From NCBI GenBank assembly GCA_903893485.1, contig CAITMK010000012.1, positions 83,469 to 147,468 of the forward strand: a DNA stretch of 64,000 nucleotides, given 5' to 3'. The position numbers were made by a program, and so were the translations under genes. The notes beneath the pieces are model-generated. The model worked only from the letters and a program-made list of their open reading frames with translations, was not told the DNA's origin and made no database searches. How positions within the stretch are numbered: the first letter of the stretch is position 1; each line of letters opens with the position of its first letter. Below, piece by piece: positions 1-64,000 of this stretch. The stretch is from Candidatus Magasanikiibacteriota bacterium (GTDB lineage Bacteria; Patescibacteriota; Patescibacteriia; Magasanikbacterales; 2-02-FULL-50-9b).

Positions 1-139
1 CGCGGGGTCGTCACGTCCTTCAGCTGCTGCACCCACACGGGCGCGGCGGTTGAAGGCTTTTTTATTTCTGGCATTTTTTTGGCGCACATGTTAAATTGGC
101 GCCAGTCCAAAGTGGACGACTGAGAGATGGGGAGGGGAA

Positions 140-706
140 ATGAAAACGCTGAAGTGGTTTTTTGTGTTGTGTGTATTTGCACTTGTGGCCGTGGCGTGTG
201 AAAAGCAGGCTGCGTCGCAAACAGCGGGATACAACTGTGACGACTACACGGATCCCAATGAACCTCAGGTGGCAAAGCTGACGGGTAAGCTCGCGGAGCT
301 GCTCGACGAAAGCTATCATGGGACGGTCGTACGTCTCTCGGCCAAAGAGGTCGTTGATCTGCCAACGCCGCAGACGTGCGCGTACAGCAAATTCCAGAAC
401 ATCGGCACGTACAAAGATCCGGATGGCGTTTACCAATTCGCGGTGCTGGACGCCAACGACTGGGTGATTCCGGTGCTCACGTCGGCGGGCGCCATGTATC
501 AGATCTTGGTTCCGGCAAATGACGGCACGCACGATGCCTTTCGTGTTTATGTGCCAAAGATCGAGTTGGTCATGCAGCCAGAAGAAGCTGAGTGGTACAA
601 AAATTGGCGTGAGCCAGGGAGTCCACTCAGCGATATCTCGTTTGACTTTCGGTCCGTCAGCGCGGCGCAGTGCTCGGACTTGCACATTCCGCCGCGGGTG
701 AAGTAG
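140..706 (+). CDS. hypothetical lipoprotein
   Basis: 188-aa ORF. N-terminal signal peptide MKTLKWFFVLCVFALVAVAC with a lipobox-like VAC. No recognisable catalytic motif. Confidence 0.55.
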   Translation: MKTLKWFFVLCVFALVAVACEKQAASQTAGYNCDDYTDPNEPQVAKLTGKLAELLDESYHGTVVRLSAKEVVDLPTPQTCAYSKFQNIGTYKDPDGVYQFAVLDANDWVIPVLTSAGAMYQILVPANDGTHDAFRVYVPKIELVMQPEEAEWYKNWREPGSPLSDISFDFRSVSAAQCSDLHIPPRVK

Positions 707-1014
707 GTCAGGGATTCAAGTCAGGTCAGTTCAAGAGGCGCAAGCTTCGTGGACATGCCCGCCGATCAACCGATCGGGGGGTGTTTTTTTATTTGGAGAT
801 TCGCAGAGTTTTATTTTTATTTAATGCTTTCTCTGGTTTGTTGAGGAGCATCCGCAGGCGAGCCAGCACGGTTTTTTGGCGATGCCAAAAATGGCTCGCC
901 GAGGTCGAGCGCAAAAGTGCGCTGGCACTTTTGACGCGTCTCCGAGACAAGCTAGAGAAAGCATTGCATTTAATAATAAAATTCGCTAAAGTACATCTAC
1001 TAACTTCAGCTGAT

Positions 1015-4000
1015 ATGTCAGAAATGCCAAAGGCCTACGAGCCACAACAATTTGAAGATTCAATTTACGCCCGCTGGGAAGAATCCGGCGCGTTTATTCC
1101 AGAAAATTTGCCTGATTTTGCAACGCGCAAACCGTACACCATTATGCTGCCGCCGCCAAACGCAACGGGCACACTGCATGTGGGGCATTCAACCATGTTG
1201 GCCGTGCAAGACGCGCTGATTCGGTTTAATCGCATGAATGGCAAGCGCGCACTGTGGCTTCCGGGTACGGACCACGCGGCTTTGGCGACTCAAAATAAAG
1301 TTGAAAAAGATTTATTTAAAAACGAAAAAATAACGCGTCATGATTTAGGTCGCGAAGAATTGCTGAAGCGTATTGATGTGTTCGTAGAAAAAAATCGTGA
1401 CCGCATGACATTTCAAATGCGCAAAATGGGTTCGTCTCTCGATTGGTCGCGTGAAGCATTTACACTCGATGAGCCTCGTTCACGCGCGGTGCGTTTGGTG
1501 TTCAAACAAATGTTTGATGATAAATTAATTTATCGTGGCAATCGCGTGATTAACTGGTGTTCACGCTGCGCCTCAACGTTGTCGGATGACGAGCTCGGAA
1601 CCAAAACGCGCAAAGCAGTTTTGTATTCTTTCAAGTACGCCAAAGATTTTCCAATCACGATTGCATCAACGCAGCCAGAAACCAAATTGGGTGATACTGG
1701 TGTTGCGGTGTATCCGGGCGACGCACGCTACGAAGCACTTGTTGGAAAAACAATTGATGTGGATTTCGGCGGGCAGGGTGGATCGAAATTAAAAATTCAG
1801 ATCATTGCAGATCACGGTGTTGAAAAAGATTTTGGCACGGGCGCGCTTGGTGTAACACCGGCGCACAGCATGGTGGATTACGCACTCGCGATGAATCATA
1901 ATTTGCCACTTGTACAAATTATTGGCGAGGACGGCCTTATGACAGCTGCTGCTGGCAGCGCATACGAAGGACTCACGATTGCAGAGGCTCGTGAGAAAGT
2001 GGTGGCATGGCTGCGCGCAGAAAACTTAATTGAAAAAGAAGAAGAGATTGAACAAAATGTTCCAATCTGTGAACGATGCGAAACAGAAATAACACCGCTG
2101 CCAAAATTGCAGTGGTTTGTAAGCGTGGAAAACAAATTTGCATTTCGCGAATCAACGCGTGCGCCAGTTGCAGGCATTGCTGCAGGCTCACAAATCTCGC
2201 TCAAGGATTCAATGCGCCACGTTGTTGAAACAAAACAAATTAAAATTGTTCCAGAGCGTTTCGAAAAAACATATTTTCATTGGATCAATAATTTGCGCGA
2301 TTGGTGCATCTCTCGTCAGTTGTGGTACGGGCATCGCATTCCTGTGTGGTATTGCGCCGCGCCAAAAACAGAAAAATGTGCCGAAGCAGTTTGTTCCATC
2401 GAAGACATTTCAGTTTGTCAGCATTGTGGCGGCGTTGCAGAACAGGACCCAGATGTTTTGGACACCTGGTTTTCTTCGGGTATGTGGACATTCACCACAC
2501 TCGGTTGGCCATACACGCGTGTAATTTTTGTGCGTCATGGTGAAGCAGAAACAAATGTTGGTGATTTTTTAAATTCCGACGCTACAAAAGAGTATCATCT
2601 TACCGAGACTGGCCGCGCGCAAGTCGTGGCAACCGCAGAAAAATTAAAATTACAACACGTTGATGCAATTTTTGCATCGCCACTTTTGCGCACACAAGAA
2701 ACTGCAAAAATAATTTCTGATGCACTCGGATTGCCCGTAACCACCGAAGAATGTATTCGTGAAGCAGGGATGGGCGAGTTTGAAGGAAAGCTTACTGCAG
2801 AATTTGAGGCAATCATGGGCGATCGCGGTAATCCAGCAAACTGGATGCATTCGTCGCCAGGTGGCGCAGAAACATTTCAGGCGATTCGCGAAAGAACGCA
2901 TGGATTTTTAGATGAACTTATTAAAACACATACGGGTAAAACTATTGTGGTTGTTTCACATGGTGATCCAATCTGGGCAGCAGCATCGTTTGGAAAAAGT
3001 GGGGTGCTTTGGGATTCTGAGTATCCACAACGAGGTAGTTTTTACGTTCGTGAATTTGATACAACCGGTTCGCAAGTTGGCGACCTCAACACGTATCACC
3101 CAACCGATGTATTGGAAACTGGCTACGATATTATTTTTCAATGGGTTGCGCGCATGATTTTAATGTCCACGTACGCGCTTGGCGAGGTGCCATTCAAAAA
3201 CGTATATTTGCACGGCATGGTGCGTGACGAACAGGGCCGCAAAATGTCCAAGTCGCTTGGCAATGTGTTGGATCCGCTCGATGTGATTCCAAAATATGGC
3301 ACCGACGCAGTGCGCCTCGCGCTGCTCATCGGCCAGACGCCAGGCAACGACTTAAAAGTTTCCGAAGAAAAAATTGCAGGTTTCCGTAATTTCACCAACA
3401 AGCTGTGGAATATTTCGCGATTTATTTTGTCACAAGATGCAGCGTCACATTTGGTTTTGCGCGCCGACATCGACGACGAGTTGCTCACCACCATGGACAA
3501 GTGGATTTTGTCGCGCTTAGCTGGCGTTACCAAAACGGTTACCGAATCACTGCAAACATTTGCATTTTCGCGCGCCGGCGAAGCACTGCGCGATTTCACG
3601 TGGAATGAATTGGCAGATTGGTATTTGGAAGGCGCCAAAGTTGAGGGCGAAAAAGCAGAAATTTTGCAATACATTTTGCAGAATTTGCTGAAGCTGTGGC
3701 ATCCATACATGCCGTTTGTAACCGAAGCAATTTGGCAAAGCGCGTATGCATCTGGCGAAAAGGATTTTCTGATGATTGCAAAATGGCCAGACGAAACTAG
3801 CATGCCGTTGTACCCAGAAGCAGAAAAAGATTTTGCGCACGTACAAAATGTGATCGTGGCAATTCGTGCGCTGCGCACTGAGTACAAAATTGATGCAAAA
3901 GAAATAGTGCCCGTAACGATTATTACCAAATACAAAAGCACGCTTGCACAAATGCAACCAGTGATCGAACGCCTTGCGCGCGCTACATTATTATTCGCCG

Positions 4001-4269
4001 ATGCGGCACCAGCCGGCCAGCTTGCAACCGTGATTGAAGAGGGAACAATTACGATTCCAAAACCTGAGGCTGCAAATAACTCAGACGAACGCGGCGCGCT
4101 GGAAGCGGAAAAAGAAAATGTTGCACAATACATCGCAACGCTCGCAGCAAAATTAGCCAATGAAGATTTCTTGGCACGGGCGCCAGCGGCGGTGGTTGAA
4201 AAGGAGCAGGGCAAGTTACGCGAAGCGCGGGAAAAGCTGGCTGCGATTGAAGATCGGCTTGGCGCATAA
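1015..4269 (+). CDS. valS: valyl-tRNA synthetase carrying an internal histidine-phosphatase domain insertion
   Basis: Class I aaRS motifs: PPPNATGTLHVGHS (HIGH) and KMSKSLGNV (KMSKS). ValRS-type core with CP1 editing region, WCISRQLWYGHRIPVWYC, and a C-terminal coiled coil. Start chosen at the ATG at 1015 (MSEMPKAYEPQQFEDSIYARWEE...); the ORF is open from 670 but the upstream part looks non-coding. An in-frame insert of about 195 aa lies between the conserved ...DTWFSSGMWTFTTLGWP and YHPTDVLETGYDIIFQWVARMI blocks. Confidence 0.9.
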   Translation: MSEMPKAYEPQQFEDSIYARWEESGAFIPENLPDFATRKPYTIMLPPPNATGTLHVGHSTMLAVQDALIRFNRMNGKRALWLPGTDHAALATQNKVEKDLFKNEKITRHDLGREELLKRIDVFVEKNRDRMTFQMRKMGSSLDWSREAFTLDEPRSRAVRLVFKQMFDDKLIYRGNRVINWCSRCASTLSDDELGTKTRKAVLYSFKYAKDFPITIASTQPETKLGDTGVAVYPGDARYEALVGKTIDVDFGGQGGSKLKIQIIADHGVEKDFGTGALGVTPAHSMVDYALAMNHNLPLVQIIGEDGLMTAAAGSAYEGLTIAEAREKVVAWLRAENLIEKEEEIEQNVPICERCETEITPLPKLQWFVSVENKFAFRESTRAPVAGIAAGSQISLKDSMRHVVETKQIKIVPERFEKTYFHWINNLRDWCISRQLWYGHRIPVWYCAAPKTEKCAEAVCSIEDISVCQHCGGVAEQDPDVLDTWFSSGMWTFTTLGWPYTRVIFVRHGEAETNVGDFLNSDATKEYHLTETGRAQVVATAEKLKLQHVDAIFASPLLRTQETAKIISDALGLPVTTEECIREAGMGEFEGKLTAEFEAIMGDRGNPANWMHSSPGGAETFQAIRERTHGFLDELIKTHTGKTIVVVSHGDPIWAAASFGKSGVLWDSEYPQRGSFYVREFDTTGSQVGDLNTYHPTDVLETGYDIIFQWVARMILMSTYALGEVPFKNVYLHGMVRDEQGRKMSKSLGNVLDPLDVIPKYGTDAVRLALLIGQTPGNDLKVSEEKIAGFRNFTNKLWNISRFILSQDAASHLVLRADIDDELLTTMDKWILSRLAGVTKTVTESLQTFAFSRAGEALRDFTWNELADWYLEGAKVEGEKAEILQYILQNLLKLWHPYMPFVTEAIWQSAYASGEKDFLMIAKWPDETSMPLYPEAEKDFAHVQNVIVAIRALRTEYKIDAKEIVPVTIITKYKSTLAQMQPVIERLARATLLFADAAPAGQLATVIEEGTITIPKPEAANNSDERGALEAEKENVAQYIATLAAKLANEDFLARAPAAVVEKEQGKLREAREKLAAIEDRLGA
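2512..3093 (+). other. inserted histidine phosphatase (PGAM/SixA/CobC-like) domain inside valS
   Basis: Insert sequence YTRVIFVRHGEAETN...SPLLRTQETA...GEFEG...VVVSHGDPIW. It carries the RHG catalytic-His motif, the SPL-x-R-x-x-TA motif and the distal SHG His motif typical of histidine phosphatase branch 1. It is flanked in frame by conserved ValRS Rossmann-fold blocks. Confidence 0.75.
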
Positions 4270-4296
4270 GCGGCATTGACTTTTTACCAAAAATCC

Positions 4297-4326
4297 CGTA
4301 GGGTGGCTGAAGCGCCACCCTTTTTG
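4297..4326 (+). terminator. rho-independent terminator after valS
   Basis: Stem gggtggc / gccaccc with a short loop, followed by ttttt. Confidence 0.6.
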
Positions 4327-4332
4327 GCGTAA

Positions 4333-5226
4333 ATGAGGTCTTTGATGAATTTGTATATTCGCTTTGACAGTGCATCGTCGGGCGCTTTTACCAATCTGCA
4401 CATCCTCGGCGGGGCTGAGGCCACCGTCAATGGCGAGCCGTTCGATGCCATGAATGAAACGCATCTCATGGAGGCGCTGAAGCTTGTGAAACTGCCGCGC
4501 AACGTGCGGCGCGGCCTTCTGAAAGTCGGGTTTTTCAAGCCCGATGAGCCGCATCTTGGAGATCCGAATGATCGCGTGATCGACTTCACGCACGCGATCG
4601 GGACTCCCGAAGGTGATTTCGAACCACTTGCGCCGCACACGGTGCGGGCACGCACGACGGCCAACATCGCCGTGGTGCGCAATCCCCGCAAGGGATCGAT
4701 GCAGTTCGCGGCGCGTGCCTCGGATTCCTGGATTGGCGTTTTGCGCGTTTACGCGCTTGGTCGCATCCAGCCGGTGGCCATGTTTTTCATCCATTTGGGT
4801 CGCGGCTGCGTGCTGCCACGGCAGGGCGGCAAGAGCGTCTTCGAGACCATCAAACAGTGGTGCCTCGATCAGGAGTTGGGCATCGTGCGGTCGGAGCTGA
4901 CGATTTCGGGTGGCATTGGCCCGTGCTGCTACCGGTTTGAGGACGCCACCAAGCTGAAGGGAGAAGTTTTCGCGCGTTACGGCGAAACGGGCGAGCGGAT
5001 CATCGGCAAATCCGGCGACGACCCCCGCGACTCGTTCGACATGCACGGCTTGATCCGCGAGGAGTTCGAAGGTGTGTTTGGGAAGATCCCTGAGCATCTC
5101 ATTCAGGTGTTCCAGGAACCGACCTTCTGCTGTGCGTGCCATCCTGCGGAGGGCAGCGATTTTGCGCTGAACTCCCAGGTGCGCTCGAAAAAAACGCGCC
5201 GCGACCTGTACCTCGTGGAAGTGTAA
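4333..5226 (+). CDS. hypothetical protein, possibly divergent YfiH/PgeF (DUF152) laccase-domain family
   Basis: 297-aa ORF in a GC-rich block. Motifs FFIHLGRGC and GGIGPCCYRFED resemble the YfiH HAGWRG and GPxIGPCCYEV blocks. The overlapping minus-strand ORF 4216..5142 is R-rich and looks antisense. Confidence 0.45.
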   Translation: MRSLMNLYIRFDSASSGAFTNLHILGGAEATVNGEPFDAMNETHLMEALKLVKLPRNVRRGLLKVGFFKPDEPHLGDPNDRVIDFTHAIGTPEGDFEPLAPHTVRARTTANIAVVRNPRKGSMQFAARASDSWIGVLRVYALGRIQPVAMFFIHLGRGCVLPRQGGKSVFETIKQWCLDQELGIVRSELTISGGIGPCCYRFEDATKLKGEVFARYGETGERIIGKSGDDPRDSFDMHGLIREEFEGVFGKIPEHLIQVFQEPTFCCACHPAEGSDFALNSQVRSKKTRRDLYLVEV

Positions 5227-5245
5227 CCACCGCCGCTACAACTCT

Positions 5246-5297
5246 GACCGCTCACGTTCTATTCGGAATGCGTGAGCGGTCGGGGTTCTTTTTTTTT
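5246..5297 (+). terminator. terminator-like hairpin plus T9 run
   Basis: 11-bp perfect stem gaccgctcacg / cgtgagcggtc (5246-5256 / 5271-5281) followed by ggggttc and ttttttttt. Confidence 0.5.
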
Positions 5298-5314
5298 GCC
5301 GCAGGCGCAAAAAT

Positions 5315-5356
5315 AAAAATCCACCTGGAGCCCGCGCGGATGCGTGGGGCAGGTGG
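5315..5356 (-). terminator. minus-strand terminator hairpin, repeat copy 1
   Basis: aaaaat-CCACCTG-gagcccgcgcggatgcgtgggg-CAGGTGG. On the minus strand the hairpin is followed by a T-run. It lies immediately downstream of the stop of gene 5385..5864(-). Confidence 0.6.
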
Positions 5357-5384
5357 GGCGTGTAGCAGGCGGCGTGGCGCCGGC

Positions 5385-5864
5385 CTATTCGGGGTTGGTG
5401 TCCAGGAAGGCGCTAAACAGCTCGAAGAGTGCAGTGAACACATCTGTCGGGTTGATCAGCAATCCGTTCTGGCCGATGTGTCGCTTCATCCACGACCGCA
5501 AGGAGCGCGGCGGCTCAAGCGACGAGATCATGAAGCGCATGATTGACCATTGCGCATCATCACTACATTCCAGCATGAGCGAATTCGCCATTTCGGGCTC
5601 GTCGCGCTTCATCCAGGTGAATGACACGCAGAAGCCGCAGTAGATCGTCGCGCGACGGTGGATCGAAATGCTGTGTCTGCACGCGTAACCGTGCTTCACG
5701 AGTGAAAAAATCGAGGCGTGTGGATCCTCGCTGTTTTTCCAGTCAGCATCCGGCCAAAGGCGCAATTGTTTCAGGGCATCCTCGAGCGTTTTTTGGGCGC
5801 GCAAGGTTTTTTCCGTCAGCGCAAATTGCTGCGGAGACGGGATGGTATGGGTCGTTGTGCTCAT
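5385..5864 (-). CDS. hypothetical protein (GC-rich cassette)
   Basis: Start set at MSTTTHTIPS, preceded by GGAGGAACC immediately 5' of the ATG on the minus strand. About 160 aa, Cys/His-containing, no recognised family. Confidence 0.5.
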   Translation of the reverse strand: MSTTTHTIPSPQQFALTEKTLRAQKTLEDALKQLRLWPDADWKNSEDPHASIFSLVKHGYACRHSISIHRRATIYCGFCVSFTWMKRDEPEMANSLMLECSDDAQWSIMRFMISSLEPPRSLRSWMKRHIGQNGLLINPTDVFTALFELFSAFLDTNPE

Positions 5865-5959
5865 GGGTTCCTCCGGGTTGAGAGCTTGGTAATAAGCTAC
5901 CATAATTTTCGATATTTGTCAAGCATCTTAGAGTGTTGCTTGGACGATTGAATTGATAA

Positions 5960-6001
5960 AAAAATCCACCTGGAGCCTACGCGGATGCGTGGGGCAGGTG
6001 G
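5960..6001 (-). terminator. minus-strand terminator hairpin, repeat copy 2
   Basis: aaaaat-CCACCTG-gagcctacgcggatgcgtgggg-CAGGTGG. 40 of 42 positions are identical to 5315-5356. Immediately downstream of the stop of gene 6022..6696(-). Confidence 0.6.
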
Positions 6002-6021
6002 TGAGCGATAAGCGTCTTCGA

Positions 6022-6696
6022 CTAGGTGTTCAACTTGTCGAAAAGCTGTTGCAGATGCTGGCCGTGATTGTGCTCGACGAACGTCGTCCAATTCTTGAGG
6101 CGATCGACATTGCCGAGCGCGTAGTAATGGTTCGAACGAGTGAACACGGCATCTCCGTCTGTTTTGGTATTGCAGTGACCGAGGTGTGTTAAGCTCACGA
6201 TGTGTTCCATTGAGAGTTTAAACCGTCGAATTCTCGATAGTTCGCTGTTTGGATCGACCATTTCCGCGCTGCCATCTTCGTCAATCCTCAGCTGGCCGCA
6301 ACGAGGCTCCTCGGCAACGTGCAGCTTCAAGCTCCAGGGCGCGGCCTTGGGTAGTTCATAGGCCATCAAGATGTGGAGCGAAAGTTCGATCGAGTCCCAC
6401 AAATCACCAACTGAATGATTGCAGCGGATGAACAGTGCCTTGCTTGCAATCGCCGCGTCGAGATCACTCAGCAATTTGCTGAGGTCGGTCGCGCGCTCAC
6501 GATAGCCTTCGAACGAACGATGGTCGTCGAGCGTGTGCCACAGCAGCACTGCATCAAGCACCTTGTCGCCAGTCGTGGCGCCCATGAGCAGCTTGTCGTG
6601 CAAACGCCGCCGCCGCTTGTACTGCCTCACGGCAGCCGAGCTCAGTCGCACTTCAACATTGCGGATCGTATTCAGAGAACGTTGCGTGATTGACAT
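6022..6696 (-). CDS. hypothetical protein (GC-rich cassette)
   Basis: Start set at MSITQRS with GGAGGG upstream. Contains His/Asp-rich stretches (WHTLDDHRS, CNHSVGDLWD, VEHNHGQH) that vaguely recall metal-dependent hydrolases, but no confident family assignment. Confidence 0.45.
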   Translation of the reverse strand: MSITQRSLNTIRNVEVRLSSAAVRQYKRRRRLHDKLLMGATTGDKVLDAVLLWHTLDDHRSFEGYRERATDLSKLLSDLDAAIASKALFIRCNHSVGDLWDSIELSLHILMAYELPKAAPWSLKLHVAEEPRCGQLRIDEDGSAEMVDPNSELSRIRRFKLSMEHIVSLTHLGHCNTKTDGDAVFTRSNHYYALGNVDRLKNWTTFVEHNHGQHLQQLFDKLNT

Positions 6697-6796
6697 TGCT
6701 TGGGCCCTCCATTGGCCTGGGAGCATTTAATCATGAGAGTGTGCGATTGTCAATCCTCCCGCTTTCCGCTATTATGGCTTTATATCGAACGTTTTT

Positions 6797-8005
6797 ATGG
6801 CTCAAATCTCAACCGACAAGAAAAAAATTGCAGAATTGCTGGATCGTGGCGTTGCCGAAGTTATTGTGCGCGAGGATTTGGAAAAGAAATTGGCAAGCGG
6901 CCAGCAGCTGCGCGTGAAATTGGGTATTGATCCAACGTCGCCGAATTTGCATCTGGGTCGCTCGATTCCGCTGCTCAAGTTGCGCGACTTCCAGCAGCTC
7001 GGCCACAAAATTGTTTTTATTGTTGGTGATTTTACGGGCATTATTGGTGACACGTCGGACAAAGACGCGGAGCGCCCGATGCTGACCGAAGAAACGATCG
7101 CGAAAAATTTGGAAACCTACGTGGCGCAGGCCGGCAAAATTATTAATTTGGACGAGGCGGAGATTCATTTTAATTCCGCATGGCTCGGCAAACTCGGCTT
7201 CAAGGAAATCGGCGAGCTCGCAAACATTTTTAGTGTCGCGGAATTTGTGGCGCGCGAAAATATCGCCAAGCGCCTGGACACCGGCAAGCGCGTGAGCCTG
7301 CGCGAAATGCTGTACCCGCTCATGCAGGGGTACGATTCCGTTGCGGTGAAGGCAGACGTTGAGCTCGGCGGCACGGACCAGCGATTTAATGTTTTGGCGG
7401 GCCGCACCATTCAGCCGCACTACGGCCAGGCGGCGCAGAATATTGTTTTGAATCCGCTGATTAACGGGTTGGATGGGCGCAAGATGTCGAGCAGTTGGGG
7501 GAATGCGATTAATTTATTGGATGCGCCGGCGGATATGTACGGCAAAGTGATGTCGTTGCTCGACGAATTGGTTTTGGAATATTTTATGTGCGCGACGCGT
7601 GTGGAGATGGCGGAAATTACTGCGATGCAGGAGCAATTGGCTGGCGGCACAAATCCGCGTGATCTGAAAATGCGTTTGGGTCGCGAATTGGTAACGATGT
7701 ACCATGGTGCGGATGCTGCAGCGGCAGCCGAGGAACATTTTAAAACTGTGCACCAGCAAGGCGGCGTGCCGGAGGATATTCCAGAAATGAAAGTCGATTG
7801 GACGCAGGCGCCACTCGTGGATGTTTTAGTTGAATCAAAATTGTGTTCAAGCAAATCCGACGCCCGCCGCCAGATTACGGAAGGTGGTGTGAAGGTTGAT
7901 GGCGTTGTGGTTGAGGATGTCGGGGCGATGGTTGATTTGAGTGGAAAGAGCGAAGGCGTTTTGGTGCAGAAGGGGAAGAGATGGTTTGTGAAAATAGTGT
8001 CTTGA
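6797..8005 (+). CDS. tyrS: tyrosyl-tRNA synthetase
   Basis: GIDPTSPNLHLGR (HIGH-like), KMSSSWGN (KMSKS-like), C-terminal S4 domain (ARRQITEGGVKVDGVVVED). Confidence 0.85.
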   Translation: MAQISTDKKKIAELLDRGVAEVIVREDLEKKLASGQQLRVKLGIDPTSPNLHLGRSIPLLKLRDFQQLGHKIVFIVGDFTGIIGDTSDKDAERPMLTEETIAKNLETYVAQAGKIINLDEAEIHFNSAWLGKLGFKEIGELANIFSVAEFVARENIAKRLDTGKRVSLREMLYPLMQGYDSVAVKADVELGGTDQRFNVLAGRTIQPHYGQAAQNIVLNPLINGLDGRKMSSSWGNAINLLDAPADMYGKVMSLLDELVLEYFMCATRVEMAEITAMQEQLAGGTNPRDLKMRLGRELVTMYHGADAAAAAEEHFKTVHQQGGVPEDIPEMKVDWTQAPLVDVLVESKLCSSKSDARRQITEGGVKVDGVVVEDVGAMVDLSGKSEGVLVQKGKRWFVKIVS

Positions 8006-8007
8006 AT

Positions 8008-8289
8008 ATGGCCTCCGAAGATTACGATAAAGCAAAACAAATCGTCAAAGATTATACACTTGGAAAAGTCAGTGGAGAAGATAATAAATTACGAGCAGCT
8101 TGCGCCTTGTTAGAATCTGAAACTTTTACTCTGATTGAGAAAGCGATTAGAGATGGGATTGATTCGAATGAATTGCTCGCCAAGTCTAACCAGGTATATT
8201 CCGACAGAATGCGTACATTAACATTTGCGCTTGTCCTGATCGGAGCTATACAAATCATAGTTTCCGTTACCGGATTATTTTTAAAATAG
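8008..8289 (+). CDS. small tail-anchored membrane protein, hypothetical
   Basis: ATG directly after the tyrS stop. Soluble N-terminal part with a C-terminal TM (LTFALVLIGAIQIIVSVTGLFL). About 32% GC. Confidence 0.45.
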   Translation: MASEDYDKAKQIVKDYTLGKVSGEDNKLRAACALLESETFTLIEKAIRDGIDSNELLAKSNQVYSDRMRTLTFALVLIGAIQIIVSVTGLFLK

Positions 8290-8292
8290 AGT

Positions 8293-9123
8293 ATGTACTT
8301 AATTCTTCTCGCAATCAGTTTTGTTTTAGCTCAGGTTATAGCTCGCGGACTTTTTGATAGAAATTGGAGAGTAAAAGCACAGGAAAATGTCGATAGCATT
8401 AAAAATGAAAAAATATTTTGGTACCTGATGAGTCAGAAAGTAAATGCGGAAAAAGTTTTTTCTGCTTATTTGAGGACGAGAAATCAAAAAGACACTATTA
8501 GGGTTGGCGATTGTGTAATGGACGAATCTTCCGATAAAAATAATTTAAGAGCAAATGATCTTGATATAAGCACAATCATCGAGGGTGATAATATCTGGGT
8601 GATCAATTCTGAATTGAATCCAAAAATAGAGCAGAAAGAAAAAACTATCGATGATTTGTTGACTGAAAACAGAGTCCTTTTTTCAGAGGAAGAAATTCGC
8701 AAAAGTTTCAAGGTATATTTTGATGAGCATTTTTGGAACATTGATGAAGTACAAAAAAACTATAATCAATTCATGATCAATCATCTCGATGCGCTTATAA
8801 AATGTGACAAGACGGGTTTGGGGATTTGGAAAGTTTTAAAGGATTTTTCAGTTAACGAGCACAAATTTGAATTCGATCGTTGGGGTGAAAAACATATTGA
8901 ATTTCTTGATTCTTTAAAATTGCTCCAAAATGATATAAAAAGTTTCGTGATATTTTTTATTTGTGAAAAAATTGAAAATCCTAAGACCCTAAAGAAGGTG
9001 CTTACAGAATGGCAGCAGTTACAAATGCTTAGATGGTGTGTGGTGGATTTTAGCTTGTGGGAAATTGGGAAGAATAAAATTCAGACAAGTGTGTGGCGGC
9101 TTACGACCTCTTTGTTTTTATAA
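8293..9123 (+). CDS. hypothetical membrane-anchored protein
   Basis: 276 aa with N-terminal TM (MYLILLAISFVLAQVIARGLF), then a K/E/D-rich soluble domain. AT-rich. Separated from its neighbours by 4 and 13 nt. Confidence 0.5.
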   Translation: MYLILLAISFVLAQVIARGLFDRNWRVKAQENVDSIKNEKIFWYLMSQKVNAEKVFSAYLRTRNQKDTIRVGDCVMDESSDKNNLRANDLDISTIIEGDNIWVINSELNPKIEQKEKTIDDLLTENRVLFSEEEIRKSFKVYFDEHFWNIDEVQKNYNQFMINHLDALIKCDKTGLGIWKVLKDFSVNEHKFEFDRWGEKHIEFLDSLKLLQNDIKSFVIFFICEKIENPKTLKKVLTEWQQLQMLRWCVVDFSLWEIGKNKIQTSVWRLTTSLFL

Positions 9124-9135
9124 ATTTAACTAAAT

Positions 9136-9991
9136 ATGGAGCCAAACACCTTTCTGAAACAACTCTTGTTTTCTACTGTTCGCATAGAGGCGGATACTGA
9201 TGACGCTGGAAAGAAAAGTGTTGGAACCGGTTTTCTTGTGGCAAAAAAGATAAGCGATTCCGAACAGCAAATTTTTCTCATAACCAATAAACATGTCATT
9301 GCAAGAGCAGATGAGGTTGGAAAAATTATAGGCAAATTTGGTAAGGCACGTTTTTCATTTGTAAAAAGTGAAAAATAATAGCCCGAAATTAGGTAATTCA
9401 GTTGTAATAAATGTCGATGCTTTAACGGATATGTTTTTCCAGCATCCGGATGAAAATGTTGATCTGGCGATATGCAATATTTCTGAGTTATACAACCAAT
9501 TAAATCAAGGTAAACAAAATATTTTTATCAGAACTATTCCTATCGAAATGATTCCAGCGGAAAATGAAAATTTTGATGCCATTGAAGACGTTTTGTTCGT
9601 TGGCTATCCAAACGGAATCTTTGATCAGAAAAATCATTTGCCAGTTATGAGACGAGGGATTACTGCCTCTGCGTATGATGTTGATTTTAATGGCGGTAAA
9701 AAATTTCTTATTGATGCGCAGGTTTTTCCTGGTTCAAGCGGAAGTCCTGTTTTTATCAAAGAGCAAAATTTAAGAAATGGTACATTAAAACTTGGTGTAG
9801 AAAGATATTTTTTTGTTGGCGTCATTTCAAAGGTATTTCATAGGATTGAAACCGGTGATCTGGTTGAATCAACCGTCCCCACAAGTTTTGTGGCTAATAG
9901 TTTTTCGATCAAACAGATGATTGGACTGGGTATTTGCGAAAAATCAAATCAAATTTTTGAGCTAATCGAACTCATAAATAGAGTCAGCTAA
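9136..9991 (+). pseudogene. cytoplasmic trypsin-like (S1/PA clan) serine peptidase, interrupted by a +1 frameshift in an A5 run
   Basis: ORF 9136..9378 carries the His block LITNKHVIA. ORF 9368..9991 carries the Asp block NVDLAICNI and the Ser block GSSGSPVF. The two halves overlap at gtgaaaaataatag in different frames. No signal peptide. Confidence 0.6.
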
Positions 9992-10023
9992 TTCTTGCTT
10001 GTCGTGACTAAAGTAATAGGTTT

Positions 10024-10491
10024 ATGCTCGCCTCATTTCTCCAATCCCTCACCACCTCCATCCTCGCGCTCTTCCGCCAAGACGCGAATTTTAAAAACAC
10101 CCTTCCGCTCCACGATTATCACGGGTTTCAAAAAGCGCGCATTCCATCTGCGACGCTCGCTGCAATCGCTGCGGCGCACACTGTGAATCCCGACGAGCTC
10201 CAGGCCGAATGGGTTGTGGTGACGCAGGATTTGTTGAGCGAAATTCATTGCCACCTGCGCTCGCGCGCGTATTGCATCGTGATGGGCGCGGCCGAGCATG
10301 TGCCGGACCCGGCGCGCGCGTTTGTGTTTTTGCATGATGCGTGGATGCCCGTCGTGGCCGGCCAAACCATCGACATCCCGCCCGGCGCTGCGCACGGCTT
10401 CACCATCCACCCTGGCGGCACGCTCCACTTTTTGTCCGTCCAAACTCCGCCTATCGAAAGCGCGGCAGGGGATGATTATGAAAAAGTGTGA
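10024..10491 (+). CDS. cupin-domain protein
   Basis: GQTIDIPPGAAHGFTIHPGGTLHFL matches the cupin motif. GC-rich (about 60%) insert between AT-rich flanks. Confidence 0.55.
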   Translation: MLASFLQSLTTSILALFRQDANFKNTLPLHDYHGFQKARIPSATLAAIAAAHTVNPDELQAEWVVVTQDLLSEIHCHLRSRAYCIVMGAAEHVPDPARAFVFLHDAWMPVVAGQTIDIPPGAAHGFTIHPGGTLHFLSVQTPPIESAAGDDYEKV

Positions 10492-10518
10492 TATTCTATA
10501 CGTAGTTAATTTTAGAAT

Positions 10519-10884
10519 ATGCCAGATCCGAAATTTCCAAACCCAACCGAGCGCATACCTCTCAGTAAAGAAGACGAAAGAGGTTTGTCCGTTGCCAAGC
10601 GAGTTCTCGAAACGCTCATGACCGCCTCCGATGAACTGCCGGAGGAATTTATTGTAAATCATGGCGACTACAAATTTAGAGGCACGTGGTTTCAAGGCGC
10701 GTTTTCGGCTTGCGCCTCGGTTGCAGAAATTTTAAACGATGAAGATTTTGAAAAAGAAGTTCAAGCGGCTATAACAAAACGAAGAGCAAAATCAGATACC
10801 GATCGCACCACGCGGCAGGAAATTATCGATGCTGAAGATTTAGTTAATCGTGCGCTGAAGAAAATTGAAAAAGCACTTGGATAA
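10519..10884 (+). CDS. hypothetical protein
   Basis: 121-aa ORF, acidic, no recognised motif. Confidence 0.45.
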   Translation: MPDPKFPNPTERIPLSKEDERGLSVAKRVLETLMTASDELPEEFIVNHGDYKFRGTWFQGAFSACASVAEILNDEDFEKEVQAAITKRRAKSDTDRTTRQEIIDAEDLVNRALKKIEKALG

Positions 10885-10898
10885 GTTTTTATAATCAT

Positions 10899-11405
10899 AT
10901 GATGACCCCGGCACGCCTTGCGACGCAAAAAATAATTGTACTCACACTGCTTTATGCTTTTTTAGTCGTCGGTATTGTAGGGCTCGCACGCGCAGTATAC
11001 GATAGTCATGCGCAGTATCGTACGGAATGGATCGCGGACCGTGCAACAGTTACTTCACTTTCGGTGCGGACCATTTCTTCGGGGGACCGCGCAGGTAGAA
11101 CTCCGGATCTTGTTGCGGATGTTATCTATTCATATATTGTCGGCGACGTAGCACTCGAAGGTGCTGCTACTGATGAAACATTGTTATCTGACACTTCAAA
11201 TAATGAAAAATATGTACGCGACAAATATGTAACAGGCGCGAAAATCACCATTTTTTATGCGGCTAATGATTTCAAAAAAACAACACTTGAATCGCCAGAT
11301 CAATTGCGTTCAGATTTTATAATGTACACGACGCTTCTCGGTGTAATGTGTCTGATTTTAATAGTAGCGATCTGTATTCACGTGCGCCGATGCCGGCACC
11401 CTTGA
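10899..11405 (+). CDS. DUF3592-like membrane protein (TM, beta-rich domain, TM)
   Basis: N- and C-terminal TM segments around AQYRTEW..ATVTS..YSYIVG..GAKITIFY. Paralogous to 12271..12786. Confidence 0.5.
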   Translation: MMTPARLATQKIIVLTLLYAFLVVGIVGLARAVYDSHAQYRTEWIADRATVTSLSVRTISSGDRAGRTPDLVADVIYSYIVGDVALEGAATDETLLSDTSNNEKYVRDKYVTGAKITIFYAANDFKKTTLESPDQLRSDFIMYTTLLGVMCLILIVAICIHVRRCRHP

Positions 11406-11533
11406 CATTTTCGAAAAAAACTGCTATCTTTTTATACAATCTGGCCAAACCGTGCTGGAGGGAGATGTCCATGAATAGTTCCTAGTAGTATTCATCTTTT
11501 GCCTACCAAGGCTACAGATAAAAATGCGTGACA

Positions 11534-11548
11534 CGGTGTCACTCTGAC
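11534..11548. promoter_or_regulatory. perfect inverted repeat GTGACAC-g-GTGTCAC upstream of 11592 gene
   Basis: 15-bp palindrome about 45 bp upstream of the start codon. RBS GGAGGAAC lies before the ATG at 11592. Confidence 0.4.
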
Positions 11549-11591
11549 CGCTCTGTGGCCACAAGCCACAAGCGTAAATCGGAGGAACATC

Positions 11592-12185
11592 ATGTACCAC
11601 GAAGAATCCAAGAATCTGCGCAAGTTCGCATACTGCACGCACACCGTGTTGGCTGCGAAACTACGCGAGGCAGCAGAGCAGAAGTTGTCGGAGGGGCGCG
11701 AACTCTTCCGTATCAATTTGAAGCTCGAGGTGACCACGAGCGTCGACAAGCTGATCGGTCTGCGGCGCGAGCTGCAAGCCTACGAAGCTGAATTCGACGG
11801 TCGCGAGCGACATTGGCTGCGCACCACAGAGCGTGCGCAACAACTCAAGGCAGCGATTTCCGACGAGTCGGAGTCGCTGACCGTGCAGGAGTTGGATGCG
11901 ATGAGTGATTGGTGCAAGGCCGGCGTTTTTGCGGCCGAGCAATTCTTGCGACCCTTCCGCGCGGCCAAGGCCGAGCGTGAGCGGATCGCAGCAGAGAAAG
12001 AAAAGGAGTGCGTCACTGCACGCGAGGCCGCGCGCCTGAAAGATGAACCCGGCCGTCACGCGCGCCGTGAATTCCAAGAGCAGCGGCTGCGCGAAAAGCA
12101 AGCGCAGCGTTTCGTGCACGAGTACCAGAGTCGTCCGCGGCGCTGGTACAAAGAGCAGAAGAAGTTGAAGCAGCAAACGCGCTGA
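11592..12185 (+). CDS. hypothetical charged coiled-coil protein (GC-rich cassette)
   Basis: 197 aa, R/E/K/Q-rich heptad-like sequence, strong RBS. The opposite-strand ORF looks antisense. Confidence 0.5.
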   Translation: MYHEESKNLRKFAYCTHTVLAAKLREAAEQKLSEGRELFRINLKLEVTTSVDKLIGLRRELQAYEAEFDGRERHWLRTTERAQQLKAAISDESESLTVQELDAMSDWCKAGVFAAEQFLRPFRAAKAERERIAAEKEKECVTAREAARLKDEPGRHARREFQEQRLREKQAQRFVHEYQSRPRRWYKEQKKLKQQTR

Positions 12186-12202
12186 GCGCAATTGCGGTGA
12201 AC

Positions 12203-12250
12203 GGCCGTTCGATTCCTTTCGCGGGGAGTCGAACGGTCTATTTTTTATTT
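12203..12250 (+). terminator. rho-independent terminator
   Basis: ggccgttcga / tcgaacggtc stem (1 mismatch) followed by tattttttattt. Confidence 0.55.
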
Positions 12251-12270
12251 GAATGATATAATAAAAACCT

Positions 12271-12786
12271 ATGATTGTTAACGCATCTATTGATCCAAAA
12301 AAAGCGACCTTTAGACATTATGCAGTTACATACGCAATGTCACTCATAACGATAGCAGCTTTTGGTTTACTGAGTTTGGATAGTTACGCGCAATATCACA
12401 TGCAATGGAATTCAGCGACGGCCACAGTTACCGATGTACAGGTAGATTCAGCACATAATCGGGGCGATGTGTTGGTGAGTTTGGAATACACGTATGCAGT
12501 AAATGGCGTTTCGTATGATAGTCAATCAACAAAAGTTGTGCATATTCCGAGTACACTTGAAAATAGAAATTTGTTAGCGGCGCAGTATGCATCAGGAACA
12601 AAGATTAATATTTTTTATGAGGTCAAAACCCCGGATAAAACCATGGTAACTGAGCCTGATAAATCCCCCATCAATTTTATTGGTGAGTTAATCGCAACAA
12701 TAGCTATGTCATGCCTACTTATTTTTGCGATATATACTAATATTGTGATAGTTCTGCAAAAGAAAAAGTTAGGTGGTAAAACATAA
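12271..12786 (+). CDS. DUF3592-like membrane protein, paralog of 10899..11405
   Basis: Same TM-beta-TM architecture: AQYHMQW..ATVTDV..YTYAVNG..GTKINIFY. Confidence 0.5.
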   Translation: MIVNASIDPKKATFRHYAVTYAMSLITIAAFGLLSLDSYAQYHMQWNSATATVTDVQVDSAHNRGDVLVSLEYTYAVNGVSYDSQSTKVVHIPSTLENRNLLAAQYASGTKINIFYEVKTPDKTMVTEPDKSPINFIGELIATIAMSCLLIFAIYTNIVIVLQKKKLGGKT

Positions 12787-12822
12787 CTAATGCCTGTTAG
12801 TTCATGTTATAATATTTAGTAC

Positions 12823-14961
12823 ATGAAGTTCAACTTAGTATTTTCGAATTTATTTTTTGCGATTGCCGTGTCCGCCATTTGTTTTTTTGCCGCGCCAACA
12901 AAAACATTTGCAGCGGGCGAATTTAAAACAACGTGGAAATCTGATAATCCAGGAACATCGGCAAGTAATCAAATCACAATTCCAACCATTGTTGGACCTG
13001 CTTATAATTATCATGTTGATTGGGGAGATACAACCGCGAGCTCAACTGTAACCGGAACGGTGACGCACACCTATGCCGCACCGGGCACCTATCATGTTGC
13101 AATTACCGGAACATTTCCTGTAATTCAATTTGCAGACGCGGGCGATGCACAAAAACTTTTGTCTGTGGATCAATGGGGGACAAATGTGTGGGGTTCAATG
13201 TACGATGCTTTTTTTGGCTGCACCAATCTACACATTCTGGCAACTGACGCACCAAATCTTTCAGTCGCGGGCGACATGACATACATGCTGCGCGGCACCG
13301 CGGTGTCAACAGAAGATTTAAGTAGTTGGGATGTCAGCCATATCAGCGCCATGATCGGCACATTTCAAGATACCTTATTTAATGGAAACATTACCACGTG
13401 GAATACTGGCGCGGTTACCGACATGACTGGATTATTTTATAACGACTCAGCTTTTAATCAGGATATTGGGAATTGGAATGTCGGTGCGGTTACCGGCATG
13501 AGCGCCATGTTTTATTCGGCATCAAGTTTTAATCAGAATCTTTCGCTGTGGAATGTGGTGAATGTTACCAACATGAATGGTATGTTCAGAAACGCGAACG
13601 GATTTAATGGCACACTGGCGTGGGGAAATAAAACCGCGCACGTCACCGATATGAGCGCGATGTTTTTAGCAGCTTACGCTTTTAATCAAGACATTAGCGG
13701 TTGGGACACGCGCGCCGTTACCAGTATGACTGATATGTTTGCGTACGCCTATGATTTTAACCAAAATATTGGCTTGTGGAATGTGGGTGCGGTAACTGAC
13801 ATGGGTACGATGTTGTATCATGCAACATCATTTAATTACAGCCTGAGCAATTGGGATGTGAGCCACGTGACTAACATGCTTTCAATGCTTCAAGGCTGCA
13901 CCGCGTTTAATAGTGCGGTGTCGTGGGGAAGTAAAGTTTCGCACGTCACCAATTTTGAGGGAATGTTTACCGATGACACGTCATTTAATCAAGATGTCAG
14001 TGGTTGGGACGTGAGCGGTGCAACAGATTTGGCATATGCATTTACTGGCACCGCGTTTAATCAAAATCTTTCGCCATGGAATGTTGCAAACGTAACCACC
14101 ATGGATAATATTTTTACAAGCAGCGCGCTTTCCACCACCAATTACGATGCAATTTTGGCAGCGTGGTCCGCGGAAACATTGCAATCAAATGTTCTTTTTA
14201 GTGCGGGAAGTGCAACGTATTGTGCGGCTCGCGCAGGGCACGCGCGACTGCTTTCAAATTTTAGTTGGACAATTACCGATGGTGGGATCAATCCAACCTG
14301 TCGAACGATAACTTACACTGCTAGTGCAAATGGCAGCGTGACTGGCACCGCGACCCAATATTTAGAAAATGGTTTTACCTCGGCTAGTGTAACCGCAGTG
14401 CCAAATACGGGATATCGTTTTTTAAGTTGGTCTGATGGTCAATCGCAAAACCCGCGAACGGATGCAAATGTAACAAGTGATATTGCGGTCTCGGCAAATT
14501 TTTTGGCGCAAACCGTGTCAACGGGGAATACGATTTATTATAATGGATGCGCAGATCCAAAAGCATTAAATTATGATCCAATGGCCAGAAATATTTCGAC
14601 CATGTGTATGTATGCGCATACAGAAAATCCAGTAACTGTTTTGCAAAAAACAACTGATTTAATTGCACCAAAAACCGAAATCGAAAAACCAGTTTTTGAT
14701 TTTTCAAAAATAAAAAAACTGACCAAAGATTTAAAATTTGGAATGACCAGCGCAGAAATTAAAACAGTGCAAGATTTTTTGATTGCACAAAATAAAGGTG
14801 CGATGGCACAGCAATTAAAGACGCACGGCACAACAAATTATTTTGGTGCGTTAACTAAATCCGCACTTGCTGAATGGCAAAAAGCGTGTGGTATTATGCC
14901 AGCAGTTGGAAATTTTGGAGCACTTACCAGAAACTATATTAAATTGCTTAGCGCGTCATAA
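12823..14961 (+). CDS. secreted DUF285/BspA-like repeat surface protein with C-terminal peptidoglycan-binding domain
   Basis: Signal peptide. At least 9 repeats of the F..FNQ[DN]I..W[DN]V..VT.M..MF type. C-terminal GCADPKALNYDPMARNISTMCMYA motif and a PG_binding_1-like tail (VQDFLIAQNKG...NYFGALTKSALAEWQKACGI...GNFGALT). Confidence 0.7.
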   Translation: MKFNLVFSNLFFAIAVSAICFFAAPTKTFAAGEFKTTWKSDNPGTSASNQITIPTIVGPAYNYHVDWGDTTASSTVTGTVTHTYAAPGTYHVAITGTFPVIQFADAGDAQKLLSVDQWGTNVWGSMYDAFFGCTNLHILATDAPNLSVAGDMTYMLRGTAVSTEDLSSWDVSHISAMIGTFQDTLFNGNITTWNTGAVTDMTGLFYNDSAFNQDIGNWNVGAVTGMSAMFYSASSFNQNLSLWNVVNVTNMNGMFRNANGFNGTLAWGNKTAHVTDMSAMFLAAYAFNQDISGWDTRAVTSMTDMFAYAYDFNQNIGLWNVGAVTDMGTMLYHATSFNYSLSNWDVSHVTNMLSMLQGCTAFNSAVSWGSKVSHVTNFEGMFTDDTSFNQDVSGWDVSGATDLAYAFTGTAFNQNLSPWNVANVTTMDNIFTSSALSTTNYDAILAAWSAETLQSNVLFSAGSATYCAARAGHARLLSNFSWTITDGGINPTCRTITYTASANGSVTGTATQYLENGFTSASVTAVPNTGYRFLSWSDGQSQNPRTDANVTSDIAVSANFLAQTVSTGNTIYYNGCADPKALNYDPMARNISTMCMYAHTENPVTVLQKTTDLIAPKTEIEKPVFDFSKIKKLTKDLKFGMTSAEIKTVQDFLIAQNKGAMAQQLKTHGTTNYFGALTKSALAEWQKACGIMPAVGNFGALTRNYIKLLSAS

Positions 14962-14971
14962 TAAAAAAATA

Positions 14972-15009
14972 CCTACCCGACGTGCCTTACGGGGCTCGTG
15001 GGGTAGGGT
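14972..15009 (-). terminator. minus-strand terminator hairpin
   Basis: cctacccgacg / cgtggggtagg stem (1 mismatch). Flanked 5' on the plus strand by an A7 run, which is a T-run on the minus strand. Directly downstream of the stop of 15040..15696(-). Confidence 0.5.
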
Positions 15010-15039
15010 TTGAAACTGCTGTGTCCGGCCGAAGTTCGG

Positions 15040-15696
15040 CTAGATCGCGGCAGCCGTCGTGGTGATGCGGCCGTGCTGGTCAGCCAAGGTGCGCGCGAGC
15101 ATCAGGTCCGGGATCTTGGGGAACTGGGGTTCCCAATACCACCACTGATTGCTCGTGGGCATCGGGCCGTGGCGATGCGCCAGCTTGTGGAACACCTGCT
15201 GCAGGATGCGGGGCTGCATGCTCGTGAGACCTGCCAGCATGATGCGCTTGAAGTATTGCCGCTCCATGATTGCAGTCGTCTTGAGCACCTGAGTCCAGCC
15301 GAAGTAGGGCGCCAGCTGCCGCGCGGCACTGCACATCTCGAGCGAGTCAAAGATCTTCGCGTCGGTGAGGCGTTCGTCGGACCGGCAGATCATCAGCGTT
15401 TCGCGGATGTTGTCCGCGGCCGGCTGCACCTGCTCCATGATCGCATTTTCAATCTCGGACCGCTCATTCGGCAGAATGCCGGTGGTGCAGATGTGGATCT
15501 GCGACGGCGTGCACTGGTAGGCCACGTGCCGCAGCAGCAGGTTCCCCAGCGCGAACGCCATGCGCTTGCGCGACTTGGAACCGGGCTGTTTGTAGGAAAA
15601 CGCGGCCATCATCGCCAGGAAACTCTCCAAGGTCGTTTGACCCATGTCGGTTTCCATCTCTTCTGCAATCGCCGGAAGTGCCAAAGTTTTTTTCAT
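15040..15696 (-). CDS. hypothetical protein (GC-rich cassette)
   Basis: 218-aa ORF with protein-like composition. The overlapping plus ORF 15010..15699 is R/G/H-rich and looks antisense. Confidence 0.45.
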   Translation of the reverse strand: MKKTLALPAIAEEMETDMGQTTLESFLAMMAAFSYKQPGSKSRKRMAFALGNLLLRHVAYQCTPSQIHICTTGILPNERSEIENAIMEQVQPAADNIRETLMICRSDERLTDAKIFDSLEMCSAARQLAPYFGWTQVLKTTAIMERQYFKRIMLAGLTSMQPRILQQVFHKLAHRHGPMPTSNQWWYWEPQFPKIPDLMLARTLADQHGRITTTAAAI

Positions 15697-15810
15697 TAAC
15701 TGTCTCCAAAGTAGGCCAAATCAAGCGGCCCGATCATCAAGATACACGAAACATGCTAAAATGTCAATGGTCGCGTGGTATGACAGGTAATTCAGATATC
15801 TCACTTCATT

Positions 15811-16824
15811 ATGCAAAAAATTTTCAACCGCAACGAAACTTTATACGGCCCAGCACCCGCTGCGGTTGCAGCAATTAAAAACTTAAATCGCGAACACATT
15901 TTTCAGTATATTAATGGGTATCACACCTCTATTTTAATTCCGGCGCTGGCCAAAAAATTTACTATTCCGGAAGCGCAAATTATTACCAGCTACGGCAGTG
16001 AAAATTTTTTGGAAACCGTTTTTAATAGTTTGCGTGCCGGGGAAGACGAAGTTTTGACGCATCAATTCCATTACATTTATTACGAAAAATATTTGGCGTT
16101 TCGCGGCGTGAAATTGCATGAATTTAAATTGGTGCAAAAGCCCAGCGAATTTTTGTTTGATATCACCGATTGCATTGCGCAAATAAAAAAAATAAAACCA
16201 AAATTAGTTTTACTCACGTCACCGAATAATCCAACAGGGAATTCGATCACGCCCGACGATTTGGAAAAAATTTTGGCTGCCGCACCACCAACAACACTTG
16301 TAATTGTTGATGAAGCCTATTACGGATTAAACGCGGCATACCCAGAAAAAAAGTTTTTGGCGCTGCTGGCGAAATATCCAAATCTTGCGTACGGTCGCAC
16401 GTTTTCTAAACTCTACGCACTTGCAGGTTTACGCGTGGCGTACGCACTGTGCGGCACAAATGTTAAAAATTTACTGCGCTATCAAACGCATTATTTGGGC
16501 ATGAGTCGCATTTTGGAGCAGGTTGCAGTTGCCGCGCTTGATGCAAAACCATACTACAAAAAATTAGCAGCTGCTTACGCCAAAGACCGCGCGCAATTTA
16601 TTCGCGCGGTAAACAAATTAAAAAATTTCCACGCATTTACATCCGACGCCAGTTTTGTTTTGATTCATGTCGATGCAAAAATTTTGCCAACGTTTGTTGC
16701 AACAACACAAAAAGCATCTTTTTTAATTTCAAAGCCGGTCACGGAAAATTTATACCGCATTTCGCTGGATCCAAAAAAATACACCAAACAATTTATCGCA
16801 CTCCTCAAAAAAATTGACGCATGA
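15811..16824 (+). CDS. class I/II PLP-dependent aminotransferase (HisC/CobD-like)
   Basis: SPNNPTGN, VIVDEAY and RTFSKLYALAGLRV (PLP-lysine) motifs. Confidence 0.75.
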   Translation: MQKIFNRNETLYGPAPAAVAAIKNLNREHIFQYINGYHTSILIPALAKKFTIPEAQIITSYGSENFLETVFNSLRAGEDEVLTHQFHYIYYEKYLAFRGVKLHEFKLVQKPSEFLFDITDCIAQIKKIKPKLVLLTSPNNPTGNSITPDDLEKILAAAPPTTLVIVDEAYYGLNAAYPEKKFLALLAKYPNLAYGRTFSKLYALAGLRVAYALCGTNVKNLLRYQTHYLGMSRILEQVAVAALDAKPYYKKLAAAYAKDRAQFIRAVNKLKNFHAFTSDASFVLIHVDAKILPTFVATTQKASFLISKPVTENLYRISLDPKKYTKQFIALLKKIDA

Positions 16825-16884
16825 TATAGTAAATCGAGTGCTGGTTCATCCACATCAAGCAGCCCATACTAAAGGAGGTGGGAG

Positions 16885-17079
16885 ATGCTGAGAGTGTATG
16901 TAACGTCCAAGGGCGAAGGGCTTTTGCAAGTCGAATTGCGTCTCATCGCGCAGCTCCGTGTGCAGGAACTCGAGGCAAAACTCGGGAAACTGTCGCATCG
17001 GAATCGCGAAGCAGAGATCGAGCGCGAAATTCGAAGGCTCCGTCGAGAACGCTATCTTAATAAGGAGGTAAAGCCGTGA
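16885..17079 (+). CDS. small charged coiled-coil protein, hypothetical
   Basis: 64 aa. Strong RBS AAAGGAGGTG 6 nt upstream. GC-rich. Followed by a perfect 12-bp-stem terminator. Confidence 0.45.
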   Translation: MLRVYVTSKGEGLLQVELRLIAQLRVQELEAKLGKLSHRNREAEIEREIRRLRRERYLNKEVKP

Positions 17080-17094
17080 TATCAAACCGGCGTC

Positions 17095-17135
17095 GGTGTG
17101 GTGCGCTCGCAGCTGCGCGCACCACACCATTTATA
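17095..17135 (+). terminator. rho-independent terminator
   Basis: ggtgtggtgcgc / gcgcaccacacc perfect 12-bp stem followed by atttatatt. Confidence 0.6.
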
Positions 17136-17171
17136 TTGCCAAAAAATGCCTAATGCGCTACTATTACGCAT

Positions 17172-18848
17172 ATGATTACCGCGGTAATTGCTGCAATTAA
17201 ACAAGCGCTTTTGGCGCAGGGAGTCCCTGAGCCTATTTTAGATAAGGCTGTTTTTTCTGAACCACCAAATCCAGCGCTTGGCGATTTGGCTGTTGCCGCG
17301 TTTCCGTTTGCAGCTTTTTGGTTTTGTGCGCCACCCGAAGCCGCACATAAACTTGCAGAAATTATCCGTGGCTCACACAATGCGATTTTTGAAATCACGG
17401 TTACGGGCCCGTACGTAAATATCAAATTACAAACCGCTGCCATTGTTCATGCAGCAACTCATTTCAAACCAGAAAAAATTCGCCCGCGCCCCGCGATCAT
17501 GTTTGAATATTCGCAGCCAAATACGCACAAAGAATATCACATCGGGCATTTGCGCAACGCGTGTTTTGGTGCGGCGTTAGTTGCGCTTTGGCGTGCGGCT
17601 GGCCAAAATATTATTCCGGTTACTTACAACAACGATGTTGGCGCGCACGTTGCAAAAACCCTGTGGGCATACAAAAAATTTCATGCTGGCGAAAAACCAC
17701 CAACCGAAAAGGGTCGATGGCTTGCGGGCATGTATGTTGAGGCGACACGTGCACTCGAAGAAAATCCAGATTATAAAGAAGAAGTGAGCGATGTCTTGCG
17801 CGCACTCGAAGCGCACGATCCAGAGTGGTACAAACTATGGAAGGAAACGCGTGGCTGGTCACTCGATCAGTTTCATGCGATTTATAAAAAATTGGATTTA
17901 AAATTTAAGCACACGTTTAACGAAAGCGCGATTAAAGAACGTGGTCATGCAATGGTTGATGATTTGCTGCGCCGCGGCATTGCAAAAAAATCGCAGGGCG
18001 CAATCATCATGGATTTTGAAGAACAAAATAAAGGTGTTTTAATTTTGCGTAAATCAGATGGCGCAGGGAATTATACAACTTCAGATTTAGCGCTCGCCGA
18101 AGAAAAATTTCGTCGCTTCAAATTAGATTCATCGCTCGTGGTAACCGATAAACGCCAGTCGTTATATTTTGAACAGCTTTTCATGACCCTGCATGCGTAC
18201 GGTTTTAAGCAGCACTTAAAACATTTGGATTACGAATTGGTGACGCTTCCCGAAGGTGCCATGAGTAGCCGCAAGGGTAATGTGATATTATTTGAATCGC
18301 TTTACGAAGAAGTTTTAGCGCATGCGATTGCAGAAACCACGCAGCGCCACGCAGATTGGTCAGCTAAAAAAGTTGCTAAAGTTGCCGAAGCATTAACGAT
18401 TGGCGCGATTAAATTTACCATGGTGCGCGCGTCGCCGCTCAAGGTTATTGTGTTCGATAAAACCGAAGCGTTAAGTTTCGACGGCTATACCGCGCCATAT
18501 TTGCAATACACCGTGGCGCGTATCAACAGCATTTTTAAAAAAGCAAAACTCACGCGCCCACGCGCGGCCGCAACTTTTGCATGGACCGATGCTGAACGAG
18601 CGCTTTGGATGCTCATGGCTCGCTTGCCCGATGTAATCGAACGCGCCGCCACCGACGACGATCCATCGCATGTGGCACGTTACTGTTTTGAATTGGCCAA
18701 GGCATTCTCGAGCTTCTATGAAACACATAAAGTACTCGATGACGACAAAACCATTCGCGCCGCACGTTTGCTCCTTGTTAAATCAACCCAAAAAACACTC
18801 CAAGTTGGCCTTAAATTACTTGGTTTGCCCGTAATAACCGAAATGTGA
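17172..18848 (+). CDS. argS: arginyl-tRNA synthetase
   Basis: N-terminal Arg-tRNA-synt_N-like region (PNPALGDLAVAAFPFA), HIGHLRNA (HIGH), and a C-terminal DALR-type anticodon-binding region. Confidence 0.9.
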   Translation: MITAVIAAIKQALLAQGVPEPILDKAVFSEPPNPALGDLAVAAFPFAAFWFCAPPEAAHKLAEIIRGSHNAIFEITVTGPYVNIKLQTAAIVHAATHFKPEKIRPRPAIMFEYSQPNTHKEYHIGHLRNACFGAALVALWRAAGQNIIPVTYNNDVGAHVAKTLWAYKKFHAGEKPPTEKGRWLAGMYVEATRALEENPDYKEEVSDVLRALEAHDPEWYKLWKETRGWSLDQFHAIYKKLDLKFKHTFNESAIKERGHAMVDDLLRRGIAKKSQGAIIMDFEEQNKGVLILRKSDGAGNYTTSDLALAEEKFRRFKLDSSLVVTDKRQSLYFEQLFMTLHAYGFKQHLKHLDYELVTLPEGAMSSRKGNVILFESLYEEVLAHAIAETTQRHADWSAKKVAKVAEALTIGAIKFTMVRASPLKVIVFDKTEALSFDGYTAPYLQYTVARINSIFKKAKLTRPRAAATFAWTDAERALWMLMARLPDVIERAATDDDPSHVARYCFELAKAFSSFYETHKVLDDDKTIRAARLLLVKSTQKTLQVGLKLLGLPVITEM

Positions 18849-18861
18849 TACCATCTTTCAT

Positions 18862-19299
18862 ATGGCTTTTAACAATGATATGCAAACAACTCCTCACGAA
18901 GTCGAAACAATTGTCGGTCCAAGCGTTAAAGTCGAAGGTGATTTTAACTCGCAGGGCAATGTTCTGATTCAGGGTGTAGTTTCCGGTAACGTCAAAACAG
19001 AAAAATATTTACAAGTTGAAGAAGGCGCACGCATTAATGCAAATGTTCAGGCTGAAAGTTGCAAAATCTCGGGCGAAGTTCATGGTAATATTCGTGCGAA
19101 AACAAGTTTAGAACTTACCCCAACCGCACACGTTGTTGGTGATATTGAAGCAAAAACATTGATTATTTCACCAGGCGCAATTTTGCACGGTAAATGCAGC
19201 ATGCTTGCCGGCGCCGATGTAGACGGCAAAAAAGGCAAACGCAAAGGCGATGATGCGTATGCAATGCCACGTTCTTTGGAAGATGAGTCAGGCGCATAA
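18862..19299 (+). CDS. bactofilin (DUF583) family cytoskeletal protein
   Basis: Repeating beta-helical pattern VKVEGDFNSQGNVLIQGVVSGNVKTEKYLQVEEGARINANV...GEVHGNI...VVGDIEAKTLIISPGAILHGKC. Confidence 0.75.
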   Translation: MAFNNDMQTTPHEVETIVGPSVKVEGDFNSQGNVLIQGVVSGNVKTEKYLQVEEGARINANVQAESCKISGEVHGNIRAKTSLELTPTAHVVGDIEAKTLIISPGAILHGKCSMLAGADVDGKKGKRKGDDAYAMPRSLEDESGA

Positions 19300-19341
19300 T
19301 TTTGCGCGCAATTAGCCGCGGCCACACGCCCGGCCTTCCTT

Positions 19342-20100
19342 ATGTATCTGTATTTGTATGATTCGCTCCTCAAAGAGCGCCAGTACACGGCCGCTTTGAG
19401 CAATTTGGAAACCCAATTGCTTGATCTTGGAATTTCTGGAAAAATCGTACGACTTACGTCACTGTTGTCGCCGCGTCAAATTATCCAAGAAGAAATTCGC
19501 CGTAGCAAAGATTTAAAAACGGTAATTGTGGTGGGTGACGACACTGTGTTCACTAAAATTGTTCAATACGCTGCGGATTTACCGGTTACGTTTGGGTGGG
19601 TGCCAATTGGTCCAAAAACAGAATTGGCCACCCGATTTGGATTGCCCTATGGCGCCGCATGTGCGCCGATTTTGTCTCGCCGCCGCCTCATGAGTGTGGA
19701 TGTTGGTCAATTTAATCAATATTTTTTCATTGATTATTGCACCGTGCCGCTCTGTCACGTTACCATGGTGATCGACAATACCATCACGATTTCTGCAACC
19801 GAAGAAAAAATGAGTTGTCATGTGTGGAATATGGCGTCTCCAAAAAAAGGCGAGATGCCGCCCGGATATACGCCAATGCCCGATGATGGTCAGCTTGAAA
19901 TTGTGCTGCAGCCAATTGCTAAAAAATCTTTTTTTGGTTCAACGATTGCACCAGCAAGTATTTTTCCATTCACCGAAGTTAAAATGAAATTGGAAAAAAC
20001 AACGCCAATCGAAATTGACGGGCACACGGTTAAAGAAAATCAAATCACACTCCGCGTTTCCCCGCAGCCGTTAAAATTGATTGTGGGTAAGGCGGTCTAG
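19342..20100 (+). CDS. DAGK_cat-like (YegS/BmrU-type lipid kinase) domain protein, degenerate
   Basis: VIVVGDDTVFTKIV...VTFGWVPIGPKTELATRFGLP resembles the GGDGT...PlGTgNDfar block, with Gly-to-Asp substitutions. Confidence 0.45.
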   Translation: MYLYLYDSLLKERQYTAALSNLETQLLDLGISGKIVRLTSLLSPRQIIQEEIRRSKDLKTVIVVGDDTVFTKIVQYAADLPVTFGWVPIGPKTELATRFGLPYGAACAPILSRRRLMSVDVGQFNQYFFIDYCTVPLCHVTMVIDNTITISATEEKMSCHVWNMASPKKGEMPPGYTPMPDDGQLEIVLQPIAKKSFFGSTIAPASIFPFTEVKMKLEKTTPIEIDGHTVKENQITLRVSPQPLKLIVGKAV

Positions 20101-20117
20101 CATGATATACTGAGGGC

Positions 20118-22430
20118 ATGAGCACGCTCCTTTTTTTCAAAAAAAAGCAGATAGGTTTTTTGATATTTTTATTTGTTGCGGCAAGTTTTTTTGGGTGCAA
20201 CGTGGTATATGCGGCGCCGGTCTCTTGGTCAAATGCAACTGTTCAGTCGGGAATCACTGCCGAACATTTAAAAATTTTATTTGATGTTTCAAGGGCGGAA
20301 TATCAATCGATTTTTTTAGCAAGCGGTTCATTGATTCTGGATTATGCCTCGTCTGCTTCGGGTGCCCCCTGGGGAATAACTCAAGTTGACGCGTTTACCT
20401 TTGGTGTTGATTCATTTAGTGCTCCGATTTTATTTACCACATCAACGGCGGTATCTGGAATAACACTTCTCGCAAGTCATAGCGCGGGGAATGTGATATT
20501 TTACGGGAGTGGTGATAATGGCGCCTCGTTTTCTGCTGGTGGTACCGTGATTGATAAAATTTATTCCGGGGCAATACAAGGACGTGGGACATCGTCGGGG
20601 CGCTATGCACTTGCGGGATCAATGTTAAATGGCGACACCGGACTTTATGATGTTGAATTCGCAACAACAACAGGCTCAACGGTAAGAGGTTATACTACAT
20701 CAACCGTTGCTTCAGGTTTTTCAAAAGTTCCGACGGTTGATTTTGTATATCAAACTGGGAAATCGGTAATTGCGTATGCAGATGGTCTCGATAATATTTT
20801 GCATGTAGCAACCTCCACCGATGGTCCGCCTTGGACTTCATATGATTTTGTGACACCGTATAGTGGAAATGTGACGCCACCTCATGTGAAAGTCGCTGCA
20901 GACGGCACGATTTGGATTGCATATGAACAATCAAATGGAAGATTTACAAATGCAACAATTAATTTATTGCACTATGATCCTGTTTTAGGTTGGGTTAATG
21001 AAGTGGTTGATACGCTTGGTGTAAGAATTGCCTCATTGGGATACGATTTATCGCTGATAAACGGTACAACGCCGGTGCTTGCGTATTCGAGCCATACATC
21101 GCCGCATACAACACTTCGTATCGCATATCGTAACGGTATTGATTCCGGATGTCTTTCTGGAAGTACCACAATGTATTCATGTAGCGATGTTGCAACGGGC
21201 GCGGATACGATAATCGATGGCGGGGGATCTGGAAATAAAATTAGCGTTGCTGCAGGATCTGGTGAGAATGCTGCGGTAGAATATTCTTCATCAAGTGATG
21301 GAGGCGCTATAAAAGTTGCATATGCTGATCTTTCACCGCTAAATATTCCGGATGTAAACGTGGCGCATTCGGGAATTTATGCGCCAGTTTCAATTGTAAA
21401 TCCGATGGTGGTTATAAATGAAGGAGCTACTACTACAACATCACGGTACGTGCGGATTCATCTTGCGGCGCATTCAGATGCGGGCGTTCAAAGCATGTCT
21501 TTATCGAGCGATCCTTCATTTTATGGGCAGTCTTGGCAGTCATTTCAGCAAGATTCTATATTTGATTTGGGTTCGTCGCCTGGTTTGCAGCGCGTGTATG
21601 CAAAATTTGCAAACAACACCGGTGCGGTTTCTACGGTTACATTTGCAGAAATCATGTATGAACCTGATATTGTTAATGCAGCGCCGCAGGCAGCCGTGCT
21701 GCCGCCAGTCATACCAGTTATATCGTCGGCGCCGCCAATATCAAGCCCGCCAACTCAACCGGTATTTTATGATTATTATTCTGGACCAGAGGTACAACCT
21801 TTTATAAGCGAAACTCCGGCGCCGATTCCTGCGACAACAGAATCACAAATAAAAGTTGCTTGTCCTGAGCGCGCAAACGCTTTTTCAATTGGCGGACGCG
21901 TTTTGCAAATAAATAAAACAGGGAAACTATATGTTGCGATCGATGCGCTTCAGACGCTTTGTGAAATTCCAGACAAAAATGTTTTAGCGTCGTGGGGTGG
22001 AAAGGTTCAGGCGCATGTAGCAACGTTGCCAGCATATCGATTTTCAACGCCGCTACCATTTCGGCCAAGGACTATTGTACGCGCATCAAATGCGGCGACA
22101 AAATATTTTGTAAATACAAAAGGTGAGCTGCAAGCATTTCCATCGAATGCGGCGTTTATAAAATTAGGTTATACGAATTCGCCATCATATGTTTCTGCTA
22201 AAAATGTTCTCGCAAAATATGATCGATCTGCAGCGCTAGTAAATTCGGCAATTCATCCGGATGGCACTTTGTTTGTATTAAACAAGTCGCAGGGTGAATA
22301 TGCAATTTTGCAGGAGCGGACGCTGCATACAATAAGTTTGGCTCGGTTAAAGTTGTATGGTGAACGCCCAACCCGCGCAATTACGCTACAAAAAGGCGAG
22401 TCATACCCCCTGGGTAAAAGTTGGAATTGA
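20118..22430 (+). CDS. large secreted hypothetical protein
   Basis: 770 aa, signal peptide, S/T/G-rich with beta-propeller-like composition, no recognised motif. Confidence 0.55.
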   Translation: MSTLLFFKKKQIGFLIFLFVAASFFGCNVVYAAPVSWSNATVQSGITAEHLKILFDVSRAEYQSIFLASGSLILDYASSASGAPWGITQVDAFTFGVDSFSAPILFTTSTAVSGITLLASHSAGNVIFYGSGDNGASFSAGGTVIDKIYSGAIQGRGTSSGRYALAGSMLNGDTGLYDVEFATTTGSTVRGYTTSTVASGFSKVPTVDFVYQTGKSVIAYADGLDNILHVATSTDGPPWTSYDFVTPYSGNVTPPHVKVAADGTIWIAYEQSNGRFTNATINLLHYDPVLGWVNEVVDTLGVRIASLGYDLSLINGTTPVLAYSSHTSPHTTLRIAYRNGIDSGCLSGSTTMYSCSDVATGADTIIDGGGSGNKISVAAGSGENAAVEYSSSSDGGAIKVAYADLSPLNIPDVNVAHSGIYAPVSIVNPMVVINEGATTTTSRYVRIHLAAHSDAGVQSMSLSSDPSFYGQSWQSFQQDSIFDLGSSPGLQRVYAKFANNTGAVSTVTFAEIMYEPDIVNAAPQAAVLPPVIPVISSAPPISSPPTQPVFYDYYSGPEVQPFISETPAPIPATTESQIKVACPERANAFSIGGRVLQINKTGKLYVAIDALQTLCEIPDKNVLASWGGKVQAHVATLPAYRFSTPLPFRPRTIVRASNAATKYFVNTKGELQAFPSNAAFIKLGYTNSPSYVSAKNVLAKYDRSAALVNSAIHPDGTLFVLNKSQGEYAILQERTLHTISLARLKLYGERPTRAITLQKGESYPLGKSWN

Positions 22431-22469
22431 CGAGTTTTGAATCATGTGATATAGTTTTGCCACCTTTTT

Positions 22470-22555
22470 GCGGACGTGGCGGAATGGTATACGCGCCAGC
22501 TTGAGGTGCTGGTGGGGGCAACCCTGTGGAGGTTCGAGTCCTCTCGTCCGCACCA
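22470..22555 (+). tRNA. tRNA-Leu (anticodon GAG)
   Basis: Acceptor GCGGACG/CGTCCGC. Anticodon stem CCAGC/GCTGG with loop TTGAGGT. Long variable arm. Encoded CCA. Confidence 0.8.
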
Positions 22556-22683
22556 GGATGGTCACTCTTTATAAAAAAGCAAATCGGACACTAAGATCTT
22601 TCGCACACTTTGTGTGCTCAGGTCTTCGCGCCTCGCTCGCAATTGCGCACTTCGCGCAAGCGCGAGCGCACAATTGCTCACTC

Positions 22684-22760
22684 GGACGCTTAGCTCAGTT
22701 GGTTAGAGCACCTCGTTTACACCGAGGGGGTCGTAAGTTCGAATCTTACAGCGTCTACCA
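22684..22760 (+). tRNA. tRNA-Val (anticodon TAC)
   Basis: Acceptor GGACGCT/AGCGTCT (G1-U72 wobble). GCTCAGTTGGTTAGAGC D-arm. Anticodon loop TTTACAC. GTTCGAATC T-arm. Encoded CCA. Confidence 0.8.
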
Positions 22761-22761
22761 C

Positions 22762-22789
22762 AAAAACCGCCTCCTCACAGGCGGTTTTT
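22762..22789 (+). terminator. terminator after the tRNA pair
   Basis: aaaaaCCGCCTcctcacAGGCGGttttt. Confidence 0.6.
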
Positions 22790-22865
22790 GTATTGGCAAA
22801 AATTGCTATATCTATTTATCACGTTTAACCCTATATTCAATTTATCATTAACAATTAAAAAATAA

Positions 22866-24092
22866 ATGAAAATTTTTAATAAGAAATCACTCGCATTTGC
22901 TTGTGTAATTTCTTCGGCAATTAGTTTGGGCGGCCCAATCGTGGCGTTTGCGGCAGGTCCAGTGACAGTTAACCTATTATCTGCAGGTAACTATACTATT
23001 TTGGCAAAGTCAGGCATTTCAACAACAGGCACTACAAAAATTGTGGGCGACATCGGCGTTAGCCCCGCGGCCGCAACTTTTATTACAGGCTTTGGCCTAA
23101 GCCTAACTGTGGCGAACCCTTACGCAACAGCACCTCAAGTAACGGGTAAAGTTTATTCACCAAATTACGCATCGCCAACACCTACAAACATTTCAACCGC
23201 GGTAAATGATATGCAGACTGCATATACCGATGCGGCAGGTCGCACCAACCCAACTGCAACCGAATTAGGATCGGGGAATATTGGTGGCATGACCTTAGCC
23301 CCAGGATTATATAAATGGGGTACGAGCGTAACAATTCCAAGTAATTTGATATTAGCTGGTGGTGCAGATGATGTTTGGATTTTTCAAATCGCACAAACAC
23401 TCAATGTTAGTTCTGCTACAAAAGTGCTTTTGAGCGGCGACGCACAGGCAAGTAACATTTTTTGGGTGGTTGGTGGCCAAACAACAATTGGCACCACTGC
23501 ATCTTTTGTTGGCAACATTTTAGATCAAACCGCAATTGTATTAAACACCGGTGCATCTTTAGATGGTCGCGCACTCGCTCAAACCGCGGTTACCTTAGAT
23601 TCTAATTCAGTGACGGCTTCAGTGCCAACACTGATTTTAAATCCGACGCCAGTTGCTGTAACACCAGCACCGGTGTTCACGACTCCAACGGTGGTTGTCT
23701 CGCCACAAGCTCCAATCGTGAGTGCTCCTGCGGTAAGCAATGTTATTGCTAGTAATAATGGTCCGATTCCATTTGGCTTGATTTCGGCTCCAGCTGCATC
23801 AAGTTTTGTTGCTGTGCCAGCTGCGGCTGCGACAACTGGTTTGCAGATCAAATCAATCACAAAAAATCTTGTTCAAAGTGGTGCGGGAAATGATATAACG
23901 GTATTACAACAGTTTCTTATTGCGCAGAATAAAGGTTCTGCAGCACGAGCGTTGGGAAAAGTGGGCGCAACCTCACATTTTGGGGTATTAACCCGTGCTG
24001 CTTTGGCGGAGTTTCAGAAAAATGTTGGCATTGTTCCAGCGCTAGGAAATTTTGGCGCAATTACAAGAGCGTATATTAGCTTACATTACTAA
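22866..24092 (+). CDS. secreted DUF3494 (ice-binding-like) family protein with C-terminal peptidoglycan-binding domain
   Basis: Signal peptide. AGNYTILAKSGISTTGTTKIVGDIGVSP...LAPGLYKWGTSVTI...VWIFQIAQTLNVSSATKVLLSGDAQASNIFWVVGG...GRALAQTAVTLDSNSVT matches the DUF3494 pattern. PG_binding_1-like tail. Confidence 0.7.
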   Translation: MKIFNKKSLAFACVISSAISLGGPIVAFAAGPVTVNLLSAGNYTILAKSGISTTGTTKIVGDIGVSPAAATFITGFGLSLTVANPYATAPQVTGKVYSPNYASPTPTNISTAVNDMQTAYTDAAGRTNPTATELGSGNIGGMTLAPGLYKWGTSVTIPSNLILAGGADDVWIFQIAQTLNVSSATKVLLSGDAQASNIFWVVGGQTTIGTTASFVGNILDQTAIVLNTGASLDGRALAQTAVTLDSNSVTASVPTLILNPTPVAVTPAPVFTTPTVVVSPQAPIVSAPAVSNVIASNNGPIPFGLISAPAASSFVAVPAAAATTGLQIKSITKNLVQSGAGNDITVLQQFLIAQNKGSAARALGKVGATSHFGVLTRAALAEFQKNVGIVPALGNFGAITRAYISLHY

Positions 24093-24101
24093 TTAAATTG
24101 T

Positions 24102-24602
24102 ATGAGTCATTTCCGTGTCGGCGTATTAATTTCAAGCATCATATTATTTGGTGCGGGTTGTGCTACGCCGGCACAGCCGGTCGCGGCGATTGTGCCGCCA
24201 AGCTACTATACAAATATCGTTAAAGCCACCAAAGATAATACTGATTTTCGTCGTGTATTATTTACCGGGCCAAATAGTCAGTTGGTGATTATGAATATTC
24301 CGCCTGGCACTGAAGTTGGTGAAGAGACTCATAAATATGCTGAGCAAACTTTATTTTTTTTATCTGGTACGGGCGAGGGAATGCTTGGTGATAAAAAATT
24401 TCCCATTGTGGCAGGTGATGTAGTTATGGTGACCGCGGGCACCAAACATAATTTTTGGAATACCGGCAAAAATGATCTCAAAATATATACGGTGTATGCA
24501 CCACCAAACCATATTGATGGACGCGTGCATCATACCAAGGCAGATGCAGTCGCTGATGTGGCTGATGAAGCCGTGGGCGAGGCCCCACCGAAAATAAAAT
24601 AA
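24102..24602 (+). CDS. cupin-domain lipoprotein
   Basis: Lipobox LFGAGC. Cupin motifs GEETHKY...AGDVVMVTAGTKHNFWNTG. Confidence 0.55.
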   Translation: MSHFRVGVLISSIILFGAGCATPAQPVAAIVPPSYYTNIVKATKDNTDFRRVLFTGPNSQLVIMNIPPGTEVGEETHKYAEQTLFFLSGTGEGMLGDKKFPIVAGDVVMVTAGTKHNFWNTGKNDLKIYTVYAPPNHIDGRVHHTKADAVADVADEAVGEAPPKIK

Positions 24603-24620
24603 GTGGTATTGAATTTCTAA

Positions 24621-24896
24621 TTGCGTTATAATGATTTTGTTATGCAACAACAGATCATTGGGCTCATTGCAATTGGTGTTGGTTTCAGCATGGTTTATAA
24701 AACCCGAGGCTGGACTGAATTTTTAGGTCGCAACGATTGGGCCGAAGATAAACTCGGTCCTGGTGGCACACAATTATTTTACAAATTAATAGGCACGGGT
24801 ATTTGCATCTTAGGAATTTTTGGAGTAACCGGAATTTTAGATGGCTTTGTTTACGGAATTGCATCGACCGTTTTTATTGGCGCTAAACCACAATGA
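24621..24896 (+). CDS. small membrane protein, hypothetical
   Basis: Two predicted TM helices. The start could be the internal ATG at 24642. Confidence 0.4.
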   Translation: MRYNDFVMQQQIIGLIAIGVGFSMVYKTRGWTEFLGRNDWAEDKLGPGGTQLFYKLIGTGICILGIFGVTGILDGFVYGIASTVFIGAKPQ

Positions 24897-25471
24897 GTAT
24901 GCAACATCACGGAGTGCCATCATTTACTGAAAACACCGGTGCGGTAATACAACCACTTGCAGTGCTTAAAGGGCTCGGTGTTGGCGCGCATGCCCGCATT
25001 GCAGATTTTGGAGCAGGGCACGGGCATTTTACATTTGCCGCGGCGCAACTCGTTGGCAAAGATGGACTGGTGTATGCCGTTGAAATTCAGGAACCACTCG
25101 TTCTGGCGCTACACCACGAAACAAAATCACGTGCACTTCATAACGTGTATCCGATTCATGCAGACGCAACAGTTTTAGGCGGCACAAAAATCCCTGATGA
25201 TGTGATTGATTTTGTTTTTTTGATGAGTAATCACGTAGATGCGGCGATGCAGCGTGCGATGATGCAGGAGGCAGTGCGCATCACTAAATTACTTGGCAAT
25301 ATAATTGTGATTGATTGGCTTGACGGAGCCACGGTGCCATTTGCGCCTGCAATTACGCAGCGTGTTTCCAAAGAAGACACGCTTAAAAATGGCTTAAGTC
25401 TGGGCCTTGGTGTTATTGACGAATTTCGCCCGGGCAGGTATCATTACGGCGTTAGATTTCACAAACGATAA
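24893..25471 (+). CDS. SAM-dependent methyltransferase (class I)
   Basis: Motif I IADFGAGHGHFT, followed by an acidic-loop VYAVEI. Confidence 0.55.
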   Translation: MSMQHHGVPSFTENTGAVIQPLAVLKGLGVGAHARIADFGAGHGHFTFAAAQLVGKDGLVYAVEIQEPLVLALHHETKSRALHNVYPIHADATVLGGTKIPDDVIDFVFLMSNHVDAAMQRAMMQEAVRITKLLGNIIVIDWLDGATVPFAPAITQRVSKEDTLKNGLSLGLGVIDEFRPGRYHYGVRFHKR

Positions 25472-25488
25472 TTCAGGAGGTTCACCGT

Positions 25489-25890
25489 ATGATGCAACTT
25501 TTTACCGTAAACTATTGGTTTGGTTTTCCCGCTTTTATTTCGTCACCATTTTTGACCGCTTTACTGGTTATTTTTGGCATCTCACTTGTTGCCGGCTTAG
25601 CTATCATGGGCAACGAACAAAAAATTCAGAATCGTTTGTATCGTCAGGTTGCGCTTCGTTCTTCATATACTGCAACATGGATTGGTGCTGTCGGTTTGGT
25701 GCTCACGTTCATGCGTGTAGAACGCGCACCACTTTTCATGTATCGTTTTTGGTTTTTGTTTTTAATTACTGTTCTCGTGCTTCAGGTATGGCGCATTCGC
25801 AAATATGCACTGCGTCGCAAAGTACAGCTCGATGAAGAAACGCGCCGTTACGAAACATACGGCAAATATATTCCACACGGCAAAAAGTAA
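25489..25890 (+). CDS. membrane protein, hypothetical
   Basis: RBS AGGAGG at 25478-25483, 5 nt before the ATG. Three or four TM helices. Confidence 0.5.
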   Translation: MMQLFTVNYWFGFPAFISSPFLTALLVIFGISLVAGLAIMGNEQKIQNRLYRQVALRSSYTATWIGAVGLVLTFMRVERAPLFMYRFWFLFLITVLVLQVWRIRKYALRRKVQLDEETRRYETYGKYIPHGKK

Positions 25891-25891
25891 T

Positions 25892-26251
25892 ATGCGCGTC
25901 CGGGGGGACATGGGGGAACACATTGCCCGTCGCTATATCCAAGCGGCGGGTTTTGTTATTGTGGCGAACAATTTTTGTGTTCAAGGCGCCGAGGTGGATA
26001 TTATTGCACGTGCGCCAGATGGCTGTTTGGTTTTTTTTGAGGTGAAGTTGCGGGCGCGCGAACCCGTGGATCATGCGGCCGTGCTGCCACGCGCAAAATT
26101 AGCGCGCATGCAAAAAGCTGCGCGCGCTTTTTTGACGCAGCACCAATGTGGTGGGGCAATGCGATTTGATTTATTACTACTTATTCCAAACGAGGCAGCG
26201 CGCACCATGTGTGTGATTTGGCATAAGAATGTGGGTTTGACGGGGTGGTGA
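25892..26251 (+). CDS. YraN/UPF0102 family endonuclease
   Basis: GEHIARRYIQAAGFVIVANNFCVQGAEVDIIAR...LVFFEVKLR...RFDLLLL matches the UPF0102 signature. ATG overlaps the preceding stop (TAATATG). Confidence 0.65.
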   Translation: MRVRGDMGEHIARRYIQAAGFVIVANNFCVQGAEVDIIARAPDGCLVFFEVKLRAREPVDHAAVLPRAKLARMQKAARAFLTQHQCGGAMRFDLLLLIPNEAARTMCVIWHKNVGLTGW

Positions 26252-26295
26252 AATTGCGATATTATAGGGGCGTTCAATATTTTCTTTCTCACTCC

Positions 26296-26372
26296 GGGCA
26301 ATTAGCTCAGTTGGTTAGAGCGCTACATTGACATTGTAGAGGTCAGAAGTTCGAATCTTCTATTGCCCACCA
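26296..26372 (+). tRNA. tRNA-Val (anticodon GAC)
   Basis: Acceptor GGGCAAT/ATTGCCC. Anticodon loop TTGACAT. Encoded CCA. Confidence 0.8.
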
Positions 26373-26377
26373 AAAAA

Positions 26378-26404
26378 ATCCACCCACGTCGGTGGATTTT
26401 TTTA
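26378..26404 (+). terminator. terminator after tRNA-Val
   Basis: aaaaaaATCCACCcacgtcGGTGGATttttttt. Confidence 0.6.
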
Positions 26405-26469
26405 TCCACAGAAATATTGAACACAAATTGTATGCTATACTTTAAAGTATCAAATTCTTAAAATTTTTT

Positions 26470-27030
26470 ATGATTAATAAAAATAATCTCGCAATCCTTG
26501 GAAGTGTAATACTTTCACTTGGAACTGCAGCGCCTCTTGGTGTGTTTGCTGCAAATGTGCCAAGTGTAAAACCGCCTACTGTGGTAAGAGCGCCACAAGC
26601 GATGACAGGTCAACATGGAAAGACTGGTGTACTTACACACCAAAGTCATTTATTTGGTACGGTCACCGCAGTTAACGCATCAGGTTTTACCTTTACCAGC
26701 GATTCCCTGAGCGCGCCAAAAAAAATGAAAACAGCAAGTGGAACAGCATTGTCAGCCGCCCCACTGGATTTCACGGTGCAGACAGATACTAAGACGCTTA
26801 CACTTGCTATCGGTGCTCAATCTGCAGGCAGTCAAGCAGCCGTTAAAGTCGGTGATCATATACTTGTCATGGGTAATTTAAATAATACAACAAATACTGT
26901 AGCGGCAACACGCATTATGATTATGCCTGCACCAGGTGCTGTAAGACAGTTTACTCCAGATAAAACAGGTCTGAGTAAATTTATGCAAGCAAAGTTGCCA
27001 GCGGGTTTTAAACCACTCACCAAAAAATAA
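26470..27030 (+). CDS. secreted hypothetical protein
   Basis: Signal peptide MINKNNLAILGSVILSLGTAAPLGVFA. 186 aa. Confidence 0.5.
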   Translation: MINKNNLAILGSVILSLGTAAPLGVFAANVPSVKPPTVVRAPQAMTGQHGKTGVLTHQSHLFGTVTAVNASGFTFTSDSLSAPKKMKTASGTALSAAPLDFTVQTDTKTLTLAIGAQSAGSQAAVKVGDHILVMGNLNNTTNTVAATRIMIMPAPGAVRQFTPDKTGLSKFMQAKLPAGFKPLTKK

Positions 27031-27062
27031 AATAAGCAAGTTCTTTCAACAGACCCTATAAC

Positions 27063-30000
27063 ATGAACCTGCTTTTCAGAAAAAAAAGCGCATACATACT
27101 ACTGAGCATCATGAATGCCACCATGTTGTTGCTTTTTTTGCCGACTTCAGTTCATGCAACACCTGTATCACATCCAGGACAAATTAAAATTTCAGTTTTT
27201 GATGAACTTCGCCAGCCGGTTCAAAATGCGGATATCGGAGTGAGTTGTGGAAATAGTTCACCTGTTGATACGGGTATTCCCACAGATTATTCAGGAACCG
27301 AATATATCGATCCGGCCACGTTGTTGGGCGCGAGTTGCGTAAGCGGCGATCCGATTATTATTCAGGTTGCAAGCAGCACCTTGGTAACTCAAACATATCC
27401 GGTTATCAATGCCGCATCCAATTATTATTCTGATATTGATCCGGATAGCGCCCTGACATATCATGACGGTTCAAATAACGTATATTCATTCGGTGTTGAA
27501 ACAACTGGTCAATACGATGCATCGTTTTGGAACATGTCGGATGATCCGCTTGGTCTGAGTTTTCCAACGGGTACACCAGACGCAGTGGTCCCAAACTATT
27601 CTGGCACGCCACTTTTAAATTTTGATTGGAGCGGTTCTAGTCCAACAGGGGGCATTAGCGGCTATGATTGGGATGCTGAATTTACGAAAACAGTTACGAC
27701 AGGAGAGGGCATGTACGAATTTGATGCGGGTGTAGATGATGGAATACGCGTATACATAGATGATACACCTCTGACTCCCGACGGCTGGACAACGCAGGGC
27801 ATTGGCACACTGTATTCATGGAAGACTCACCTTACTGCAGGATCGCACACGATTAAAGTTGATTATTTTCAAGGTGGCGGAGGCTCTGCGCTCAAGACTG
27901 CATTTTATCCAATTTTTCCCGCAAGTCCTGTCTTAAGTGTTGTAAAACCAATTATTTCTCCGCTCGATGACGCATTTTCGTCGCCAATAATAACCATTAA
28001 TGCATCGGTCGCTGGAAATATTACCTCAAGTGGAAGCTGTAGTTATTCAGGAAGTGTGAATAGCGGCAATACGGACATTCCACTTTCACTTTCTCCGCTT
28101 GATGGCGACCATAGCGATTGCACGCTCACACTTACTGATCCAAGTACAGATTTATCAAATACAATTAGCGTGCCAAGCTTTACCGCGGCTTCGGGCTATC
28201 AGACACACTACATTTCAAGCTGTCAGGATCTTGAAAATGTTGGTAATAATCCAAATACATATCTCGATCAAATCACCTTAACAAATTCAATTGATTGTAC
28301 CGGAATCGATTTTGCACCGCTTTCATTTGGAGGCAACGCATTTCAAGGTTTTTTTGATGGGGGGTATAACACAATTTCAAATCTTTCAATTAATCAGCCG
28401 GGGATTGACGGTGTCGGTCTTTTTTCTGCGACCAACGCCGCCCTCATGGGAAACGTGACGATTACAGGGTCGGGCGTGGCGGGTCGCAACGAGGTGGGTG
28501 CGTTTGTTGGTTATGCGCGTAACACAAATTTTGTGAGCGTTTCAAGTACGATGGCGGTATCCAATGGTACCGGATCCGGTAGTTGGGGTGTTGGTGGTTT
28601 GGTCGGATACTTAAATTATGATGATGGTTTGAATCATAACCTGAATCATTTGTATGTTAGCGGTACGGTTACCTCCACTGCCAGCACAATCGGTGGTATT
28701 GCTGGTGAAATGGATGTCACTTATGCTGGCACAAATGTTTTGGTTCAATCAGTTACTTCAACAGCAGTTATCGGATCGGCGGATTTTCCGTCATCAGAAA
28801 GCGGTGGACTTTTTGGAGATGTTTGGTCAATTAATACTTCAGACGCCGCATCAACTACTTTGACAATTGATCACGCGTACGCAAGTGGTGATGTTTTTGG
28901 TGGAGGCGGTGGTTGGAGTAATACAGGCGGTCTTGTTGGATTATTCGAATCAGTTACGAATGGCGGCCCACTCGCAATTTCAGTTACTTCATCAACTGCT
29001 GCGGGAAATGTTACAAGCAATAATGGATATGCTGGTGGATTTATCGGGGATAACGTTATTTATTATGCAGACCATGATTTTCAACAGACATTTGATGGCG
29101 ACTTAGCAACAGGTTCTGTAGTAGGGGATGCGTTTAGTCGGTATGTCGGTGGTTTTCTTGGGTTTGTAAACATGAATAATGATGCTGGCGTTCACCAGGA
29201 ACTACTCATAAAAAATAGTGTAGCATCTGGCAGTACAGTTCAAGGCTACTTATATGTTGGTGGTTTTGTTGGTGGTGATGATGGCGATTCCGGGCAAGTG
29301 AGACTTAATTACGATTACTCGAGCGGTGGTTTGATTTTCCAAAATGACTATTCTTCTGCAAACGTGACTCATGCGGTGGACAGCAGTAATAATTATTTTG
29401 GTGGATTTGCAGGTATTTTAAATGGCAACGCATCCGATAGTATTCAGTACCCAGCTGCGATTGCTGTCGATCAGTGTGCCGCGGTTGGTTCTGTTACCGC
29501 AGAAAATAGTGCTGCAGTTGGTGGTTTTGTTGGCGAAATTGATGGTAATGTTGCGATAACAAATTCGTATAGTACGGGCGATACGGTAGGGGCTGTTTAC
29601 ACGGGTGGTTTTGTCGGTGTATTAGGCGCCGTGAATCCAGGTTCATTGGTACCAGATGGCATTGCAGCTTCATATAGTACAGGCGCAGTAACTTCTACAA
29701 GCGATTATGCTGGCGGTTTTGCCGGCTATCTTATTACTAGCGAAATGATTGGTGATTATGCTGTCAGTCATGTAAGCACGCCAGGTGATAATCACGGTGG
29801 TTTGATGGGTGGAATTAGTGGTGGAATACCTCCAGCATATGATGTGTATGACCAAGCACGCACGGGTCAAATTGAGCTTATGGCTGGTGCGGGTGTTGAC
29901 GCGCCAATGTTTGGCCTTATGGCAGTAAACGGCGATGGTACTGGGAGTAATCCAGTTCCTGATGACGCCTATTTTTTCAATTCAACCTCAACAGAACCTT

Positions 30001-33000
30001 ACGATTTTCATGATTATTTTCCAGCGGATTACTGGAATTTTGATACAGTATGGAATGTTCATCGGAATACCTATCCAACGCTAAAAAATTTGCCATACGC
30101 CCTTATTCAGGGAAATGGTAGTGAACAAAGTCCATATCAGATTCGCAGTTGCGAAGATCTACAAACAATGAGTAATCAGGACCCGTCTTCCTATTTTCAG
30201 CTACAAAACGATATTGATTGTACGGGTATTGATTTTCAACCAAATGATTTTGGTGATGCAAGTTTTACGGGCTCCTTGGACGGCCAGGGATATTCAATTA
30301 TTAATTTAAATGTAAATCAAAGTTATTCTGACGCCGGCTTATTTCGCTTCGTAGCGGACGCGACAATTCATGATATTGTTTTTGATGGCGGTAGTATTCA
30401 GTCATACAATAATGCGGGTGTTATTGCAGGTTCAGCGCTCGATACAAACATATTTAATGTTACGTCTACCGCAAGTGTTATTTCGAACGATGACGGCAGC
30501 TATTTTGGTGGATTGGTGGGTACGGCCACATTTAGTAACGGTCTTGCGAATAATTGGTCAGGGCTAACGGTGAGTAGTACACTTGGGGCAGGCGCAATCG
30601 CCGGTGGCCTCGCGGGTTATCTCGAAGTGCTTGATGCGGGGACCACATTTGCTGTTAACTCATCAACATTCTCGGGAAATATAAATTATTCGATTGATAA
30701 TTTATATGATGCAGGTGGGCTTATTGGGCTTACCTATGTACATAATGCAGAGGGTGGTGCAACAACAACGTTGCGAATCGCCAACTCAAGTGCTTCCTCA
30801 ACAATTAATACGGGTAATGGAGGCGCCGCTGGTGAAATTATTGGTGAGATCTGGATGAATATTGATGGCGAAAACCAGATTGGTCCGGTGGATGTGCAAA
30901 TGACTTCATCGACTGCTAGTGGCCAGGTAAGTGGCCAGTATACTGTCGGTGGATTTATCGGTGGTGCGGAAGCTGAGGGAAATGCAGATGCGATACTGAA
31001 CATAAGCCATAACACGGCAAATGTTGCCGTAAATTCGAATGGCAGCAGCGCTGGCGGCTTTGTTGGGTTCACTCTCATGCAGAGCAGTTATCCACATAAT
31101 ATACAGCTAAATTTTACGGATGATGTCGCAGAGGGTGATGTAGTAGGGAATTTTCAAGTCGGCGGATTTTTAGGTAGCGCAATTGGCATGGGTCCGGCTA
31201 TTGATTTATTTGACCCAAACGCAACTGGGGGGCTGACGATTTCTCGTTCGTATGCATCTGGCAATGTTTCTGGAACATCCGATGAGGTTGGTGGTTTTGC
31301 CGGGGGCCTTGCTGGATACTCAGTTAATCCAAGCGTGCTTCAAACTATCACCATCGATCAATGTTATGCACGCGGCAGCGTTTTGGGAGGCGGAGTAAAT
31401 ACCGGTGGTTTTGTTGGTGTGCAATATGGTGCAACGGGAATTTCTAATGCAGCAGCACTTGGCAATGTGTCTGGAAATCTTAACTATACGGGCGGTTTTG
31501 TGGGTGATATTGGCGGAGCTGACACAAGCATTCGTAATTCATATGCCATTGGATCTGTCTTCGGGGCGCCCGGCGGTGCAGTAGGTGGATTCGCTGGTCT
31601 TCTTGAGTCTCTTGGTTCAATCTCGAACAGTTTTAGTGTTGGTGCGGTTACCGCGGATGCCGGAGGTGGTTTTATTGGTTCAGATACTGCAGATGAGAGC
31701 GCGCTTAGTAATGATTACTTCGATATCTATAATTCGCTTGAATCATCGTGTTTACCAAGTGGAGGCGGTGCTACAGAATGTACCGGTGTTGATAATGGGG
31801 GTAGTGATCAAAGTTATTTTTACCTCAACAGTAATGCGCCATTCTTGAATGGTTCACCAGTTTGGGATTTTACATCAATTTGGGAAAAGCATGTTGCAGC
31901 ATATCCAACACTTCGCGCAGTACCATTTGGGTTAATTGGTAACAGTGGTTTAATATCAGGCAGTGCAAACAATCCAACGATAATTTCATCATGTACGGAT
32001 TTGCAGAATGTGAGCACGGGCAATTATGCGGGCACCTATGAGCTTGGTGCTGACATCGATTGCACGGGTGTTGATTTCCAACCAATTCAATTTGGACCTT
32101 TTGGATTTCAAGGGGTATTTAACGGGCAAGGACATTCAATTAGTAATCTTACCATTAATCAGGACGGCCAAAATGTCGGGCTATTTTCATTCTTGGATGG
32201 TGGTATTATTGAAAATGTCTCAATACTTTCAGGCTCGGTAACGGGTACCTCATATGTCGGTGGCCTTGTTGGTATTGCCTATGATTCAATAATACAAAAT
32301 GTAACGAGTACTATTCCTGTGAGTGGGGCTGGATATGCTGAATCTATTGGCGGTATTGTGGGGGCAACTTATTTTGACGATGGTCAATCATATGATTGGT
32401 CACATTTGATTGCAAGTAGTACTGTTGCTGGCTACAACGTAACTGGTGGCTTGGCCGGTACTATTGATATAAATTATCCGGGAACCGCATTTCATTTGGA
32501 TACGGCAACGAGTACAAGCGTTTTAACTTCAACGGTAGACGAGATAAATCAATCAGGTGGCATGATCGGCATACTTTCAGCGGACAATATTTTTGGCGCA
32601 ACAAGTACTGTGCAGATTACAAATTCATATTCATTAATCACGGTATCGTCAACCTATGGTTTTTTGGTTGGTGGATTTGTCGGTGATGTGCGTGCAAATG
32701 AATCAGGTCCGTATGGTGAAGGGCCTACGGAAATTACGATATCATCATCAACGGCGCAAGGAATTATGAATAGTGCGAGCTACTCATATGGTTGGGGTGG
32801 TTTTGTGGGTGCTGCGGAAACAGGAGGCAGCTCAGACAGTTCAATTACTTTAAGCCACGACAGCGCTACAACAAACGTGAATGGGGTATATAGTGTCGGC
32901 GGTTTTGCGGGCGTTGGCTGGGTACTTAACTGGAATGGTCCGTATCACATGGAAGTAAACATGACCGATGATTACGCGACAGGCGCAGTATCTGGTATTG

Positions 33001-36000
33001 ATTTTGTTGGTGGATTTTTCGGAAGCACAGAAGGTGAGGGTTCATTCGCCTATTTATCAAACGAACTGGCAACCGGTGGACTCAGCATTGCCCGAAGCTA
33101 TTCTTCAGGCCCGGTCACGGGAACGGGAAATGAAGTCGGTGGTTTTGCAGGTTATGTTGATTGCTATTCGGGCAATAACGCCATATTGCATGTATGTAGA
33201 TTCATTCAGGATTTTTCAACGAGCCCCGTTGTGGGCACGGGTTACGACATTGGCGGCTTTGTCGGTAACCTGGCTGGTTTTTCAAGCGTCGAAGATAGTT
33301 ATGAAACTGGCGATGTTTCAGAGCTTAGTGGTAAGCATGTCGGTGGTTTTGTTGGACAGATGGGAATAAATTCGGGAAACAATAGTATTACCAGGTCCTA
33401 TTCAACAGGTTCTGTCACCGGCTCGGCCGACATAAACGGTGGTTTTGTGGGTCAAATTGCACAAGACGGTGCGGTTATTCAAAATAATTTTAGTGCGGGT
33501 GCGGTAAATTCTGGCGGCGGTTTTATCGGAGGTGCCTACAATGTTGATCTCAGTCTCGTACAAAATAACTACTTCGATGTAACACGTGCAGGCTTGTCAA
33601 ATTGCGCATTAGACGGCAGCGTTGATTCTAGTAACTGTGCTGGGGTGAATGTAGACGGTGCTGATTCAAATTATTTTTTCAATAATACAAGTAACGCGCC
33701 TTTCAGTGGCGCTGGTTCAAACTGGGATTTTTCTGGAACGTGGCAAGCGCAGACATTTACATACCCACTTTTAAAAACCATTCCTCTTGCAGCTCAGGAG
33801 GCTGGTGCCATGATAGGTTCCGGTACACAGGATGATCCATATTTAGTTTCCAATTGCGCGCAACTTCAAAATATTGAGAATGATGTGTTCAGTGCATATA
33901 AGCTTGTGAACGACATTGATTGTTCGGCAACAGCTGAATGGAATAATGGACTTGGATTTTTTCCAATCGGTGATTTATCTTATGGCCCACCATTTTTAGG
34001 ATTTTTTGATGGGAATCATCATACAATCACCAATCTTCATATTAATTCATCAAACGGAACTGATGTTGGCTTATTCTCATTTGCAACCGCATCCGTAATT
34101 CAAAATGTAACGCTTGATGGAGGTTCTGTTTCATCTGGATTTAGTGGCAGCTCATATAGCTTACCACCTGGAATTGCAGGGCTTGTTGGTTTTGTAAGTA
34201 ATGCAGTTGTTCGCGGCGCAAGCGTTAAGAACATGTCAATCAACGCTGCGCTACCTGCCGGTGGTGTTGTTGGTAATCTTAGTTCATCTGGTCCAGCCTT
34301 TGATAACATGTATTATCAAAATGAACTTTCGTTTTCAGATTCCATAAATAACACAATTAGTTCGTCAGGATTTAATCTGGCGGGTGGATTGGTTGGAAGT
34401 GCATCGAGTGTTGGTATTGATAACTCGTTTGCATCGAGCACGGTGAATGGAGATTTTGCTGCTGGTGGCTTGGTGGGTATGGCGAATAATATTTACGTCA
34501 GAAATTCGTATGCAACAGGGAACATCACCTCAACTCAATCAACTAATGATGTGTACACTGAGCCTGGCCTTGGCGGAATCATCGGCAGCGCCGCCTGGAC
34601 GGTTGTTGCCTCAAGTTTTTCAACCGCACAGCTTATCAATAATGGGTCAACTCCACCTGGAGGTATTATTGGAAGTATTTATGCACCATATGAGGTAGCA
34701 GATAGTTTTTATGATATTTCAGCCGCCAATGTATCTACTTGTACAGGCAATTATGATGGTGGAGCTCTAAATTGCGTTGGCGTAAATGCTGACGGCATGG
34801 ATCCAGATCATTTTAAAAACACAGTGGAAGTTTCACCACTTAATATGGTTGGCGGATCAAATCCGTTTGCTGATTCTGTGCCGCAGTGGGATTTTACAAA
34901 AGTCTGGGCAGTTTCAAGTACCTATCCCCAACTTCTTTCATTCGTTGCTCCGCCAATGATGCCAGAGAATTTTGGAATCAGCGGCGATTACAACACCACG
35001 ACAACTATTTCCTGGAGTGCCCCATCATCAACTAGCGAAGGTACAATCACAGGATACTATGCAGAAGTTGGTGTTGATGGTGAAAATTGGAATCCGGTTA
35101 CCGCAAGCTCGACGGTTGGTGCCTCGACTTTTTCAACACAATTTCCTTCAGGAACCTTCGCGTCTGGCGTAACTTATGTGGTGCATGTGTATGCAATGCA
35201 GGATGGTCCAGAAAATACGCCAATATATAGTTTGCCACTCGTTGGACATTTGGTAACGTCAAGCGGTGTGCCGCCAGTCGTGTCAATCGATTCTATCGAA
35301 AATCAATCGACCTTCAGTTATCGTCCAGACCGATTGACCGTAATTTCTGATTCAACGAGCACGATCAGTTTTTCTGGCGGATGTTCAAGTGTGGAAAATG
35401 CAATCAACGCGGGAACATCGGTCGTTACACTTCATCCAATGGCCGCCGGGACCTACGATTGTAGTATTTTGGTAACGAGCGACGCAACTGGACTTACGAC
35501 GAGCGTAAGCATTCCGGAAATTGTTGTTGCTGATCCACCCGTGGTGAGTATTGAGGATTGTAATGATCTGCAGCATCTCGTAGAGCTTAGGCAAACAGAA
35601 TATGGTGGTGATACAAATGCGGTATTTAAATTGTCAAACAATATTGATTGTACCGGCGTTGATTTTCATCCTGTAGATTTTGAGGAGCAGGGTCTAAGTA
35701 CACTCTTTGATGGTCAGGGGTATTCCATAACGAATTTAAATATTTATCAACCACAAATGCAAAATGTTGGGTTGGTTCGCTATGCGAATAATGCATTTTT
35801 TAAAGACCTGACGCTCAGTGGCGGAAACGTGGTTGGTCAAAGTAATGTTGGTGCATTGTCCGGTCTGGGTGAAAATGTAGTATTTGAAAATGTTACTTCA
35901 ACTGTTTCGGTTGGCAGTTCATTAACGCAAACGAGTGGACAATCCATTGGAGGTCTTGTTGGTAATTTGCTTGCTAATAACGGTTATAGTACCCTTACCA

Positions 36001-39000
36001 ATGTAAATGTGTCAGGTGGCGTTTTTGGCGGGCTCGATATTGGTGGCTTGGTCGGCAATGCGCTCATATACGATCAGAGCGGTCCATATCAGAGTGGTAT
36101 AACTATTAATAACAGTGAAATGAGTGGTGCGGTTCAGTCGGACTATGCGTGTGCAGGCGGCATGGTTGGTTGGGCATCGAACTTATCTGGTGGCGAATCG
36201 GGTATGTTGACGATACAAAATAGTCACTCCGTTGGGAACGTCTCCGCATATTATCCCGCTGGAGGACTTGTCGGCTGCGGCTCATCCATGAAGATCTCTG
36301 ATTCTTATGCAACAGGAAACATTTCCGGCTTTTGGGAAATTGGCGGCCTTGTGGGTGAATTAGACAATAGTGGATATATCCAAAGAAGTTTTGCTACGGG
36401 TAATGTAACCATGCCAACACATACTTATTATGATAACTCAAACGGTGATTTTGGCGGATTGGTTGGTTATATGGATGCGTATGCATATGCAATGGGTGGA
36501 TCGCCAGCACCTGCTATAAGTAGTTCGTACGCAACAGGCAGTGTGGGTCTTACAGGGTCTAATTATGTAGGCGGATTAGTTGGTGCAATTTATTCCGGCG
36601 GCAATATACATAATTCATTTGCAACGGGTAATGTAACGGGTGAATTTGTTGTAGGAGGTTTGGTTGGCGAATATCAGAACAGTGGTTCAGGAGCGACATC
36701 TACGATACAGAATTCGTATGCGGCACCTAGTAGTGTCTCTGGAGTAAGTAGATCTGGTGATAATGCACAATCAATTGGTGGCTTAGTAGGCCGCATGGAT
36801 GCAGGGAATATCCAAAACTCGTTTGCAGCTGATTTGGTACAAAGTGATGGAACAGCGCCCGGTGGTTTAGTTGGATATCTTACCGCTGACCGAGGCATAT
36901 CAGGATCAAACAACCTTTTTGACGCGAACCGAGCTGATCTGACAAATTGTGTTGGGCAGGGCAGTAATGATGTTGGTTGTGATTATGTAAATTTAGGCGG
37001 CGATAATTCTAATTATTTTTACAGCCTTGCCAACGCGCCAATGAGTTCTTGGAGCCATGATATTTGGACGAGCGATAGTTACCCAACACTTCTTGGACTT
37101 CCGTCAGTGTTGAGTGAATCTGTTGATCAAACTCCACCAGGGCCTGTAACAAATGTAAGCGCATCAGTCGTAAACGACACAATTCTCCAGCTTTTGTGGA
37201 ATCCACCAACCGACGGCGATTATTCTTCTACCATTATTCGTGATTATTGGTATTCATTTGGCGATGAAAATCCATACGGAACACCATTTTCAGTGTATGA
37301 TGGCGATTTGATGACTATGATGAGTACAAGCACCTCCTTTATGAAAGGTGATATTCCAGACGGAGTATATGGACTCGGTATATTTGCTGTGGATACTCAT
37401 GGAAATGCTTCGCTTGCGGCAACTTCGACATACACGCTGTGGCGATATCCAATATTTACAAGTCGATACTCGACAAATTTTCAGCAATCGTCGGTGTCTG
37501 TCGGTGTACGCGTAACCACTCCAGATGGCTCACCAATTACTTCAGTCAAAGTAAAATATAGTCAGGATTGGCGTTATGATCATGAAATGGTGAATGATCA
37601 TCCAGATGGTAGTGGTGATTATCCATTTACGATTGGGGGATTGCTTTGCAACACGTATTATCATACCGAATGGGAAGTGACCAATAAGAACGGAACAGCA
37701 ACAAGTGGAAACCAGGATATTTTAACTGCCGCATGCGGTGCAATTTCAGTCTCTTCCGTTTCTGCAACTCCGTCAACCTCAACGGCTGAAATCACTTGGA
37801 CTTCTGATAGAGTTGGTACATCGCAAGTGGCATATTCACCAGATACCGCACACGTACTGTATTCAAATACGGTTGAGACAGATGAAGATACACGTGTCTC
37901 GTCGCACACCGTGGTGTTAACTAATTTGAAGAGTTGTACAACCTATCACTATCAGGTTATTTCGATCGACGAAGATAGCAATACAAGCACGTCAGATTAT
38001 CAAAGTTTTGATACGACCGGATGTATAGGTGGTACCGCACCTTCGTCTGCCACAAGCGCGCTGGTGAGTACGACTGATGTGAGCACCTCGAGTTTAACAG
38101 ATAGCGATAATACATTTACCGTTACTGCACCTGCAAATTTTACTGCCGCAACGTCATCGGTAGTAATTCAAATTAAGGCATTAAGTAGTACCTCTGTGCT
38201 CGGAACCATCGGTACTCCAGCGAGTGATTTGAAAAGTGGTGCGGTTGTTGATTTTGATGTGAAGGCATTGATTGATTCAAACACCACGCTCGACTCGTTT
38301 GATTTGCCCGTAACCATTACATACAATTATTCTGCAAACGACATTTCCGGTCTTAATGAGTCATCACTTTGGATGTACCATTATCACAATGATACATGGA
38401 TGCCGCTTGATAATTGTTCACTCGATACTCATGCGAAGACAATCACTTGTACGGCACCAAGTTTTTCTATCTTCGCGGTGTTTGGAAAAAATCCACCAGC
38501 GCCTGCGCCACCTCAAAATAATGGCGGCGGCGGGGGAGGTAGTGGCGGTGTGTCACCGTATGTTGGTTGTATGGATAAAACGGCGCTAAATTATAATCCA
38601 GCTGCGATTGTCTCAAGAGATTGCATGTATGCACCAAAGCCTGTTGTTGTAGTTACGCCGCCAGCACCTGTCATCAATCCAAATGCATTATCGTGCACAA
38701 TACCACTTTATTTGAAGAGCGCGGTTCGGTACGGTGCAAAAAATAATCCAGATGATGTGAAGATGTTGCAGAAATTCTTAAATACTGACGAAGGATATAA
38801 TCTGCCAATATCAGGTGTGTATGACAAAGCTTTGTATAAAGCAGTCGTGGCATGGCAAGAAAAATATGCTGCTGACGTGTTAACGCCATGGGGAATTAAA
38901 AAAGGCACCGGCTATATTTATACGCAGAGTTTGAAGAAGATTAAGCAATTGCACGAAGCAAAATGTCCAATTACCGCTCCCGCTGCGCCATCGATTTCTG

Positions 39001-39308
39001 CTGCAGTGCCTGTAAAATCAGCGCCCCCACTTGCAACATTCAAGCGCACATTAAAACAGGGTGACACGGGCGCTGATGTAAAAGCACTTCAGATTTTTCT
39101 CAACGCGCACGGCTACGTAATTGCTGCCAAAGGAGCGGGTTCGCCAGGAAAAGAAACGACCACCTTTGGCTCAAACGTTACTGCAGCGCTTAAGAAATTT
39201 CAACAAGATAATGCTGATACATTACTTAAACCCTTTGGTTTGGTGAAACCAACTGGAAATTTTGGCACCGCAACTTTGAAATTTGTTACAGGGATGCTCG
39301 CGCCATAG
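27063..39308 (+). CDS. giant (4081 aa) secreted GLUG-repeat surface protein with FN3-like region and two C-terminal peptidoglycan-binding domains
   Basis: Signal peptide. Six divergent modules of about 500-600 aa, each opening with S/D/NC.DLQ...DIDCTGIDF.P..F.G.FDGQG..I.NL.IN. Each module is followed by many GGF[VA]G / GGLVG (GLUG-type) repeats. FN3-like PPGPVTNVSASVV...LWNPP. Conserved GCMDKTALNYNPAAIVSRDCMYA motif, then two PG_binding_1-like domains. Confidence 0.8.
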   Translation: MNLLFRKKSAYILLSIMNATMLLLFLPTSVHATPVSHPGQIKISVFDELRQPVQNADIGVSCGNSSPVDTGIPTDYSGTEYIDPATLLGASCVSGDPIIIQVASSTLVTQTYPVINAASNYYSDIDPDSALTYHDGSNNVYSFGVETTGQYDASFWNMSDDPLGLSFPTGTPDAVVPNYSGTPLLNFDWSGSSPTGGISGYDWDAEFTKTVTTGEGMYEFDAGVDDGIRVYIDDTPLTPDGWTTQGIGTLYSWKTHLTAGSHTIKVDYFQGGGGSALKTAFYPIFPASPVLSVVKPIISPLDDAFSSPIITINASVAGNITSSGSCSYSGSVNSGNTDIPLSLSPLDGDHSDCTLTLTDPSTDLSNTISVPSFTAASGYQTHYISSCQDLENVGNNPNTYLDQITLTNSIDCTGIDFAPLSFGGNAFQGFFDGGYNTISNLSINQPGIDGVGLFSATNAALMGNVTITGSGVAGRNEVGAFVGYARNTNFVSVSSTMAVSNGTGSGSWGVGGLVGYLNYDDGLNHNLNHLYVSGTVTSTASTIGGIAGEMDVTYAGTNVLVQSVTSTAVIGSADFPSSESGGLFGDVWSINTSDAASTTLTIDHAYASGDVFGGGGGWSNTGGLVGLFESVTNGGPLAISVTSSTAAGNVTSNNGYAGGFIGDNVIYYADHDFQQTFDGDLATGSVVGDAFSRYVGGFLGFVNMNNDAGVHQELLIKNSVASGSTVQGYLYVGGFVGGDDGDSGQVRLNYDYSSGGLIFQNDYSSANVTHAVDSSNNYFGGFAGILNGNASDSIQYPAAIAVDQCAAVGSVTAENSAAVGGFVGEIDGNVAITNSYSTGDTVGAVYTGGFVGVLGAVNPGSLVPDGIAASYSTGAVTSTSDYAGGFAGYLITSEMIGDYAVSHVSTPGDNHGGLMGGISGGIPPAYDVYDQARTGQIELMAGAGVDAPMFGLMAVNGDGTGSNPVPDDAYFFNSTSTEPYDFHDYFPADYWNFDTVWNVHRNTYPTLKNLPYALIQGNGSEQSPYQIRSCEDLQTMSNQDPSSYFQLQNDIDCTGIDFQPNDFGDASFTGSLDGQGYSIINLNVNQSYSDAGLFRFVADATIHDIVFDGGSIQSYNNAGVIAGSALDTNIFNVTSTASVISNDDGSYFGGLVGTATFSNGLANNWSGLTVSSTLGAGAIAGGLAGYLEVLDAGTTFAVNSSTFSGNINYSIDNLYDAGGLIGLTYVHNAEGGATTTLRIANSSASSTINTGNGGAAGEIIGEIWMNIDGENQIGPVDVQMTSSTASGQVSGQYTVGGFIGGAEAEGNADAILNISHNTANVAVNSNGSSAGGFVGFTLMQSSYPHNIQLNFTDDVAEGDVVGNFQVGGFLGSAIGMGPAIDLFDPNATGGLTISRSYASGNVSGTSDEVGGFAGGLAGYSVNPSVLQTITIDQCYARGSVLGGGVNTGGFVGVQYGATGISNAAALGNVSGNLNYTGGFVGDIGGADTSIRNSYAIGSVFGAPGGAVGGFAGLLESLGSISNSFSVGAVTADAGGGFIGSDTADESALSNDYFDIYNSLESSCLPSGGGATECTGVDNGGSDQSYFYLNSNAPFLNGSPVWDFTSIWEKHVAAYPTLRAVPFGLIGNSGLISGSANNPTIISSCTDLQNVSTGNYAGTYELGADIDCTGVDFQPIQFGPFGFQGVFNGQGHSISNLTINQDGQNVGLFSFLDGGIIENVSILSGSVTGTSYVGGLVGIAYDSIIQNVTSTIPVSGAGYAESIGGIVGATYFDDGQSYDWSHLIASSTVAGYNVTGGLAGTIDINYPGTAFHLDTATSTSVLTSTVDEINQSGGMIGILSADNIFGATSTVQITNSYSLITVSSTYGFLVGGFVGDVRANESGPYGEGPTEITISSSTAQGIMNSASYSYGWGGFVGAAETGGSSDSSITLSHDSATTNVNGVYSVGGFAGVGWVLNWNGPYHMEVNMTDDYATGAVSGIDFVGGFFGSTEGEGSFAYLSNELATGGLSIARSYSSGPVTGTGNEVGGFAGYVDCYSGNNAILHVCRFIQDFSTSPVVGTGYDIGGFVGNLAGFSSVEDSYETGDVSELSGKHVGGFVGQMGINSGNNSITRSYSTGSVTGSADINGGFVGQIAQDGAVIQNNFSAGAVNSGGGFIGGAYNVDLSLVQNNYFDVTRAGLSNCALDGSVDSSNCAGVNVDGADSNYFFNNTSNAPFSGAGSNWDFSGTWQAQTFTYPLLKTIPLAAQEAGAMIGSGTQDDPYLVSNCAQLQNIENDVFSAYKLVNDIDCSATAEWNNGLGFFPIGDLSYGPPFLGFFDGNHHTITNLHINSSNGTDVGLFSFATASVIQNVTLDGGSVSSGFSGSSYSLPPGIAGLVGFVSNAVVRGASVKNMSINAALPAGGVVGNLSSSGPAFDNMYYQNELSFSDSINNTISSSGFNLAGGLVGSASSVGIDNSFASSTVNGDFAAGGLVGMANNIYVRNSYATGNITSTQSTNDVYTEPGLGGIIGSAAWTVVASSFSTAQLINNGSTPPGGIIGSIYAPYEVADSFYDISAANVSTCTGNYDGGALNCVGVNADGMDPDHFKNTVEVSPLNMVGGSNPFADSVPQWDFTKVWAVSSTYPQLLSFVAPPMMPENFGISGDYNTTTTISWSAPSSTSEGTITGYYAEVGVDGENWNPVTASSTVGASTFSTQFPSGTFASGVTYVVHVYAMQDGPENTPIYSLPLVGHLVTSSGVPPVVSIDSIENQSTFSYRPDRLTVISDSTSTISFSGGCSSVENAINAGTSVVTLHPMAAGTYDCSILVTSDATGLTTSVSIPEIVVADPPVVSIEDCNDLQHLVELRQTEYGGDTNAVFKLSNNIDCTGVDFHPVDFEEQGLSTLFDGQGYSITNLNIYQPQMQNVGLVRYANNAFFKDLTLSGGNVVGQSNVGALSGLGENVVFENVTSTVSVGSSLTQTSGQSIGGLVGNLLANNGYSTLTNVNVSGGVFGGLDIGGLVGNALIYDQSGPYQSGITINNSEMSGAVQSDYACAGGMVGWASNLSGGESGMLTIQNSHSVGNVSAYYPAGGLVGCGSSMKISDSYATGNISGFWEIGGLVGELDNSGYIQRSFATGNVTMPTHTYYDNSNGDFGGLVGYMDAYAYAMGGSPAPAISSSYATGSVGLTGSNYVGGLVGAIYSGGNIHNSFATGNVTGEFVVGGLVGEYQNSGSGATSTIQNSYAAPSSVSGVSRSGDNAQSIGGLVGRMDAGNIQNSFAADLVQSDGTAPGGLVGYLTADRGISGSNNLFDANRADLTNCVGQGSNDVGCDYVNLGGDNSNYFYSLANAPMSSWSHDIWTSDSYPTLLGLPSVLSESVDQTPPGPVTNVSASVVNDTILQLLWNPPTDGDYSSTIIRDYWYSFGDENPYGTPFSVYDGDLMTMMSTSTSFMKGDIPDGVYGLGIFAVDTHGNASLAATSTYTLWRYPIFTSRYSTNFQQSSVSVGVRVTTPDGSPITSVKVKYSQDWRYDHEMVNDHPDGSGDYPFTIGGLLCNTYYHTEWEVTNKNGTATSGNQDILTAACGAISVSSVSATPSTSTAEITWTSDRVGTSQVAYSPDTAHVLYSNTVETDEDTRVSSHTVVLTNLKSCTTYHYQVISIDEDSNTSTSDYQSFDTTGCIGGTAPSSATSALVSTTDVSTSSLTDSDNTFTVTAPANFTAATSSVVIQIKALSSTSVLGTIGTPASDLKSGAVVDFDVKALIDSNTTLDSFDLPVTITYNYSANDISGLNESSLWMYHYHNDTWMPLDNCSLDTHAKTITCTAPSFSIFAVFGKNPPAPAPPQNNGGGGGGSGGVSPYVGCMDKTALNYNPAAIVSRDCMYAPKPVVVVTPPAPVINPNALSCTIPLYLKSAVRYGAKNNPDDVKMLQKFLNTDEGYNLPISGVYDKALYKAVVAWQEKYAADVLTPWGIKKGTGYIYTQSLKKIKQLHEAKCPITAPAAPSISAAVPVKSAPPLATFKRTLKQGDTGADVKALQIFLNAHGYVIAAKGAGSPGKETTTFGSNVTAALKKFQQDNADTLLKPFGLVKPTGNFGTATLKFVTGMLAP

Positions 39309-39334
39309 TATTGACCGCTTATGCACCAAACTTT

Positions 39335-39363
39335 TTGAAAAAAGTTTGTATAAGGTGTATCAT
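39335..39363 (+). promoter_or_regulatory. sigma70-type promoter for pyrG (TTGAAA-17-TATCAT)
   Basis: ttgaaa (39335-39340), 17-nt spacer, tatcat (39358-39363). Confidence 0.45.
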
Positions 39364-39422
39364 ACTCTCGGTATGAAAATTGGGTGTAGACGTAAGATTA
39401 TCCACAATTTATTCACTTAATC

Positions 39423-39450
39423 CGCAGAGTTTTTAAGACTCTGCGTTTTT
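39423..39450 (+). terminator. leader terminator hairpin upstream of pyrG (candidate attenuator)
   Basis: CGCAGAGT-ttttaag-ACTCTGCG-ttttt, 15 nt before the pyrG ATG and downstream of the predicted promoter. Confidence 0.5.
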
Positions 39451-39464
39451 AATTTCGGCGCAAT

Positions 39465-41087
39465 ATGAAATACATCTTCGTGGTTGGCGGTGTTATGTCT
39501 GGTGTTGGTAAAGGCGTTACGACTTCTTCAATTGGCGCGCTGCTGCGAGCAAAAGGTTTGGCAGTAACGGCGGTTAAAATCGATCCGTACATTAATGTTG
39601 ATGCCGGCACCATGAATCCAATTGAACACGGTGAAGTTTTTGTAACTGTTGATGGCGACGAAACCGATCAAGACATTGGCAACTACGAACGTTTTTTAGA
39701 TACAAATATTACGGCCGTGAATTATATGACCACGGGCCGCGTGTATCAATCAGTTATCGAACGCGAACGCGCCATGGGATATAAAGGTAAATGCGTTGAG
39801 GTGGTGCCAGATGTGCCAAATGAAATCATCGATCGCATTCAGCGCGCCGGAAAAAATGCAAAAGCCGATGTCGTGTTGATTGAAATTGGTGGCACGGTTG
39901 GAGAATATCAAAATGTTTTATTTTTAGAAGCTGCCCGCACCATGAAATTAACGCAACCACGCAATGTGATTACGGTGCTGGTAAGCTATTTGCCCGTACC
40001 AGGTGCGATCGGCGAAATGAAAACCAAACCAACGCAATTTGCCGCGCGTACTTTAAATGCTACCGGTATTCAGGCCGATTTAATTGTGTGTCGCAGTGTG
40101 CAAAGTTTAGATGAGCCACGCCGTCGCAAACTCGCATTATTTTGTAATGTTGCTGCAGAAGATGTAATCGCAGCGCCCGATGTTTCTAGCATTTACGAAG
40201 TTCCAATTATTTTTGAACAACAAAAAGTTGCCGAGCGTGTGATGAAAAAATTATCTTTGCGTGCCAAGAAAAATGACATGGCGCCATGGAATAAATTATT
40301 GCACACGATTCAACATCCAAAACGGGAAGTGCAAATTGCAGTGATTGGAAAATATTTTTCAACCGGAAATTTTGTTTTGTCGGATGCGTATATTTCTGTC
40401 ATCGAGGCAATCAAACATGCAGCGTGGGCCAATGGCGTAAGCGCAAAACTCACCTGGATTTCATCCGAAGAGTACGAAAAGACGCCAGCCCGCATCAAAG
40501 AACTTTCAAATTTTGACGGCGTCGTGGTGCCTGGTGGATTTGGCGCGCGTGGTTTTGAAGGAAATATCGCTGCAATTAAATATGTGCGCGAGAAAAAAAT
40601 TCCGTACTTTGGTTTGTGCTATGGTTTGCAAATGGCAGTTATCGAATTTGCGCGTCATGCATGCGGAATAAAAAGTGCACACACATTGGAAGTTGATCCA
40701 AAAACACCAGACCCAATCGTGCACTTTATGCCTGGCCAAGCAGAAAAGATTTTGACCAAAAAATATGGCGGCACCATGCGTCTTGGTTCGTACGATTGTA
40801 CACTTGCAAAAAATTCAGTGGCACGCACCGCGTATGGCCAAGAAAAAATTTCAGAGCGACATCGTCATCGCTATGAAGTAAATAATAAATATCGCGAGGT
40901 GCTGGAGAAAAAAGGCCTGGTGTTATCCGGCATCAACACGGAATTTGATTTGGTAGAAATTGTTGAGCTACCACGCGCCGTACATCCATTTTTTGTGGGC
41001 GTACAATTTCATCCAGAATTTCAGTCGCGTCCACTGCGACCGCATCCATTGTTTAAGGATTTTATTAAAGCCGCACTCAAGGGTTGA
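39465..41087 (+). CDS. pyrG: CTP synthase
   Basis: MKYIFVVGGVMSGVGKGVTTSSIGALL N-terminal synthetase domain. GATase C-terminal half (GLCYGLQ). Confidence 0.95.
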   Translation: MKYIFVVGGVMSGVGKGVTTSSIGALLRAKGLAVTAVKIDPYINVDAGTMNPIEHGEVFVTVDGDETDQDIGNYERFLDTNITAVNYMTTGRVYQSVIERERAMGYKGKCVEVVPDVPNEIIDRIQRAGKNAKADVVLIEIGGTVGEYQNVLFLEAARTMKLTQPRNVITVLVSYLPVPGAIGEMKTKPTQFAARTLNATGIQADLIVCRSVQSLDEPRRRKLALFCNVAAEDVIAAPDVSSIYEVPIIFEQQKVAERVMKKLSLRAKKNDMAPWNKLLHTIQHPKREVQIAVIGKYFSTGNFVLSDAYISVIEAIKHAAWANGVSAKLTWISSEEYEKTPARIKELSNFDGVVVPGGFGARGFEGNIAAIKYVREKKIPYFGLCYGLQMAVIEFARHACGIKSAHTLEVDPKTPDPIVHFMPGQAEKILTKKYGGTMRLGSYDCTLAKNSVARTAYGQEKISERHRHRYEVNNKYREVLEKKGLVLSGINTEFDLVEIVELPRAVHPFFVGVQFHPEFQSRPLRPHPLFKDFIKAALKG

Positions 41088-41150
41088 CGCATAAGAAAAA
41101 AAAGGTTATTATCCGGGCACGTGGCCACTTTGGCCGCACAAGGAGGCCTC

Positions 41151-41633
41151 ATGCCGACTGGCATAGGTGAAGGTGTTCGAGTTATTGATTGTTCGGTACC
41201 GCTCAGGCAGATTCTGAGCGAGTTGGCGCAGAAGAGGAACGTGGTTTTGGCGCACGATGAAATGCGCAAACTCCCGTTCCACGTGCATCTGGGGGATTTC
41301 ATGAGTTATCCCGCGGATTTTACGGCGCGCAACTTGCGGGTGCTGCGGTTTAATCGGTTGTTTAAAACCAAGGATGAATTGCTCGCGATGATGGCGAAGC
41401 GTCATGGAAAACCGGCGAACGCATTCGCGCTGGCCGCCATATTGGAAGATTTGCTGCCGACCGCAGTGGATGGCCCGGTGATTGCCATCGGTTTTCGCGA
41501 ATTGGGGTCGATGCCGGAACAGGTGCTGCGCGCGCTTCCGTCGCACGACAAAACCCATTGGATCATCGATGTTGCGGCGCTCTATTCGGCGCTGGGCCCC
41601 GAGAACTTTTACCTCATCGTTGGAAATCGGTGA
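41151..41633 (+). CDS. hypothetical protein (GC-rich cassette)
   Basis: Start at MPTGIGE with AAGGAGG 6 nt upstream. The opposite-strand ORF 41109..41741 is R-rich and looks antisense. Confidence 0.45.
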   Translation: MPTGIGEGVRVIDCSVPLRQILSELAQKRNVVLAHDEMRKLPFHVHLGDFMSYPADFTARNLRVLRFNRLFKTKDELLAMMAKRHGKPANAFALAAILEDLLPTAVDGPVIAIGFRELGSMPEQVLRALPSHDKTHWIIDVAALYSALGPENFYLIVGNR

Positions 41634-41666
41634 GCAGTGTTTCGTCGGCGTCTTGCCATTTTGGCA

Positions 41667-41707
41667 GGGCGTCGGCTTTTTTAAATAAAAAAATTCCGCC
41701 GACGCCC
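41667..41707. terminator. GC-clamped hairpin with AT-rich loop between convergent genes
   Basis: gggcgtcggc / gccgacgccc 10-bp stem with a 21-nt loop ttttttaaataaaaaaattcc. Confidence 0.45.
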
Positions 41708-41748
41708 AAGGAGTGGGCGCGCGGCGGAGGTTGCAATGCAAGATCGAA

Positions 41749-42207
41749 CTACGCAGCGGGCTTTTTGGCGCGCGCGGCAGCGATCGTCATGTGCGTGGTG
41801 TGCTCATTCCAGCGTGGAATTTCTTCGAGCAGCTTGTTGAGCGCGGTTTCGCACAGGTGTTTAAAGAGTTCGCAGTCCTTAGCGCGGTCATCGGTGGCGC
41901 TCAGGTTCGTATGGACCGAGAGCCACCGCACAAACGCAAGATCCTCCGCTTCGGGCGACGTCTGAATGTGAATGCTGAAAAGCGGAAATGGCTTCCACCC
42001 GTGGTGCTCGAGCAGTCCCTCGGTGATGGGGATGAGGCGCAGATCCTTTCGCACCAAATCGCGCTCCAAAAGTAGCTGCATGGAGCGAAGTGCGCCGCGG
42101 GGCGTTTCCCAGGACAAAAGCTGCAAATCTCTTCGCATCGCCTCCGTGATGCGGTTTAGGCGGCGAACTTTCTGCAAATGATTGAATTCCTGCATTTCTG
42201 ACTCCAA
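41749..42207 (-). CDS. hypothetical protein (GC-rich cassette)
   Basis: 152-aa ORF with protein-like composition, while the overlapping plus-frame ORFs are R-rich. Start codon uncertain. Confidence 0.4.
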   Translation of the reverse strand: MESEMQEFNHLQKVRRLNRITEAMRRDLQLLSWETPRGALRSMQLLLERDLVRKDLRLIPITEGLLEHHGWKPFPLFSIHIQTSPEAEDLAFVRWLSVHTNLSATDDRAKDCELFKHLCETALNKLLEEIPRWNEHTTHMTIAAARAKKPAA

Positions 42208-42371
42208 CAGTACGGCGACTGTGGGTGTAGTTTTGCATTATGCGGTTGGTTTGTCAATGCAAAGGGTTACACAGCAACTTATATTTTTTAGCAAGAGATT
42301 GACATATAAGGCTCAATTCAGTACGCTGAAAATGCCAAATCATTGGCCGTTGTGAAAAGGAAGGTGGTTCC

Positions 42372-42944
42372 ATGTCTAAACATTTTGAACGCGTGATCGC
42401 GTATCGTACGACGATGCTTCAATTTGCGTATGAGCAGCTCAGGTCTCTCTGCAACTTTGTCTACATTCCACAGGATGGCAAAGGTATCGACGCGCTGCGG
42501 TGCGATCCGAATCTGACGTTCGAACAGGTGCAAGGCTTGGCGGGTGCCGCATATGGCATACGTCGATTCATCCACAAGTTGTGCGCAGTGCCGCGCGGAC
42601 TGACGGCTGCTGAGCGCGAGCAGTTCCACGCCCGGTTGCAATCGGGTGCGACCCAAATGGCATTTATTGCAGCCAATGGGCATTCGATCGAACCAAGTGC
42701 TCAACTCGCAACACGCCTGTACGTCACGGCTCTTCGTGAATGGATGCGTCAGCGGCGCAGTTTCAAGCAGGGCAATAAGTTCTGGGAGCAGAACGCAGTA
42801 TCGTACTTGCTGATCTGCGCAAGAACACGGTGGGGAAGATTCCGGCAGATTATACGCCGGCGGACTTTCACACGGTGTGTGGCCTCGAGTTCCGCTTTGT
42901 GGAGGATCCACAGGGCAAGAATGAGCGGGGCAAGGTGGTCGTGA
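42372..42944 (+). CDS. hypothetical protein; C-terminal about 45 aa probably out of frame
   Basis: Good RBS GAAAAGGAAGGTGG. The sequence is protein-like up to ...FKQGNKFWEQ, then becomes R-rich. The adjacent frame (42830..43192) reads as sensible protein from about 42793. Confidence 0.4.
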   Translation: MSKHFERVIAYRTTMLQFAYEQLRSLCNFVYIPQDGKGIDALRCDPNLTFEQVQGLAGAAYGIRRFIHKLCAVPRGLTAAEREQFHARLQSGATQMAFIAANGHSIEPSAQLATRLYVTALREWMRQRRSFKQGNKFWEQNAVSYLLICARTRWGRFRQIIRRRTFTRCVASSSALWRIHRARMSGARWS

Positions 42945-43192
42945 ACAGCAAGGCGCTTCAGAAGGGCGCGCGATTGCCGCTCATTGTGATTTTGCCGCCA
43001 CAGGAGCTGACGTTTCGCAAGATGCTTCACTGGCTTGGCATGGCGTTGCACTGCTGCCGATTCAACAATCCCTCAATCGGGGCCCCCGATTTGTGCGGCA
43101 TCGACTTGAACGTGATCGCAGACCAAAACCTGGGCATGCTTTACCACATCCAGAACGAGGCCGACGAGCTCGTCAAGCGCGTGCCGGCGTAG
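42830..43192 (+). CDS. hypothetical protein, possibly the C-terminal part of the 42372 gene after a frameshift
   Basis: GTG start in the ORF track. Upstream in the same frame, the sequence reads AERSIVLADLRKNTVGKIP... directly after a TAA. Confidence 0.4.
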   Translation: MGKIPADYTPADFHTVCGLEFRFVEDPQGKNERGKVVVNSKALQKGARLPLIVILPPQELTFRKMLHWLGMALHCCRFNNPSIGAPDLCGIDLNVIADQNLGMLYHIQNEADELVKRVPA

Positions 43193-43212
43193 TCATCGCA
43201 TCATTCCTCTTC

Positions 43213-43250
43213 ACCCCCTCGTACGCGCCACGCGTGCGGGGGACTTTTTT
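43213..43250 (+). terminator. rho-independent terminator
   Basis: ccccctcgtacgcg / cgcgtgcggggg imperfect stem followed by acttttttatt. Confidence 0.5.
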
Positions 43251-43254
43251 ATTG

Positions 43255-43283
43255 TTGACAAAATTGCTTGCCTCAGGTACAAT
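43255..43283 (+). promoter_or_regulatory. consensus sigma70 promoter (TTGACA-17-TACAAT) upstream of nusA
   Basis: ttgaca at 43255-43260, 17-nt spacer, tacaat at 43278-43283. Confidence 0.55.
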
Positions 43284-43289
43284 AATTTC

Positions 43290-43308
43290 AGACTAGTCTT
43301 AGACTAGT
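43290..43308. promoter_or_regulatory. palindromic operator-like site AGACTAGTCT-t-AGACTAGT at the predicted transcription start
   Basis: Perfect 10-bp palindrome agactagtct (43290-43299). Its half-site is repeated at 43301-43308. Confidence 0.4.
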
Positions 43309-43336
43309 TCATTTTTTTAGAAAAACAAAACCCACT

Positions 43337-44527
43337 ATGTCCAGCGCAATCATGGCCGCAATGAAACAAATTGCGGACGAAAAAGGAATTAAAGTAGAAA
43401 CCGTGCTCGACGCCATTGAACAGGCGCTCGCGGCGGCTTTTCGCAAAGATTTTGGTACCAAAAATCAGAATATTGTTGTAAACTTTGACGCCGAAACCGG
43501 CGGCATGAAAGTGTGGGACATTAAAACAATCGTACCAGACGCTGATTTAGAAGAAATCCAGCGTCTTGATGAAGAAGAAGCGCGTTTGCGCGACGAAGCG
43601 TTGGGCCGCGGCGAAGAGCCGCCAGCTGAAGATCCAAACCGTCCACGCTTCAACCCAAAAACAGAAATCATGATCACCGAAGCAAAGAAATTGCAGGGCG
43701 GTGTTTCAATTGGCGACGAATTAAAATTGCCACTCGAAATCACCACTGATTTTGGCCGCATGGCAGCCATGACCGCAAAACAGGTGATCACACAGAAACT
43801 TCGCGAAGCAGAACGCCTCATGATTTACGAAGAATACAAAGACAAAGTCGGCGAAATTTTGATGGGTACCGTGCAGCGTCGCGAAGGCCGTAATTTCCTT
43901 ATCGACTTTGGTCGCTTTAGCGTTATTTTGCCACCCGAAGAACAAATCATCGGCGAATTTTTGCGCCCTGGTGCACGCGTAAAAGTATTTGTGGTTTCTT
44001 GCAACCTTGGTAATCGTGGCCCAGAAGTTGTGGTGTCACGCGCACATCCAAACATGGTTCGCACCGTATTCGAACAAGAAATTCCTGAAGTACAAAACGG
44101 CACCGTACAAATTAAAGCGGTTGCACGCGAAGGTGGTTCACGCAGTAAAGTTGCGGTGTTCACCACCGAAGAAGGTGTTGATCCAATTGGCGCATGTATC
44201 GGCCAGCGTGGTACTCGTATCCAAACCGTTATTGCGGAATTGGGCGGCGAAAAAATCGATATCATTTTGTGGAACGAAGATCCAAAACAATTTATCACTA
44301 ACGCACTTTCACCAGCGCACGTTGTTGCAATTGAATTAAACGAAGAACAAAAAGTTGCATTGGTAACCGTACCTGCAGATCAGTTCTCACTTGCAATTGG
44401 TAAAGGCGGTCAGAATGTTCGTTTGGCTGCAAAATTAACTGGTTGGACCATTACCGTTCAGCAAGCAGAAGGCGTAGAAGTTTCAGAACCAGAAGCAATT
44501 GAACCAACAGAAGAATCAGCGGAATAA
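43337..44527 (+). CDS. nusA: transcription termination/antitermination factor NusA
   Basis: N-terminal domain, S1 domain and two KH domains (GACIGQRGTRIQTVIAELGGEKIDII). Confidence 0.9.
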   Translation: MSSAIMAAMKQIADEKGIKVETVLDAIEQALAAAFRKDFGTKNQNIVVNFDAETGGMKVWDIKTIVPDADLEEIQRLDEEEARLRDEALGRGEEPPAEDPNRPRFNPKTEIMITEAKKLQGGVSIGDELKLPLEITTDFGRMAAMTAKQVITQKLREAERLMIYEEYKDKVGEILMGTVQRREGRNFLIDFGRFSVILPPEEQIIGEFLRPGARVKVFVVSCNLGNRGPEVVVSRAHPNMVRTVFEQEIPEVQNGTVQIKAVAREGGSRSKVAVFTTEEGVDPIGACIGQRGTRIQTVIAELGGEKIDIILWNEDPKQFITNALSPAHVVAIELNEEQKVALVTVPADQFSLAIGKGGQNVRLAAKLTGWTITVQQAEGVEVSEPEAIEPTEESAE

Positions 44528-44551
44528 TTTTTTCGCTTTAACCTCTTTCTT

Positions 44552-45271
44552 ATGAAAGAATTTTTTACCGCTCTTTTATATCGTCCGCTGTATAATTTGC
44601 TCATCGCATTGGTTGCGCTCATGCCGCATCACGATTTTGGTTTAGCAATTTTGGCAATCACCATTGTGATTCGTCTCATTTTGCACCCATTTTCTGCGGT
44701 CGCACTTCGTTCACAGCGCCTCATGCAACAGTTGCAGCCAAAACTCACTGAGCTCAAAGAAAAACACAAAGACGACAAACAAGCATTCACGCAAGCGACC
44801 ATGGAGTTGTACAAAAACAACAAAGTGAGTCCATTTTCTTCGTGCTTGCCGCTGCTTTTGCAGTTGCCAGTTTTACTTGCGCTCTATTGGGTTTTGCGCG
44901 CGGGCCTCAAAGAAGTTGATCCAACCATGTTGTATCATTTCACGCCATATCCAAAGATGTTTTCATCGCTTGCGTTTGGATTTTTGGATTTGAACAAAGT
45001 GAGTTATGTGATTGCAGTGCTCGCGGGTGCCGCACAATTTGTGCAAACAAAAATGTTGCAGGTTCCACCACCACTCGTAAATACCAACGGTTCCAAAGAT
45101 GAACAGATGATGGTAAACATGAACAAACAAATGTTATACCTCATGCCGGTCATGACCATTATTATTGGTATTAAATTGCCAGCAGGTTTGACGTTGTACT
45201 GGCTTTTTAGCACCTTGCTTACGGCAGCGCAACAGTGGTATATTTTCCGCAATCTAGAAAAAAATACGTAA
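44552..45271 (+). CDS. yidC: YidC/Oxa1-family membrane protein insertase (short form)
   Basis: LAILAITIVIRLILHPFSAVALRSQRLMQQLQPKLTELKEKHKDD...SCLPLLLQLPVLLALYWVL. Confidence 0.8.
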   Translation: MKEFFTALLYRPLYNLLIALVALMPHHDFGLAILAITIVIRLILHPFSAVALRSQRLMQQLQPKLTELKEKHKDDKQAFTQATMELYKNNKVSPFSSCLPLLLQLPVLLALYWVLRAGLKEVDPTMLYHFTPYPKMFSSLAFGFLDLNKVSYVIAVLAGAAQFVQTKMLQVPPPLVNTNGSKDEQMMVNMNKQMLYLMPVMTIIIGIKLPAGLTLYWLFSTLLTAAQQWYIFRNLEKNT

Positions 45272-45283
45272 CAAGTTTGCCCT

Positions 45284-45535
45284 ATGCGGCGCATGTTGGT
45301 TAGTGAGATTCGTGGTATGGCGGTGTTCACTGAAAGTGGTACCGCACTTGGTACTTGCAAAGATGTGTACATTGATATGGACACCGGGCGCGTGCTTCAA
45401 TTTGTGGTCGGCAAACGGCTGATCGATGTTGGCGAGCATTTGCTTATTGGTATCGAAGACGTGCGCGATGTGACCGACGACACAATTATTGTGCGCGACG
45501 CATTTGTTGGATTGGGTGCAGCGTTACCCGCTTAA
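45284..45535 (+). CDS. PRC-barrel-like small protein
   Basis: VSEIRGMAVFTESGTALGTCKDVYIDMDTGRVLQFVV pattern. Confidence 0.4.
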   Translation: MRRMLVSEIRGMAVFTESGTALGTCKDVYIDMDTGRVLQFVVGKRLIDVGEHLLIGIEDVRDVTDDTIIVRDAFVGLGAALPA

Positions 45536-45536
45536 T

Positions 45537-46283
45537 ATGTTTGATCAAACTCACGCCATAAAACTATTTGAGGTGAGTGGATACGGAATTCATCCGGTGC
45601 GCGCGGCGCGTTTGGGTGGCGGGGAAGTTGCAATGCCACAAGATTTTGTTTCGGCACACGCAGCGGTTGCGGCGCAACGTAAAATGCGTCGCGCATGGCG
45701 CGTGGGAAAAATATTAGCATGCATGCCATTTGTGCGCGCCGCGGCTGTTTGCAATTCGCTTGCGTTTGGCATGGTGCACGAGCAAAGTGATATTGATTTA
45801 TTTATTGTGGCAGCACCTCATCATGTGTGGGGCACGCGATTTTTTGTAACCAGTTTGCTGACTGCGTTTCGGCTGCGTCCAGGTGAGGCAACACGTGATC
45901 CGATTTGTGCAAGTTTTTTTATCGACGAATCAATTACCGACTTGTCACGATTTCAATTGGCGCGCGATCCTTATTTTTATTTTTGGGAACGAAGTTTATT
46001 GCCGCTGTTTGGCACACACAAAACATTTGAGCATGGCGGCATTTTAACGGAACCATTTTGTGTGCACACTGGTGCGGCTTCGCGTGCAACGCACACGGTT
46101 GCAGAATTTTTTGCGCAGATTATTCCAGAAAAGTTTTTTCAAAAATTACAGATCGGATTATTTCCGCATGAGGTGCGCGCTGCAGAGGCAGAAGATGGCA
46201 CGAATGTCATGTGGGGAACCGATCACATAAAATTACATACCGGCGATCGCCGCGCTGACATTGAACAAAAAATATATGTTTAG
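45537..46283 (+). CDS. hypothetical protein (possible nucleotidyltransferase-like fold)
   Basis: ATG follows the previous stop. Contains SDIDLFIV. The ORF is also open from 45489. Confidence 0.4.
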   Translation: MFDQTHAIKLFEVSGYGIHPVRAARLGGGEVAMPQDFVSAHAAVAAQRKMRRAWRVGKILACMPFVRAAAVCNSLAFGMVHEQSDIDLFIVAAPHHVWGTRFFVTSLLTAFRLRPGEATRDPICASFFIDESITDLSRFQLARDPYFYFWERSLLPLFGTHKTFEHGGILTEPFCVHTGAASRATHTVAEFFAQIIPEKFFQKLQIGLFPHEVRAAEAEDGTNVMWGTDHIKLHTGDRRADIEQKIYV

Positions 46284-47481
46284 TAGAATCATGGTTGCAA
46301 TTATTGCTTTTATTTTGCCGTGGCAAACGCGTTGGCTGCTGCAAACACCAACAATCGGCACATCACGTTTTGAGTTTGGCGTTGTTGGGATTTACGTTTC
46401 AGCTGTAGCGGTATTGATTTGGCTTTGCCAAGAAATATGGATGGCGCGCAAAGAAATTTTTGCGTGGACTCATGCACTTACGCAAGAAAAAAAATATGCG
46501 TTGGGCGCACTCGGAATATTTTTGGCAGCGCAAATTATTTTTTCGCACGCACGACTTCTTACCATACAATTTTTATTACAAGTTTTTTTGCTTATCGGAT
46601 TTGCACTCGTCATTTATTTTCGCCCAACGTTAAAGCGAGCTGCTGCAGCTGGATTTTTATTGGCAGCGGTATTGCAAGCGTTACTTGGTGCGGTGCAGGT
46701 GCCAACCGATGTGACCTTTGCAAATAAGATCATGGGAATTCCACTGCGTCAGGCTTCAACGCCAGGTGTTGCAGTTGTTGTGGCGAATGGTATTCGACAT
46801 CTACGCGCATATGGTGGCCAGCCACATCCAAATGTGTTTGGTATGTTTATGCTTTGCGCGCTGCTCGCATATTTTTGGACACTGCGCACCGCGGCGTCAA
46901 CACAACCGGTGTGGCAGCTCGCAATTTTACTTTGTAGCGGACTATTATTATCTTTTTCACGAACCGCGTGGGCCGGGTTTATAATTTTTGTGGCACTTGC
47001 CTGGTATGCGCGCGCAAAACTTTCTGATCGTCAAAAACAATTATTGCTTACGAGCGCATTCACGATGGCCGCACTCGGTATTATATTTTTTCCATTTATC
47101 ACCGGACGGCTTACAGCAAACGGTGCACTCGAAGATAAATCACTTTCCGAACGTGCAACGGGAATTGCTGAGTGGAAAACGGTTACGCGCAATAATTGGA
47201 TTGTTGGAACAGGAGTTGGTGCCTACACAACAGCACTTACTGACGTTGAAGGATATAATCGCGTTCCAGTGCATGACGTGCCGCTGTTAGTTTTTGCAGA
47301 ATTTGGCGTTATTGGTATGGCGTTATTTGGATTTTTTGCATGGAAATTTTGGCCAAAAAAAGTTTCGCTTTTTGTTTTAATTTTATTACCGGCTGCGCTG
47401 TTTGATCACTATCTGTATTCACTCTGGGCAGGGCAGGTATTGGTGATTTTTACGCTACTTTTTACTCTTGACGTTACCTAA
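46261..47481 (+). CDS. O-antigen ligase-like (Wzy_C) polytopic membrane protein
   Basis: About 10 TM helices. LLLSFSRTAWAGFIIFVALAW resembles the Wzy_C motif. Confidence 0.55.
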   Translation: MNKKYMFSRIMVAIIAFILPWQTRWLLQTPTIGTSRFEFGVVGIYVSAVAVLIWLCQEIWMARKEIFAWTHALTQEKKYALGALGIFLAAQIIFSHARLLTIQFLLQVFLLIGFALVIYFRPTLKRAAAAGFLLAAVLQALLGAVQVPTDVTFANKIMGIPLRQASTPGVAVVVANGIRHLRAYGGQPHPNVFGMFMLCALLAYFWTLRTAASTQPVWQLAILLCSGLLLSFSRTAWAGFIIFVALAWYARAKLSDRQKQLLLTSAFTMAALGIIFFPFITGRLTANGALEDKSLSERATGIAEWKTVTRNNWIVGTGVGAYTTALTDVEGYNRVPVHDVPLLVFAEFGVIGMALFGFFAWKFWPKKVSLFVLILLPAALFDHYLYSLWAGQVLVIFTLLFTLDVT

Positions 47482-47496
47482 AAGTCGCGGTATCAT
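47468..47496 (+). promoter_or_regulatory. sigma70-type promoter (TTGACG-17-TATCAT) for groESL
   Basis: ttgacg at 47468-47473, 17-nt spacer, tatcat at 47491-47496. Confidence 0.5.
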
Positions 47497-47508
47497 CAGT
47501 GCAAAGGT

Positions 47509-47535
47509 TTAGCACTCTGGGCTCTGGACTGCTAA
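47509..47535. promoter_or_regulatory. CIRCE (HrcA operator) inverted repeat
   Basis: TTAGCACTC-N9-GACTGCTAA against the consensus TTAGCACTC-N9-GAGTGCTAA (1 mismatch). Lies between the promoter and groES. Confidence 0.7.
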
Positions 47536-47556
47536 ATCGCAACTAAACAATTTTTT

Positions 47557-49486
<1,930 letters not shown>

Positions 49487-49630
49487 CAAATTTCGATCAA
49501 AAAAAGTCGCCTGCCCGGGCGGCTTTTTACATTGACAGAAAACGGTTTTAGGTGTAAAAAGGCTTTATCGCTTTGTCCCATTTGGGAAACTTCATGGGCG
49601 CGCGAGGCCCGAATCACCTTTGGAGGAAGA

Positions 49631-51199
49631 ATGAAAAAAGGAATCGCCTTGGTCTTGGCATTGGCCATGACCGGTTGTTTGGGGGAGTATCCCTCGGACG
49701 TCTCAGTGGTTGCGGCAGCAGCTGCGCAGCAAGATGCCGATGTGGCAGCGCTGGCAGAAACTGGCGGCAGCGATGTTTCGTTGGTGGAAAGCACTGATGT
49801 TGCAGATGCTGCCGATGGTGGTGACGCCGATGCGGCTGATATCATCGACAGTGTTGATAGCACTGACACGGCGGATGCGCCTGATACTGCTGATGCGGTT
49901 GAGGACGTTGAAGTCGCTGACAGCGCGGACGAAAGTGACGGTGGTTTTACCGACGCTACTGACGCTACTGAAGTTACCGATGTTGCTGACGCGGCTGACG
50001 TATTCGACGCCGTCGACAGTTTCGATACCAATGACGTCGTGGATAGTGTAGATGGTACGGATGGCACGGATGCAATCGAGTTGACGGATGCGGTTGATAT
50101 CACTGAAGACGCGGATAGCTTTGAAATCGGCGAAGACCTTGTCGACGCCGACGACAGTGCTGATGCGCAAGATGTGCTCGACGCTGAAGATTCGATTGAT
50201 GTTGAGGACGCAGTCGATGTGTCAGACGAGAGTTTGGCGGACAGCGACATCATCTTGATCGACGACACCGCGGTCGACGCTGAAGACATCGCTGACAGCG
50301 CAACTGACTCCATCTCACTCGAGGTGGCGGACACTGAAACGGCGGATGAAGCGGAGGTGGCGGATGTCGACGACTCTCTCGACACGGCCGCCGTGGACGC
50401 CGCCACCGACACAACAGACACCGTTGATGCTGCTGACGCCGCGGCCGACGTGCCAATCACGCCGAACTGCGACGATGGCAATGTCTGCACGAATGACCTG
50501 TACTTCGGCGGCCAGTGTTTTCACAACAGTGTCGCCGATGGGCAATCGTGCTCCACGGGAAATCTGTGTAGCGTTGCTGACAGTTGCCAAAGCGGCGCGT
50601 GCACTTCCGCGGGTCAAAAGACCTGCGACGACGCAAATGCTTGTACCGCGGACAGCTGTGACTCCGCTACGGGTATTTGCTCGCACAAGCCGATCATCTG
50701 GTATGCCGAAGACTTTGAACTGGTCAACGGCGCGCCGAAGGTGCTTGGGTCCGAATGGTTGCTTGGCCAGTACTGGTCCGACGATACGCTCGCCGGCTCA
50801 ATTAGCGGCACCGCGTCGCTGAACACGTACATGCCGGGGAACAAGATCGGCATGGTCACTGCGGAGCTCACGTTTCCATGGACACTGACGGAAGGAGCAG
50901 TGCTTACGTTTTCGTGGCAACGGCCAGGTGGCGTAACGTACCAAGCTGACTACGGCGTGTGCGATGTGAATGACAGTTGCGGCAGTTGCAATCAGGGTTT
51001 TCAGACTTGCGGCGGCTCGTATCCCTCAGGCGCACTGTTTTCGGGCAGTTCAGTCGTGAAAAAGGTTTCGTTCACGGTGCCAATCGCGGCAACAAAGCTG
51101 CGTTTCCGTTACCAGACAACCGGTACCGGGGATGGCGCCGCGTACGGTTCCATGTTCGTCGACGACATCAAGGTGTACCCACCCGGATGTGCGCCGTAA
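49631..51199 (+). CDS. acidic lipoprotein with D-rich low-complexity linker and Myxococcus-type cysteine-rich repeats
   Basis: Start at MKKGIALVLALAMTGC (lipobox) with GGAGGAAGA RBS. About 250 aa of D/A/V/T low complexity. CDDGNVCTNDLY...CDDANACTADSCD Cys-rich repeats. About 62% GC. The minus ORF 49483..50490 is a low-complexity antisense artefact. Confidence 0.6.
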   Translation: MKKGIALVLALAMTGCLGEYPSDVSVVAAAAAQQDADVAALAETGGSDVSLVESTDVADAADGGDADAADIIDSVDSTDTADAPDTADAVEDVEVADSADESDGGFTDATDATEVTDVADAADVFDAVDSFDTNDVVDSVDGTDGTDAIELTDAVDITEDADSFEIGEDLVDADDSADAQDVLDAEDSIDVEDAVDVSDESLADSDIILIDDTAVDAEDIADSATDSISLEVADTETADEAEVADVDDSLDTAAVDAATDTTDTVDAADAAADVPITPNCDDGNVCTNDLYFGGQCFHNSVADGQSCSTGNLCSVADSCQSGACTSAGQKTCDDANACTADSCDSATGICSHKPIIWYAEDFELVNGAPKVLGSEWLLGQYWSDDTLAGSISGTASLNTYMPGNKIGMVTAELTFPWTLTEGAVLTFSWQRPGGVTYQADYGVCDVNDSCGSCNQGFQTCGGSYPSGALFSGSSVVKKVSFTVPIAATKLRFRYQTTGTGDGAAYGSMFVDDIKVYPPGCAP

Positions 51200-51213
51200 G
51201 GTGAAGAAGGGGT

Positions 51214-51258
51214 GACCCGTTCCCGCGCTTGGTTTTACCAGGTCGCGGGGATTTTTTT
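51214..51258 (+). terminator. rho-independent terminator
   Basis: cccgcg / cgcggg stem followed by gatttttttatt. Confidence 0.5.
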
Positions 51259-53116
51259 ATTCAAAAACAAAAATGGTTGCGCCATCGAGCGGAACGACTT
51301 CGCGGGGATTTGCTGCTAATAATTCGCCAAGCAAATCCTCTTTACGATACCAATAATTTGGCACCACCACATAGAGCGATGTAATTTTTTGTGCAAACAC
51401 ATTTCCAAAATCAGAAAGTAAAAAATGATCATAAAAAATTGCATCGGTGTAGGTGTGCAGTTCGCTCGATGGCCCTTCGGCATACGGAAAAATAATCCGA
51501 CCGTTTTTAAGTTTCACGGAATAATCAAAACCTAAGATGTTGCGCGCTGCACCCGCAGTAATTTGTGGCGCCAAAACAATATAGGGCGTTGTGCCCGCAC
51601 GCATTGTAATGTATTTTACTGCAGAAATATCATCAGCACTCACATTGTATCCAGGATTGGTAACGCCGGTATTTCCAGGATATGTGAAGAACCACGAAAC
51701 AGTTATTGCTATGGCTACAAAAAATAAAATAAATATTTTTTTAGCGCCGTGCGTTAAATTTATTTTTGCATCACCCCAAAAAATAATTGCGGGCAAAATA
51801 AAAAGTGGCAGCGCCGAACGCATACGAAATGCAAATTCATTTTGTTCGTACCACGCAATATCTGGCAGTACCGCAAAGTATGCAATTAAAATAACGCTCG
51901 TGATAAGTGCGCTGATAATTAAAATATTTTTTTTACGCGCGCCGGCAATGAGCGCTGCAAACGGAAGTAAATAAATATATCCAAATGCAAGCTGTGTTAA
52001 TAATCGAGTACGACTGACATCGTACACAAAACCAAAAACAGCGCTAACATTTTGCATGCCAGGCAGATTGGCGGGAATAATTGGTAAGCCATGCAAAATA
52101 CGAAACACTGAAAAAAGAGCGATTGGGGCGATCGCAATTCCAGCCCATCCGATTACAGAAATACTTTTACGGTTGGCATGCAATATAATTGTGGCAATGC
52201 AAAGTGGTACACCTAAAAGTGGATGCACCACTGCAGCACTAATCGCAATTGCATATAATAAAATAAAGCGTTCACGTAGCGCAGGTAGTGTGGCGATGCA
52301 CGCCCACCACACCACAAACAGGGCGGTTAAATTATGTGGTACGGACAACGTAAATTCTCGAATCGGAATAATGCTTGCCAGAATTATTCCTGCACGTGCG
52401 CGCGCTGGGGTGAGTCCCCGCGCAATCAGCGCGGTATATAAAAGCGGCGGCACGGATAGTATCGCGAGTAGTGGAACAAACCACTGATTCAATAACTCAG
52501 TAGGAATAAAAAATACCTGACGCAGCCATACGATGGGTCCGTAGAATCCATTATAAAATGGTTGGAGTGGTGTAATTTTTCCATGCAGCACACTATAATT
52601 TTCTGCAGCTGCATGTATGAGCGGATCAAAACCGTAACCAAATTTAAAAACCAAAAGTGCAACACCGTACGAAATGAAAAAATGAAAAAAAATGGTGACC
52701 CACGAAAAAAAATCACTACGTTTTGGAAAATCTGCAAGCAGTAAAAAAGTCTCTAAAAAATAAATTCCAAATGTCCACCAGGGAACTTGTGTCCAGGGCG
52801 ATTGCAACGCGCTATTAGTGCGCCCTAAAAATAAAATTATCACTAACAAAATTTGCAGTGCAAAAATTAAAATAATTGGCGCAGAAATTTTTGGCGTTAC
52901 GAAACTTATTTTATCACTGCAGAGCCAGCTGCGCATTTTCCAAAGCGCGACTAAAAAAACAACGCCCAGCGCACATGCAGCTGGGCGAGTCATGCCAATC
53001 GTAACGTATACCAAGGTGGTGGTAAGAAGAAAAAAACACCAAGCGGCAATGGCGCGCTCAACGAGCAGGAGGGTAGAGCGTGTCACAATATAATGCAGCG
53101 TCTCGTGCGGTACCAT
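51257..53116 (-). CDS. large polytopic membrane protein, hypothetical (possibly GT-C-type glycosyltransferase)
   Basis: About 14 hydrophobic segments in the N-terminal 450 aa, followed by a soluble C-terminal domain. Start uncertain. Confidence 0.5.
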   Translation of the reverse strand: MVPHETLHYIVTRSTLLLVERAIAAWCFFLLTTTLVYVTIGMTRPAACALGVVFLVALWKMRSWLCSDKISFVTPKISAPIILIFALQILLVIILFLGRTNSALQSPWTQVPWWTFGIYFLETFLLLADFPKRSDFFSWVTIFFHFFISYGVALLVFKFGYGFDPLIHAAAENYSVLHGKITPLQPFYNGFYGPIVWLRQVFFIPTELLNQWFVPLLAILSVPPLLYTALIARGLTPARARAGIILASIIPIREFTLSVPHNLTALFVVWWACIATLPALRERFILLYAIAISAAVVHPLLGVPLCIATIILHANRKSISVIGWAGIAIAPIALFSVFRILHGLPIIPANLPGMQNVSAVFGFVYDVSRTRLLTQLAFGYIYLLPFAALIAGARKKNILIISALITSVILIAYFAVLPDIAWYEQNEFAFRMRSALPLFILPAIIFWGDAKINLTHGAKKIFILFFVAIAITVSWFFTYPGNTGVTNPGYNVSADDISAVKYITMRAGTTPYIVLAPQITAGAARNILGFDYSVKLKNGRIIFPYAEGPSSELHTYTDAIFYDHFLLSDFGNVFAQKITSLYVVVPNYWYRKEDLLGELLAANPREVVPLDGATIFVFE

Positions 53117-53798
53117 TGATTGCAGAAAGTGGTACGCCCGCAGGGACTAAATAGCCATCAATTGACCGGCATGGCAAACCACGTTTTTGAAACAATCCGC
53201 ATTCTTTTTTGTAGGTGCGAAGTGCGCTACACGTTTTTGTGTTGACCGCAGTATTCCAAACAGCAGGTTTAAATTTCTTTTCGCACGCAGAAAATTTTGG
53301 CACGTCCGCGGGTAAGGTTGGGACATGATCTAATCGTTGGCGAAGCAGCCGATCGCAAGTAGTATTGAGTGCTGACCAATCTGGCTTATAACCAGAAGGG
53401 CAGGACTGGCCAAGTTTCACAAAAGATTCGTATTGCGTAATACCCGGGTCGGTTGGGCCACTGCCACCATCACCAAAGTAGCCGGCAAGATATCCGGGTG
53501 TTCCATAGCCGGGAGTTGGATAAATATATCCTGGAGTTGACGGTACATAGCCCGGCGTGTAACCTGCCTTTTGACTGGTAGAAGTAGCTGGCCAAGGCTT
53601 AAATGGGTTTTCTGGCTGAGGTTTTGGAGGCGCAAGCGGTGGAATAGTGGTGCAATACCATGGTACAACCACGGGTGCTGGTTTTCGCGCAACATTCGTG
53701 CGGGTTACTTCTTTTGCAAGGGAATACGTGATCGCGCTGGTGCCCGCGGCGAAGAGGACAACCGTAAAAATAAAAATTTGCGCACCAGAATTTTTCAT
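53058..53798 (-). CDS. membrane-anchored Pro/Gly/Tyr-rich hypothetical protein
   Basis: N-terminal TM. PGY repeats GYTPGYVPSTPGYIYPTPGYGTPGYLAGY. Cys-containing C-terminal domain. Confidence 0.45.
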   Translation of the reverse strand: MKNSGAQIFIFTVVLFAAGTSAITYSLAKEVTRTNVARKPAPVVVPWYCTTIPPLAPPKPQPENPFKPWPATSTSQKAGYTPGYVPSTPGYIYPTPGYGTPGYLAGYFGDGGSGPTDPGITQYESFVKLGQSCPSGYKPDWSALNTTCDRLLRQRLDHVPTLPADVPKFSACEKKFKPAVWNTAVNTKTCSALRTYKKECGLFQKRGLPCRSIDGYLVPAGVPLSAINGTARDAALYCDTLYPPAR

Positions 53799-53829
53799 AC
53801 AAGTTTGTTTATGCGCTGTAGTATATCAT

Positions 53830-54468
53830 ATGAAATTATCAAAAGGTAATCGCGCCAAAATAATTTGTGCAGAATTAGCACGGCTATTCCCCGAAGCGGG
53901 GATGATGCTTCGTTTTAGCAATCATTGGGAATTGGTGGTAGCGGTTTCGTTGTCCGCGCAGTGTACGGATAAAAAAGTAAATGAGGTGACGGAAAAACTT
54001 TTTAAAAAATATCCAAAACTAGATGATTATATCGCTGCTGATCCGCGCGAGTTTGAGCGTGACATTTTCCAAACCGGTTTTTACAAAGCAAAAACAAAAA
54101 ATACATTGGCAGCGGCGCGCATGCTAAAAGAAAAATTTGGTGGCGTGGTGCCGCACACTATGGAAGAGTTGCAATTGTTACCCGGCGTTGGTCGCAAAAC
54201 CGCGAACGTGGTAATGGGGAATGCGTTTGGTATTGCAGAGGGAATTGCGGTGGACACGCATGTTAAACGATTAGCACGTAAATTTGGTTTGACCGCGCAC
54301 ACGGACCCGGCAAAAATTGAAAAAGATTTGATGAAACTGATTCCACAAAAAGATTGGTTCGTCACAACCTATCGATTTATAGAATACGGCCGAGCATTTT
54401 GTGTTGCTCGGCCGCATAATCACGAAGCGTGTCCAATTTCGGTGCTGCTTAAAAATTATCCGTTGTAA
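53830..54468 (+). CDS. nth: endonuclease III (HhH-GPD base-excision DNA glycosylase)
   Basis: LVAVSLSAQCTDKKVNEVT...LPGVGRKTANVVMGNAFG...AVDTHVKRLARKFGL. Confidence 0.8.
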   Translation: MKLSKGNRAKIICAELARLFPEAGMMLRFSNHWELVVAVSLSAQCTDKKVNEVTEKLFKKYPKLDDYIAADPREFERDIFQTGFYKAKTKNTLAAARMLKEKFGGVVPHTMEELQLLPGVGRKTANVVMGNAFGIAEGIAVDTHVKRLARKFGLTAHTDPAKIEKDLMKLIPQKDWFVTTYRFIEYGRAFCVARPHNHEACPISVLLKNYPL

Positions 54469-54743
54469 CCAGCCGTCGTGCCCCAAGCGTCTGTTGCGGG
54501 CTGTGCAATTTTTTTAACCACAACCGGCTTTTTTGGAGTAACCTTAACAGGCGTCTTTGTAACCACTTTCTTTGCGGGTGGTTTTACAACTGGTTTTTTA
54601 GCCACCGGCTTTTTGGCAACAGGGGCCTTTTGAGCCGTCTTTGGCTTTGGAGCTGGTTTTTTTACGGCAGCAAACGCAGGAGTGCCCAAAAGTAAACTTG
54701 CTGCAGTTACGATTGCGGTGGTAAGAGTCACGATTTTTTTCAT
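54456..54743 (-). CDS. small secreted Lys/Pro-rich repeat protein
   Basis: Signal peptide. KKPAPKPK / KKPV repeats. Confidence 0.45.
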   Translation of the reverse strand: MKKIVTLTTAIVTAASLLLGTPAFAAVKKPAPKPKTAQKAPVAKKPVAKKPVVKPPAKKVVTKTPVKVTPKKPVVVKKIAQPATDAWGTTAGYNG

Positions 54744-54763
54744 AGGAAAAAATTATATCATAA

Positions 54764-55900
54764 TTGACTTGGCTCCGTAAAATAGGTACCGTTACTTATA
54801 TGCAACATATAACAATAAACAAATCAGCAATTGTTTTCGGGGGGATTTTGGGCTTACTAATTGGTTTTGCGGAATATGCAATTGATACACGTTTTACAAA
54901 TCCCACTCATCCGGAGTATACGGGCGTAATTATGGTTGGTCTGTTTGCGCTCTCTGCGATGTATTTTGTGCTGTATGCATCGCATGCAAAACGTGTGACA
55001 TGGCAACTCGTTGCGGCTTCGATTGGGATCATTGCATTTTCTGCGCTTGTGCGATTGCCATTTCATGAGCAGAGTTTTGGACCATTTAGTTTAGTCGCCT
55101 CGGTTCCACTTTTTTTAGGTATGATTGGTTGGGCTCTCACCAGTTTGAAGCAGGATGAAACACCAGTAAGTGCAGGATTTTTTGTGTATGTTCAAAAAGT
55201 TTTAGAGATGGCTGTTGTTGATGCGGTTGCATTGGTTGTGATAGTACTTCTTGGATTTTTGGCTTACAATTTATTTCAAACAATCGGTGTGGAAATTCCA
55301 AGTTCAGTGACCGCTATTATTATTCGGCCGATTTTTGTAATGATTCCATTTGTGACGCTCGCAATGACATATGATTTTACAAAATCGCTTGTCGCGCAAT
55401 CGCCAACGCTTGGAATTATTAAATTTTTCAGTGCGATTGGGTATGGACTTACGTTTGTGCTAACACCTTTTTTGCTTATTTATCTTGCGGTTTTGCCATT
55501 TGGTTTTCGCACGTTGTTAGCTACACAACACACCTCGCTGCTTTTTTTAATTCTTACCGCAGTGTGTGCGATATTTTTATACGCAACACTTTTATGGAAT
55601 GCGGCCAATCGTGCGGGCGGATTAGTAAAAAAAATGCTTACGGCTGTTTCAGTTGAAGCGGTTGTTATGTCAGCAATTGCACTGTATGCAATTGGTGTAC
55701 GCATTGCAAGATTTGGTATTACGATGGATCGGTACGTTGTGGCTATGGCGTGCGTGATTGTCGGCGCGACATTTGCTTGGTTTATTCCGGCGATTTTGAA
55801 AGAAAATGGAGTGGAAGATATAAAAGCGTCCATCGAAAAGATTGCGTTTATCGGACTTGCTGCATTGGCGCTAGTCGTTTGTACGACACTTTTTTTCTAA
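54764..55900 (+). CDS. polytopic membrane protein, hypothetical
   Basis: About 10 TM helices, no motif recognised. Confidence 0.5.
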   Translation: MTWLRKIGTVTYMQHITINKSAIVFGGILGLLIGFAEYAIDTRFTNPTHPEYTGVIMVGLFALSAMYFVLYASHAKRVTWQLVAASIGIIAFSALVRLPFHEQSFGPFSLVASVPLFLGMIGWALTSLKQDETPVSAGFFVYVQKVLEMAVVDAVALVVIVLLGFLAYNLFQTIGVEIPSSVTAIIIRPIFVMIPFVTLAMTYDFTKSLVAQSPTLGIIKFFSAIGYGLTFVLTPFLLIYLAVLPFGFRTLLATQHTSLLFLILTAVCAIFLYATLLWNAANRAGGLVKKMLTAVSVEAVVMSAIALYAIGVRIARFGITMDRYVVAMACVIVGATFAWFIPAILKENGVEDIKASIEKIAFIGLAALALVVCTTLFF

Positions 55901-55962
55901 GTCGCACTTTATTTTTTAGTATTGATTTTTTTGACCGTTTTTGTTAGTATTGACGTACTTTT

Positions 55963-57108
55963 ATGCTCGAATCAGAAAAACAGCTGCACGAACTTAACAC
56001 CCAAATCAAAGAAGCCCGTGCTCTCCTCGACCACCCACGCAAAGCGGTGGAAGTTAAGGCGCTTGAAATTGAAATGGGTGATGCAGATTTTTGGAAAAAT
56101 CCAGAAAACGCGGCGAAAGTTTCCAAGAAACGCGAAGAATTAGTGCGCGAGCTTGAGCTGTGGACTAAAATTCAAACAGAAGTTGAGCAGCTGATCGCGC
56201 TCGCAGAAATGCCAGAGGCTGAACATGATCTGGATCTGCGCGCAGAAATCGAAACGCGCGCCAACGAGCTCGCCGAAGAATACAAAAAACTCGAATTTTA
56301 TTTATTGTTTTCCGAGCAGTACGACGAAAACTCAATCATCATGGCGATTCACGCAGGTACCGGTGGCACCGAAGCGATGGATTGGGCTGCAATGCTCCAA
56401 CGTATGTATTTGCGCTACTTCGAAAAAAAGGGTTGGCGCGTAAATATTGTTGACTATTCACCAGGCATGGAAGCAGGTCTTAAGTCCGTGGTTATGGAAG
56501 TCAACGGCCGCTTTGCGTATGGCAACATGAAGGGTGAGCATGGTACGCACCGCTTGGTTCGCATGTCTCCGTTTAATGCAGATGGCCTTCGCCAAACGTC
56601 ATTTGCACTCGTGGAAATCATGCCGCAAATCGAACAAGATTCTGATTTAGTGATCGATCCAAAAGACGTGCGCATCGATACCATGACAGCAGGCGGCAAC
56701 GGCGGACAATCTGTGAACACTACCTACAGTGCAATTCGTTTGGTGCACATTCCAACTGGCATTATTATTTCCGTGCAGAACGAACGATCACAATTGCAAA
56801 ACAAAGAAACCGCATTTAAAATTTTGAAAGCACGTTTGCTGGCGTTGCAACTGCAAGCGCAAAAAAAAGAACGCGAAGAGCTCCGCGGCGAACACAAATC
56901 CGCTGAGTGGGGAAATCAAATTCGCTCGTATGTTTTGGCGCCATATCGCATGGTGAAAGATTTGCGTACGCGCCACGAAACGTCGGATACCGACGGGGTG
57001 CTCGATGGCGATCTGGATCCATTTGTAGAAAGTTATTTGCGTTGGATGAAAGTAAAGGGCAATGAGGCGCGCGCGGCAAGCGATGAGCCAGATTATGAAG
57101 ACGTTTAA
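55963..57108 (+). CDS. prfB: peptide chain release factor 2
   Basis: SPF tripeptide (RMSPFNA) and GGQ motif (GGQSVNTTYSAIR). No internal frameshift site seen. Confidence 0.85.
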   Translation: MLESEKQLHELNTQIKEARALLDHPRKAVEVKALEIEMGDADFWKNPENAAKVSKKREELVRELELWTKIQTEVEQLIALAEMPEAEHDLDLRAEIETRANELAEEYKKLEFYLLFSEQYDENSIIMAIHAGTGGTEAMDWAAMLQRMYLRYFEKKGWRVNIVDYSPGMEAGLKSVVMEVNGRFAYGNMKGEHGTHRLVRMSPFNADGLRQTSFALVEIMPQIEQDSDLVIDPKDVRIDTMTAGGNGGQSVNTTYSAIRLVHIPTGIIISVQNERSQLQNKETAFKILKARLLALQLQAQKKEREELRGEHKSAEWGNQIRSYVLAPYRMVKDLRTRHETSDTDGVLDGDLDPFVESYLRWMKVKGNEARAASDEPDYEDV

Positions 57109-58297
57109 TCGCGCGCTCGAGCTGCCAAAAAATTTTAAGCGCATGTTTTGGATACAAGCGCTCATGAATTTTAAATTGCTCAACACAATCATTTCAATTT
57201 TTTATGCGCATCGTGGACTTTCGCTCCGCGAGATTTTTTTACTCGGCGTGGTTTTTGCAATTACTAATTTACTTTTTGAAATTCCATCAAGTTACGCCGC
57301 AGACAAATGGGGGCGCAAAAAAACAATTGCGGTTGCGGTAGTATTTTTGCTCCTCAGTAGTGTGTGTGATTATTTCGCGCATTCATTTTTATTTTTTGTG
57401 ATGGATCTTGCTTGTTATGCACTGTCATATTCATTCATGACCGGCACGGATGATGCGCTTATTTATGATACGGCACGCGAGTTGGGGCAAGAAAAAAATA
57501 GTGCAAAAGAGCTCGGGAATTATTATTCTGCACAGCGTTTTTTTAAAATTGTAACACCACTTATGGCAGTTGCAATTGCAAGTGGCATGCTTGAATGGCA
57601 ATTTAAAACAATTATCGTGATTGAGTTTGTGACCACAATGGCCGCGCTTCCATTTGTATGGCGAATCGTTGAACCGGTACATAAAATGGAGGTAGAAAAA
57701 GTGGAAGCAGGTATTATTTTAGATGCCTGGAATTTGATTCGTAATGATTGGGATTTAATACGGATGATTCTAAATCGTACCATCATGTTCACGGCAAGTT
57801 TTTTAATTTGGCGCATTCATCAGGAATATTTTTTGAGCATTGGCGTGCCGGTATGGACGCTTGGCATTATGTGGGCACTTTTGCATCTTGCGCTGTATGT
57901 GGGTAACCGTAAAATCGATGGCATATTGCCACGGTTTAGTGCAGAACAAAAAATTAATGCGTTGAATACTATTTTTGTTCTTGGGGCGATTGCTTTTACC
58001 ATTTTCGCTTTTGAGGGGGCAAATAAATGGTTACTCATTGCTTCATTTAGTATTTTTACGGTTGCTGAAACGGCGCGTTGGTCTTTATTTTCTGATCTTT
58101 TTAATAAACGTAGTAAATCTTATAATCGTGCCACAACGCTTTCGCTTACAAACTTGCTAAAAAGTTTTTTTGATGTACCACTAGCCCTTGGCGCTGCAGC
58201 CATTGTTGCATTTGGACCGCCATATGTTTTTCTTTTTGTAACCACAATTGCTGTCGCTATTGCCATTTTCATGCCGGTTAAAAAAACACGCGTATGA
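57062..58297 (+). CDS. MFS-type transporter
   Basis: 12 TM helices. ADKWGRKKT (D-x-x-GR-K MFS motif). The start probably lies downstream of 57062. Confidence 0.55.
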   Translation: MRRARQAMSQIMKTFNRALELPKNFKRMFWIQALMNFKLLNTIISIFYAHRGLSLREIFLLGVVFAITNLLFEIPSSYAADKWGRKKTIAVAVVFLLLSSVCDYFAHSFLFFVMDLACYALSYSFMTGTDDALIYDTARELGQEKNSAKELGNYYSAQRFFKIVTPLMAVAIASGMLEWQFKTIIVIEFVTTMAALPFVWRIVEPVHKMEVEKVEAGIILDAWNLIRNDWDLIRMILNRTIMFTASFLIWRIHQEYFLSIGVPVWTLGIMWALLHLALYVGNRKIDGILPRFSAEQKINALNTIFVLGAIAFTIFAFEGANKWLLIASFSIFTVAETARWSLFSDLFNKRSKSYNRATTLSLTNLLKSFFDVPLALGAAAIVAFGPPYVFLFVTTIAVAIAIFMPVKKTRV

Positions 58298-58836
58298 TTT
58301 ATATTTTTCCCACTGAAACTTCATACGGTATTGGCTGCGATGCGCGTGACGCGGCAGCGGTTAGAAAAGTTTTTGAAATAAAAAAACGCGCACCAGAAAA
58401 ATCCGTGCCACTGATTGCGGCAAACGCAGAAATGGTTGCAAAATATGTTGACGCGGCGGTTTGGCAAAACCTTGAAGTTGAGCGCGCGGTGCAAAATTTT
58501 TGGCCCGGCGCGTTAACATTAGTTTTGCCCGCAAATGATTTTGCGCGCCGCACACTTGCGCCGCAAACCATTGCGGCAGATAATACCATTGCAATTCGCG
58601 TATCCGGCCACGCGGCAGCGCGTGATCTTTCGGCACAAATTGGCGCGCCGATTGTTGCAACCTCGGCAAATGTGGCGGGAGATCCTGCAGCGTACACCGC
58701 AGCAGATGCACAAAAATTAATTGGCGTGGATACATTTCTGGATGGCGGCGATTTGCCACTCGCCCCCGCATCAACCATCGTTCGATTTACTAACAACACT
58801 TGGGAAATTATTCGCCAAGGCTCAATAAAATTATAA
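58294..58836 (+). CDS. tsaC: L-threonylcarbamoyladenylate synthase (YrdC/TsaC domain)
   Basis: IFPTETSYGIGCDA...FWPGALTLVLP...IAIRVSGH...SANVAG. Confidence 0.8.
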   Translation: MIYIFPTETSYGIGCDARDAAAVRKVFEIKKRAPEKSVPLIAANAEMVAKYVDAAVWQNLEVERAVQNFWPGALTLVLPANDFARRTLAPQTIAADNTIAIRVSGHAAARDLSAQIGAPIVATSANVAGDPAAYTAADAQKLIGVDTFLDGGDLPLAPASTIVRFTNNTWEIIRQGSIKL

Positions 58837-58837
58837 T

Positions 58838-59674
58838 ATGTTAACGCGTGGATTCGTCGAAAATAAAATCAAAACGCTTGGTTTGCGCCCTTCGCGCGGC
58901 AACGGACAAAACTTTTTAATTGAACAGCATCCGCTTGATGAAATTATTGGTGCGGCAGAAGTTCACGCGGATGATCATGTCTTGGAAATTGGGCCGGGTC
59001 TTGGCGCGCTCACTGAAGATCTTATCAAAACGGGCGCTGAAGTGACCGCGATAGAATTTGATCCAAAACTTGCGGCGCTGCTCACGGCCATGTACGAAAA
59101 AAATCCACGCGTGCATATCATCCAGGGTAATGCGTTGCATGTGGCGACCCCAGATTTTTTGGCTGGCCTTAAAAAATACAAAATTGTTGCAAATATTCCG
59201 TATCACATTACCAGCGATTTGTTGCGCCATTTTACGGATTGCCCATTTCCACCAACACGCATGTGTTTGCTGATTCAAAAAGAAGTTGCCGAACGAATTA
59301 CCGCACTTCCGCCAAACATGAGCCAGCTTGCATTCTTTTCACAGTGGTTTGCGGATATCACGTATATTGCGACGGTGCCGCGCACTGCTTTTTTGCCAGC
59401 ACCAGAGGTTGATTCAGCAATTATTCGCCTAGACCTCGGACAGGGAAGGGCAGCGGCAGACAAACTCTCGCCGCAAGAACAAAAAGAAGTTTTTTCTTTA
59501 GTGAAACGGGGCTTCTCGAACCCTCGCAAACAGCTTGCAAACAATTTAACCATTAAAAAATTTCCTCACGCGGCAGAAAAATTTGATTTTTCACGTCGCG
59601 CCGAAACACTTTCCGTAGAGGAGTGGATAACATTGTATAAATTACTTGGCCAGACACCAAAAAATAACGTATAA
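58838..59674 (+). CDS. rsmA: 16S rRNA (adenine1518/1519-N6)-dimethyltransferase
   Basis: GQNFLIEQH...LEIGPGLGALT...VANIPYHITSDLL. Confidence 0.85.
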   Translation: MLTRGFVENKIKTLGLRPSRGNGQNFLIEQHPLDEIIGAAEVHADDHVLEIGPGLGALTEDLIKTGAEVTAIEFDPKLAALLTAMYEKNPRVHIIQGNALHVATPDFLAGLKKYKIVANIPYHITSDLLRHFTDCPFPPTRMCLLIQKEVAERITALPPNMSQLAFFSQWFADITYIATVPRTAFLPAPEVDSAIIRLDLGQGRAAADKLSPQEQKEVFSLVKRGFSNPRKQLANNLTIKKFPHAAEKFDFSRRAETLSVEEWITLYKLLGQTPKNNV

Positions 59675-59701
59675 TACGTTTGCGCTTTTGCGTGAACACG
59701 T

Positions 59702-60352
59702 GTGTCAGATCAAGACGAATTATTTTCACATCCAGAAGATCACCAACCGCACCCATACCGTACGGTTCTTATTGTTGTAATCTTGGTTTTATTTACGGTT
59801 ACGATTTTGGCGCAATTTAAATCAACGTTTAAGTCATACGACAAACGGGTGATTGGTGCGCCAGTCCTTACCGCCGACGAACAACAAAAAAATCAGATCG
59901 ACGCTTTGAAAAAGACGGACACGGATGGCGATGGGCTATCGGATTATGATGAATTATATATTTATCACACTAGCCCATACCTAAAAGATACCGATGGTGA
60001 TGGTATTCCGGACGGTGAAGAAATAAAACGTGGCACCGACCCACTTTGTGCCGAAGGCAAGCAGTGCGGAATTAATCTTACTGCAGACACGGGCAGTGCA
60101 AGTTCAACGGCACCAGCGTCAGCGCCAGCTCCTGCCGCCGATACAACCGTTCAGGCTCTTGCGCCGCAAGTTACCGGCCCCGCGCCAACCGCTTCGTCGC
60201 TCTCGCAGTTCACCACCGCTCAAATTCGTGACGCATTGGTTGCGAATGGAGTTCCAAAAGACAAAATAGACGCATTATCCGATGCGCAACTTCTGCAACT
60301 TATGCAAGAAGCGCAAACGGGTGCGGCAACCTCAACAGCCACTCCTCAATAA
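59702..60352 (+). CDS. membrane-anchored protein with thrombospondin type-3-like Ca-binding repeats
   Basis: TM VLIVVILVLFTVTILA. DTDGDGLSDYDE and DTDGDGIPDGEE repeats. P/A/T-rich tail. Confidence 0.5.
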   Translation: MSDQDELFSHPEDHQPHPYRTVLIVVILVLFTVTILAQFKSTFKSYDKRVIGAPVLTADEQQKNQIDALKKTDTDGDGLSDYDELYIYHTSPYLKDTDGDGIPDGEEIKRGTDPLCAEGKQCGINLTADTGSASSTAPASAPAPAADTTVQALAPQVTGPAPTASSLSQFTTAQIRDALVANGVPKDKIDALSDAQLLQLMQEAQTGAATSTATPQ

Positions 60353-60358
60353 TAGCCT

Positions 60359-63300
60359 ATGTTGCGTTCATTTTTTCAAAAATATTCAAAACAGGTCATA
60401 GTGCTTTCATTGGTTGCAACATTGGTGTTTCCAAATATTGCGAGTGCACAGTTGGTTACCACAGATCCTGTTGTAACCGGTTGGACAACGGCTAAATTTA
60501 TTTCAGATAAGGCGTACCAAACAATTGTTCCAGTATTGCAAAATGCAGCAACCGTGGCCGTCGTTAACGTGAGTCAACAAGTTGCTCGTGATGCCGCAGA
60601 ATCCGTGGCAACATGGATTACCTCCGGCGGTAAGGGTCAGAATCCATTGCAATACATGAAGAGTCCAACGGATTATATTAAATCTGCTGGTGCGCAAGGC
60701 CTTGGCGATTTTTTGGGTAATTATTCGCAGGCACTTGGCCTCGGTGACTTTTTATGTCACCCAACCGTTGGCGCAATTGCGGTTCCAACGGGTCTTTTGG
60801 ATTTGTTTAGTCCGCCAGACATCAATATTAATGCAAACATCGATTTAGGATTGCCACCTGCAATTACCGTGCAACCAAAATGTGATTTTCAAAGTGTTTT
60901 GGATTCATATGATGCGTTGGGCACATCAGTTAGCCAGACCTCAGATCAATTATTAGGTTCAATTGGCGATATTGCAAAAAAGGGTGGAGAAATCGACAGT
61001 GTCATGGCCGATCAAATGCAAGCGTTTACTAAAATGCAGATTTCAGCGTCACAAACTGCAGCCACACTTGCCGCAAGTCCATCTCATGCGCCGGTAGTTT
61101 CTCCAATTTCAGGTGATATTTTGCGCCCAGGTTCATTGGTTGCGATCGAAGCTTCTGCAAATACTGCAAAAGCGCAACAAGAAAAAGAAACGCAAACCAT
61201 GTCAGGTCTTTTAGCGTCAGGCGCAAGTGCAATTCCATCAATCTTTGCTTCAACGTTGTTTAACAGCCTTTCCAAAAAAATAATGGAGCGCTTGTTTAGT
61301 GGTAAGGGTGATGTGCCATCATCAGAAGAAAAGCTTGGTTTAAATTTGGCAAACGCGTTTGGCGCAGGCGGACGTGCTGTTGCAAATGGCACCGCATCAA
61401 CTAATATTTTTACGAGCACAAAAACCGCAACGGTTTCAGAAGGCGATTGGGATCAACTTACCGTATTTTCATCTTGCCCAACAGAATTTGCCCAAGCTGA
61501 TAACTGTGTCATCGAACAAGGTTTTGCCTCGGCGATCCGTAACGCACAAACGGGAAATGCGCTTACCGTTAAAGATGCACTTGCCAACGGCACACTTCAT
61601 GGCGATTGGGAATTGGTGCCACCATCGCAAGTCGCCCAAAACGAAGATCCAAACTGCTACAAGAGTTCATATTGTTACAGCAACTTGGTTAAATTGCGTA
61701 AGGCGCGTATTATTCCAATTGGATGGGAAATCGCAGCCGCAAATTCCGATGGCAATGGCAAAGTCACGCTTGGTTTAGTTGCTTCTAAATTTAATGATTG
61801 TGCCTACGTAAAAAATGTTCCAACACGCGATCCCCAGCACCCTTATTGTCATTTGATTGATCCAGATTGGGTACTCAAAATGCCACAAACAGTTTGTCGC
61901 GCGAAAGTATACGGCAGCGTGCCAGAAAGTTCACAAGGTGCTTCACGTCAGCAAGAATGTGCCGACGAAACGTCATGTTTGCAAGAAGATTCAACCGGGC
62001 AGTGTACTGGTGCCTACGGCTACTGCATGCGTGAGAGAAATACCTTTACCTTCGACGCGCCTTCATGTCCTGCGCAATTTGCAGGTTGCCGTACGTTTAG
62101 CAACAAACAATCCGGCGAGGTAAATCTTATCGAATCAACCGTTGATTCGTCACAGTGTACTGCAGCAAACGCTGGTTGTACCGGCTATATTACTGATTAT
62201 AAAGGTGGGGCATACGATCAAACGAGTACCAAAATTTATCTTAACGCATCGGCTCCAACTTGTGAGGCGAAAAATATTGGTTGTACCGAAGTTACGGATA
62301 CAAATAACGCGCAAACCGCATTTGTACGTTTGCCACCTGCAACATTAGGCTGTAAAGGTGAATCAACTGATCCGGTACAATGTGCTGATTATGCTCAGGC
62401 GTGTACTGTCGATGAAGTTGGTTGTGAATTATACAAACCAACCGAGGGTGCGGATCCAGCGGTCCCTGGTATCGCAACATTTGCAACTCGCGATAGCACG
62501 GGCGCCGTAACAAATGGTGAATGGAACAACGAATGTCCAAGCGAATGTGTGGGCTATGCTTCATATTACCAGGTTCCAACGCAATCCGAGCCAACTCAAA
62601 ATGTAACGACCGCATTTATTCCAAGAAGTGCTACCGAATGTACTCAAGAAGATGCTGGTTGTGATGCATATTTGAATACCGACACATCGGCAAAAGGTGC
62701 GGGTAAAACAGATTATTACACGCAATTGCAGCGTTGCCGAAAGCCAGATGACACGGGTATTAATTTTGCAACATTTTATACGTGGGAAGGTTCCGACAAT
62801 CAAGGCTATCAGTTGCATCAGCATGCACTGGTTACCGATCCTGCAGACGGAAGCCCAGTATATGATGCGGCGAGTGCAGATATTACAACATATAATACCG
62901 CATGTAATGAAACAACCTATAAAAATGATCGCTTAATAAACGGCAAACCAAATCCAAATTTTGATCCAGATTGTCGTGAATTGCTCAGCAATACCGGCGG
63001 TGGCGCAAGCACGGGTAAAACTTTTTATCGCCTGATTTCAAAAACCTTGCCAGTTTCAGCTGATTGTACTTCATACCGTAAAGAAAGCGTGACTCAGTCT
63101 GATTGTGAGGCAAGCCGTGGCGTATTCTCGTCCGGCGCTTGCGCATACGAAGCAATTCCAGCTCAGTCGCTTACCTGTAAAGCAGAATCTGTTGGTTGCC
63201 GTGGGTATCAGGGTGCAACAGCTGCTGATGCGCAAAACATTTTGACTGATAATTTTAGTACGCTTGGTAGCTGGACCGGCGGTATTCTTTCTGCCGAAGG

Positions 63301-64000
63301 TATTACGGTTGGCGATACCGTACTTAAAGTTACCGACGCAACCGCTGGCGGTAAACATGCCATTAAGCTTGCGGGCGGAAAAACATATAATCTGCGGTTT
63401 TGGGCAAAAGGCGTAAATACGTTTGACGTTGCAATTACAAGCCCAAACAATGGTGGCGCCGTGTACAAATTTAGTCAGGTTTCACAAACATTGGCTCCAG
63501 AGTGGCGTGCTTACGAGTTAAATTCGGTGAGTATTCCAAATGCAGATGATTCGGCGATTATTAGCTTCATTCCATCAAGCACAGCAAATTCAGTTTTATA
63601 CGTCGATAACGTAACGCTCAAGGAACAAGGTGAGGTGCTTTACGAAATTCGTGACTCATGGAAAACGCCAACGTCTTGTGATCCAAATCCAGGCGATGGC
63701 ATGCCAGGCCCTGCGCTTAACTGTCGTGAATATCAGCCGCAATCTGATACCAAAAAACCAACCGTATATTTGACCAGCTTCACTAATTTGTGTCGCCCAC
63801 AATCCGCGGGTTGTTCACGGTATCAAAATACTTATAATACCCAGGAAATTACCGAACGCACCGTTCCTGTTTCGAAAGATGGCAAAATTACCAAAACAAT
63901 TCCAGCGGATGATTTTGCGTACGTAATTGCAAAACCATCGGCATTCTGTACACAAGACAAAAAAGGTTGTAGCGCGCTTGGCGTTGAATCTTCGGATGCG
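60359..64000 (+). CDS. very large secreted Cys-rich protein, 3'-truncated by the window end (absent from the supplied ORF track)
   Basis: Manual frame-2 translation from the ATG at 60359 (MLRSFFQKYSKQVIVLSLVATLVFPNIASAQ signal peptide) runs without a stop to 64000, more than 1213 aa. Recurrent C-x-C-rich blocks (CTGAYGYC, CPAQFAGC, CKGESTDPVQCADYAQACTVDEVGCELY). A CBM_4_9-like jelly-roll region (...TYNLRFWAKGVNTFDV...SVLYVDNVTL). Confidence 0.6.
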   Translation, partial: MLRSFFQKYSKQVIVLSLVATLVFPNIASAQLVTTDPVVTGWTTAKFISDKAYQTIVPVLQNAATVAVVNVSQQVARDAAESVATWITSGGKGQNPLQYMKSPTDYIKSAGAQGLGDFLGNYSQALGLGDFLCHPTVGAIAVPTGLLDLFSPPDININANIDLGLPPAITVQPKCDFQSVLDSYDALGTSVSQTSDQLLGSIGDIAKKGGEIDSVMADQMQAFTKMQISASQTAATLAASPSHAPVVSPISGDILRPGSLVAIEASANTAKAQQEKETQTMSGLLASGASAIPSIFASTLFNSLSKKIMERLFSGKGDVPSSEEKLGLNLANAFGAGGRAVANGTASTNIFTSTKTATVSEGDWDQLTVFSSCPTEFAQADNCVIEQGFASAIRNAQTGNALTVKDALANGTLHGDWELVPPSQVAQNEDPNCYKSSYCYSNLVKLRKARIIPIGWEIAAANSDGNGKVTLGLVASKFNDCAYVKNVPTRDPQHPYCHLIDPDWVLKMPQTVCRAKVYGSVPESSQGASRQQECADETSCLQEDSTGQCTGAYGYCMRERNTFTFDAPSCPAQFAGCRTFSNKQSGEVNLIESTVDSSQCTAANAGCTGYITDYKGGAYDQTSTKIYLNASAPTCEAKNIGCTEVTDTNNAQTAFVRLPPATLGCKGESTDPVQCADYAQACTVDEVGCELYKPTEGADPAVPGIATFATRDSTGAVTNGEWNNECPSECVGYASYYQVPTQSEPTQNVTTAFIPRSATECTQEDAGCDAYLNTDTSAKGAGKTDYYTQLQRCRKPDDTGINFATFYTWEGSDNQGYQLHQHALVTDPADGSPVYDAASADITTYNTACNETTYKNDRLINGKPNPNFDPDCRELLSNTGGGASTGKTFYRLISKTLPVSADCTSYRKESVTQSDCEASRGVFSSGACAYEAIPAQSLTCKAESVGCRGYQGATAADAQNILTDNFSTLGSWTGGILSAEGITVGDTVLKVTDATAGGKHAIKLAGGKTYNLRFWAKGVNTFDVAITSPNNGGAVYKFSQVSQTLAPEWRAYELNSVSIPNADDSAIISFIPSSTANSVLYVDNVTLKEQGEVLYEIRDSWKTPTSCDPNPGDGMPGPALNCREYQPQSDTKKPTVYLTSFTNLCRPQSAGCSRYQNTYNTQEITERTVPVSKDGKITKTIPADDFAYVIAKPSAFCTQDKKGCSALGVESSDA

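Follow-up and report, generated by a model that had tools for sequence, protein, structure and literature searches.

What is a complete phosphatase doing inside the catalytic core of a valyl-tRNA synthetase (ValRS)? The question is raised by the valS gene of the 64,000-nt stretch of patescibacterial DNA analysed here (the window), in which an earlier note had remarked on a histidine-phosphatase domain embedded in frame. Aminoacyl-tRNA synthetases (aaRS) rank among the most conserved enzymes and, to our knowledge, bacterial synthetases seldom contain additional catalytic domains within their catalytic body, the known ones being concerned with fidelity (editing). The Patescibacteria, tiny bacteria of the "candidate phyla radiation", form a very large and poorly understood radiation. 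The gene in the window is one instance of a wider association, recurring in many Patescibacteria, between this type of phosphatase and both isoleucyl-tRNA synthetase (IleRS) and ValRS. The idea that the architecture was undescribed holds for the full-text literature that we searched, where no account of an aaRS–histidine phosphatase fusion was found, but not for the public databases, where it is common and even carries automatic JGI names such as 'valyl-tRNA synthetase/broad specificity phosphatase PhoE'.

The synthetase and its embedded domain

The valS gene (Table 1) lies in an uninterrupted reading frame (670..4269, + strand). Its start codon, ATG 1015, was chosen from an alignment with orthologues beginning MSEMPKAYEP, and the product is one residue shorter than the 1085 aa previously given. 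The host is a ValRS by several measures: the whole protein scores 942.6 bits against the NCBIfam valS equivalog PRK05729 (cutoff 704) and 864.8 bits against TIGR00422 (cutoff 612.1), and it has HIGH and KMSKS motifs in a Rossmann fold together with the CP1, anticodon and coiled-coil modules. In the N-terminal part the HIGH motif reads HVGH (aa 55-58, 1177-1188), CP1 is the editing domain, CP3 bears a Cys knuckle and the DTWFSSG helix ends at TLGWP499; the C-terminal part has KMSKS at aa 743-747 (3241-3255), followed by the anticodon-binding domain and a C-terminal coiled-coil tRNA-binding arm. The Pfam tRNA-synt_1 match (E=9e-119; aa 17-501 in the N-terminal part) is cut in two by the insert; PF08264 and PF10458 are both present, with Anticodon_1 at aa 828-964 and Val_tRNA-synt_C at aa 1025-1082.

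Table 1. Features of valS and of its embedded phosphatase (positions in the window)
Feature	Position	Strand	Remarks
valS, valine--tRNA ligase with embedded phosphatase	1015..4269	+	continuous ORF, 1084 aa + stop
N-terminal ValRS part: first Rossmann half, HIGH, CP1, CP2, CP3	1015..2511	+	
Inserted histidine-phosphatase domain, branch 1, PhoE/PspA/CobC-like	2512..3075	+	aa 500-687, PF00300
Arg507-His508 of the RHG motif	2533..2538	+	R8 and H9 invariant in alignment A1
Arg559 (SPLLR), predicted phosphate-binding	2689..2691	+	column R60 of alignment A1 invariant
Glu583 (IRE), predicted general acid	2761..2763	+	column E84 of alignment A1 invariant
His649 (VSHGD), predicted second active-site histidine	2959..2961	+	column H150 of alignment A1 invariant
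C-terminal ValRS part: native loop VGDLNTYHP, then strand beta4 (DVLETGYD)	3076..4266	+	

Every module and motif of the Thermus thermophilus ValRS (PDB 1GAX/1IVS) also occurs in the window protein, aa 3-500 aligning with residues 2-471 of 1GAX and aa 688-1082 with residues 473-858. The full-length AF2 model (pLDDT 88.3, pTM 0.82) superposes its ValRS body on 1GAX with a TMt of 0.80. There are two differences: where T. thermophilus has the single loop residue E472, the window ValRS has a foreign enzyme domain of ~188 aa; and the editing motif, GTGALGVTPAHSMVDY, retains the second Asp of AHDxxDY, whereas the first is Ser here and in all patescibacterial relatives. The window contains a single ValRS, a single His_Phos protein of the insert's family and two tRNA-Val genes. 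A scan of the window gave no Rfam family besides three tRNAs and no RNA leader, and internal promoter or terminator signals did not rise above shuffled expectation. The ValRS part would be expected to act normally, with HIGH and KMSKS serving valine activation and transfer, CP1 serving editing, and tRNA-Val being bound through the anticodon and coiled-coil domains.

The ValRS blocks on either side of the insert, WFSSGMWTFTTLGWP upstream (aa 485-499, 2467-2511) and its downstream counterpart (aa 694-708, 3094-3138), are separated by 194 aa, exactly the interval 2512-3093 in which the insert had been placed. The insert does lie there, but the interval's last six residues (VGDLNT) pair with TEDLKA, the native loop in the T. 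thermophilus enzyme; since they belong to the synthetase, the foreign segment covers only ~aa 500-687. Alignment with the reference enzyme maps the insertion point onto residue 472, E472 itself being replaced, in the loop that leads from the WFSS helix to strand beta4. In relatives that lack the insert, 8-9 residues separate GWP from (Y/F)HP/YP (for example GWPNDNGDLATYHP in the ValRS P0132 and GWPEETEDLKAFYP in T. thermophilus), fewer than the 10-20 supposed for canonical ValRS. The description of this site as an active-site region was also overstated: judging from Rossmann-fold topology, the loop should enter the N-terminal end of strand beta4, off the substrate side, and should be at the surface, away from the active site.

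The identity of the insert as a branch-1 histidine phosphatase follows from its Pfam score, its catalytic core and its alpha/beta fold. His_Phos_1 (PF00300) covers aa 503-657 with E=1.3e-37 in the whole protein, while the insert alone gives E=5.4e-38 (131.1 bits, gathering score 21.7). The motifs quoted in the earlier note (RHGE, SPLLRTQETA, IRE..GEFEG and VVVSHGD) are all there, and the catalytic set R507, H508, R559, E583 and H649 is kept in 39/39 ValRS domains at the same site and in 72-76/76 IleRS-embedded domains. The AF2 model of the insert (pLDDT 90.4) matches PhoE, PspA, GpgP, CobC and HFP over its full length, cap included, with a TM of about 0.8 (by Foldseek, 0.82-0.84 with PhoE, again along the full length, and 0.80-0.82 with PspA), and the solved structures closest in sequence are PspA 4IJ5 and PhoE 1H2E. 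In the full-length model the junctions are essentially linker-free: the insert's first strand (aa 501-507) begins two residues past GWP499, and its last strand occupies aa 676-681. The claim of a complete histidine phosphatase, set in frame within ValRS, is therefore borne out, and the domain is apparently active, its activity being predicted from the intact pentad and the confident PhoE-like fold. Hydrolysis of a phosphomonoester would proceed via a phospho-His508 intermediate, His508 being what we take, from the superfamily, to be the phospho-accepting nucleophile; Arg507, Arg559 and His649 would serve to bind the phosphate, with Glu583 as the acid.

PhoE (Geobacillus, 1H2E/1EBB), PspA (4IJ5, a phosphoserine phosphatase), CobC and GpgP are small-molecule branch-1 histidine phosphatases that have the insert's fold along with its cap (TM 0.78-0.84) and, at 24-30% identity, exactly the same catalytic residues (Arg-His...Arg...Glu...His). 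These enzymes stand alone, however, whereas the insert sits inside ValRS and bears a lineage signature, RHGEAxxN...LNSD...LTEKG and SHGD, in common with the IleRS/ValRS-associated copies. The insert reaches no NCBIfam subfamily cutoff (dPGM_arch, 102.2 bits against 225; CobC, 84.7 against 162.9; PspA, 76 against 350; SixA, 36.1 against 74.5; GpmB, 55.3 against 261), so the substrate is not readable from homology. Neither insert nor whole protein matches any PADLOC anti-phage defence model. The insert is acidic (net charge -10, pI 5.1; the median is -7 across domains at the same ValRS site) and this, together with the cap, makes a small-molecule substrate a better fit than tRNA.

The same considerations bear on a regulatory role, in which the domain would dephosphorylate the synthetase or a partner, for example by undoing inactivation by a HipA-like kinase. 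The histidine-phosphatase superfamily does include protein phosphatases (SixA, PGAM5, Sts), HipA-type kinases do target class I synthetases, and a tethered enzyme would be efficient in cis. Nevertheless, the score against the SixA model is far below its cutoff, the fold resembles the capped small-molecule enzymes rather than the minimal open SixA type, and in none of the contexts examined is a kinase gene associated. We consider such a role very improbable.

Recurrence, descent and loss

A public protein collection holds a protein identical to that of the window, its cluster being present on 2 contigs, and the same junction occurs in about 37 ValRS clusters. The orthologues, at about 47-70% identity, include dozens with the identical junction, which answers the question of whether related genomes share the fusion and effectively rules out a chimeric assembly. 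A second ValRS site, in CP3, has its junction in at least 15 clusters. IleRS hosts the domain at three sites, one of them in the anticodon-binding domain, and sometimes in tandem. Among the best 150 profile matches from 1.84 billion representatives there are 80 long hosts, 73 IleRS and 7 ValRS, and no other host family. The type of query affected what was recovered. Word-index protein searches with 188-aa and 286-aa queries returned no match longer than about 500 aa, full-length fusions surfacing only with the full-length query, and a 6-sequence profile gave generic patterns (VIFVRHGE and similar), its genome scan yielding 80 loci that were mostly unrelated His_Phos proteins of Actinomycetota, with about eight embedded cases.

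The domain also exists as a free gene. Homologues 42-45% identical lie directly upstream of ileS, with a 2-nt gap in one locus (L083) and, in another (L089), in the order argS-3 nt-phosphatase-1 nt-ileS; in a third (L081) the free homologue is 1.5 kb upstream of ileS. Four further proteins, P0392, P0395, P0277 and the tandem P0252, have neither ileS nor valS as a neighbour, so the adjacency is not universal.

Within the ValRS clade of the window the insert appears to be old. P0132, which has no insert, branches from within the clade whose members carry it (bootstrap 99.5%); this shows that the insert was inherited vertically and then lost once, and no free phosphatase copy lies within 10 kb of the P0132 gene. 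The insert of P0128 has a 34-aa deletion. Considering these two cases, the domain must be dispensable in some lineages. The tree of the domain itself (192 columns) is poorly resolved, same-site ValRS domains being monophyletic at only 38/100 bootstrap, and we have therefore not relied on it for the order of transfer between IleRS, ValRS and free genes.

The base composition of the insert might have suggested a misassembly, an intein or an inactivating mobile insertion. Its GC3 is 0.30, below that of any 188-codon stretch of the host gene (0.38-0.59). However, the dip is missing in three orthologous genes and the insert is most closely related to those within its own ValRS clade, for which reasons the recent foreign origin prompted by the low GC3 was also rejected. 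Direct or inverted repeats at the junctions amount to short matches at chance level, the frame is intact, and both the protein on public record and the divergent orthologues with the same junction are difficult to reconcile with any artefact. The earlier note had set aside an intein, rightly: the insert starts with Tyr (YTR) and ends ...TGSQ/VGD, it has no His-Asn/Cys-Ser-Thr junction, and the Pfam scan finds no Hint or intein family. An artefact or selfish element is effectively refuted.

Possible roles of the partnership

Since the phosphatase is found beside ileS, in three IleRS loops and two ValRS loops, and sometimes in tandem, selection would seem to act on the partnership and not on a fixed active-site geometry. 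This suggests that what is selected is co-expression, a 1:1 dosage and proximity to IleRS or ValRS. The explanation that we prefer, at a probability of roughly 0.6, is that the product combines a functional housekeeping ValRS with a catalytically competent histidine phosphatase of small-molecule type, the latter being partnered with IleRS and ValRS. The phosphatase is joined almost without linkers into the loop that follows the WFSS helix and precedes strand beta4, and would have been retained in its ValRS clade by selection for catalysis, with occasional loss. Our best guess is that it strips the phosphate from a small molecule that is either made by, or disturbs, both synthetases, perhaps a nucleotide or an amino-acid-like compound that carries a phosphate. 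Architecture, fold, catalytic residues, recurrence and gene adjacency are observed, whereas activity, coupling to the synthetases and the class of substrate are predictions. Weighing against this explanation are the phosphatases that have no ileS or valS beside them, the loss in P0132 and the deletion in P0128, the scores below every subfamily cutoff and the poor resolution of the domain tree.

Another possibility, though a rather unlikely one in our estimation, is that an ordinary housekeeping or metabolic phosphatase (of salvage, for example, in a reduced genome) has found a home in tolerant loops of large, essential and steadily expressed genes and performs a chemistry unrelated to aminoacylation. 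The variety of sites speaks for it: at least five different loops in two enzymes are used, one of which, in the anticodon-binding domain, is remote from the catalytic site, and mere tolerance of the domain would equally lead one to expect it in several unrelated loops. In IleRS the loop corresponding to that of the window ValRS carries other domains, in one case an unrelated P-loop domain. CP3 is structurally variable across IleRS enzymes (PMC7191050), which also favours a passenger, as do the loss in P0132, uncompensated locally, and the fact that the closest characterised enzymes are phosphatases of a generic small-molecule kind. On the other hand, a passenger should not be so particular, and 80/80 long hosts among the best 150 matches are IleRS or ValRS; nor does such a model predict free relatives in tight operons with ileS, or catalytic residues and rigid junctions that persist across deep divergence.

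Alternatively, the phosphatase could heal tRNAs that are damaged or modified by a toxin: by clearing their CCA end of a 2'/3'-phosphate (or of what a cyclic phosphate gives rise to), it would allow the synthetase to charge them. 6-phosphofructo-2-kinase/fructose-2,6-bisphosphatase and the polynucleotide kinase-phosphatases are kinase-phosphatase pairs, and one IleRS (P0348), which has a P-loop kinase-like domain in addition to its His_Phos domain, resembles them in general terms and recalls in particular the pairs that repair RNA, whereas the window ValRS has no kinase domain. The matches of this P-loop domain are weak and unspecific (E about 0.02-0.06), among them one to Pnkp1 (E=0.06). Healing would also accord with a related locus whose CCA-adding enzyme is without the HD phosphohydrolase domain, and with the CP3 site, which comes directly after the CP2-CP3 linker, a segment that lines the tRNA CCA pocket in IleRS (PMC7955072). 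Against it are the small-molecule cap and the acidity of the domain, which are unfavourable to RNA binding, the restriction to IleRS and ValRS, which it leaves unexplained, and the IleRS insertion in the anticodon-binding domain. Moreover, we know of no histidine phosphatase that acts on RNA ends. We therefore hold tRNA healing to be improbable.

Returning to the partnership with IleRS and ValRS, a more specific version can be entertained, tentatively and with more doubt than belief: a patescibacterial phosphatase lineage may have become the dedicated partner of these two synthetases in some unknown accessory step of aminoacylation, made permanent by repeated insertion into their loops. That step might be the dephosphorylation of a compound, nucleotide or amino-acid-like, by which these synthetases are poisoned or which they generate or, perhaps, the removal of phosphate from the tRNA acceptor end. 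The repeated incorporation at different IleRS and ValRS loops, along with the neighbouring gene, would suggest that phosphate-ester hydrolysis is functionally linked to the charging of tRNA-Ile and tRNA-Val. If the link is true, it could represent a new accessory reaction of translation, a mechanism of resistance or repair, or a shortcut in the metabolism of reduced genomes. The protein is directly amenable to expression and to simple phosphatase and aminoacylation assays.

Other fused enzymes offer partial parallels. The IleRS with an embedded N-acetyltransferase (NF040702, ileS_w_GNAT), treated by NCBI as an exception family, is likewise a class Ia synthetase with an internal extra catalytic domain; its guest, however, is a GNAT and not a phosphatase, its position differs (judged from profile coordinates), and the window protein, with 162.8 bits against a cutoff of 1999, is not a member. 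The same type of phosphatase is fused to nucleic-acid or nucleotide enzymes in the Rv2228c-type RNase H/acid phosphatase of mycobacteria (PRK07238, 94.6 bits) and in the Nudix-His_Phos protein MutT1; both are among the better-scoring NCBIfam models for the insert, although the scores are below cutoff. Those are end-to-end fusions with other partners, whereas the domain described here is a loop insertion. Finally, several loops of class Ia synthetases can now be mapped as tolerant of whole-domain insertion, which may be useful for enzyme engineering.

The synthetase gene and its junctions

Inspection of the window showed a single, unbroken reading frame at 670–4269 (+), in which orthologues beginning MSEMPKAYEP set the valS start at ATG 1015 and hence a protein of 1084 aa. 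Its class I synthetase Pfam match is divided in two by His_Phos_1 (aa 503–657, E=1.3e-37; 5.4e-38 for the insert alone), the anticodon-binding and ValRS C-terminal domains are also matched, and the NCBIfam valS equivalogs score above cutoff (942.6 bits vs 704; 864.8 vs 612.1). Together with the intact HIGH and KMSKS motifs (see the table), these matches confirm the earlier note's observation of a histidine-phosphatase domain inside a continuous ValRS frame. To judge from its sequence, the protein belongs both to the ValRS family and to the branch-1 histidine-phosphatase superfamily.

The interval 2512–3093 that had been assigned to the insert is exactly the gap between the two ValRS blocks of the table. 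In the alignment with 1GAX, the T. thermophilus ValRS structure, aa 3–500 match residues 2–471 and aa 688–1082 match residues 473–858; the foreign segment is therefore ~aa 500–687 (window 2512–3075) and replaces one loop residue. The interval ends with VGDLNT, which is native ValRS loop (Thermus: TEDLKA). This host loop connects the helix starting DTWFSSG to strand beta4 (DVLETGYD) and, by Rossmann-fold topology, should enter at the N-terminal end of beta4, opposite the substrate side. The previous description of an insertion into the catalytic domain holds in sequence terms, but placing it in the "active-site region" is overstated, as the loop probably points the other way. In the full-length AlphaFold2 model (pLDDT 88.3, pTM 0.82; insert region mostly pLDDT 89–97) the ValRS body can be superposed on 1GAX with TMt 0.80, and structure comparison found no comparable insert in any solved synthetase. 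The first predicted phosphatase strand (501–507) starts two residues past GWP499, and from the last (676–681) a short loop and a helix lead to ValRS strand beta4 (697–703); with strands so placed at both junctions, the phosphatase would be tethered by very short connections. Elsewhere in the protein, the editing-domain motif (window ~1864–1878, aa 284–288, AHSMVD) reads TPAHSxxDY vs TPAHDPLDY in T. thermophilus; Ser285 shows no variation among 61 patescibacterial ValRS, insert-bearing or not, and the second Asp is retained.

An assembly artefact is effectively ruled out: an identical protein is on public record, its cluster having been seen on 2 contigs, and among the matches listed at least 37 full-length ValRS, the window's included, share the junction ...TLGWP-x-T...RHG... 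/ ...DL..(Y/F)HP while being 48–70% identical (alignment A3). The insert begins with Tyr, shows no junction of the His-Asn/Cys-Ser-Thr kind and gave no match to an intein family, so the earlier verdict that it is not an intein stands. A mobile element is likewise rejected, the repeats flanking the insert being only short chance matches. At 0.30, GC3 in the insert is lower than in the remainder of valS (0.47) and in every host-gene window (0.38–0.59). This might be read as a sign of recent transfer, but three orthologous genes (L001–L003) lack the dip and the closest relatives of the insert are the inserts of its own ValRS clade; we reject that reading and treat the low GC3 as a local feature.

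Features of the window and of related loci (aa numbering, window ValRS)
Feature	Locus	Nucleotides	Residues	Strand	Remarks
ValRS block WFSSGMWTFTTLGWP	window	2467–2511	485–499	+	position in translated ORF
Second ValRS block (15 aa)	window	3094–3138	694–708	+	position in translated ORF
HIGH motif HVGH	window		55–58		intact
KMSKS motif	window		743–747		intact
ORF, 297 aa	window	4333–5226			no Pfam match
tyrS	window	6797–8005
DUF285 repeats, InlB B-repeat	window	12823–14961			predicted protein
argS	window	17172–18848
tRNA-Leu(GAG)	window	22470–22555
tRNA-Val(TAC)	window	22684–22760			3' CCA encoded
Ice-binding-like domain	window	22866–24092			predicted protein
tRNA-Val(GAC)	window	26296–26372			3' CCA encoded
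Giant ORF, 4081 aa	window	27063–39308		+
Free phosphatase P0389	L083	204–785			ends 2 nt ahead of ileS (788–2899), same strand
Free phosphatase P0262	L089	6001–6570			argS (4303–5997), 3 nt, phosphatase, 1 nt, ileS (6572–9367)
Free phosphatase P0390	L081				1.5 kb upstream of ileS; hemerythrin, HIT and one small gene between
HIT-family hydrolase and hemerythrin genes	L081	1217–1681			between free phosphatase and ileS
Free phosphatase P0274					comes after argS

The phosphatase domain

The branch-1 catalytic set is complete in the insert (R507-H508 of RHG, N514, R559, E583, H649), and the catalytic residues are invariant in all 39 ValRS domains at the window's site and in 72–76 of the 76 IleRS-embedded domains. 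Modelled in isolation with AlphaFold2 (pLDDT 90.4), the insert matches PhoE over its full length in Foldseek (TM 0.82–0.84). Further full-length matches are PspA, GpgP, CobC and a riboflavin-pathway phosphatase; like PhoE, these are all capped small-molecule enzymes of the same fold. By sequence, the nearest solved structures are PspA (4IJ5) and PhoE (1H2E). Sequence and model agree with a complete, probably active phosphatase. NCBIfam places the insert in none of the curated subfamilies dPGM_arch, CobC, PspA, SixA and GpmB, and consequently homology does not name a substrate. Nevertheless, the cap and the acidic surface (net charge −10, pI 5.1; median charge −7 among domains at the window's site) speak for a small phosphorylated molecule rather than tRNA. 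This could be a nucleotide (AMP, another nucleoside phosphate, possibly pyrophosphate) or a phosphorylated compound resembling an amino acid; healing of tRNA ends and dephosphorylation of proteins seem less likely tasks. The window protein is a member neither of the defence families tested nor of the GNAT-IleRS family (IleRS with an embedded GNAT).

Distribution and history

Searching 1.84 billion representatives with a profile of the insert gave 466 matches at E<=1e-30. The best 150 of these 466 comprise 80 long hosts, 73 IleRS-like and 7 ValRS with no others, the remainder being free proteins of ~190 aa or tandem proteins of ~410 aa; NCBIfam identified five of the hosts as IleRS and a further one as a ValRS carrying the phosphatase twice. 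The same phosphatase lineage is present in both sequence types of IleRS (P0242, P0248, P0249, P0253, P0333, P0365 and others). The IleRS domains lie in CP3 (69), in the loop after WFxSG that is equivalent to the window's site (3) or at a third site, a loop of the anticodon-binding domain (4). In IleRS, CP3 is a variable subdomain that bridges CP2 and the second half of the Rossmann fold (PMC7191050), and the pocket for the tRNA CCA end is lined by the CP2-CP3 linker (PMC7955072). Besides the window's position (site A), other ValRS (P0158, P0181, P0199, P0201, P0204, P0234 and others) use a CP3 position, site B, where the phosphatase lies ~45 residues upstream of site A, flanked by the two Cys pairs of the CP3 knuckle and ahead of DTLDTWFSS. 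Both a window-like 'LNSD' subtype and a canonical 'xxG..D.PL' subtype occur at site B, which suggests that the domain was acquired there more than once.

Several proteins carry two or more phosphatase copies, and the ValRS fragment P0241 has three to four in succession. In P0348, an IleRS of 1395 aa, the CP3 phosphatase is accompanied by a P-loop kinase-like domain at the position corresponding to the window's insertion site (residues ~737–869; Pfam AAA_18/AAA_33, weak matches to shikimate kinase, APS kinase and Pnkp1). Past its phosphatase, the site B ValRS P0181 has ~140 extra residues (~632–778) without a Pfam or NCBIfam match. Source names and locus titles point to Magasanikbacteria, Falkowbacteria, Uhrbacteria, Saccharibacteria, Peribacteria, Gracilibacteria and 'Patescibacteria group'. 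The short 'proteins' P0019 and P0098, on long contigs, begin within the phosphatase and run into ValRS or IleRS; at the gracilibacterial loci L035 and L060, ORFs of 1936–1971 aa appear only with UGA as a sense codon (code 25). Such fragments probably reflect breaks in gene calling rather than genuinely split genes.

Neighbour joining of the ValRS body, from which the inserts had been excised, places the insert-bearing sequences in six or more groups with insert-less ones among them. The window's clade has 12 members (100% bootstrap). One of them, P0132 (Magasanikbacteria; loop GWPNDNGDLATYHP), lacks the insert but clusters with six sequences that have it (99.5% bootstrap), a nested position from which we conclude that its insert was lost; up to 10 kb from its valS there is no free phosphatase gene. 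Another member, P0128 (L006, Magasanikiibacteriota), has lost ~34 aa from within the insert and with them the GEFEG...W...P region, suggesting that the phosphatase is decaying in this lineage. The insert is thus old, mostly kept and dispensable in some lineages, with vertical inheritance and occasional loss. One ValRS with an insert at the window's site comes from a MAG labelled 'uncultured Gammaproteobacteria' (L002, CAYHOC010000006.1); it is ~51% identical to patescibacterial fusion proteins, and the label probably reflects a labelling or binning error.

Association with the synthetases

The closest free-standing homologues, P0389–P0392, are 42–45% identical, and the sequence features of the lineage are common to all. 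Some free phosphatases are in tight operon linkage with ileS (see the table); P0392, P0395, P0277 and the tandem P0252 have no ileS or valS neighbour. Where a free phosphatase is adjacent, the neighbouring IleRS is itself insert-free, so that the 'adjacent' and 'embedded' arrangements seem to be two alternative forms of a single phosphatase-synthetase partnership. At one locus a HIT-family gene is also present; HIT proteins hydrolyse aminoacyl-adenylates and related phosphoramidates.

The phosphatase recurs across a large radiation, and among the best 150 of 466 matches it is embedded in IleRS and ValRS only. We infer that both activities of the fusion work and that selection holds the phosphatase together with IleRS and ValRS. 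A passenger fusion, in which the phosphatase chemistry would be unrelated to the host synthetase, is the chief alternative. That the domain is found in several unrelated loops suggests that exact orientation at the active site counts for less than proximity and dosage. Synthetases with added domains are already known as a kind, and it is the recurrent, host-specific character of the association that is notable here. A full-text literature search found no paper describing a histidine phosphatase embedded in IleRS or ValRS; the claim of an undescribed architecture thus holds for the papers found, but automatic annotation already names both activities.

The tyrS, argS and tRNA genes of the table share the window with valS, and the valS...tyrS order is also present in the insert-less relative L094. 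At 4333–5900, G+C reaches 0.58–0.63 vs ~0.45 in valS, with long overlapping ORFs on both strands. The two predicted proteins with DUF285/InlB repeats and with an ice-binding-like domain are probably surface proteins.

Follow-up and report, generated by a model that had tools for sequence, protein, structure and literature searches.

Flexible islands between the core genes of marine bacteria have been described in a 'replacement' and an 'additive' sense, and the attC sites of integrons are roughly 57–141 nt long. For the YfiH/PgeF/YlmD proteins, two activities are known: the conversion of purine nucleosides, as phosphorylase or deaminase, and the editing of UDP-MurNAc-peptides. In Patescibacteria, genomic islands and gene exchange have been reported as common, with the exchange taking place mostly between Patescibacteria (PMC12455944).

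In this study, we analyzed the interval between valS and tyrS in a 64-kb window, that is, the whole stretch of DNA under analysis, which comes from the genome of an uncultured freshwater Candidatus Magasanikbacteria (Patescibacteria/CPR) member. The interval is a real but fairly ordinary feature, a small and fast-changing accessory slot. In our main reading, to which we assign a probability of roughly 0.6, it is a flexible slot of single transcription units subject to recombination turnover, and not one imported block or a duplicated unit. Similar to flexible islands and recombination hotspots, the slot has a fixed position between core genes and a content that differs from relative to relative; it also holds highly divergent versions of one gene, contains many orphans, has an atypical composition, and carries no mobility genes. 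In contrast to such islands, it comprises only three genes in 2.5 kb, a very small size, and is flanked by aaRS genes, not by a tRNA gene; conservation is higher in its promoter and terminator modules than in its ORFs, and its GC excess is common to the conserved neighbor tyrS. These findings overturn no current view. They provide a well-bounded example of a tiny CPR genome with a fast-changing accessory slot between two essential aaRS genes.

Layout and composition of the valS–tyrS interval

The ORF table places three ORFs in the interval, A on the plus strand and B and C on the minus strand, as the sequence-only reading had stated (Table 1). The three are mutually unrelated, and each has its own hairpin-plus-T-run terminator; the terminator of valS lies 31 nt downstream of the valS stop at position 4269. 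A, B, and C would each form their own transcription unit, with TTGACA-type promoters, read by eye, for B and C.

Positions 4270–6780 have a GC content of 56.3% (55.2% in B and 54.7% in C), compared with 47.2% for valS, 52.0% for tyrS, and 46.2% for the whole 64-kb window. Among all 2.5-kb segments of the window, this one ranks first in GC (z = 3.2; 0.3% of segments as high) and also in tetranucleotide deviation. The compositional shift proposed from the sequence was thus recovered, while the proposed figure of about 60% applies to A only. The tyrS gene cannot serve as plain backbone, since its GC3 is 0.61 versus 0.33–0.45 for most genes. Furthermore, tyrS lies 8–11 GC points above its own flanks across the clade, against a general difference of +1.3 ± 2.9 points.

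Table 1. Features of the valS–tyrS interval with their positions in the window
Feature	Position	Strand	Description and basis
Intrinsic terminator of valS	4300–4326	+	AGGGTGGC-tgaagc-GCCACCCT then TTTTT; read from sequence
Gene A	4345–5226	+	293 aa; 59.6% GC; predicted divergent YfiH/PgeF/YlmD (DUF152, Pfam Cu-oxidase_4) fold
Strong intrinsic terminator of A	5240–5296	+	~21-bp stem then T9; RNA fold
Hairpin copy 1, predicted terminator of B	5308–5361 (repeat core 5315–5356)	-	Covariance model, 73.3 bits
Gene B	5385–5864	-	159 aa; 55% GC; GC3 0.71; orphan; ORF table
Putative expression signals of B	5870–5922	-	SD GGAGG 5870–5874; -10-like TAGCTT 5894–5899; -35 TTGACA 5917–5922
Hairpin copy 2, predicted terminator of C	5951–6006 (repeat core 5960–6001)	-	Covariance model, 76.6 bits
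Gene C	6022–6696	-	224 aa; 55% GC; Arg-rich N-terminus, His-rich patches; ORF table
Putative expression signals of C	6706–6753	-	SD GGAGG 6706–6710; -10-like TAAATG 6724–6729; -35 TTGACA 6748–6753
tyrS promoter	6747–6775	+	TTGTCA, 17 nt, TATTAT; consensus scan

Gene A and the YfiH/PgeF/YlmD fold

A itself matches no entry of Pfam (E ≤ 1), NCBIfam, PHROG, or PADLOC. An exhaustive HMMER search recovered 15 relatives (counted as representatives at 50% clustering), and PF02578 scores three of them at 47.9 bits (P0016; cut-off 22.9), 20.7 bits (P0009), and 13.8 bits (P0008). Additionally, the A-family profile matches PDB entries of YfiH and YlmD, with 7fbg and 6dzd at E = 1e-3 to 3e-3; with a profile of the close A subfamily alone, the same four PDB entries come out on top (E = 0.3–1.3). 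The AF2 model of A, built from a 13-sequence alignment, has a pLDDT of 83 and a pTM of 0.87. When this model was compared with the PDB by Foldseek, the top 11 matches were all YfiH, DUF152, or YlmD structures (E 2.3e-9 to 1.7e-6, probability 1.00, TM-scores 0.47–0.68), and the next match was unrelated (E = 8e-4, TM 0.24). Collectively, the family profile, the PF02578 scores of the relatives, and the structural comparison bear out the faint YfiH/PgeF-like motifs that had been read in the plus-strand gene, and the model indicates that A is a very divergent member of the YfiH/PgeF/YlmD fold.

A is predicted to share this fold with E. coli YfiH (7w1g), B. licheniformis YfiH (6dzd), and Geobacillus YlmD (6t0y/6t1b), and the C-terminal motifs GxxIGxCCY, CTxC, and S..R are common to both sides in identical order. 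In the HxGxxG motif, the His is kept as His150, which is equivalent to E. coli H124 and invariant in the A family, and the 'ADC' motif is recognizable as ADS. In contrast, A has no direct PF02578 score and is connected only via intermediates and the family profile. The His-Cys-His set of YfiH (H71, C107, and H124 in E. coli) also appears to differ: no conserved His is aligned with H71 in the 15-member A family, and Ser128 of A and its close subfamily stands at the position of the catalytic C107, the residue mutated in 7w1g (C107A). The distant members P0010, P0012, P0013, and P0016 have Cys at this position. The replacement of the catalytic Cys by Ser128 is provisional, since it comes from a motif-level alignment with an insignificant hhalign score. 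The invariant residues of the A family are D127, H150, G152, C155, S164, G190, C194, C195, Y196, E240, and C262, of which Cys155 is its own compared with YfiH; the N-terminal part is ~50 aa longer.

Because the catalytic Cys is apparently replaced by Ser128, the first His is unconserved, Cys155 is present, and the N-terminus is extended, the activity of A is probably altered relative to YfiH/PgeF/YlmD. The substrate would most likely be a purine nucleoside or a UDP-MurNAc-peptide-like compound, handled with altered chemistry in salvage or cell-envelope metabolism. In nucleoside salvage or in cell-wall precursor editing, both of which are central to symbiotic CPR lifestyles, A may carry out a different reaction. 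The A family constitutes a previously unrecognized, very divergent YfiH/PgeF branch, with the change from Cys to Ser lying in A's own sub-branch. A promoter of its own could not be convincingly identified for A, and read-through from valS may account for its transcription; the terminator of A folds at -33.1 kcal/mol (z = -7.8).

Genes B and C and their terminator hairpins

B, which is also called as a gene on independent contigs, has no homolog but itself among 5.8 billion proteins; it has no family, PDB, or viral match, and no counterpart in the related loci. A signal peptide or membrane segment is not evident in it by eye. For C, a word-indexed protein search recovered only C itself, and its sole known homolog lies colinearly at the same locus of contig L096 (2510–3181, minus strand; tblastn 3.7e-11, phmmer 8.5e-16). 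The His/Asp clusters ascribed earlier to one of the minus-strand genes are visible in the translation of C as the His-rich patches HTLDDH and EHNHGQH. No homologs of B or C were found outside the clade, and we infer that both are cytoplasmic, lineage-specific proteins.

Both genes carry the GGAGG-type ribosome-binding site that had been proposed for them, 5–9 nt before the ATG. The putative promoters of both were read by eye and have a weak -10 element; that of B, with a 17-nt spacer, was missed by the consensus scan because of this weak -10, and that of C is likewise absent from the scan list. The -35 box of tyrS overlaps the -35 box of C on the opposite strand, so that the two form a divergent promoter module; counted from window position 6713 on, the conservation of this module in L096 is 92.6%. 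Moreover, the leader of the C homolog in L096 matches the 35 nt at 6703–6737 with 91% identity (blastn).

The near-identical 42-bp hairpins that the sequence-only reading placed behind B and C were found as described, with 40/42 positions identical (95%); the window contains exactly two copies, with 0 expected in shuffles. Copy 1, 29 nt past the B stop codon, consists of an outer and an inner stem of 7 bp each, the outer one being CCACCTG/CAGGTGG, with an asymmetric internal loop between them, and it folds on the minus strand at -23.0 kcal/mol (z = -3.2), then AUUUUUAUUUUU. Copy 2, 21 nt past the C stop codon, differs by two adjacent inner-stem positions (5978–5979, TA vs CG) and folds at -19.9 kcal/mol (z = -4.4), then AUUUUUUUAU. 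All three hairpins, including the terminator of A, fold far better than shuffled sequences (z -3.2 to -7.8). The simple terminator consensus scanner missed those of B and C because of the internal loop.

The covariance model also finds members of the same hairpin family twice in L096 and once in L094, where the hairpin lies 143 nt after an A homolog, and weaker versions follow other minus-strand genes at the valS–tyrS locus in L009, L096, and L010. All members are located just 3' of a minus-strand ORF, with a T-run next. Compensatory changes were seen at 4/13 pairs with four sequences and at 6/13 pairs with eight; in the eight-sequence alignment, which was itself fitted to the covariance model, 94.7% of cells are paired, compared with 30–43% in slid controls, and 0/500 shuffles match. 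Collectively, these sequence features indicate that both 42-bp hairpins serve as intrinsic terminators on the minus strand and belong to a covarying family confined to this clade. Similar to intrinsic terminators, they have a GC-rich stem-loop and a U-run on the sense strand, 21–29 nt after the stop, and they share the genome-typical tail UUUUUUUAUU with other terminators of the window. In contrast to usual terminators, the unrelated neighbors B and C share a 95% identical one, and the body of the hairpin is found again in sister genomes, where it carries compensatory changes; such sequence conservation is above that usual for terminators. Hairpin identity is 95% within the window genome and 83–85% between genomes. 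The near identity may result from a recent local copy, or from gene conversion of one terminator onto the neighboring gene. The duplication of a gene-plus-terminator unit, which had been suggested earlier, did not hold, because B and C are not homologous (BLASTP E = 1.5), and the repeat ends at the hairpin edges.

Proposed gene turnover at the locus and competing explanations

The tyrS gene of the window is 81–86% identical to those of Magasanikbacteria MAGs, and the junctions of the window recur across different lake samples, on no fewer than 10 independent contigs. In related Magasanikbacteria, valS and tyrS are still neighbors and the gene sets between them are entirely different, with six other genes in L010 and eleven in L011; the interval is thus truly a variable accessory region. 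The genes found across L009–L011 include MazF/PemK toxins, GNAT, ASCH, and HTH proteins. The comparison with the closest relative, L096, covers one 5.6-kb contig: tyrS is 95% identical at the DNA level, a value for tyrS only, and protein identity is only 36% for the A homolog and ~30–31% for the C homolog, a contrast that would be weaker if tyrS itself had been exchanged. The L096 locus has extra genes, lacks B, and contains an unrelated 276-aa gene that ends in the same hairpin type. At least five related contigs have an A-family gene beside valS or tyrS; in all of them its GC content is 56–63%, next to valS genes of 48–50%, with a protein identity of only 30–50%. Furthermore, the non-coding modules are 83–92% conserved between genomes, whereas the ORFs that they flank are 31–36% identical or replaced outright. 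In the accessory-slot reading, genes would be exchanged by homologous recombination, for which the flanking aaRS genes and the recurring promoter and terminator modules would serve as anchors; recombination at these conserved modules and flanks would explain why non-coding conservation exceeds that of the ORFs.

It is unlikely that a foreign donor of higher GC supplied A, B, and C recently, as one cassette or several, and that their composition has yet to approach that of the host. The extreme composition of the interval, the scarcity or lack of relatives of B and C, the differences between relatives, and the gene exchange and genomic islands reported as common in Patescibacteria (PMC12455944) agree with such an import. 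However, the A family is GC-rich in all carriers despite its divergence, so its GC-richness is old and maintained, and the conserved tyrS shows the same anomaly across the clade. Composition alone is therefore no proof of recent import; of the horizontally acquired cassettes suggested previously, the anomalous composition stands, and the use of composition as evidence of recency does not. In addition, no donor or att repeat was found, the viral contigs searched yielded nothing similar, the annotated genes of the neighborhood include no integrase or transposase, and there is no tRNA gene within 15 kb. Compared with a classical genomic island, the interval has the atypical composition and the variable content (L009, L010, L011, and L096) and lacks mobility genes, a tRNA/att flank, and an identifiable donor. 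The case cautions against equating GC excess with recent import, as here both a gene family and a conserved neighbor show the excess as a stable trait. For the 42-bp element, the notion of a genome-wide REP/MITE-like palindrome that is not tied to B and C is very improbable; the refuting case named in the sequence-only reading, a ubiquitous terminator or REP sequence, is not seen within the 64-kb window. The element is indeed a highly conserved, intergenic, imperfect palindrome, and the span examined is 64 kb of the genome; nevertheless, a full covariance model with filters off finds only the two strong matches in this window, the next being a generic hairpin with a T-run at 19 bits. Exact matches are absent from GTDB representative genomes, JGI metagenomes, and IMG/VR, and the position of all family members 3' of a minus-strand ORF, before a T-run, also argues against it.

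The arrangement of the hairpins brings in another possibility, namely, that B with its promoter and one hairpin recombined, in circular or linear form, with the resident terminator of C, either by Campbell-type homologous recombination or by an integron/attC-like site-specific route, the resulting 645-bp unit being losable again through the 42-bp direct repeats. We consider this quite unlikely. The two hairpins bracket B exactly and form direct repeats at a distance of 645 bp; contig L006 joins the A terminator and a copy-1-type hairpin to the sequence after copy 2, as in a B-less 'empty site'; and the 276-aa gene of L096 bears the same hairpin type at its end. However, the B-less junction was seen once, in the last 32 bp of L006, while B or the normal flank is present in the other contigs that reach this junction, and all contigs with C also have B. 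Because the junction is single and at a contig end, an assembly-graph artifact at the repeat is at least as likely. Similar to integron cassettes and CALIN arrays, each of the same-strand orphan ORFs B and C has behind it an imperfect palindrome, nearly identical in the two cases and, with its asymmetric internal loop, loosely similar to a folded attC; direct repeats bracket a single ORF, with a possible empty-site variant. In contrast to attC, the hairpins lack the R''/R' core sequences (no RYYYAAC/GTTRRRY in or beside either of them, the stem bases being CCACCTG and CAGGTGG), span only ~36 nt (repeat 42 bp), and are directly followed by a T-run, as in a canonical terminator. Unlike typical integron cassettes, B and C have their own promoter-like signals; there are only two hairpins, no integrase was seen among the annotated neighbors, and the Pfam lists covering ~1–13 kb, 13–21 kb, and 29–51 kb of the window include no recombinase family. 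Very doubtful is the bolder idea of an integrase-less cassette system in this clade, in which short conserved regulatory modules, namely the terminator hairpin with its bulge and the divergent promoter piece TTGTCAA, act as portable homology or recombination sites and whole ORFs are exchanged between them, with B plus one hairpin as the 645-bp mobile unit and L006 as the empty site. It is highly improbable that B and C constitute a two-gene toxin-antitoxin or anti-phage defense module in a hotspot of such systems. Both are small and fast-evolving genes that lie side by side on one strand, and the interval of relatives holds the several MazF/PemK, GNAT, ASCH, and HTH genes mentioned above. In contrast, PADLOC, Pfam, NCBIfam, and PHROG yielded nothing credible (the best match, Cas11 at E = 0.015 and 13 bits, is noise), and the C homolog in L096 occurs without B. 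Moreover, B and C are not an operon, because they are separated by a complete terminator and a distinct putative promoter.

Similar GC-rich inserts had been listed elsewhere in the window, and they have no meaningful Pfam match; most of them can be recognized, in the profile and in the ORF tables, as ORFs whose GC3 is 0.60–0.84.

Composition of the interval between valS and tyrS

The valS–tyrS interval, with its three genes A, B and C, is a real and compositionally distinct slot of a CPR genome in which accessory genes turn over fast; besides an A-family gene and two lineage-specific genes, it holds a terminator that was probably copied locally. Public gene calls on independent contigs place the three ORFs at the same coordinates as the sequence-only reading. 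Moreover, the A-B-C arrangement recurs on at least 10 independently assembled contigs from several stratified-lake samples, with one SNP, which is synonymous, across the island among them. An assembly chimera is ruled out because the junctions recur in these contigs. TyrS of the window shares 81–86% identity with Candidatus Magasanikbacteria MAGs and about 60% with other Patescibacteria.

The GC content is 46.2% for the window and 56.3% for the island, which sliding GC and tetranucleotide analysis identified as the GC-richest 2.5 kb of the window (z = 3.2) and also the most tetranucleotide-deviant. The island is thus GC-richer than valS and tyrS, as first described; the accompanying figure of about 60% is valid for gene A only. 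The suggestion that the genes were horizontally acquired cassettes is rated as unlikely, and composition provides no evidence for recent import. A-family genes are GC-rich in every genome (56–63% GC, GC3 0.67–0.77; adjoining valS 48–50%), and tyrS in the Magasanikbacteria clade lies 8–11 GC points above its flanks, against +1.3 ± 2.9 for 80 Patescibacteria loci. In the window and in four related Magasanikbacteria loci (L009, L010, L011 and L096), tyrS has 52–57% GC and a GC3 of 0.61–0.71, and among these same genomes the amino acid identity is 81–98% for TyrS versus 64% for ValS. No tRNA, integrase or donor for the island was found by neighbourhood annotation or by tRNA and homologue searches. 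Genomic islands are already documented for Patescibacteria, as is gene exchange, for the most part with other Patescibacteria (PMC12455944).

Coordinates of features in the window and in related loci
Feature	Locus	Coordinates	Strand	Remarks
valS	window	1030-4269		47.2% GC
Histidine-phosphatase insertion in valS	window	~2512-3096
Island	window	4270-6780
valS terminator	window	4300-4326		read from sequence
Gene A	window	4345-5226	+	293 aa, 59.6% GC
Gene A terminator	window	5240-5296		different from and stronger than the 42-bp hairpins; -33 kcal/mol, z = -7.8
Hairpin copy 1	window	5315-5356		after B
Gene B	window	5385-5864	-	159 aa, 55.2% GC
Promoter-like site	window	5878-5906	+
Hairpin copy 2	window	5960-6001		after C
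Gene C	window	6022-6696	-	224 aa, 54.7% GC
Overlapping -35 boxes	window	6747-6753
tyrS	window	6797-8005		52.0% GC
Substituted tract in tyrS	window	7273-7339
AT-rich block	window	7981-9991		35% GC
Other GC-rich ORFs	window	10024-10491, 11592-12185, 15040-15696, 16855-17130, 41109-43192, 49532-51199		GC3 0.60-0.84
Hairpins with T-run at ends of GC-rich ORFs	window	14958-15011, 43210-43256, 51215-51266
Giant ORF	window	27063-39308		4081 aa
B-less junction	L006	1775-1842		window 5321-5356 joined to 6002-6033
MazF/PemK-like gene	L010	9467-9868
MazF/PemK-like genes (two)	L011	9431-9832, 19983-20384
MazF/PemK-like gene	L096	4140-4547

Gene A and its neighbours

Pfam, NCBIfam, PHROGs and PADLOC returned nothing usable for A, B and C, with A lacking a match in any family library, and searching the PDB by sequence with each protein singly produced noise alone (e.g., Rab12). 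In a word-indexed search of 5.8 billion proteins, A retrieved a single protein apart from itself (41% identity); an exhaustive HMMER search seeded by this pair yielded 15 representatives. Three of the 13 aligned family members singly match Pfam Cu-oxidase_4/DUF152 (P0016, 47.9 bits; P0009, 20.7 bits; P0008, 13.8 bits), and the family profile retrieves YfiH, YlmD and purine nucleoside phosphorylase entries and no others from the PDB (E 1e-3 to 0.15). An initial AlphaFold model of A, based on a two-sequence alignment, was unusable (pLDDT 34); the 13-sequence alignment gave a pLDDT of 83 and a pTM of 0.87, and in a Foldseek search of the PDB with this model, YfiH/DUF152/YlmD structures take each of the first 11 places (E 2e-9 to 2e-6). 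Comparison of the family by hhalign with E. coli YfiH alone or with a two-sequence canonical alignment was not significant, and MAFFT misaligned the family with E. coli YfiH. Collectively, the model fold and the profile matches bear out the faint YfiH/PgeF-like motifs noticed earlier in the plus-strand gene, and A represents a new divergent YfiH-fold subfamily.

The active site of the A family appears aberrant, based on a provisional motif-level alignment. In this alignment, Ser128 of A would take the position of the 'ADC' Cys, the residue changed in the E. coli C107A mutant (PDB entry 7w1g). His150 would correspond to the HxGxxG His, and the first His is apparently not conserved; Cys155, Cys194, Cys195 and Cys262 appear invariant in the family, and Cys265 nearly so.

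B and C are lineage-specific genes. Both are orphans in the 5.8-billion-protein search and found nothing in PDB or viral-contig searches; additionally, the C family has no match in JGI metagenomes, and A has none in viral contigs. A C homologue lies in the same valS–tyrS interval of L096 (GCA_026396555.1), colinear and equal in length, at about 30–31% identity (phmmer 8.5e-16). For B, no homologue was found in the relatives' loci, L096 included. Judged from its sequence, the GC3 of B (0.71, above GC1 and GC2), GGAGG site, TTGACA-type promoter boxes and terminator argue for a real gene.

The GGAGG sites of B and C are perfect, and tyrS has no Shine-Dalgarno sequence. The promoter -35 boxes of tyrS (TTGTCA, plus strand) and C (TTGACA, minus strand) overlap in the near-palindrome TTGTCAA. 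Furthermore, a plus-strand promoter-like site (TTGAGA, 17 nt, CATAAT; 10/12 matches) aims into hairpin copy 2, antisense to C, and might give rise to an antisense transcript.

Terminators of genes B and C

The 42-bp repeat reported in the sequence-only reading was confirmed: the window has exactly two copies, which agree at 40 of 42 positions. On the minus strand, both copies form an outer stem of 7 bp (CCACCUG/CAGGUGG), which an asymmetric internal loop separates from the inner stem, and each hairpin runs straight on into a U-run (AUUUUUAUUUUU after B and AUUUUUUUAU after C). The hairpins lie 29 nt (B) and 21 nt (C) past the stop codons. These two hairpins are intrinsic terminators of B and C, with their sense settled by the T-run. 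Reading the strand sense from G-U versus A-C pairs was dropped, as the plus strand folds better in the window and the L096 copies are opposite at other pairs. None of the three obvious terminators was picked up by a scan for the terminator consensus.

A covariance model was built from the two window copies and two related L096 copies. With filters off, it scored 76.6 and 73.3 bits in the 64-kb window, where the next best match reached 19 bits; the weaker matches are generic hairpins with the genome's UUUUUUUAUU tail, several of them after other GC-rich ORFs. The 64 kb thus hold two strong copies only, rather than a ubiquitous terminator or REP sequence. Among the relatives, L096 has two matches to the model (73.9 and 69.8 bits) and L094 a single one (40.7 bits), 143 nt past an A homologue; in L009, L096 and L010, more diverged hairpins stand behind further minus-strand genes of the interval. 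Compensatory changes occur in 6 of 13 stem pairs and 94.7% of cells are paired, a combination reached by none of 500 shuffles, and slid controls are 30–43% paired. The exact hairpin pattern has no match in GTDB representative genomes, JGI metagenomes or IMG/VR, and Rfam has no family for it; a loose CCACCTG...CAGGTGG pattern matched once (L020), inside a coding region, by chance. Collectively, these hairpins are a clade-restricted terminator family.

Gene content in relatives and neighbouring features

The repeat had also been attributed to duplication of a gene-plus-terminator unit. Gene duplication is ruled out, as B shows no relation to C in BLASTP (E = 1.5) and the 42-bp repeat stops at the hairpin edges, with the terminator alone common to both. 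The relatives carry differing gene sets: in L010 the interval has six other genes, and in L011 eleven, including two MazF/PemK toxins, GNAT and ASCH proteins, an NDP-hexose dehydratase (64% GC) and a homologue of A. L009, a locus without valS, has a third gene set upstream of tyrS, and in L090 and L095 valS is followed by a DUF218 gene (minus strand) and an A homologue. L096 is the most informative of the relatives: B is absent and other genes fill the slot, and the A homologue shares 36% identity with A and is nearer to those of L090 and L011. The tyrS coding DNA of L096 is 95% identical to that of the window, with similarity beginning within the divergent promoter, at position 6713 of the window. 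The non-coding pieces are conserved far above the ORFs that they flank (hairpins, 83–85%; 35-nt C leader, 91%; the promoter module also), and the tyrS/C promoter module is also duplicated within L096. From these better conserved non-coding modules and differing gene sets, we infer that genes of the slot would be exchanged by recombination, for which the conserved flanks and the reused regulatory modules serve as anchors. On this reading, a recent local copying or gene-conversion step would account for the two near-identical hairpins of the window genome.

In contig L006, the gene A terminator is followed by a copy-1-type hairpin and then directly by the flank of copy 2, skipping B through a 645-bp deletion. 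This junction matches the product of repeat-repeat recombination with loss of B; it is a single observation in the last 32 bp of one contig. L007 and KW2w3Ewz, other short contigs at the same point, show the normal flank or B, and every contig carrying C also carries B. We rate the L006 junction as an artefact of the de Bruijn graph at the repeat or a rare variant.

A solo MazF/PemK-like toxin gene (~133 aa) lies directly upstream of tyrS in L010, L011 and L096, with no obvious antitoxin gene before it; the window has none. In L096, it is driven by the duplicate of the tyrS divergent-promoter module.

The ValRS catalytic core is interrupted, between its motifs 'LGWPY' and 'HPTDVLETGYDIIF', by a complete histidine-phosphatase domain (PF00300, phosphoglycerate-mutase-like; ~195 aa) whose RHGE and SHG catalytic motifs are intact. 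The same insertion occurs in valS of at least eight other Patescibacteria loci (33–47% identity), and a brief search of the literature turned up no account of it. Within tyrS, 9 synonymous changes in 67 bp separate the window from five contigs of its population, which show no further differences across 9 kb; L096 matches the window at six of these sites and the other strain at three. Judging by this pattern, the tract looks like a short recombination or gene-conversion event.

A second variable slot is formed by the AT-rich block on the far side of tyrS. Its four small plus-strand ORFs, one of which has a Trypsin_2-like peptidase domain, come right after tyrS and have no homologues in L010 or L011, which have their own unrelated AT-rich genes (31–38% GC) at the same place. 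Elsewhere in the window, the other GC-rich ORFs lack Pfam matches, with the exception of 49532-51199, which matches a Dictyostelium-type Cys-rich repeat. A separate hairpin with a T-run closes several of these ORFs, and some are ambiguous in strand and frame, with long ORFs overlapping on both strands. Finally, the giant ORF has many internal GGFVGG-type repeats and weak PA14, fn3 and PG_binding_1 matches, and is probably a surface protein.

What the first reader, a model, noticed from the sequence alone, without database searches (positions are those of the whole stretch)
8006..9995. AT-rich (about 32% GC) three-gene operon: tail-anchored small protein, TM protein, cytoplasmic trypsin-like protease (candidate conflict/defence module)
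Immediately after tyrS the composition drops to about 32% GC for 2 kb. Three genes are packed with 4-nt and 13-nt spacers. The first is a 94-aa protein with a C-terminal TM. The second is a 276-aa protein with an N-terminal TM. The third is a protease of about 285 aa from the chymotrypsin/S1 fold (His in LITNKHV, Asp in DLAICN, Ser in GSSGSPVF) with no signal peptide. By established comparative-genomics knowledge, standalone cytoplasmic trypsin-like peptidases are recurrent effector components of bacterial conflict systems. The compositional foreignness fits a mobile accessory module. The two membrane partners match no family I recognise, so this could be an undescribed system.
Basis: partly seen in the sequence, partly recalled or inferred. 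Interest (0 to 1): 0.6.

Follow-up and report, generated by a model that had tools for sequence, protein, structure and literature searches.

The report
Broken defence-candidate protease in mosaic islet
The AT-rich stretch after tyrS is a patchwork of separately acquired genes, not a three-gene system: its protease is a frameshift-broken copy of an already catalogued but untested phage-defence candidate (PADLOC PDC-S45), and the two membrane proteins are not its partners anywhere else.

Summary
The AT-rich islet is real. At 34.7% GC it is the lowest 2 kb in the window. g1 (93 aa) has a C-terminal TM segment, and g2 (276 aa) has an N-terminal one.

The "285-aa protease" is not one ORF. A single extra A in an A-run (9371-9375) splits it into 80 aa carrying His and 207 aa carrying Asp and Ser. 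A second contig of the same strain shows the same split.

Once repaired, it is a full-length member of PADLOC PDC-S45 (E 8.9e-81). This family was catalogued as an untested defence candidate because its members lie embedded in BREX, DISARM or Type I R-M systems.

The nearest relatives (71-84% identity, from candidate-phyla-radiation bacteria) abut nuclease genes:
- hsdS-protease-hsdR, twice
- EcoRI-like methylase-protease-GmrSD/HNH, twice
- HNH-protease, twice

None of them has g1 or g2.

g2 belongs to a rare family with no recognisable fold. It sits in serine-recombinase elements, and its downstream neighbour varies. g1 is an orphan. DNA similarity to other loci stops at the ORF edges.

Verdict: a mosaic of independent cassettes holding a probably dead PDC-S45 protease. 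The triad hypothesis is refuted, and the defence flavour of the protease is partly supported. Low to moderate interest.

The parts
6797..8005 (+). tyrS (402 aa), the housekeeping gene that forms the left border of the islet; 52% GC
   Evidence: Pfam tRNA-synt_1b 9.7e-69, with SYY_C-terminal and S4; GC
8006..9995 (+). AT-rich islet (34.7% GC), the lowest 2 kb in the window. It has no flanking direct or inverted repeats and no recombinase. No terminator-like site was found between tyrS and g1.
8008..8289 (+). g1: an orphan 93-aa ORF (102 aa if it starts at ATG 7981 inside tyrS) with a C-terminal TM segment at residues 72-92
   Evidence: The only hit among 5.8 billion proteins is itself. The chance of an open frame of 93 codons at this composition is about 1e-3.
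8293..9123 (+). g2: a 276-aa all-helical protein with an N-terminal TM. It belongs to a rare uncharacterised family found in serine-recombinase or primase-bearing elements of uncultured bacteria. Its neighbours vary from locus to locus.
   Evidence: 15 homologues. 40 cluster representatives among 1.84 billion. No Pfam, PADLOC, PHROG or NCBIfam match. AF2 pLDDT 70.7 with no significant fold match in PDB (best E 0.84) or viral BFVD (best E 6e-3). Contexts.
9136..9378 (+). N-terminal fragment of the PDC-S45 protease (80 aa, catalytic His53), ending at TAA 9376-9378 because of the frameshift
9371..9375 (+). A5 run carrying one extra A relative to intact homologues. This is the +1 frameshift site; frame 2 is open from 9365.
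   Evidence: DNA alignment A1. The same split is seen on a second contig.
9368..9991 (+). C-terminal fragment of the protease (207 aa as called, catalytic Asp110 and Ser204 in GSSGSP). The repaired gene 9136-9991 encodes 284 aa.
   Evidence: PADLOC PDLC05022 PDC-S45 8.9e-81 over residues 1-283. phrog_7688 3.9e-59. AF2 model with Foldseek hits. dN/dS against intact relatives is 0.04-0.11.
10024..10491 (+). First gene to the right of the islet (155 aa, 59% GC, no family match); the right border

Best explanation
The 2-kb AT-rich stretch after tyrS is a horizontally acquired patchwork of independent single-gene cassettes. It sits in the chromosome of an uncultured bacterium, probably from the candidate phyla radiation (Patescibacteria). 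It is not a three-component system.

The third gene is a member of the PDC-S45 family. These are standalone cytoplasmic trypsin-like serine proteases, catalogued by PADLOC as an untested phage-defence candidate because members lie embedded in BREX, DISARM or Type I R-M systems. In the closest relatives this protease cassette is wedged, co-oriented and with gaps of about 0-15 nt or a 4-nt overlap, right next to a restriction nuclease gene. The arrangements are hsdS-protease-hsdR, methylase-protease-GmrSD/HNH, and HNH-protease.

In this window the cassette has landed behind an unrelated gene instead. That gene, g2, belongs to a rare membrane-anchored helical family from integrative elements. The protease has also taken a 1-nt insertion that separates the catalytic His from Asp and Ser. 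As encoded it is most likely an inactive relic.

Inferred, not shown: where the family is intact it acts as an accessory to restriction. One possibility is a latent protease that fires when the neighbouring nuclease system is disabled, as PrrC does. Another is a protease that processes the adjacent nuclease, like the MBL-nuclease/trypsin-like protease pairs. g1 and g2 are unrelated cargo of unknown function.
For: - Frameshift: there are two ORFs in different frames. One extra A is seen against three intact homologues. The same split is called on a second contig.
- Family: PDC-S45 8.9e-81 at full length, Trypsin_2, an invariant H/D/S triad, and a chymotrypsin fold. PDCs are defined as untested candidates embedded in BREX, DISARM or Type I R-M (10.1101/2024.01.29.577857).
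- Contexts of relatives at 71-84% identity: L004 and L113 in Type I systems, L001 and L114 between an EcoRI-like methylase and a GmrSD/HNH REase, L008 and L022 after an HNH nuclease, L110 after a methyltransferase, and L024 beside a serine recombinase.
- A distant member lies at the end of a Type I R-M next to McrBC on a Bacillus plasmid.
- No co-occurrence: 99 protease loci and 17 g2 loci share no locus (6 of the 17 are contigs of this window's own strain that stop before the protease). g1 is an orphan. hhalign finds no relation between g2 and the other protease neighbours.
- Nucleotide similarity stops at the ORF edges: 8278-9125 for g2 and 9131-9983 for the protease.
- g2's neighbours vary across 5 contexts, 3 of them with a serine recombinase within about 2 kb.
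- The window is housekeeping chromosome and has no PADLOC hits in the flanks.
Against: - The frameshift is a single homopolymer indel in metagenome assemblies. The two contigs showing it may derive from related data, so an assembly error is not excluded.
- The repaired gene keeps every family-invariant residue. Its dN/dS (0.04-0.11) is like that of intact pairs. Any inactivation is therefore very recent.
- A defence role for PDC-S45 has never been tested. I found one paper that mentions it, and that one only as a hit.
- Part of the wider family sits in carboxysome operons behind a BMC-domain gene, so the family is not uniformly defence-related.
- In a survey of the nearest large ORFs in 80 genome loci, only about 4 are R-M subunits.
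- The tight 3-nt and 12-nt spacing of g1-g2-protease would also fit a real operon.
- The host lineage is inferred only from the taxonomy of the nearest homologues.
Confidence: 0.75

Rival explanations
1. One reading: g1, g2 and the protease form one three-gene conflict or defence system, with two membrane components plus a cytoplasmic protease effector.
For: The genes are co-oriented and tightly packed, with 3-nt and 12-nt spacers. They share a low GC. The protease family is defence-associated.
Against: There is no co-occurrence in 99 protease loci, or in the 5 independent g2 contexts outside this strain. g1 has no homologue. DNA similarity ends at the ORF edges. g2's downstream partner differs in every context. 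The protease is frameshifted.
Confidence: 0.04
2. The frameshift is a sequencing or assembly artefact. The protease is intact and works here as a standalone single-gene PDC-S45 defence gene, and g1 and g2 are unrelated neighbours.
For: There is a single indel in a homopolymer. All invariant residues are retained, and there are no other stop codons over 855 nt. dN/dS is 0.04-0.11. Short-read assemblies of this strain break repeatedly inside the islet, at 8416-8632 and at 9473-9875, which points to poor coverage there. Standalone family members exist on small plasmids.
Against: The same split is called on two contigs. From my own knowledge, a 5-nt homopolymer is short for an Illumina indel error.
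Confidence: 0.2
3. g2 is the conserved, membrane-anchored core of a modular two-gene system that pairs with interchangeable downstream effectors: proteins of 144, 168, 192, and 275/282 aa, and here the protease.
For: In all 6 contexts g2 is followed at 3-29 nt by a co-oriented gene. Two of the partners (L020 282 aa and L101 275 aa) are homologous at 40% identity. An HTH regulator lies upstream in two contexts. The elements are mobile.
Against: The partners share no domain with each other, apart from the one homologous pair (L020 282 aa / L101 275 aa). The sample is small, at 5 contexts. The same pattern is expected from cassette shuffling in a variable region. g2 has no recognisable domain or fold.
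Confidence: 0.1
4. The break is a programmed +1 frameshift at AAA-TAA (9373-9378), or the two fragments assemble into a split protease.
For: A stop codon directly after a Lys codon in an A-rich run resembles +1 shift sites such as prfB (my own knowledge).
Against: All 50 or so close homologues are in frame at this position. There is no upstream Shine-Dalgarno-like stimulator. No precedent exists in the family.
Confidence: 0.02

Closest known systems
PADLOC PDC-S45 (single-gene phage defence candidate; Payne et al. 2024, bioRxiv 10.1101/2024.01.29.577857)
   Same: The repaired protein gives a full-length HMM match (8.9e-81, profile positions 11-285 of 293). It is a standalone cytoplasmic trypsin-like protease of about 285 aa. 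Close relatives lie embedded in Type I R-M, which is how PDCs were defined.
   Different: The copy here is frameshifted and is not embedded in or next to any defence system. The family's defence function is untested.
MBL-nuclease / trypsin-like protease pairs of Hachiman, AVAST, Lamassu and DRT (Tuck et al., Science 2025, PMC12799240)
   Same: A trypsin-like protease of defence loci is encoded right beside a nuclease gene. There are weak PADLOC matches to the protease domains of RT-Protease_XI (4.7e-08) and LmuA (7.8e-06).
   Different: In those systems the protease is fused to HamA, Avs or LmuA and the nuclease is an MBL-fold proenzyme encoded upstream. Here the protease is standalone. The relatives' neighbours are HNH, GmrSD or HsdR nucleases. 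In the window the neighbour is g2, which is not a recognisable nuclease. No proteolytic activation has been shown.
PrrC / EcoprrI (an anticodon nuclease embedded in a Type I R-M operon)
   Same: It is an accessory effector gene embedded within hsd operons. The relatives L004 and L113 show hsdS-protease-hsdR.
   Different: The enzyme class is different (protease against ABC-ATPase/anticodon nuclease). No evidence of latency or a trigger exists. The window copy is not inside an hsd operon.
HtrA/DegP/DegS and other secreted S1 proteases
   Same: Chymotrypsin fold and a His-Asp-Ser triad. These are the best Foldseek hits (E about 5e-6, TM about 0.5).
   Different: There is no signal peptide, no TM and no PDZ domain. 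Identity is only 12-16%. A profile search of PDB sequences finds nothing at E<=0.01.

Membership tests
PADLOC PDC-S45 | Full-length match to HMM PDLC05022 | tested here: met
   E 8.9e-81, 269 bits, residues 1-283 against profile positions 11-285 of 293, using the frameshift-repaired translation
PADLOC PDC-S45 | Intact, non-pseudogene coding sequence | tested here: not met
   One extra A at 9371-9375 splits the gene into ORFs of 80 aa and 207 aa. Whether this is real or an assembly error cannot be settled without reads.
PADLOC PDC-S45 | Embedding in or adjacency to BREX, DISARM or Type I R-M (the basis on which the family was nominated) | tested here: not met
   In the window the neighbours are tyrS, g1, g2 and hypothetical proteins, with no PADLOC hits in 10 flanking ORFs. 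The feature is met in relatives L004, L113 and L119.
PADLOC PDC-S45 | Demonstrated anti-phage activity | not testable with these tools
   PDCs are predictions only. The one paper that mentions PDC-S45 lists it only as a hit.
S1 / PA-clan trypsin-like serine peptidase (Pfam Trypsin_2) | Profile match above the gathering score | tested here: met
   PF13365 at 44.6 bits against a cut-off of 27.6, E 3.2e-11
S1 / PA-clan trypsin-like serine peptidase (Pfam Trypsin_2) | Catalytic His, Asp and Ser in that order, conserved | tested here: met
   H53, D110 and S204 (GSSGSP) are invariant in 14 sequences down to 41% identity
S1 / PA-clan trypsin-like serine peptidase (Pfam Trypsin_2) | Double beta-barrel chymotrypsin fold | tested here: met
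   AF2 pLDDT 82, pTM 0.85. There are 81 PDB matches at E<=1e-3, led by Umb1, DegP and DegS.
HtrA-type secreted or periplasmic protease | Signal peptide or TM anchor, plus PDZ domain(s) | tested here: not met
   The maximum 19-residue hydropathy is 0.97. There is no PDZ hit. The N-terminus is conserved as part of the fold.
Nuclease-protease pair (Tuck et al. 2025) | An MBL-fold pro-nuclease gene immediately upstream, and a protease fused to a defence enzyme | tested here: not met
   The upstream gene g2 is all-helical and matches no family. The protease is standalone.
Conserved three-gene system (g1-g2-protease) | Co-occurrence of the three genes in other genomes | tested here: not met
   0 of 99 protease loci carry g1 or g2. 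None of the 5 independent g2 contexts outside this strain carries the protease. g1 has no homologue.

The most novel reading that the evidence does not exclude
PDC-S45 proteases are the protease half of a second, undescribed kind of nuclease-protease pair. They would gate or back up the HNH, GmrSD or HsdR restriction nucleases they abut. In this window the cassette has been re-paired with g2, which would make g2 a new membrane-anchored effector or sensor controlled by proteolysis. More broadly, g2 would be the fixed core of a modular system with swappable downstream effectors.
Probability: 0.08. Interest if true: 0.7.

Novelty: new member of a known kind. Interest (0 to 1): 0.25.

Why it matters
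For this window it matters little. It corrects an annotation: the locus is a split pseudogene or assembly error of a catalogued candidate family, not a new three-gene system.

The side observation is more useful. In candidate-phyla-radiation genomes a nearly identical protease cassette (71-84% identity) recurs in six different restriction contexts, always abutting the nuclease gene. That makes PDC-S45 a concrete, testable candidate for a protease that guards or activates restriction nucleases. It would extend the recently shown nuclease-protease principle beyond MBL nucleases.

The carboxysome-linked branch is a warning that a PADLOC PDC-S45 hit alone does not imply defence.

Tried and rejected
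- g1: a homology search found only g1 itself.
- hhalign of the g2 profile against other accessory neighbours of the protease found no relation. These were the 260-aa and 164-aa genes inside the Type I operons, the 216-aa gene in L022 and the 210-aa BMC protein.
- The 277-aa convergent gene next to the protease in L008 is unrelated to g2.
- A search for an empty site or a strain variant lacking the islet failed. All other contigs of the strain are collinear with the window at 99.4-100% identity and simply break inside the islet.
- Flanking repeats, promoters, terminators, tRNA or ncRNA as integration marks: nothing convincing, and the nearest tRNA is 12 kb away.
- The phage collection gave only a partial hit at 32% identity in Shigella phage SfII.
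- A PDB sequence-profile search for the protease found no hits.
- The organism's name could not be obtained.
Full report
**Observation**

The composition change is real. The tyrS gene (6797-8005, 52% GC, GC3 61%) is followed at once by about 2 kb at 34.7% GC. By gene, g1 is 38%, g2 33% and the protease 35.5%, with GC3 of 30-34%. The next gene (10024-10491) is back at 59% GC. Among all 2-kb windows of the 64 kb (mean 46.1%, sd 3.4%), the islet is the minimum.

Three co-oriented reading frames are present:
- g1 runs 8008-8289 (93 aa). An in-frame ATG at 7981, inside tyrS, would give the 102 aa that some gene callers report.
- g2 runs 8293-9123 (276 aa).
- The protease region runs 9136-9991.

Hydropathy confirms a C-terminal TM in g1 (residues 72-92) and an N-terminal TM in g2 (residues 1-21). 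The protease has no hydrophobic segment at all (maximum 0.97), so it has no signal peptide. The spacers are 3 and 12 nt.

The protease is not one ORF. ORF 9136-9378 (80 aa, containing LITNKHV with the catalytic His) ends at a TAA. ORF 9368-9991 (207 aa, containing DLAICN and GSSGSPVF) is in the +1 frame.

I aligned the DNA with three intact homologues (L008, L001, L004). The window reads GTGAAAAATAAT where the others read ATG-AAAATAA. That is one extra A in the run at 9371-9375.

A second contig of the same strain (13 kb, ERZ1426703) carries the same 80-aa ORF followed by a second ORF.

Removing one A restores a 284-aa protein that aligns end to end with its relatives and keeps every invariant residue. 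Pairwise dN/dS of the repaired gene against relatives is 0.04-0.11, the same range as among intact relatives. The lesion is therefore either very recent or an assembly artefact. Reads would decide this, and I could not access them.

**What the protease is**

Far more strongly, it matches PADLOC model PDLC05022 'PDC-S45' (8.9e-81, full length) and phrog_7688 of unknown function (3.9e-59).

The AF2 model (pLDDT 82, pTM 0.85) has the chymotrypsin fold. Its best PDB matches are the Umb1 protease subunits, DegP, DegS and DegQ, at E about 5e-6 and 12-16% identity. A sequence-profile search of PDB finds nothing.

More than 3,100 homologues exist across bacteria and archaea, and the family occurs in 106 plasmid records.

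PDC stands for 'phage defence candidate'. Payne et al. (bioRxiv 10.1101/2024.01.29.577857) nominated 145 such families because members lie embedded in BREX, DISARM or Type I R-M systems. None of these PDCs was tested. The only paper that mentions PDC-S45 lists it as a PADLOC hit in Sinorhizobium prophages.

**Is the triad conserved? No.**

- g1 has no homologue other than itself among 5.8 billion clustered proteins.
- g2 has 15 homologues there, and 40 cluster representatives in a filter-free profile search of 1.84 billion proteins.
- I fetched 99 loci that encode the protease and 17 that encode g2. Six of the g2 loci are the window's own strain. tblastn finds no locus with both genes.
- At the nucleotide level, similarity of the islet to other loci covers 8278-9125 (g2 only) or 9131-9983 (protease only). 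It never spans the junction.

The islet is therefore a mosaic of cassettes with separate histories.

**Contexts of the nearest protease relatives**

These relatives are 71-84% identical. The genome records are labelled Saccharibacteria, Minisyncoccia and Paceibacterota, and one is a probably mis-binned 'Gammaproteobacteria' contig.

| Locus | Arrangement |
|---|---|
| L004 | hsdM - 164 aa - hsdS - PROTEASE - hsdR |
| L113 | hsdM - 260 aa - hsdS - PROTEASE - hsdR |
| L001, L114 | EcoRI-like methylase - PROTEASE - GmrSD_N/HNH endonuclease (PADLOC REase_II 1.2e-79) |
| L008 | HTH - HNH_repeat/HNH nuclease - PROTEASE, beside a serine recombinase |
| L022 | HNH_repeat/HNH nuclease (223 aa) - PROTEASE |
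| L110 | SAM methyltransferase - PROTEASE |
| L024 | serine recombinase (divergent) / PROTEASE |

In six of eight independent contexts the protease is co-oriented with a nuclease gene and touches it, with gaps of about 0-15 nt or a 4-nt overlap.

A distant member (35% identity) on a Bacillus wiedmannii plasmid sits at the end of a Type I R-M, next to McrBC. Others are lone genes beside recombinases on small plasmids.

The family is not uniform, however. I surveyed the nearest ORF of at least 150 aa on each side in 80 genome loci. Only 4 are HsdS and 3 are HsdR, 9 are integrases or recombinases, and 8 are BMC-domain proteins.

Those 8 loci, together with a Nitrobacter plasmid, place the protease 1-17 nt after a 208-210-aa BMC-domain gene. 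On the Nitrobacter plasmid that gene follows BMC-domain genes, a CbbQ-family gene and a gene annotated norD. So a PDC-S45 hit does not by itself mean defence.

**g2 and its contexts**

The g2 family is well conserved (74% mean column identity). It has an N-terminal TM and an all-helical body (AF2 pLDDT 70.7). It has no significant structural match in PDB (best E 0.84) or in BFVD (best E 6e-3).

Outside this strain it occurs in five contexts:
- HTH - g2 - 144 aa, next to a serine recombinase (L013).
- 74 aa - g2 - 168 aa, inside an element with a D5-type primase and a serine recombinase (L016).
- HTH - 185 aa - g2 - 282 aa (L020).
- ParE ... 358 aa - g2 - 275 aa (L101).
- Recombinase fragments ... 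g2 - 192 aa - 274 aa (L103).

The downstream gene is always co-oriented and 3-29 nt away, but it belongs to different families. Only the 282-aa and 275-aa proteins are homologous, at 40% identity. None of these partners is a protease. hhalign finds no relation between g2 and the other accessory genes that flank the protease elsewhere.

**Setting in the window**

The window is ordinary chromosome. It carries ValRS, TyrS, ArgRS, CTP synthase, NusA and GroEL.

Ten ORFs flanking the islet have no PADLOC match. I found no recombinase, no flanking repeats, no terminator-like site between tyrS and g1, and no nearby tRNA.

Other assemblies of the same strain are collinear with the window but break inside the islet. 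Left-hand contigs end at 8416-8632 and right-hand contigs start at 9473-9875. No islet-free variant was found.

**Mechanism**

Shown:
- The gene encodes an S1-fold protease with an intact triad, and it is split by a frameshift.
- The family is catalogued as a defence candidate.
- The nearest relatives are inserted beside restriction nucleases.
- The three genes do not travel together.

Inferred: intact family members serve the adjacent restriction system. They may act as a back-up effector released when restriction is blocked; PrrC in EcoprrI is the textbook case of an hsd-embedded effector, cited. Or they may process the neighbouring nuclease; proteolytic activation of a pro-nuclease by a trypsin-like protease has been shown for MBL nucleases in Hachiman and AVAST (PMC12799240). 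Neither mechanism has been tested for PDC-S45.

In this window the protease has no nuclease neighbour, and as written it lacks a contiguous catalytic domain. I therefore rate it a probable relic (about 0.7), with an assembly error as the main alternative.

**Comparison and novelty**

The protease is a new, damaged member of a known candidate family. The 'two membrane partners' are an orphan ORF and a rare uncharacterised family with no demonstrable link to the protease.

Interest for the window is low. The recurring nuclease-abutting placement in candidate-phyla-radiation genomes and the g2 'variable partner' pattern are leads rather than findings.

Noticed in passing
L059, L063, L071, L074, L079, L080, L088, L100 (protease at about 6001-6800; upstream ORF e.g. 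L063:5358-5984) and L117:5363-6828: A proteobacterial branch of the protease family (36-40% identity) lies 1-17 nt downstream of a 208-210-aa BMC-domain (carboxysome-shell-like) gene. On the Nitrobacter plasmid this gene follows BMC-domain genes, a CbbQ-family gene and a gene annotated norD. This is a non-defence context for a 'PDC-S45' hit.
   Followed up: partly
window 8416-8632 and 9473-9875: At least nine independent metagenome contigs of the same strain end or start inside the islet, while being 99.4-100% identical to the window. This suggests a coverage drop or population heterogeneity in the AT-rich stretch. No islet-free variant was seen.
   Followed up: partly
L004:4431-4925 and L113:1868-2650: The candidate-phyla-radiation Type I R-M operons that carry the protease also have a second embedded gene of unknown function (164 aa or 260 aa) between hsdM and hsdS. 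Neither has a Pfam match above threshold.
   Followed up: partly
L020:1878-2726 and L101:3022-3849; L020:473-1030 and L103:5873-6451: Two g2 loci share a homologous downstream partner of 275-282 aa (40% identity, with an internal hydrophobic segment). Two others share a protein of 185-192 aa with a near-identical N-terminal TM (MYIPTWILVIGII / MYISTWIIVIVII). This hints at a recurring gene pool around g2.
   Followed up: no
window 670-4269: The valyl-tRNA synthetase is 1199 aa and carries a histidine-phosphatase (His_Phos_1) domain hit inside the synthetase, according to the precomputed Pfam list for the same protein on a sister contig.
   Followed up: no
window 27063-39308: A single ORF of 4081 aa; not examined.
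   Followed up: no
window 4250-5500, 10000-10500, 11500-12250, 15000-15750: There are GC-rich patches (57-62%) in a 46% GC window, some with long overlapping antisense ORFs (e.g. 4216-5142 on the minus strand against 4333-5226 on the plus strand). The region is compositionally mosaic well beyond the islet.
   Followed up: no
window 10899-11405 and 12271-12786; 22866-24092: Two paralogous-looking small TM proteins lie just right of the islet: one has a sub-threshold DUF3592 match here, the other a weak DUF3592 hit in the precomputed list. An ice-binding-like protein (PF11999, 2.7e-75) lies further on.
   Followed up: no
L008 vs L022 protease genes: The proteases behind a 389-aa and a 223-aa HNH nuclease are almost identical (dN 0.009, dS 0.097), although the nuclease genes differ in length. 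This indicates recent movement or remodelling of the HNH-protease pair.
   Followed up: no
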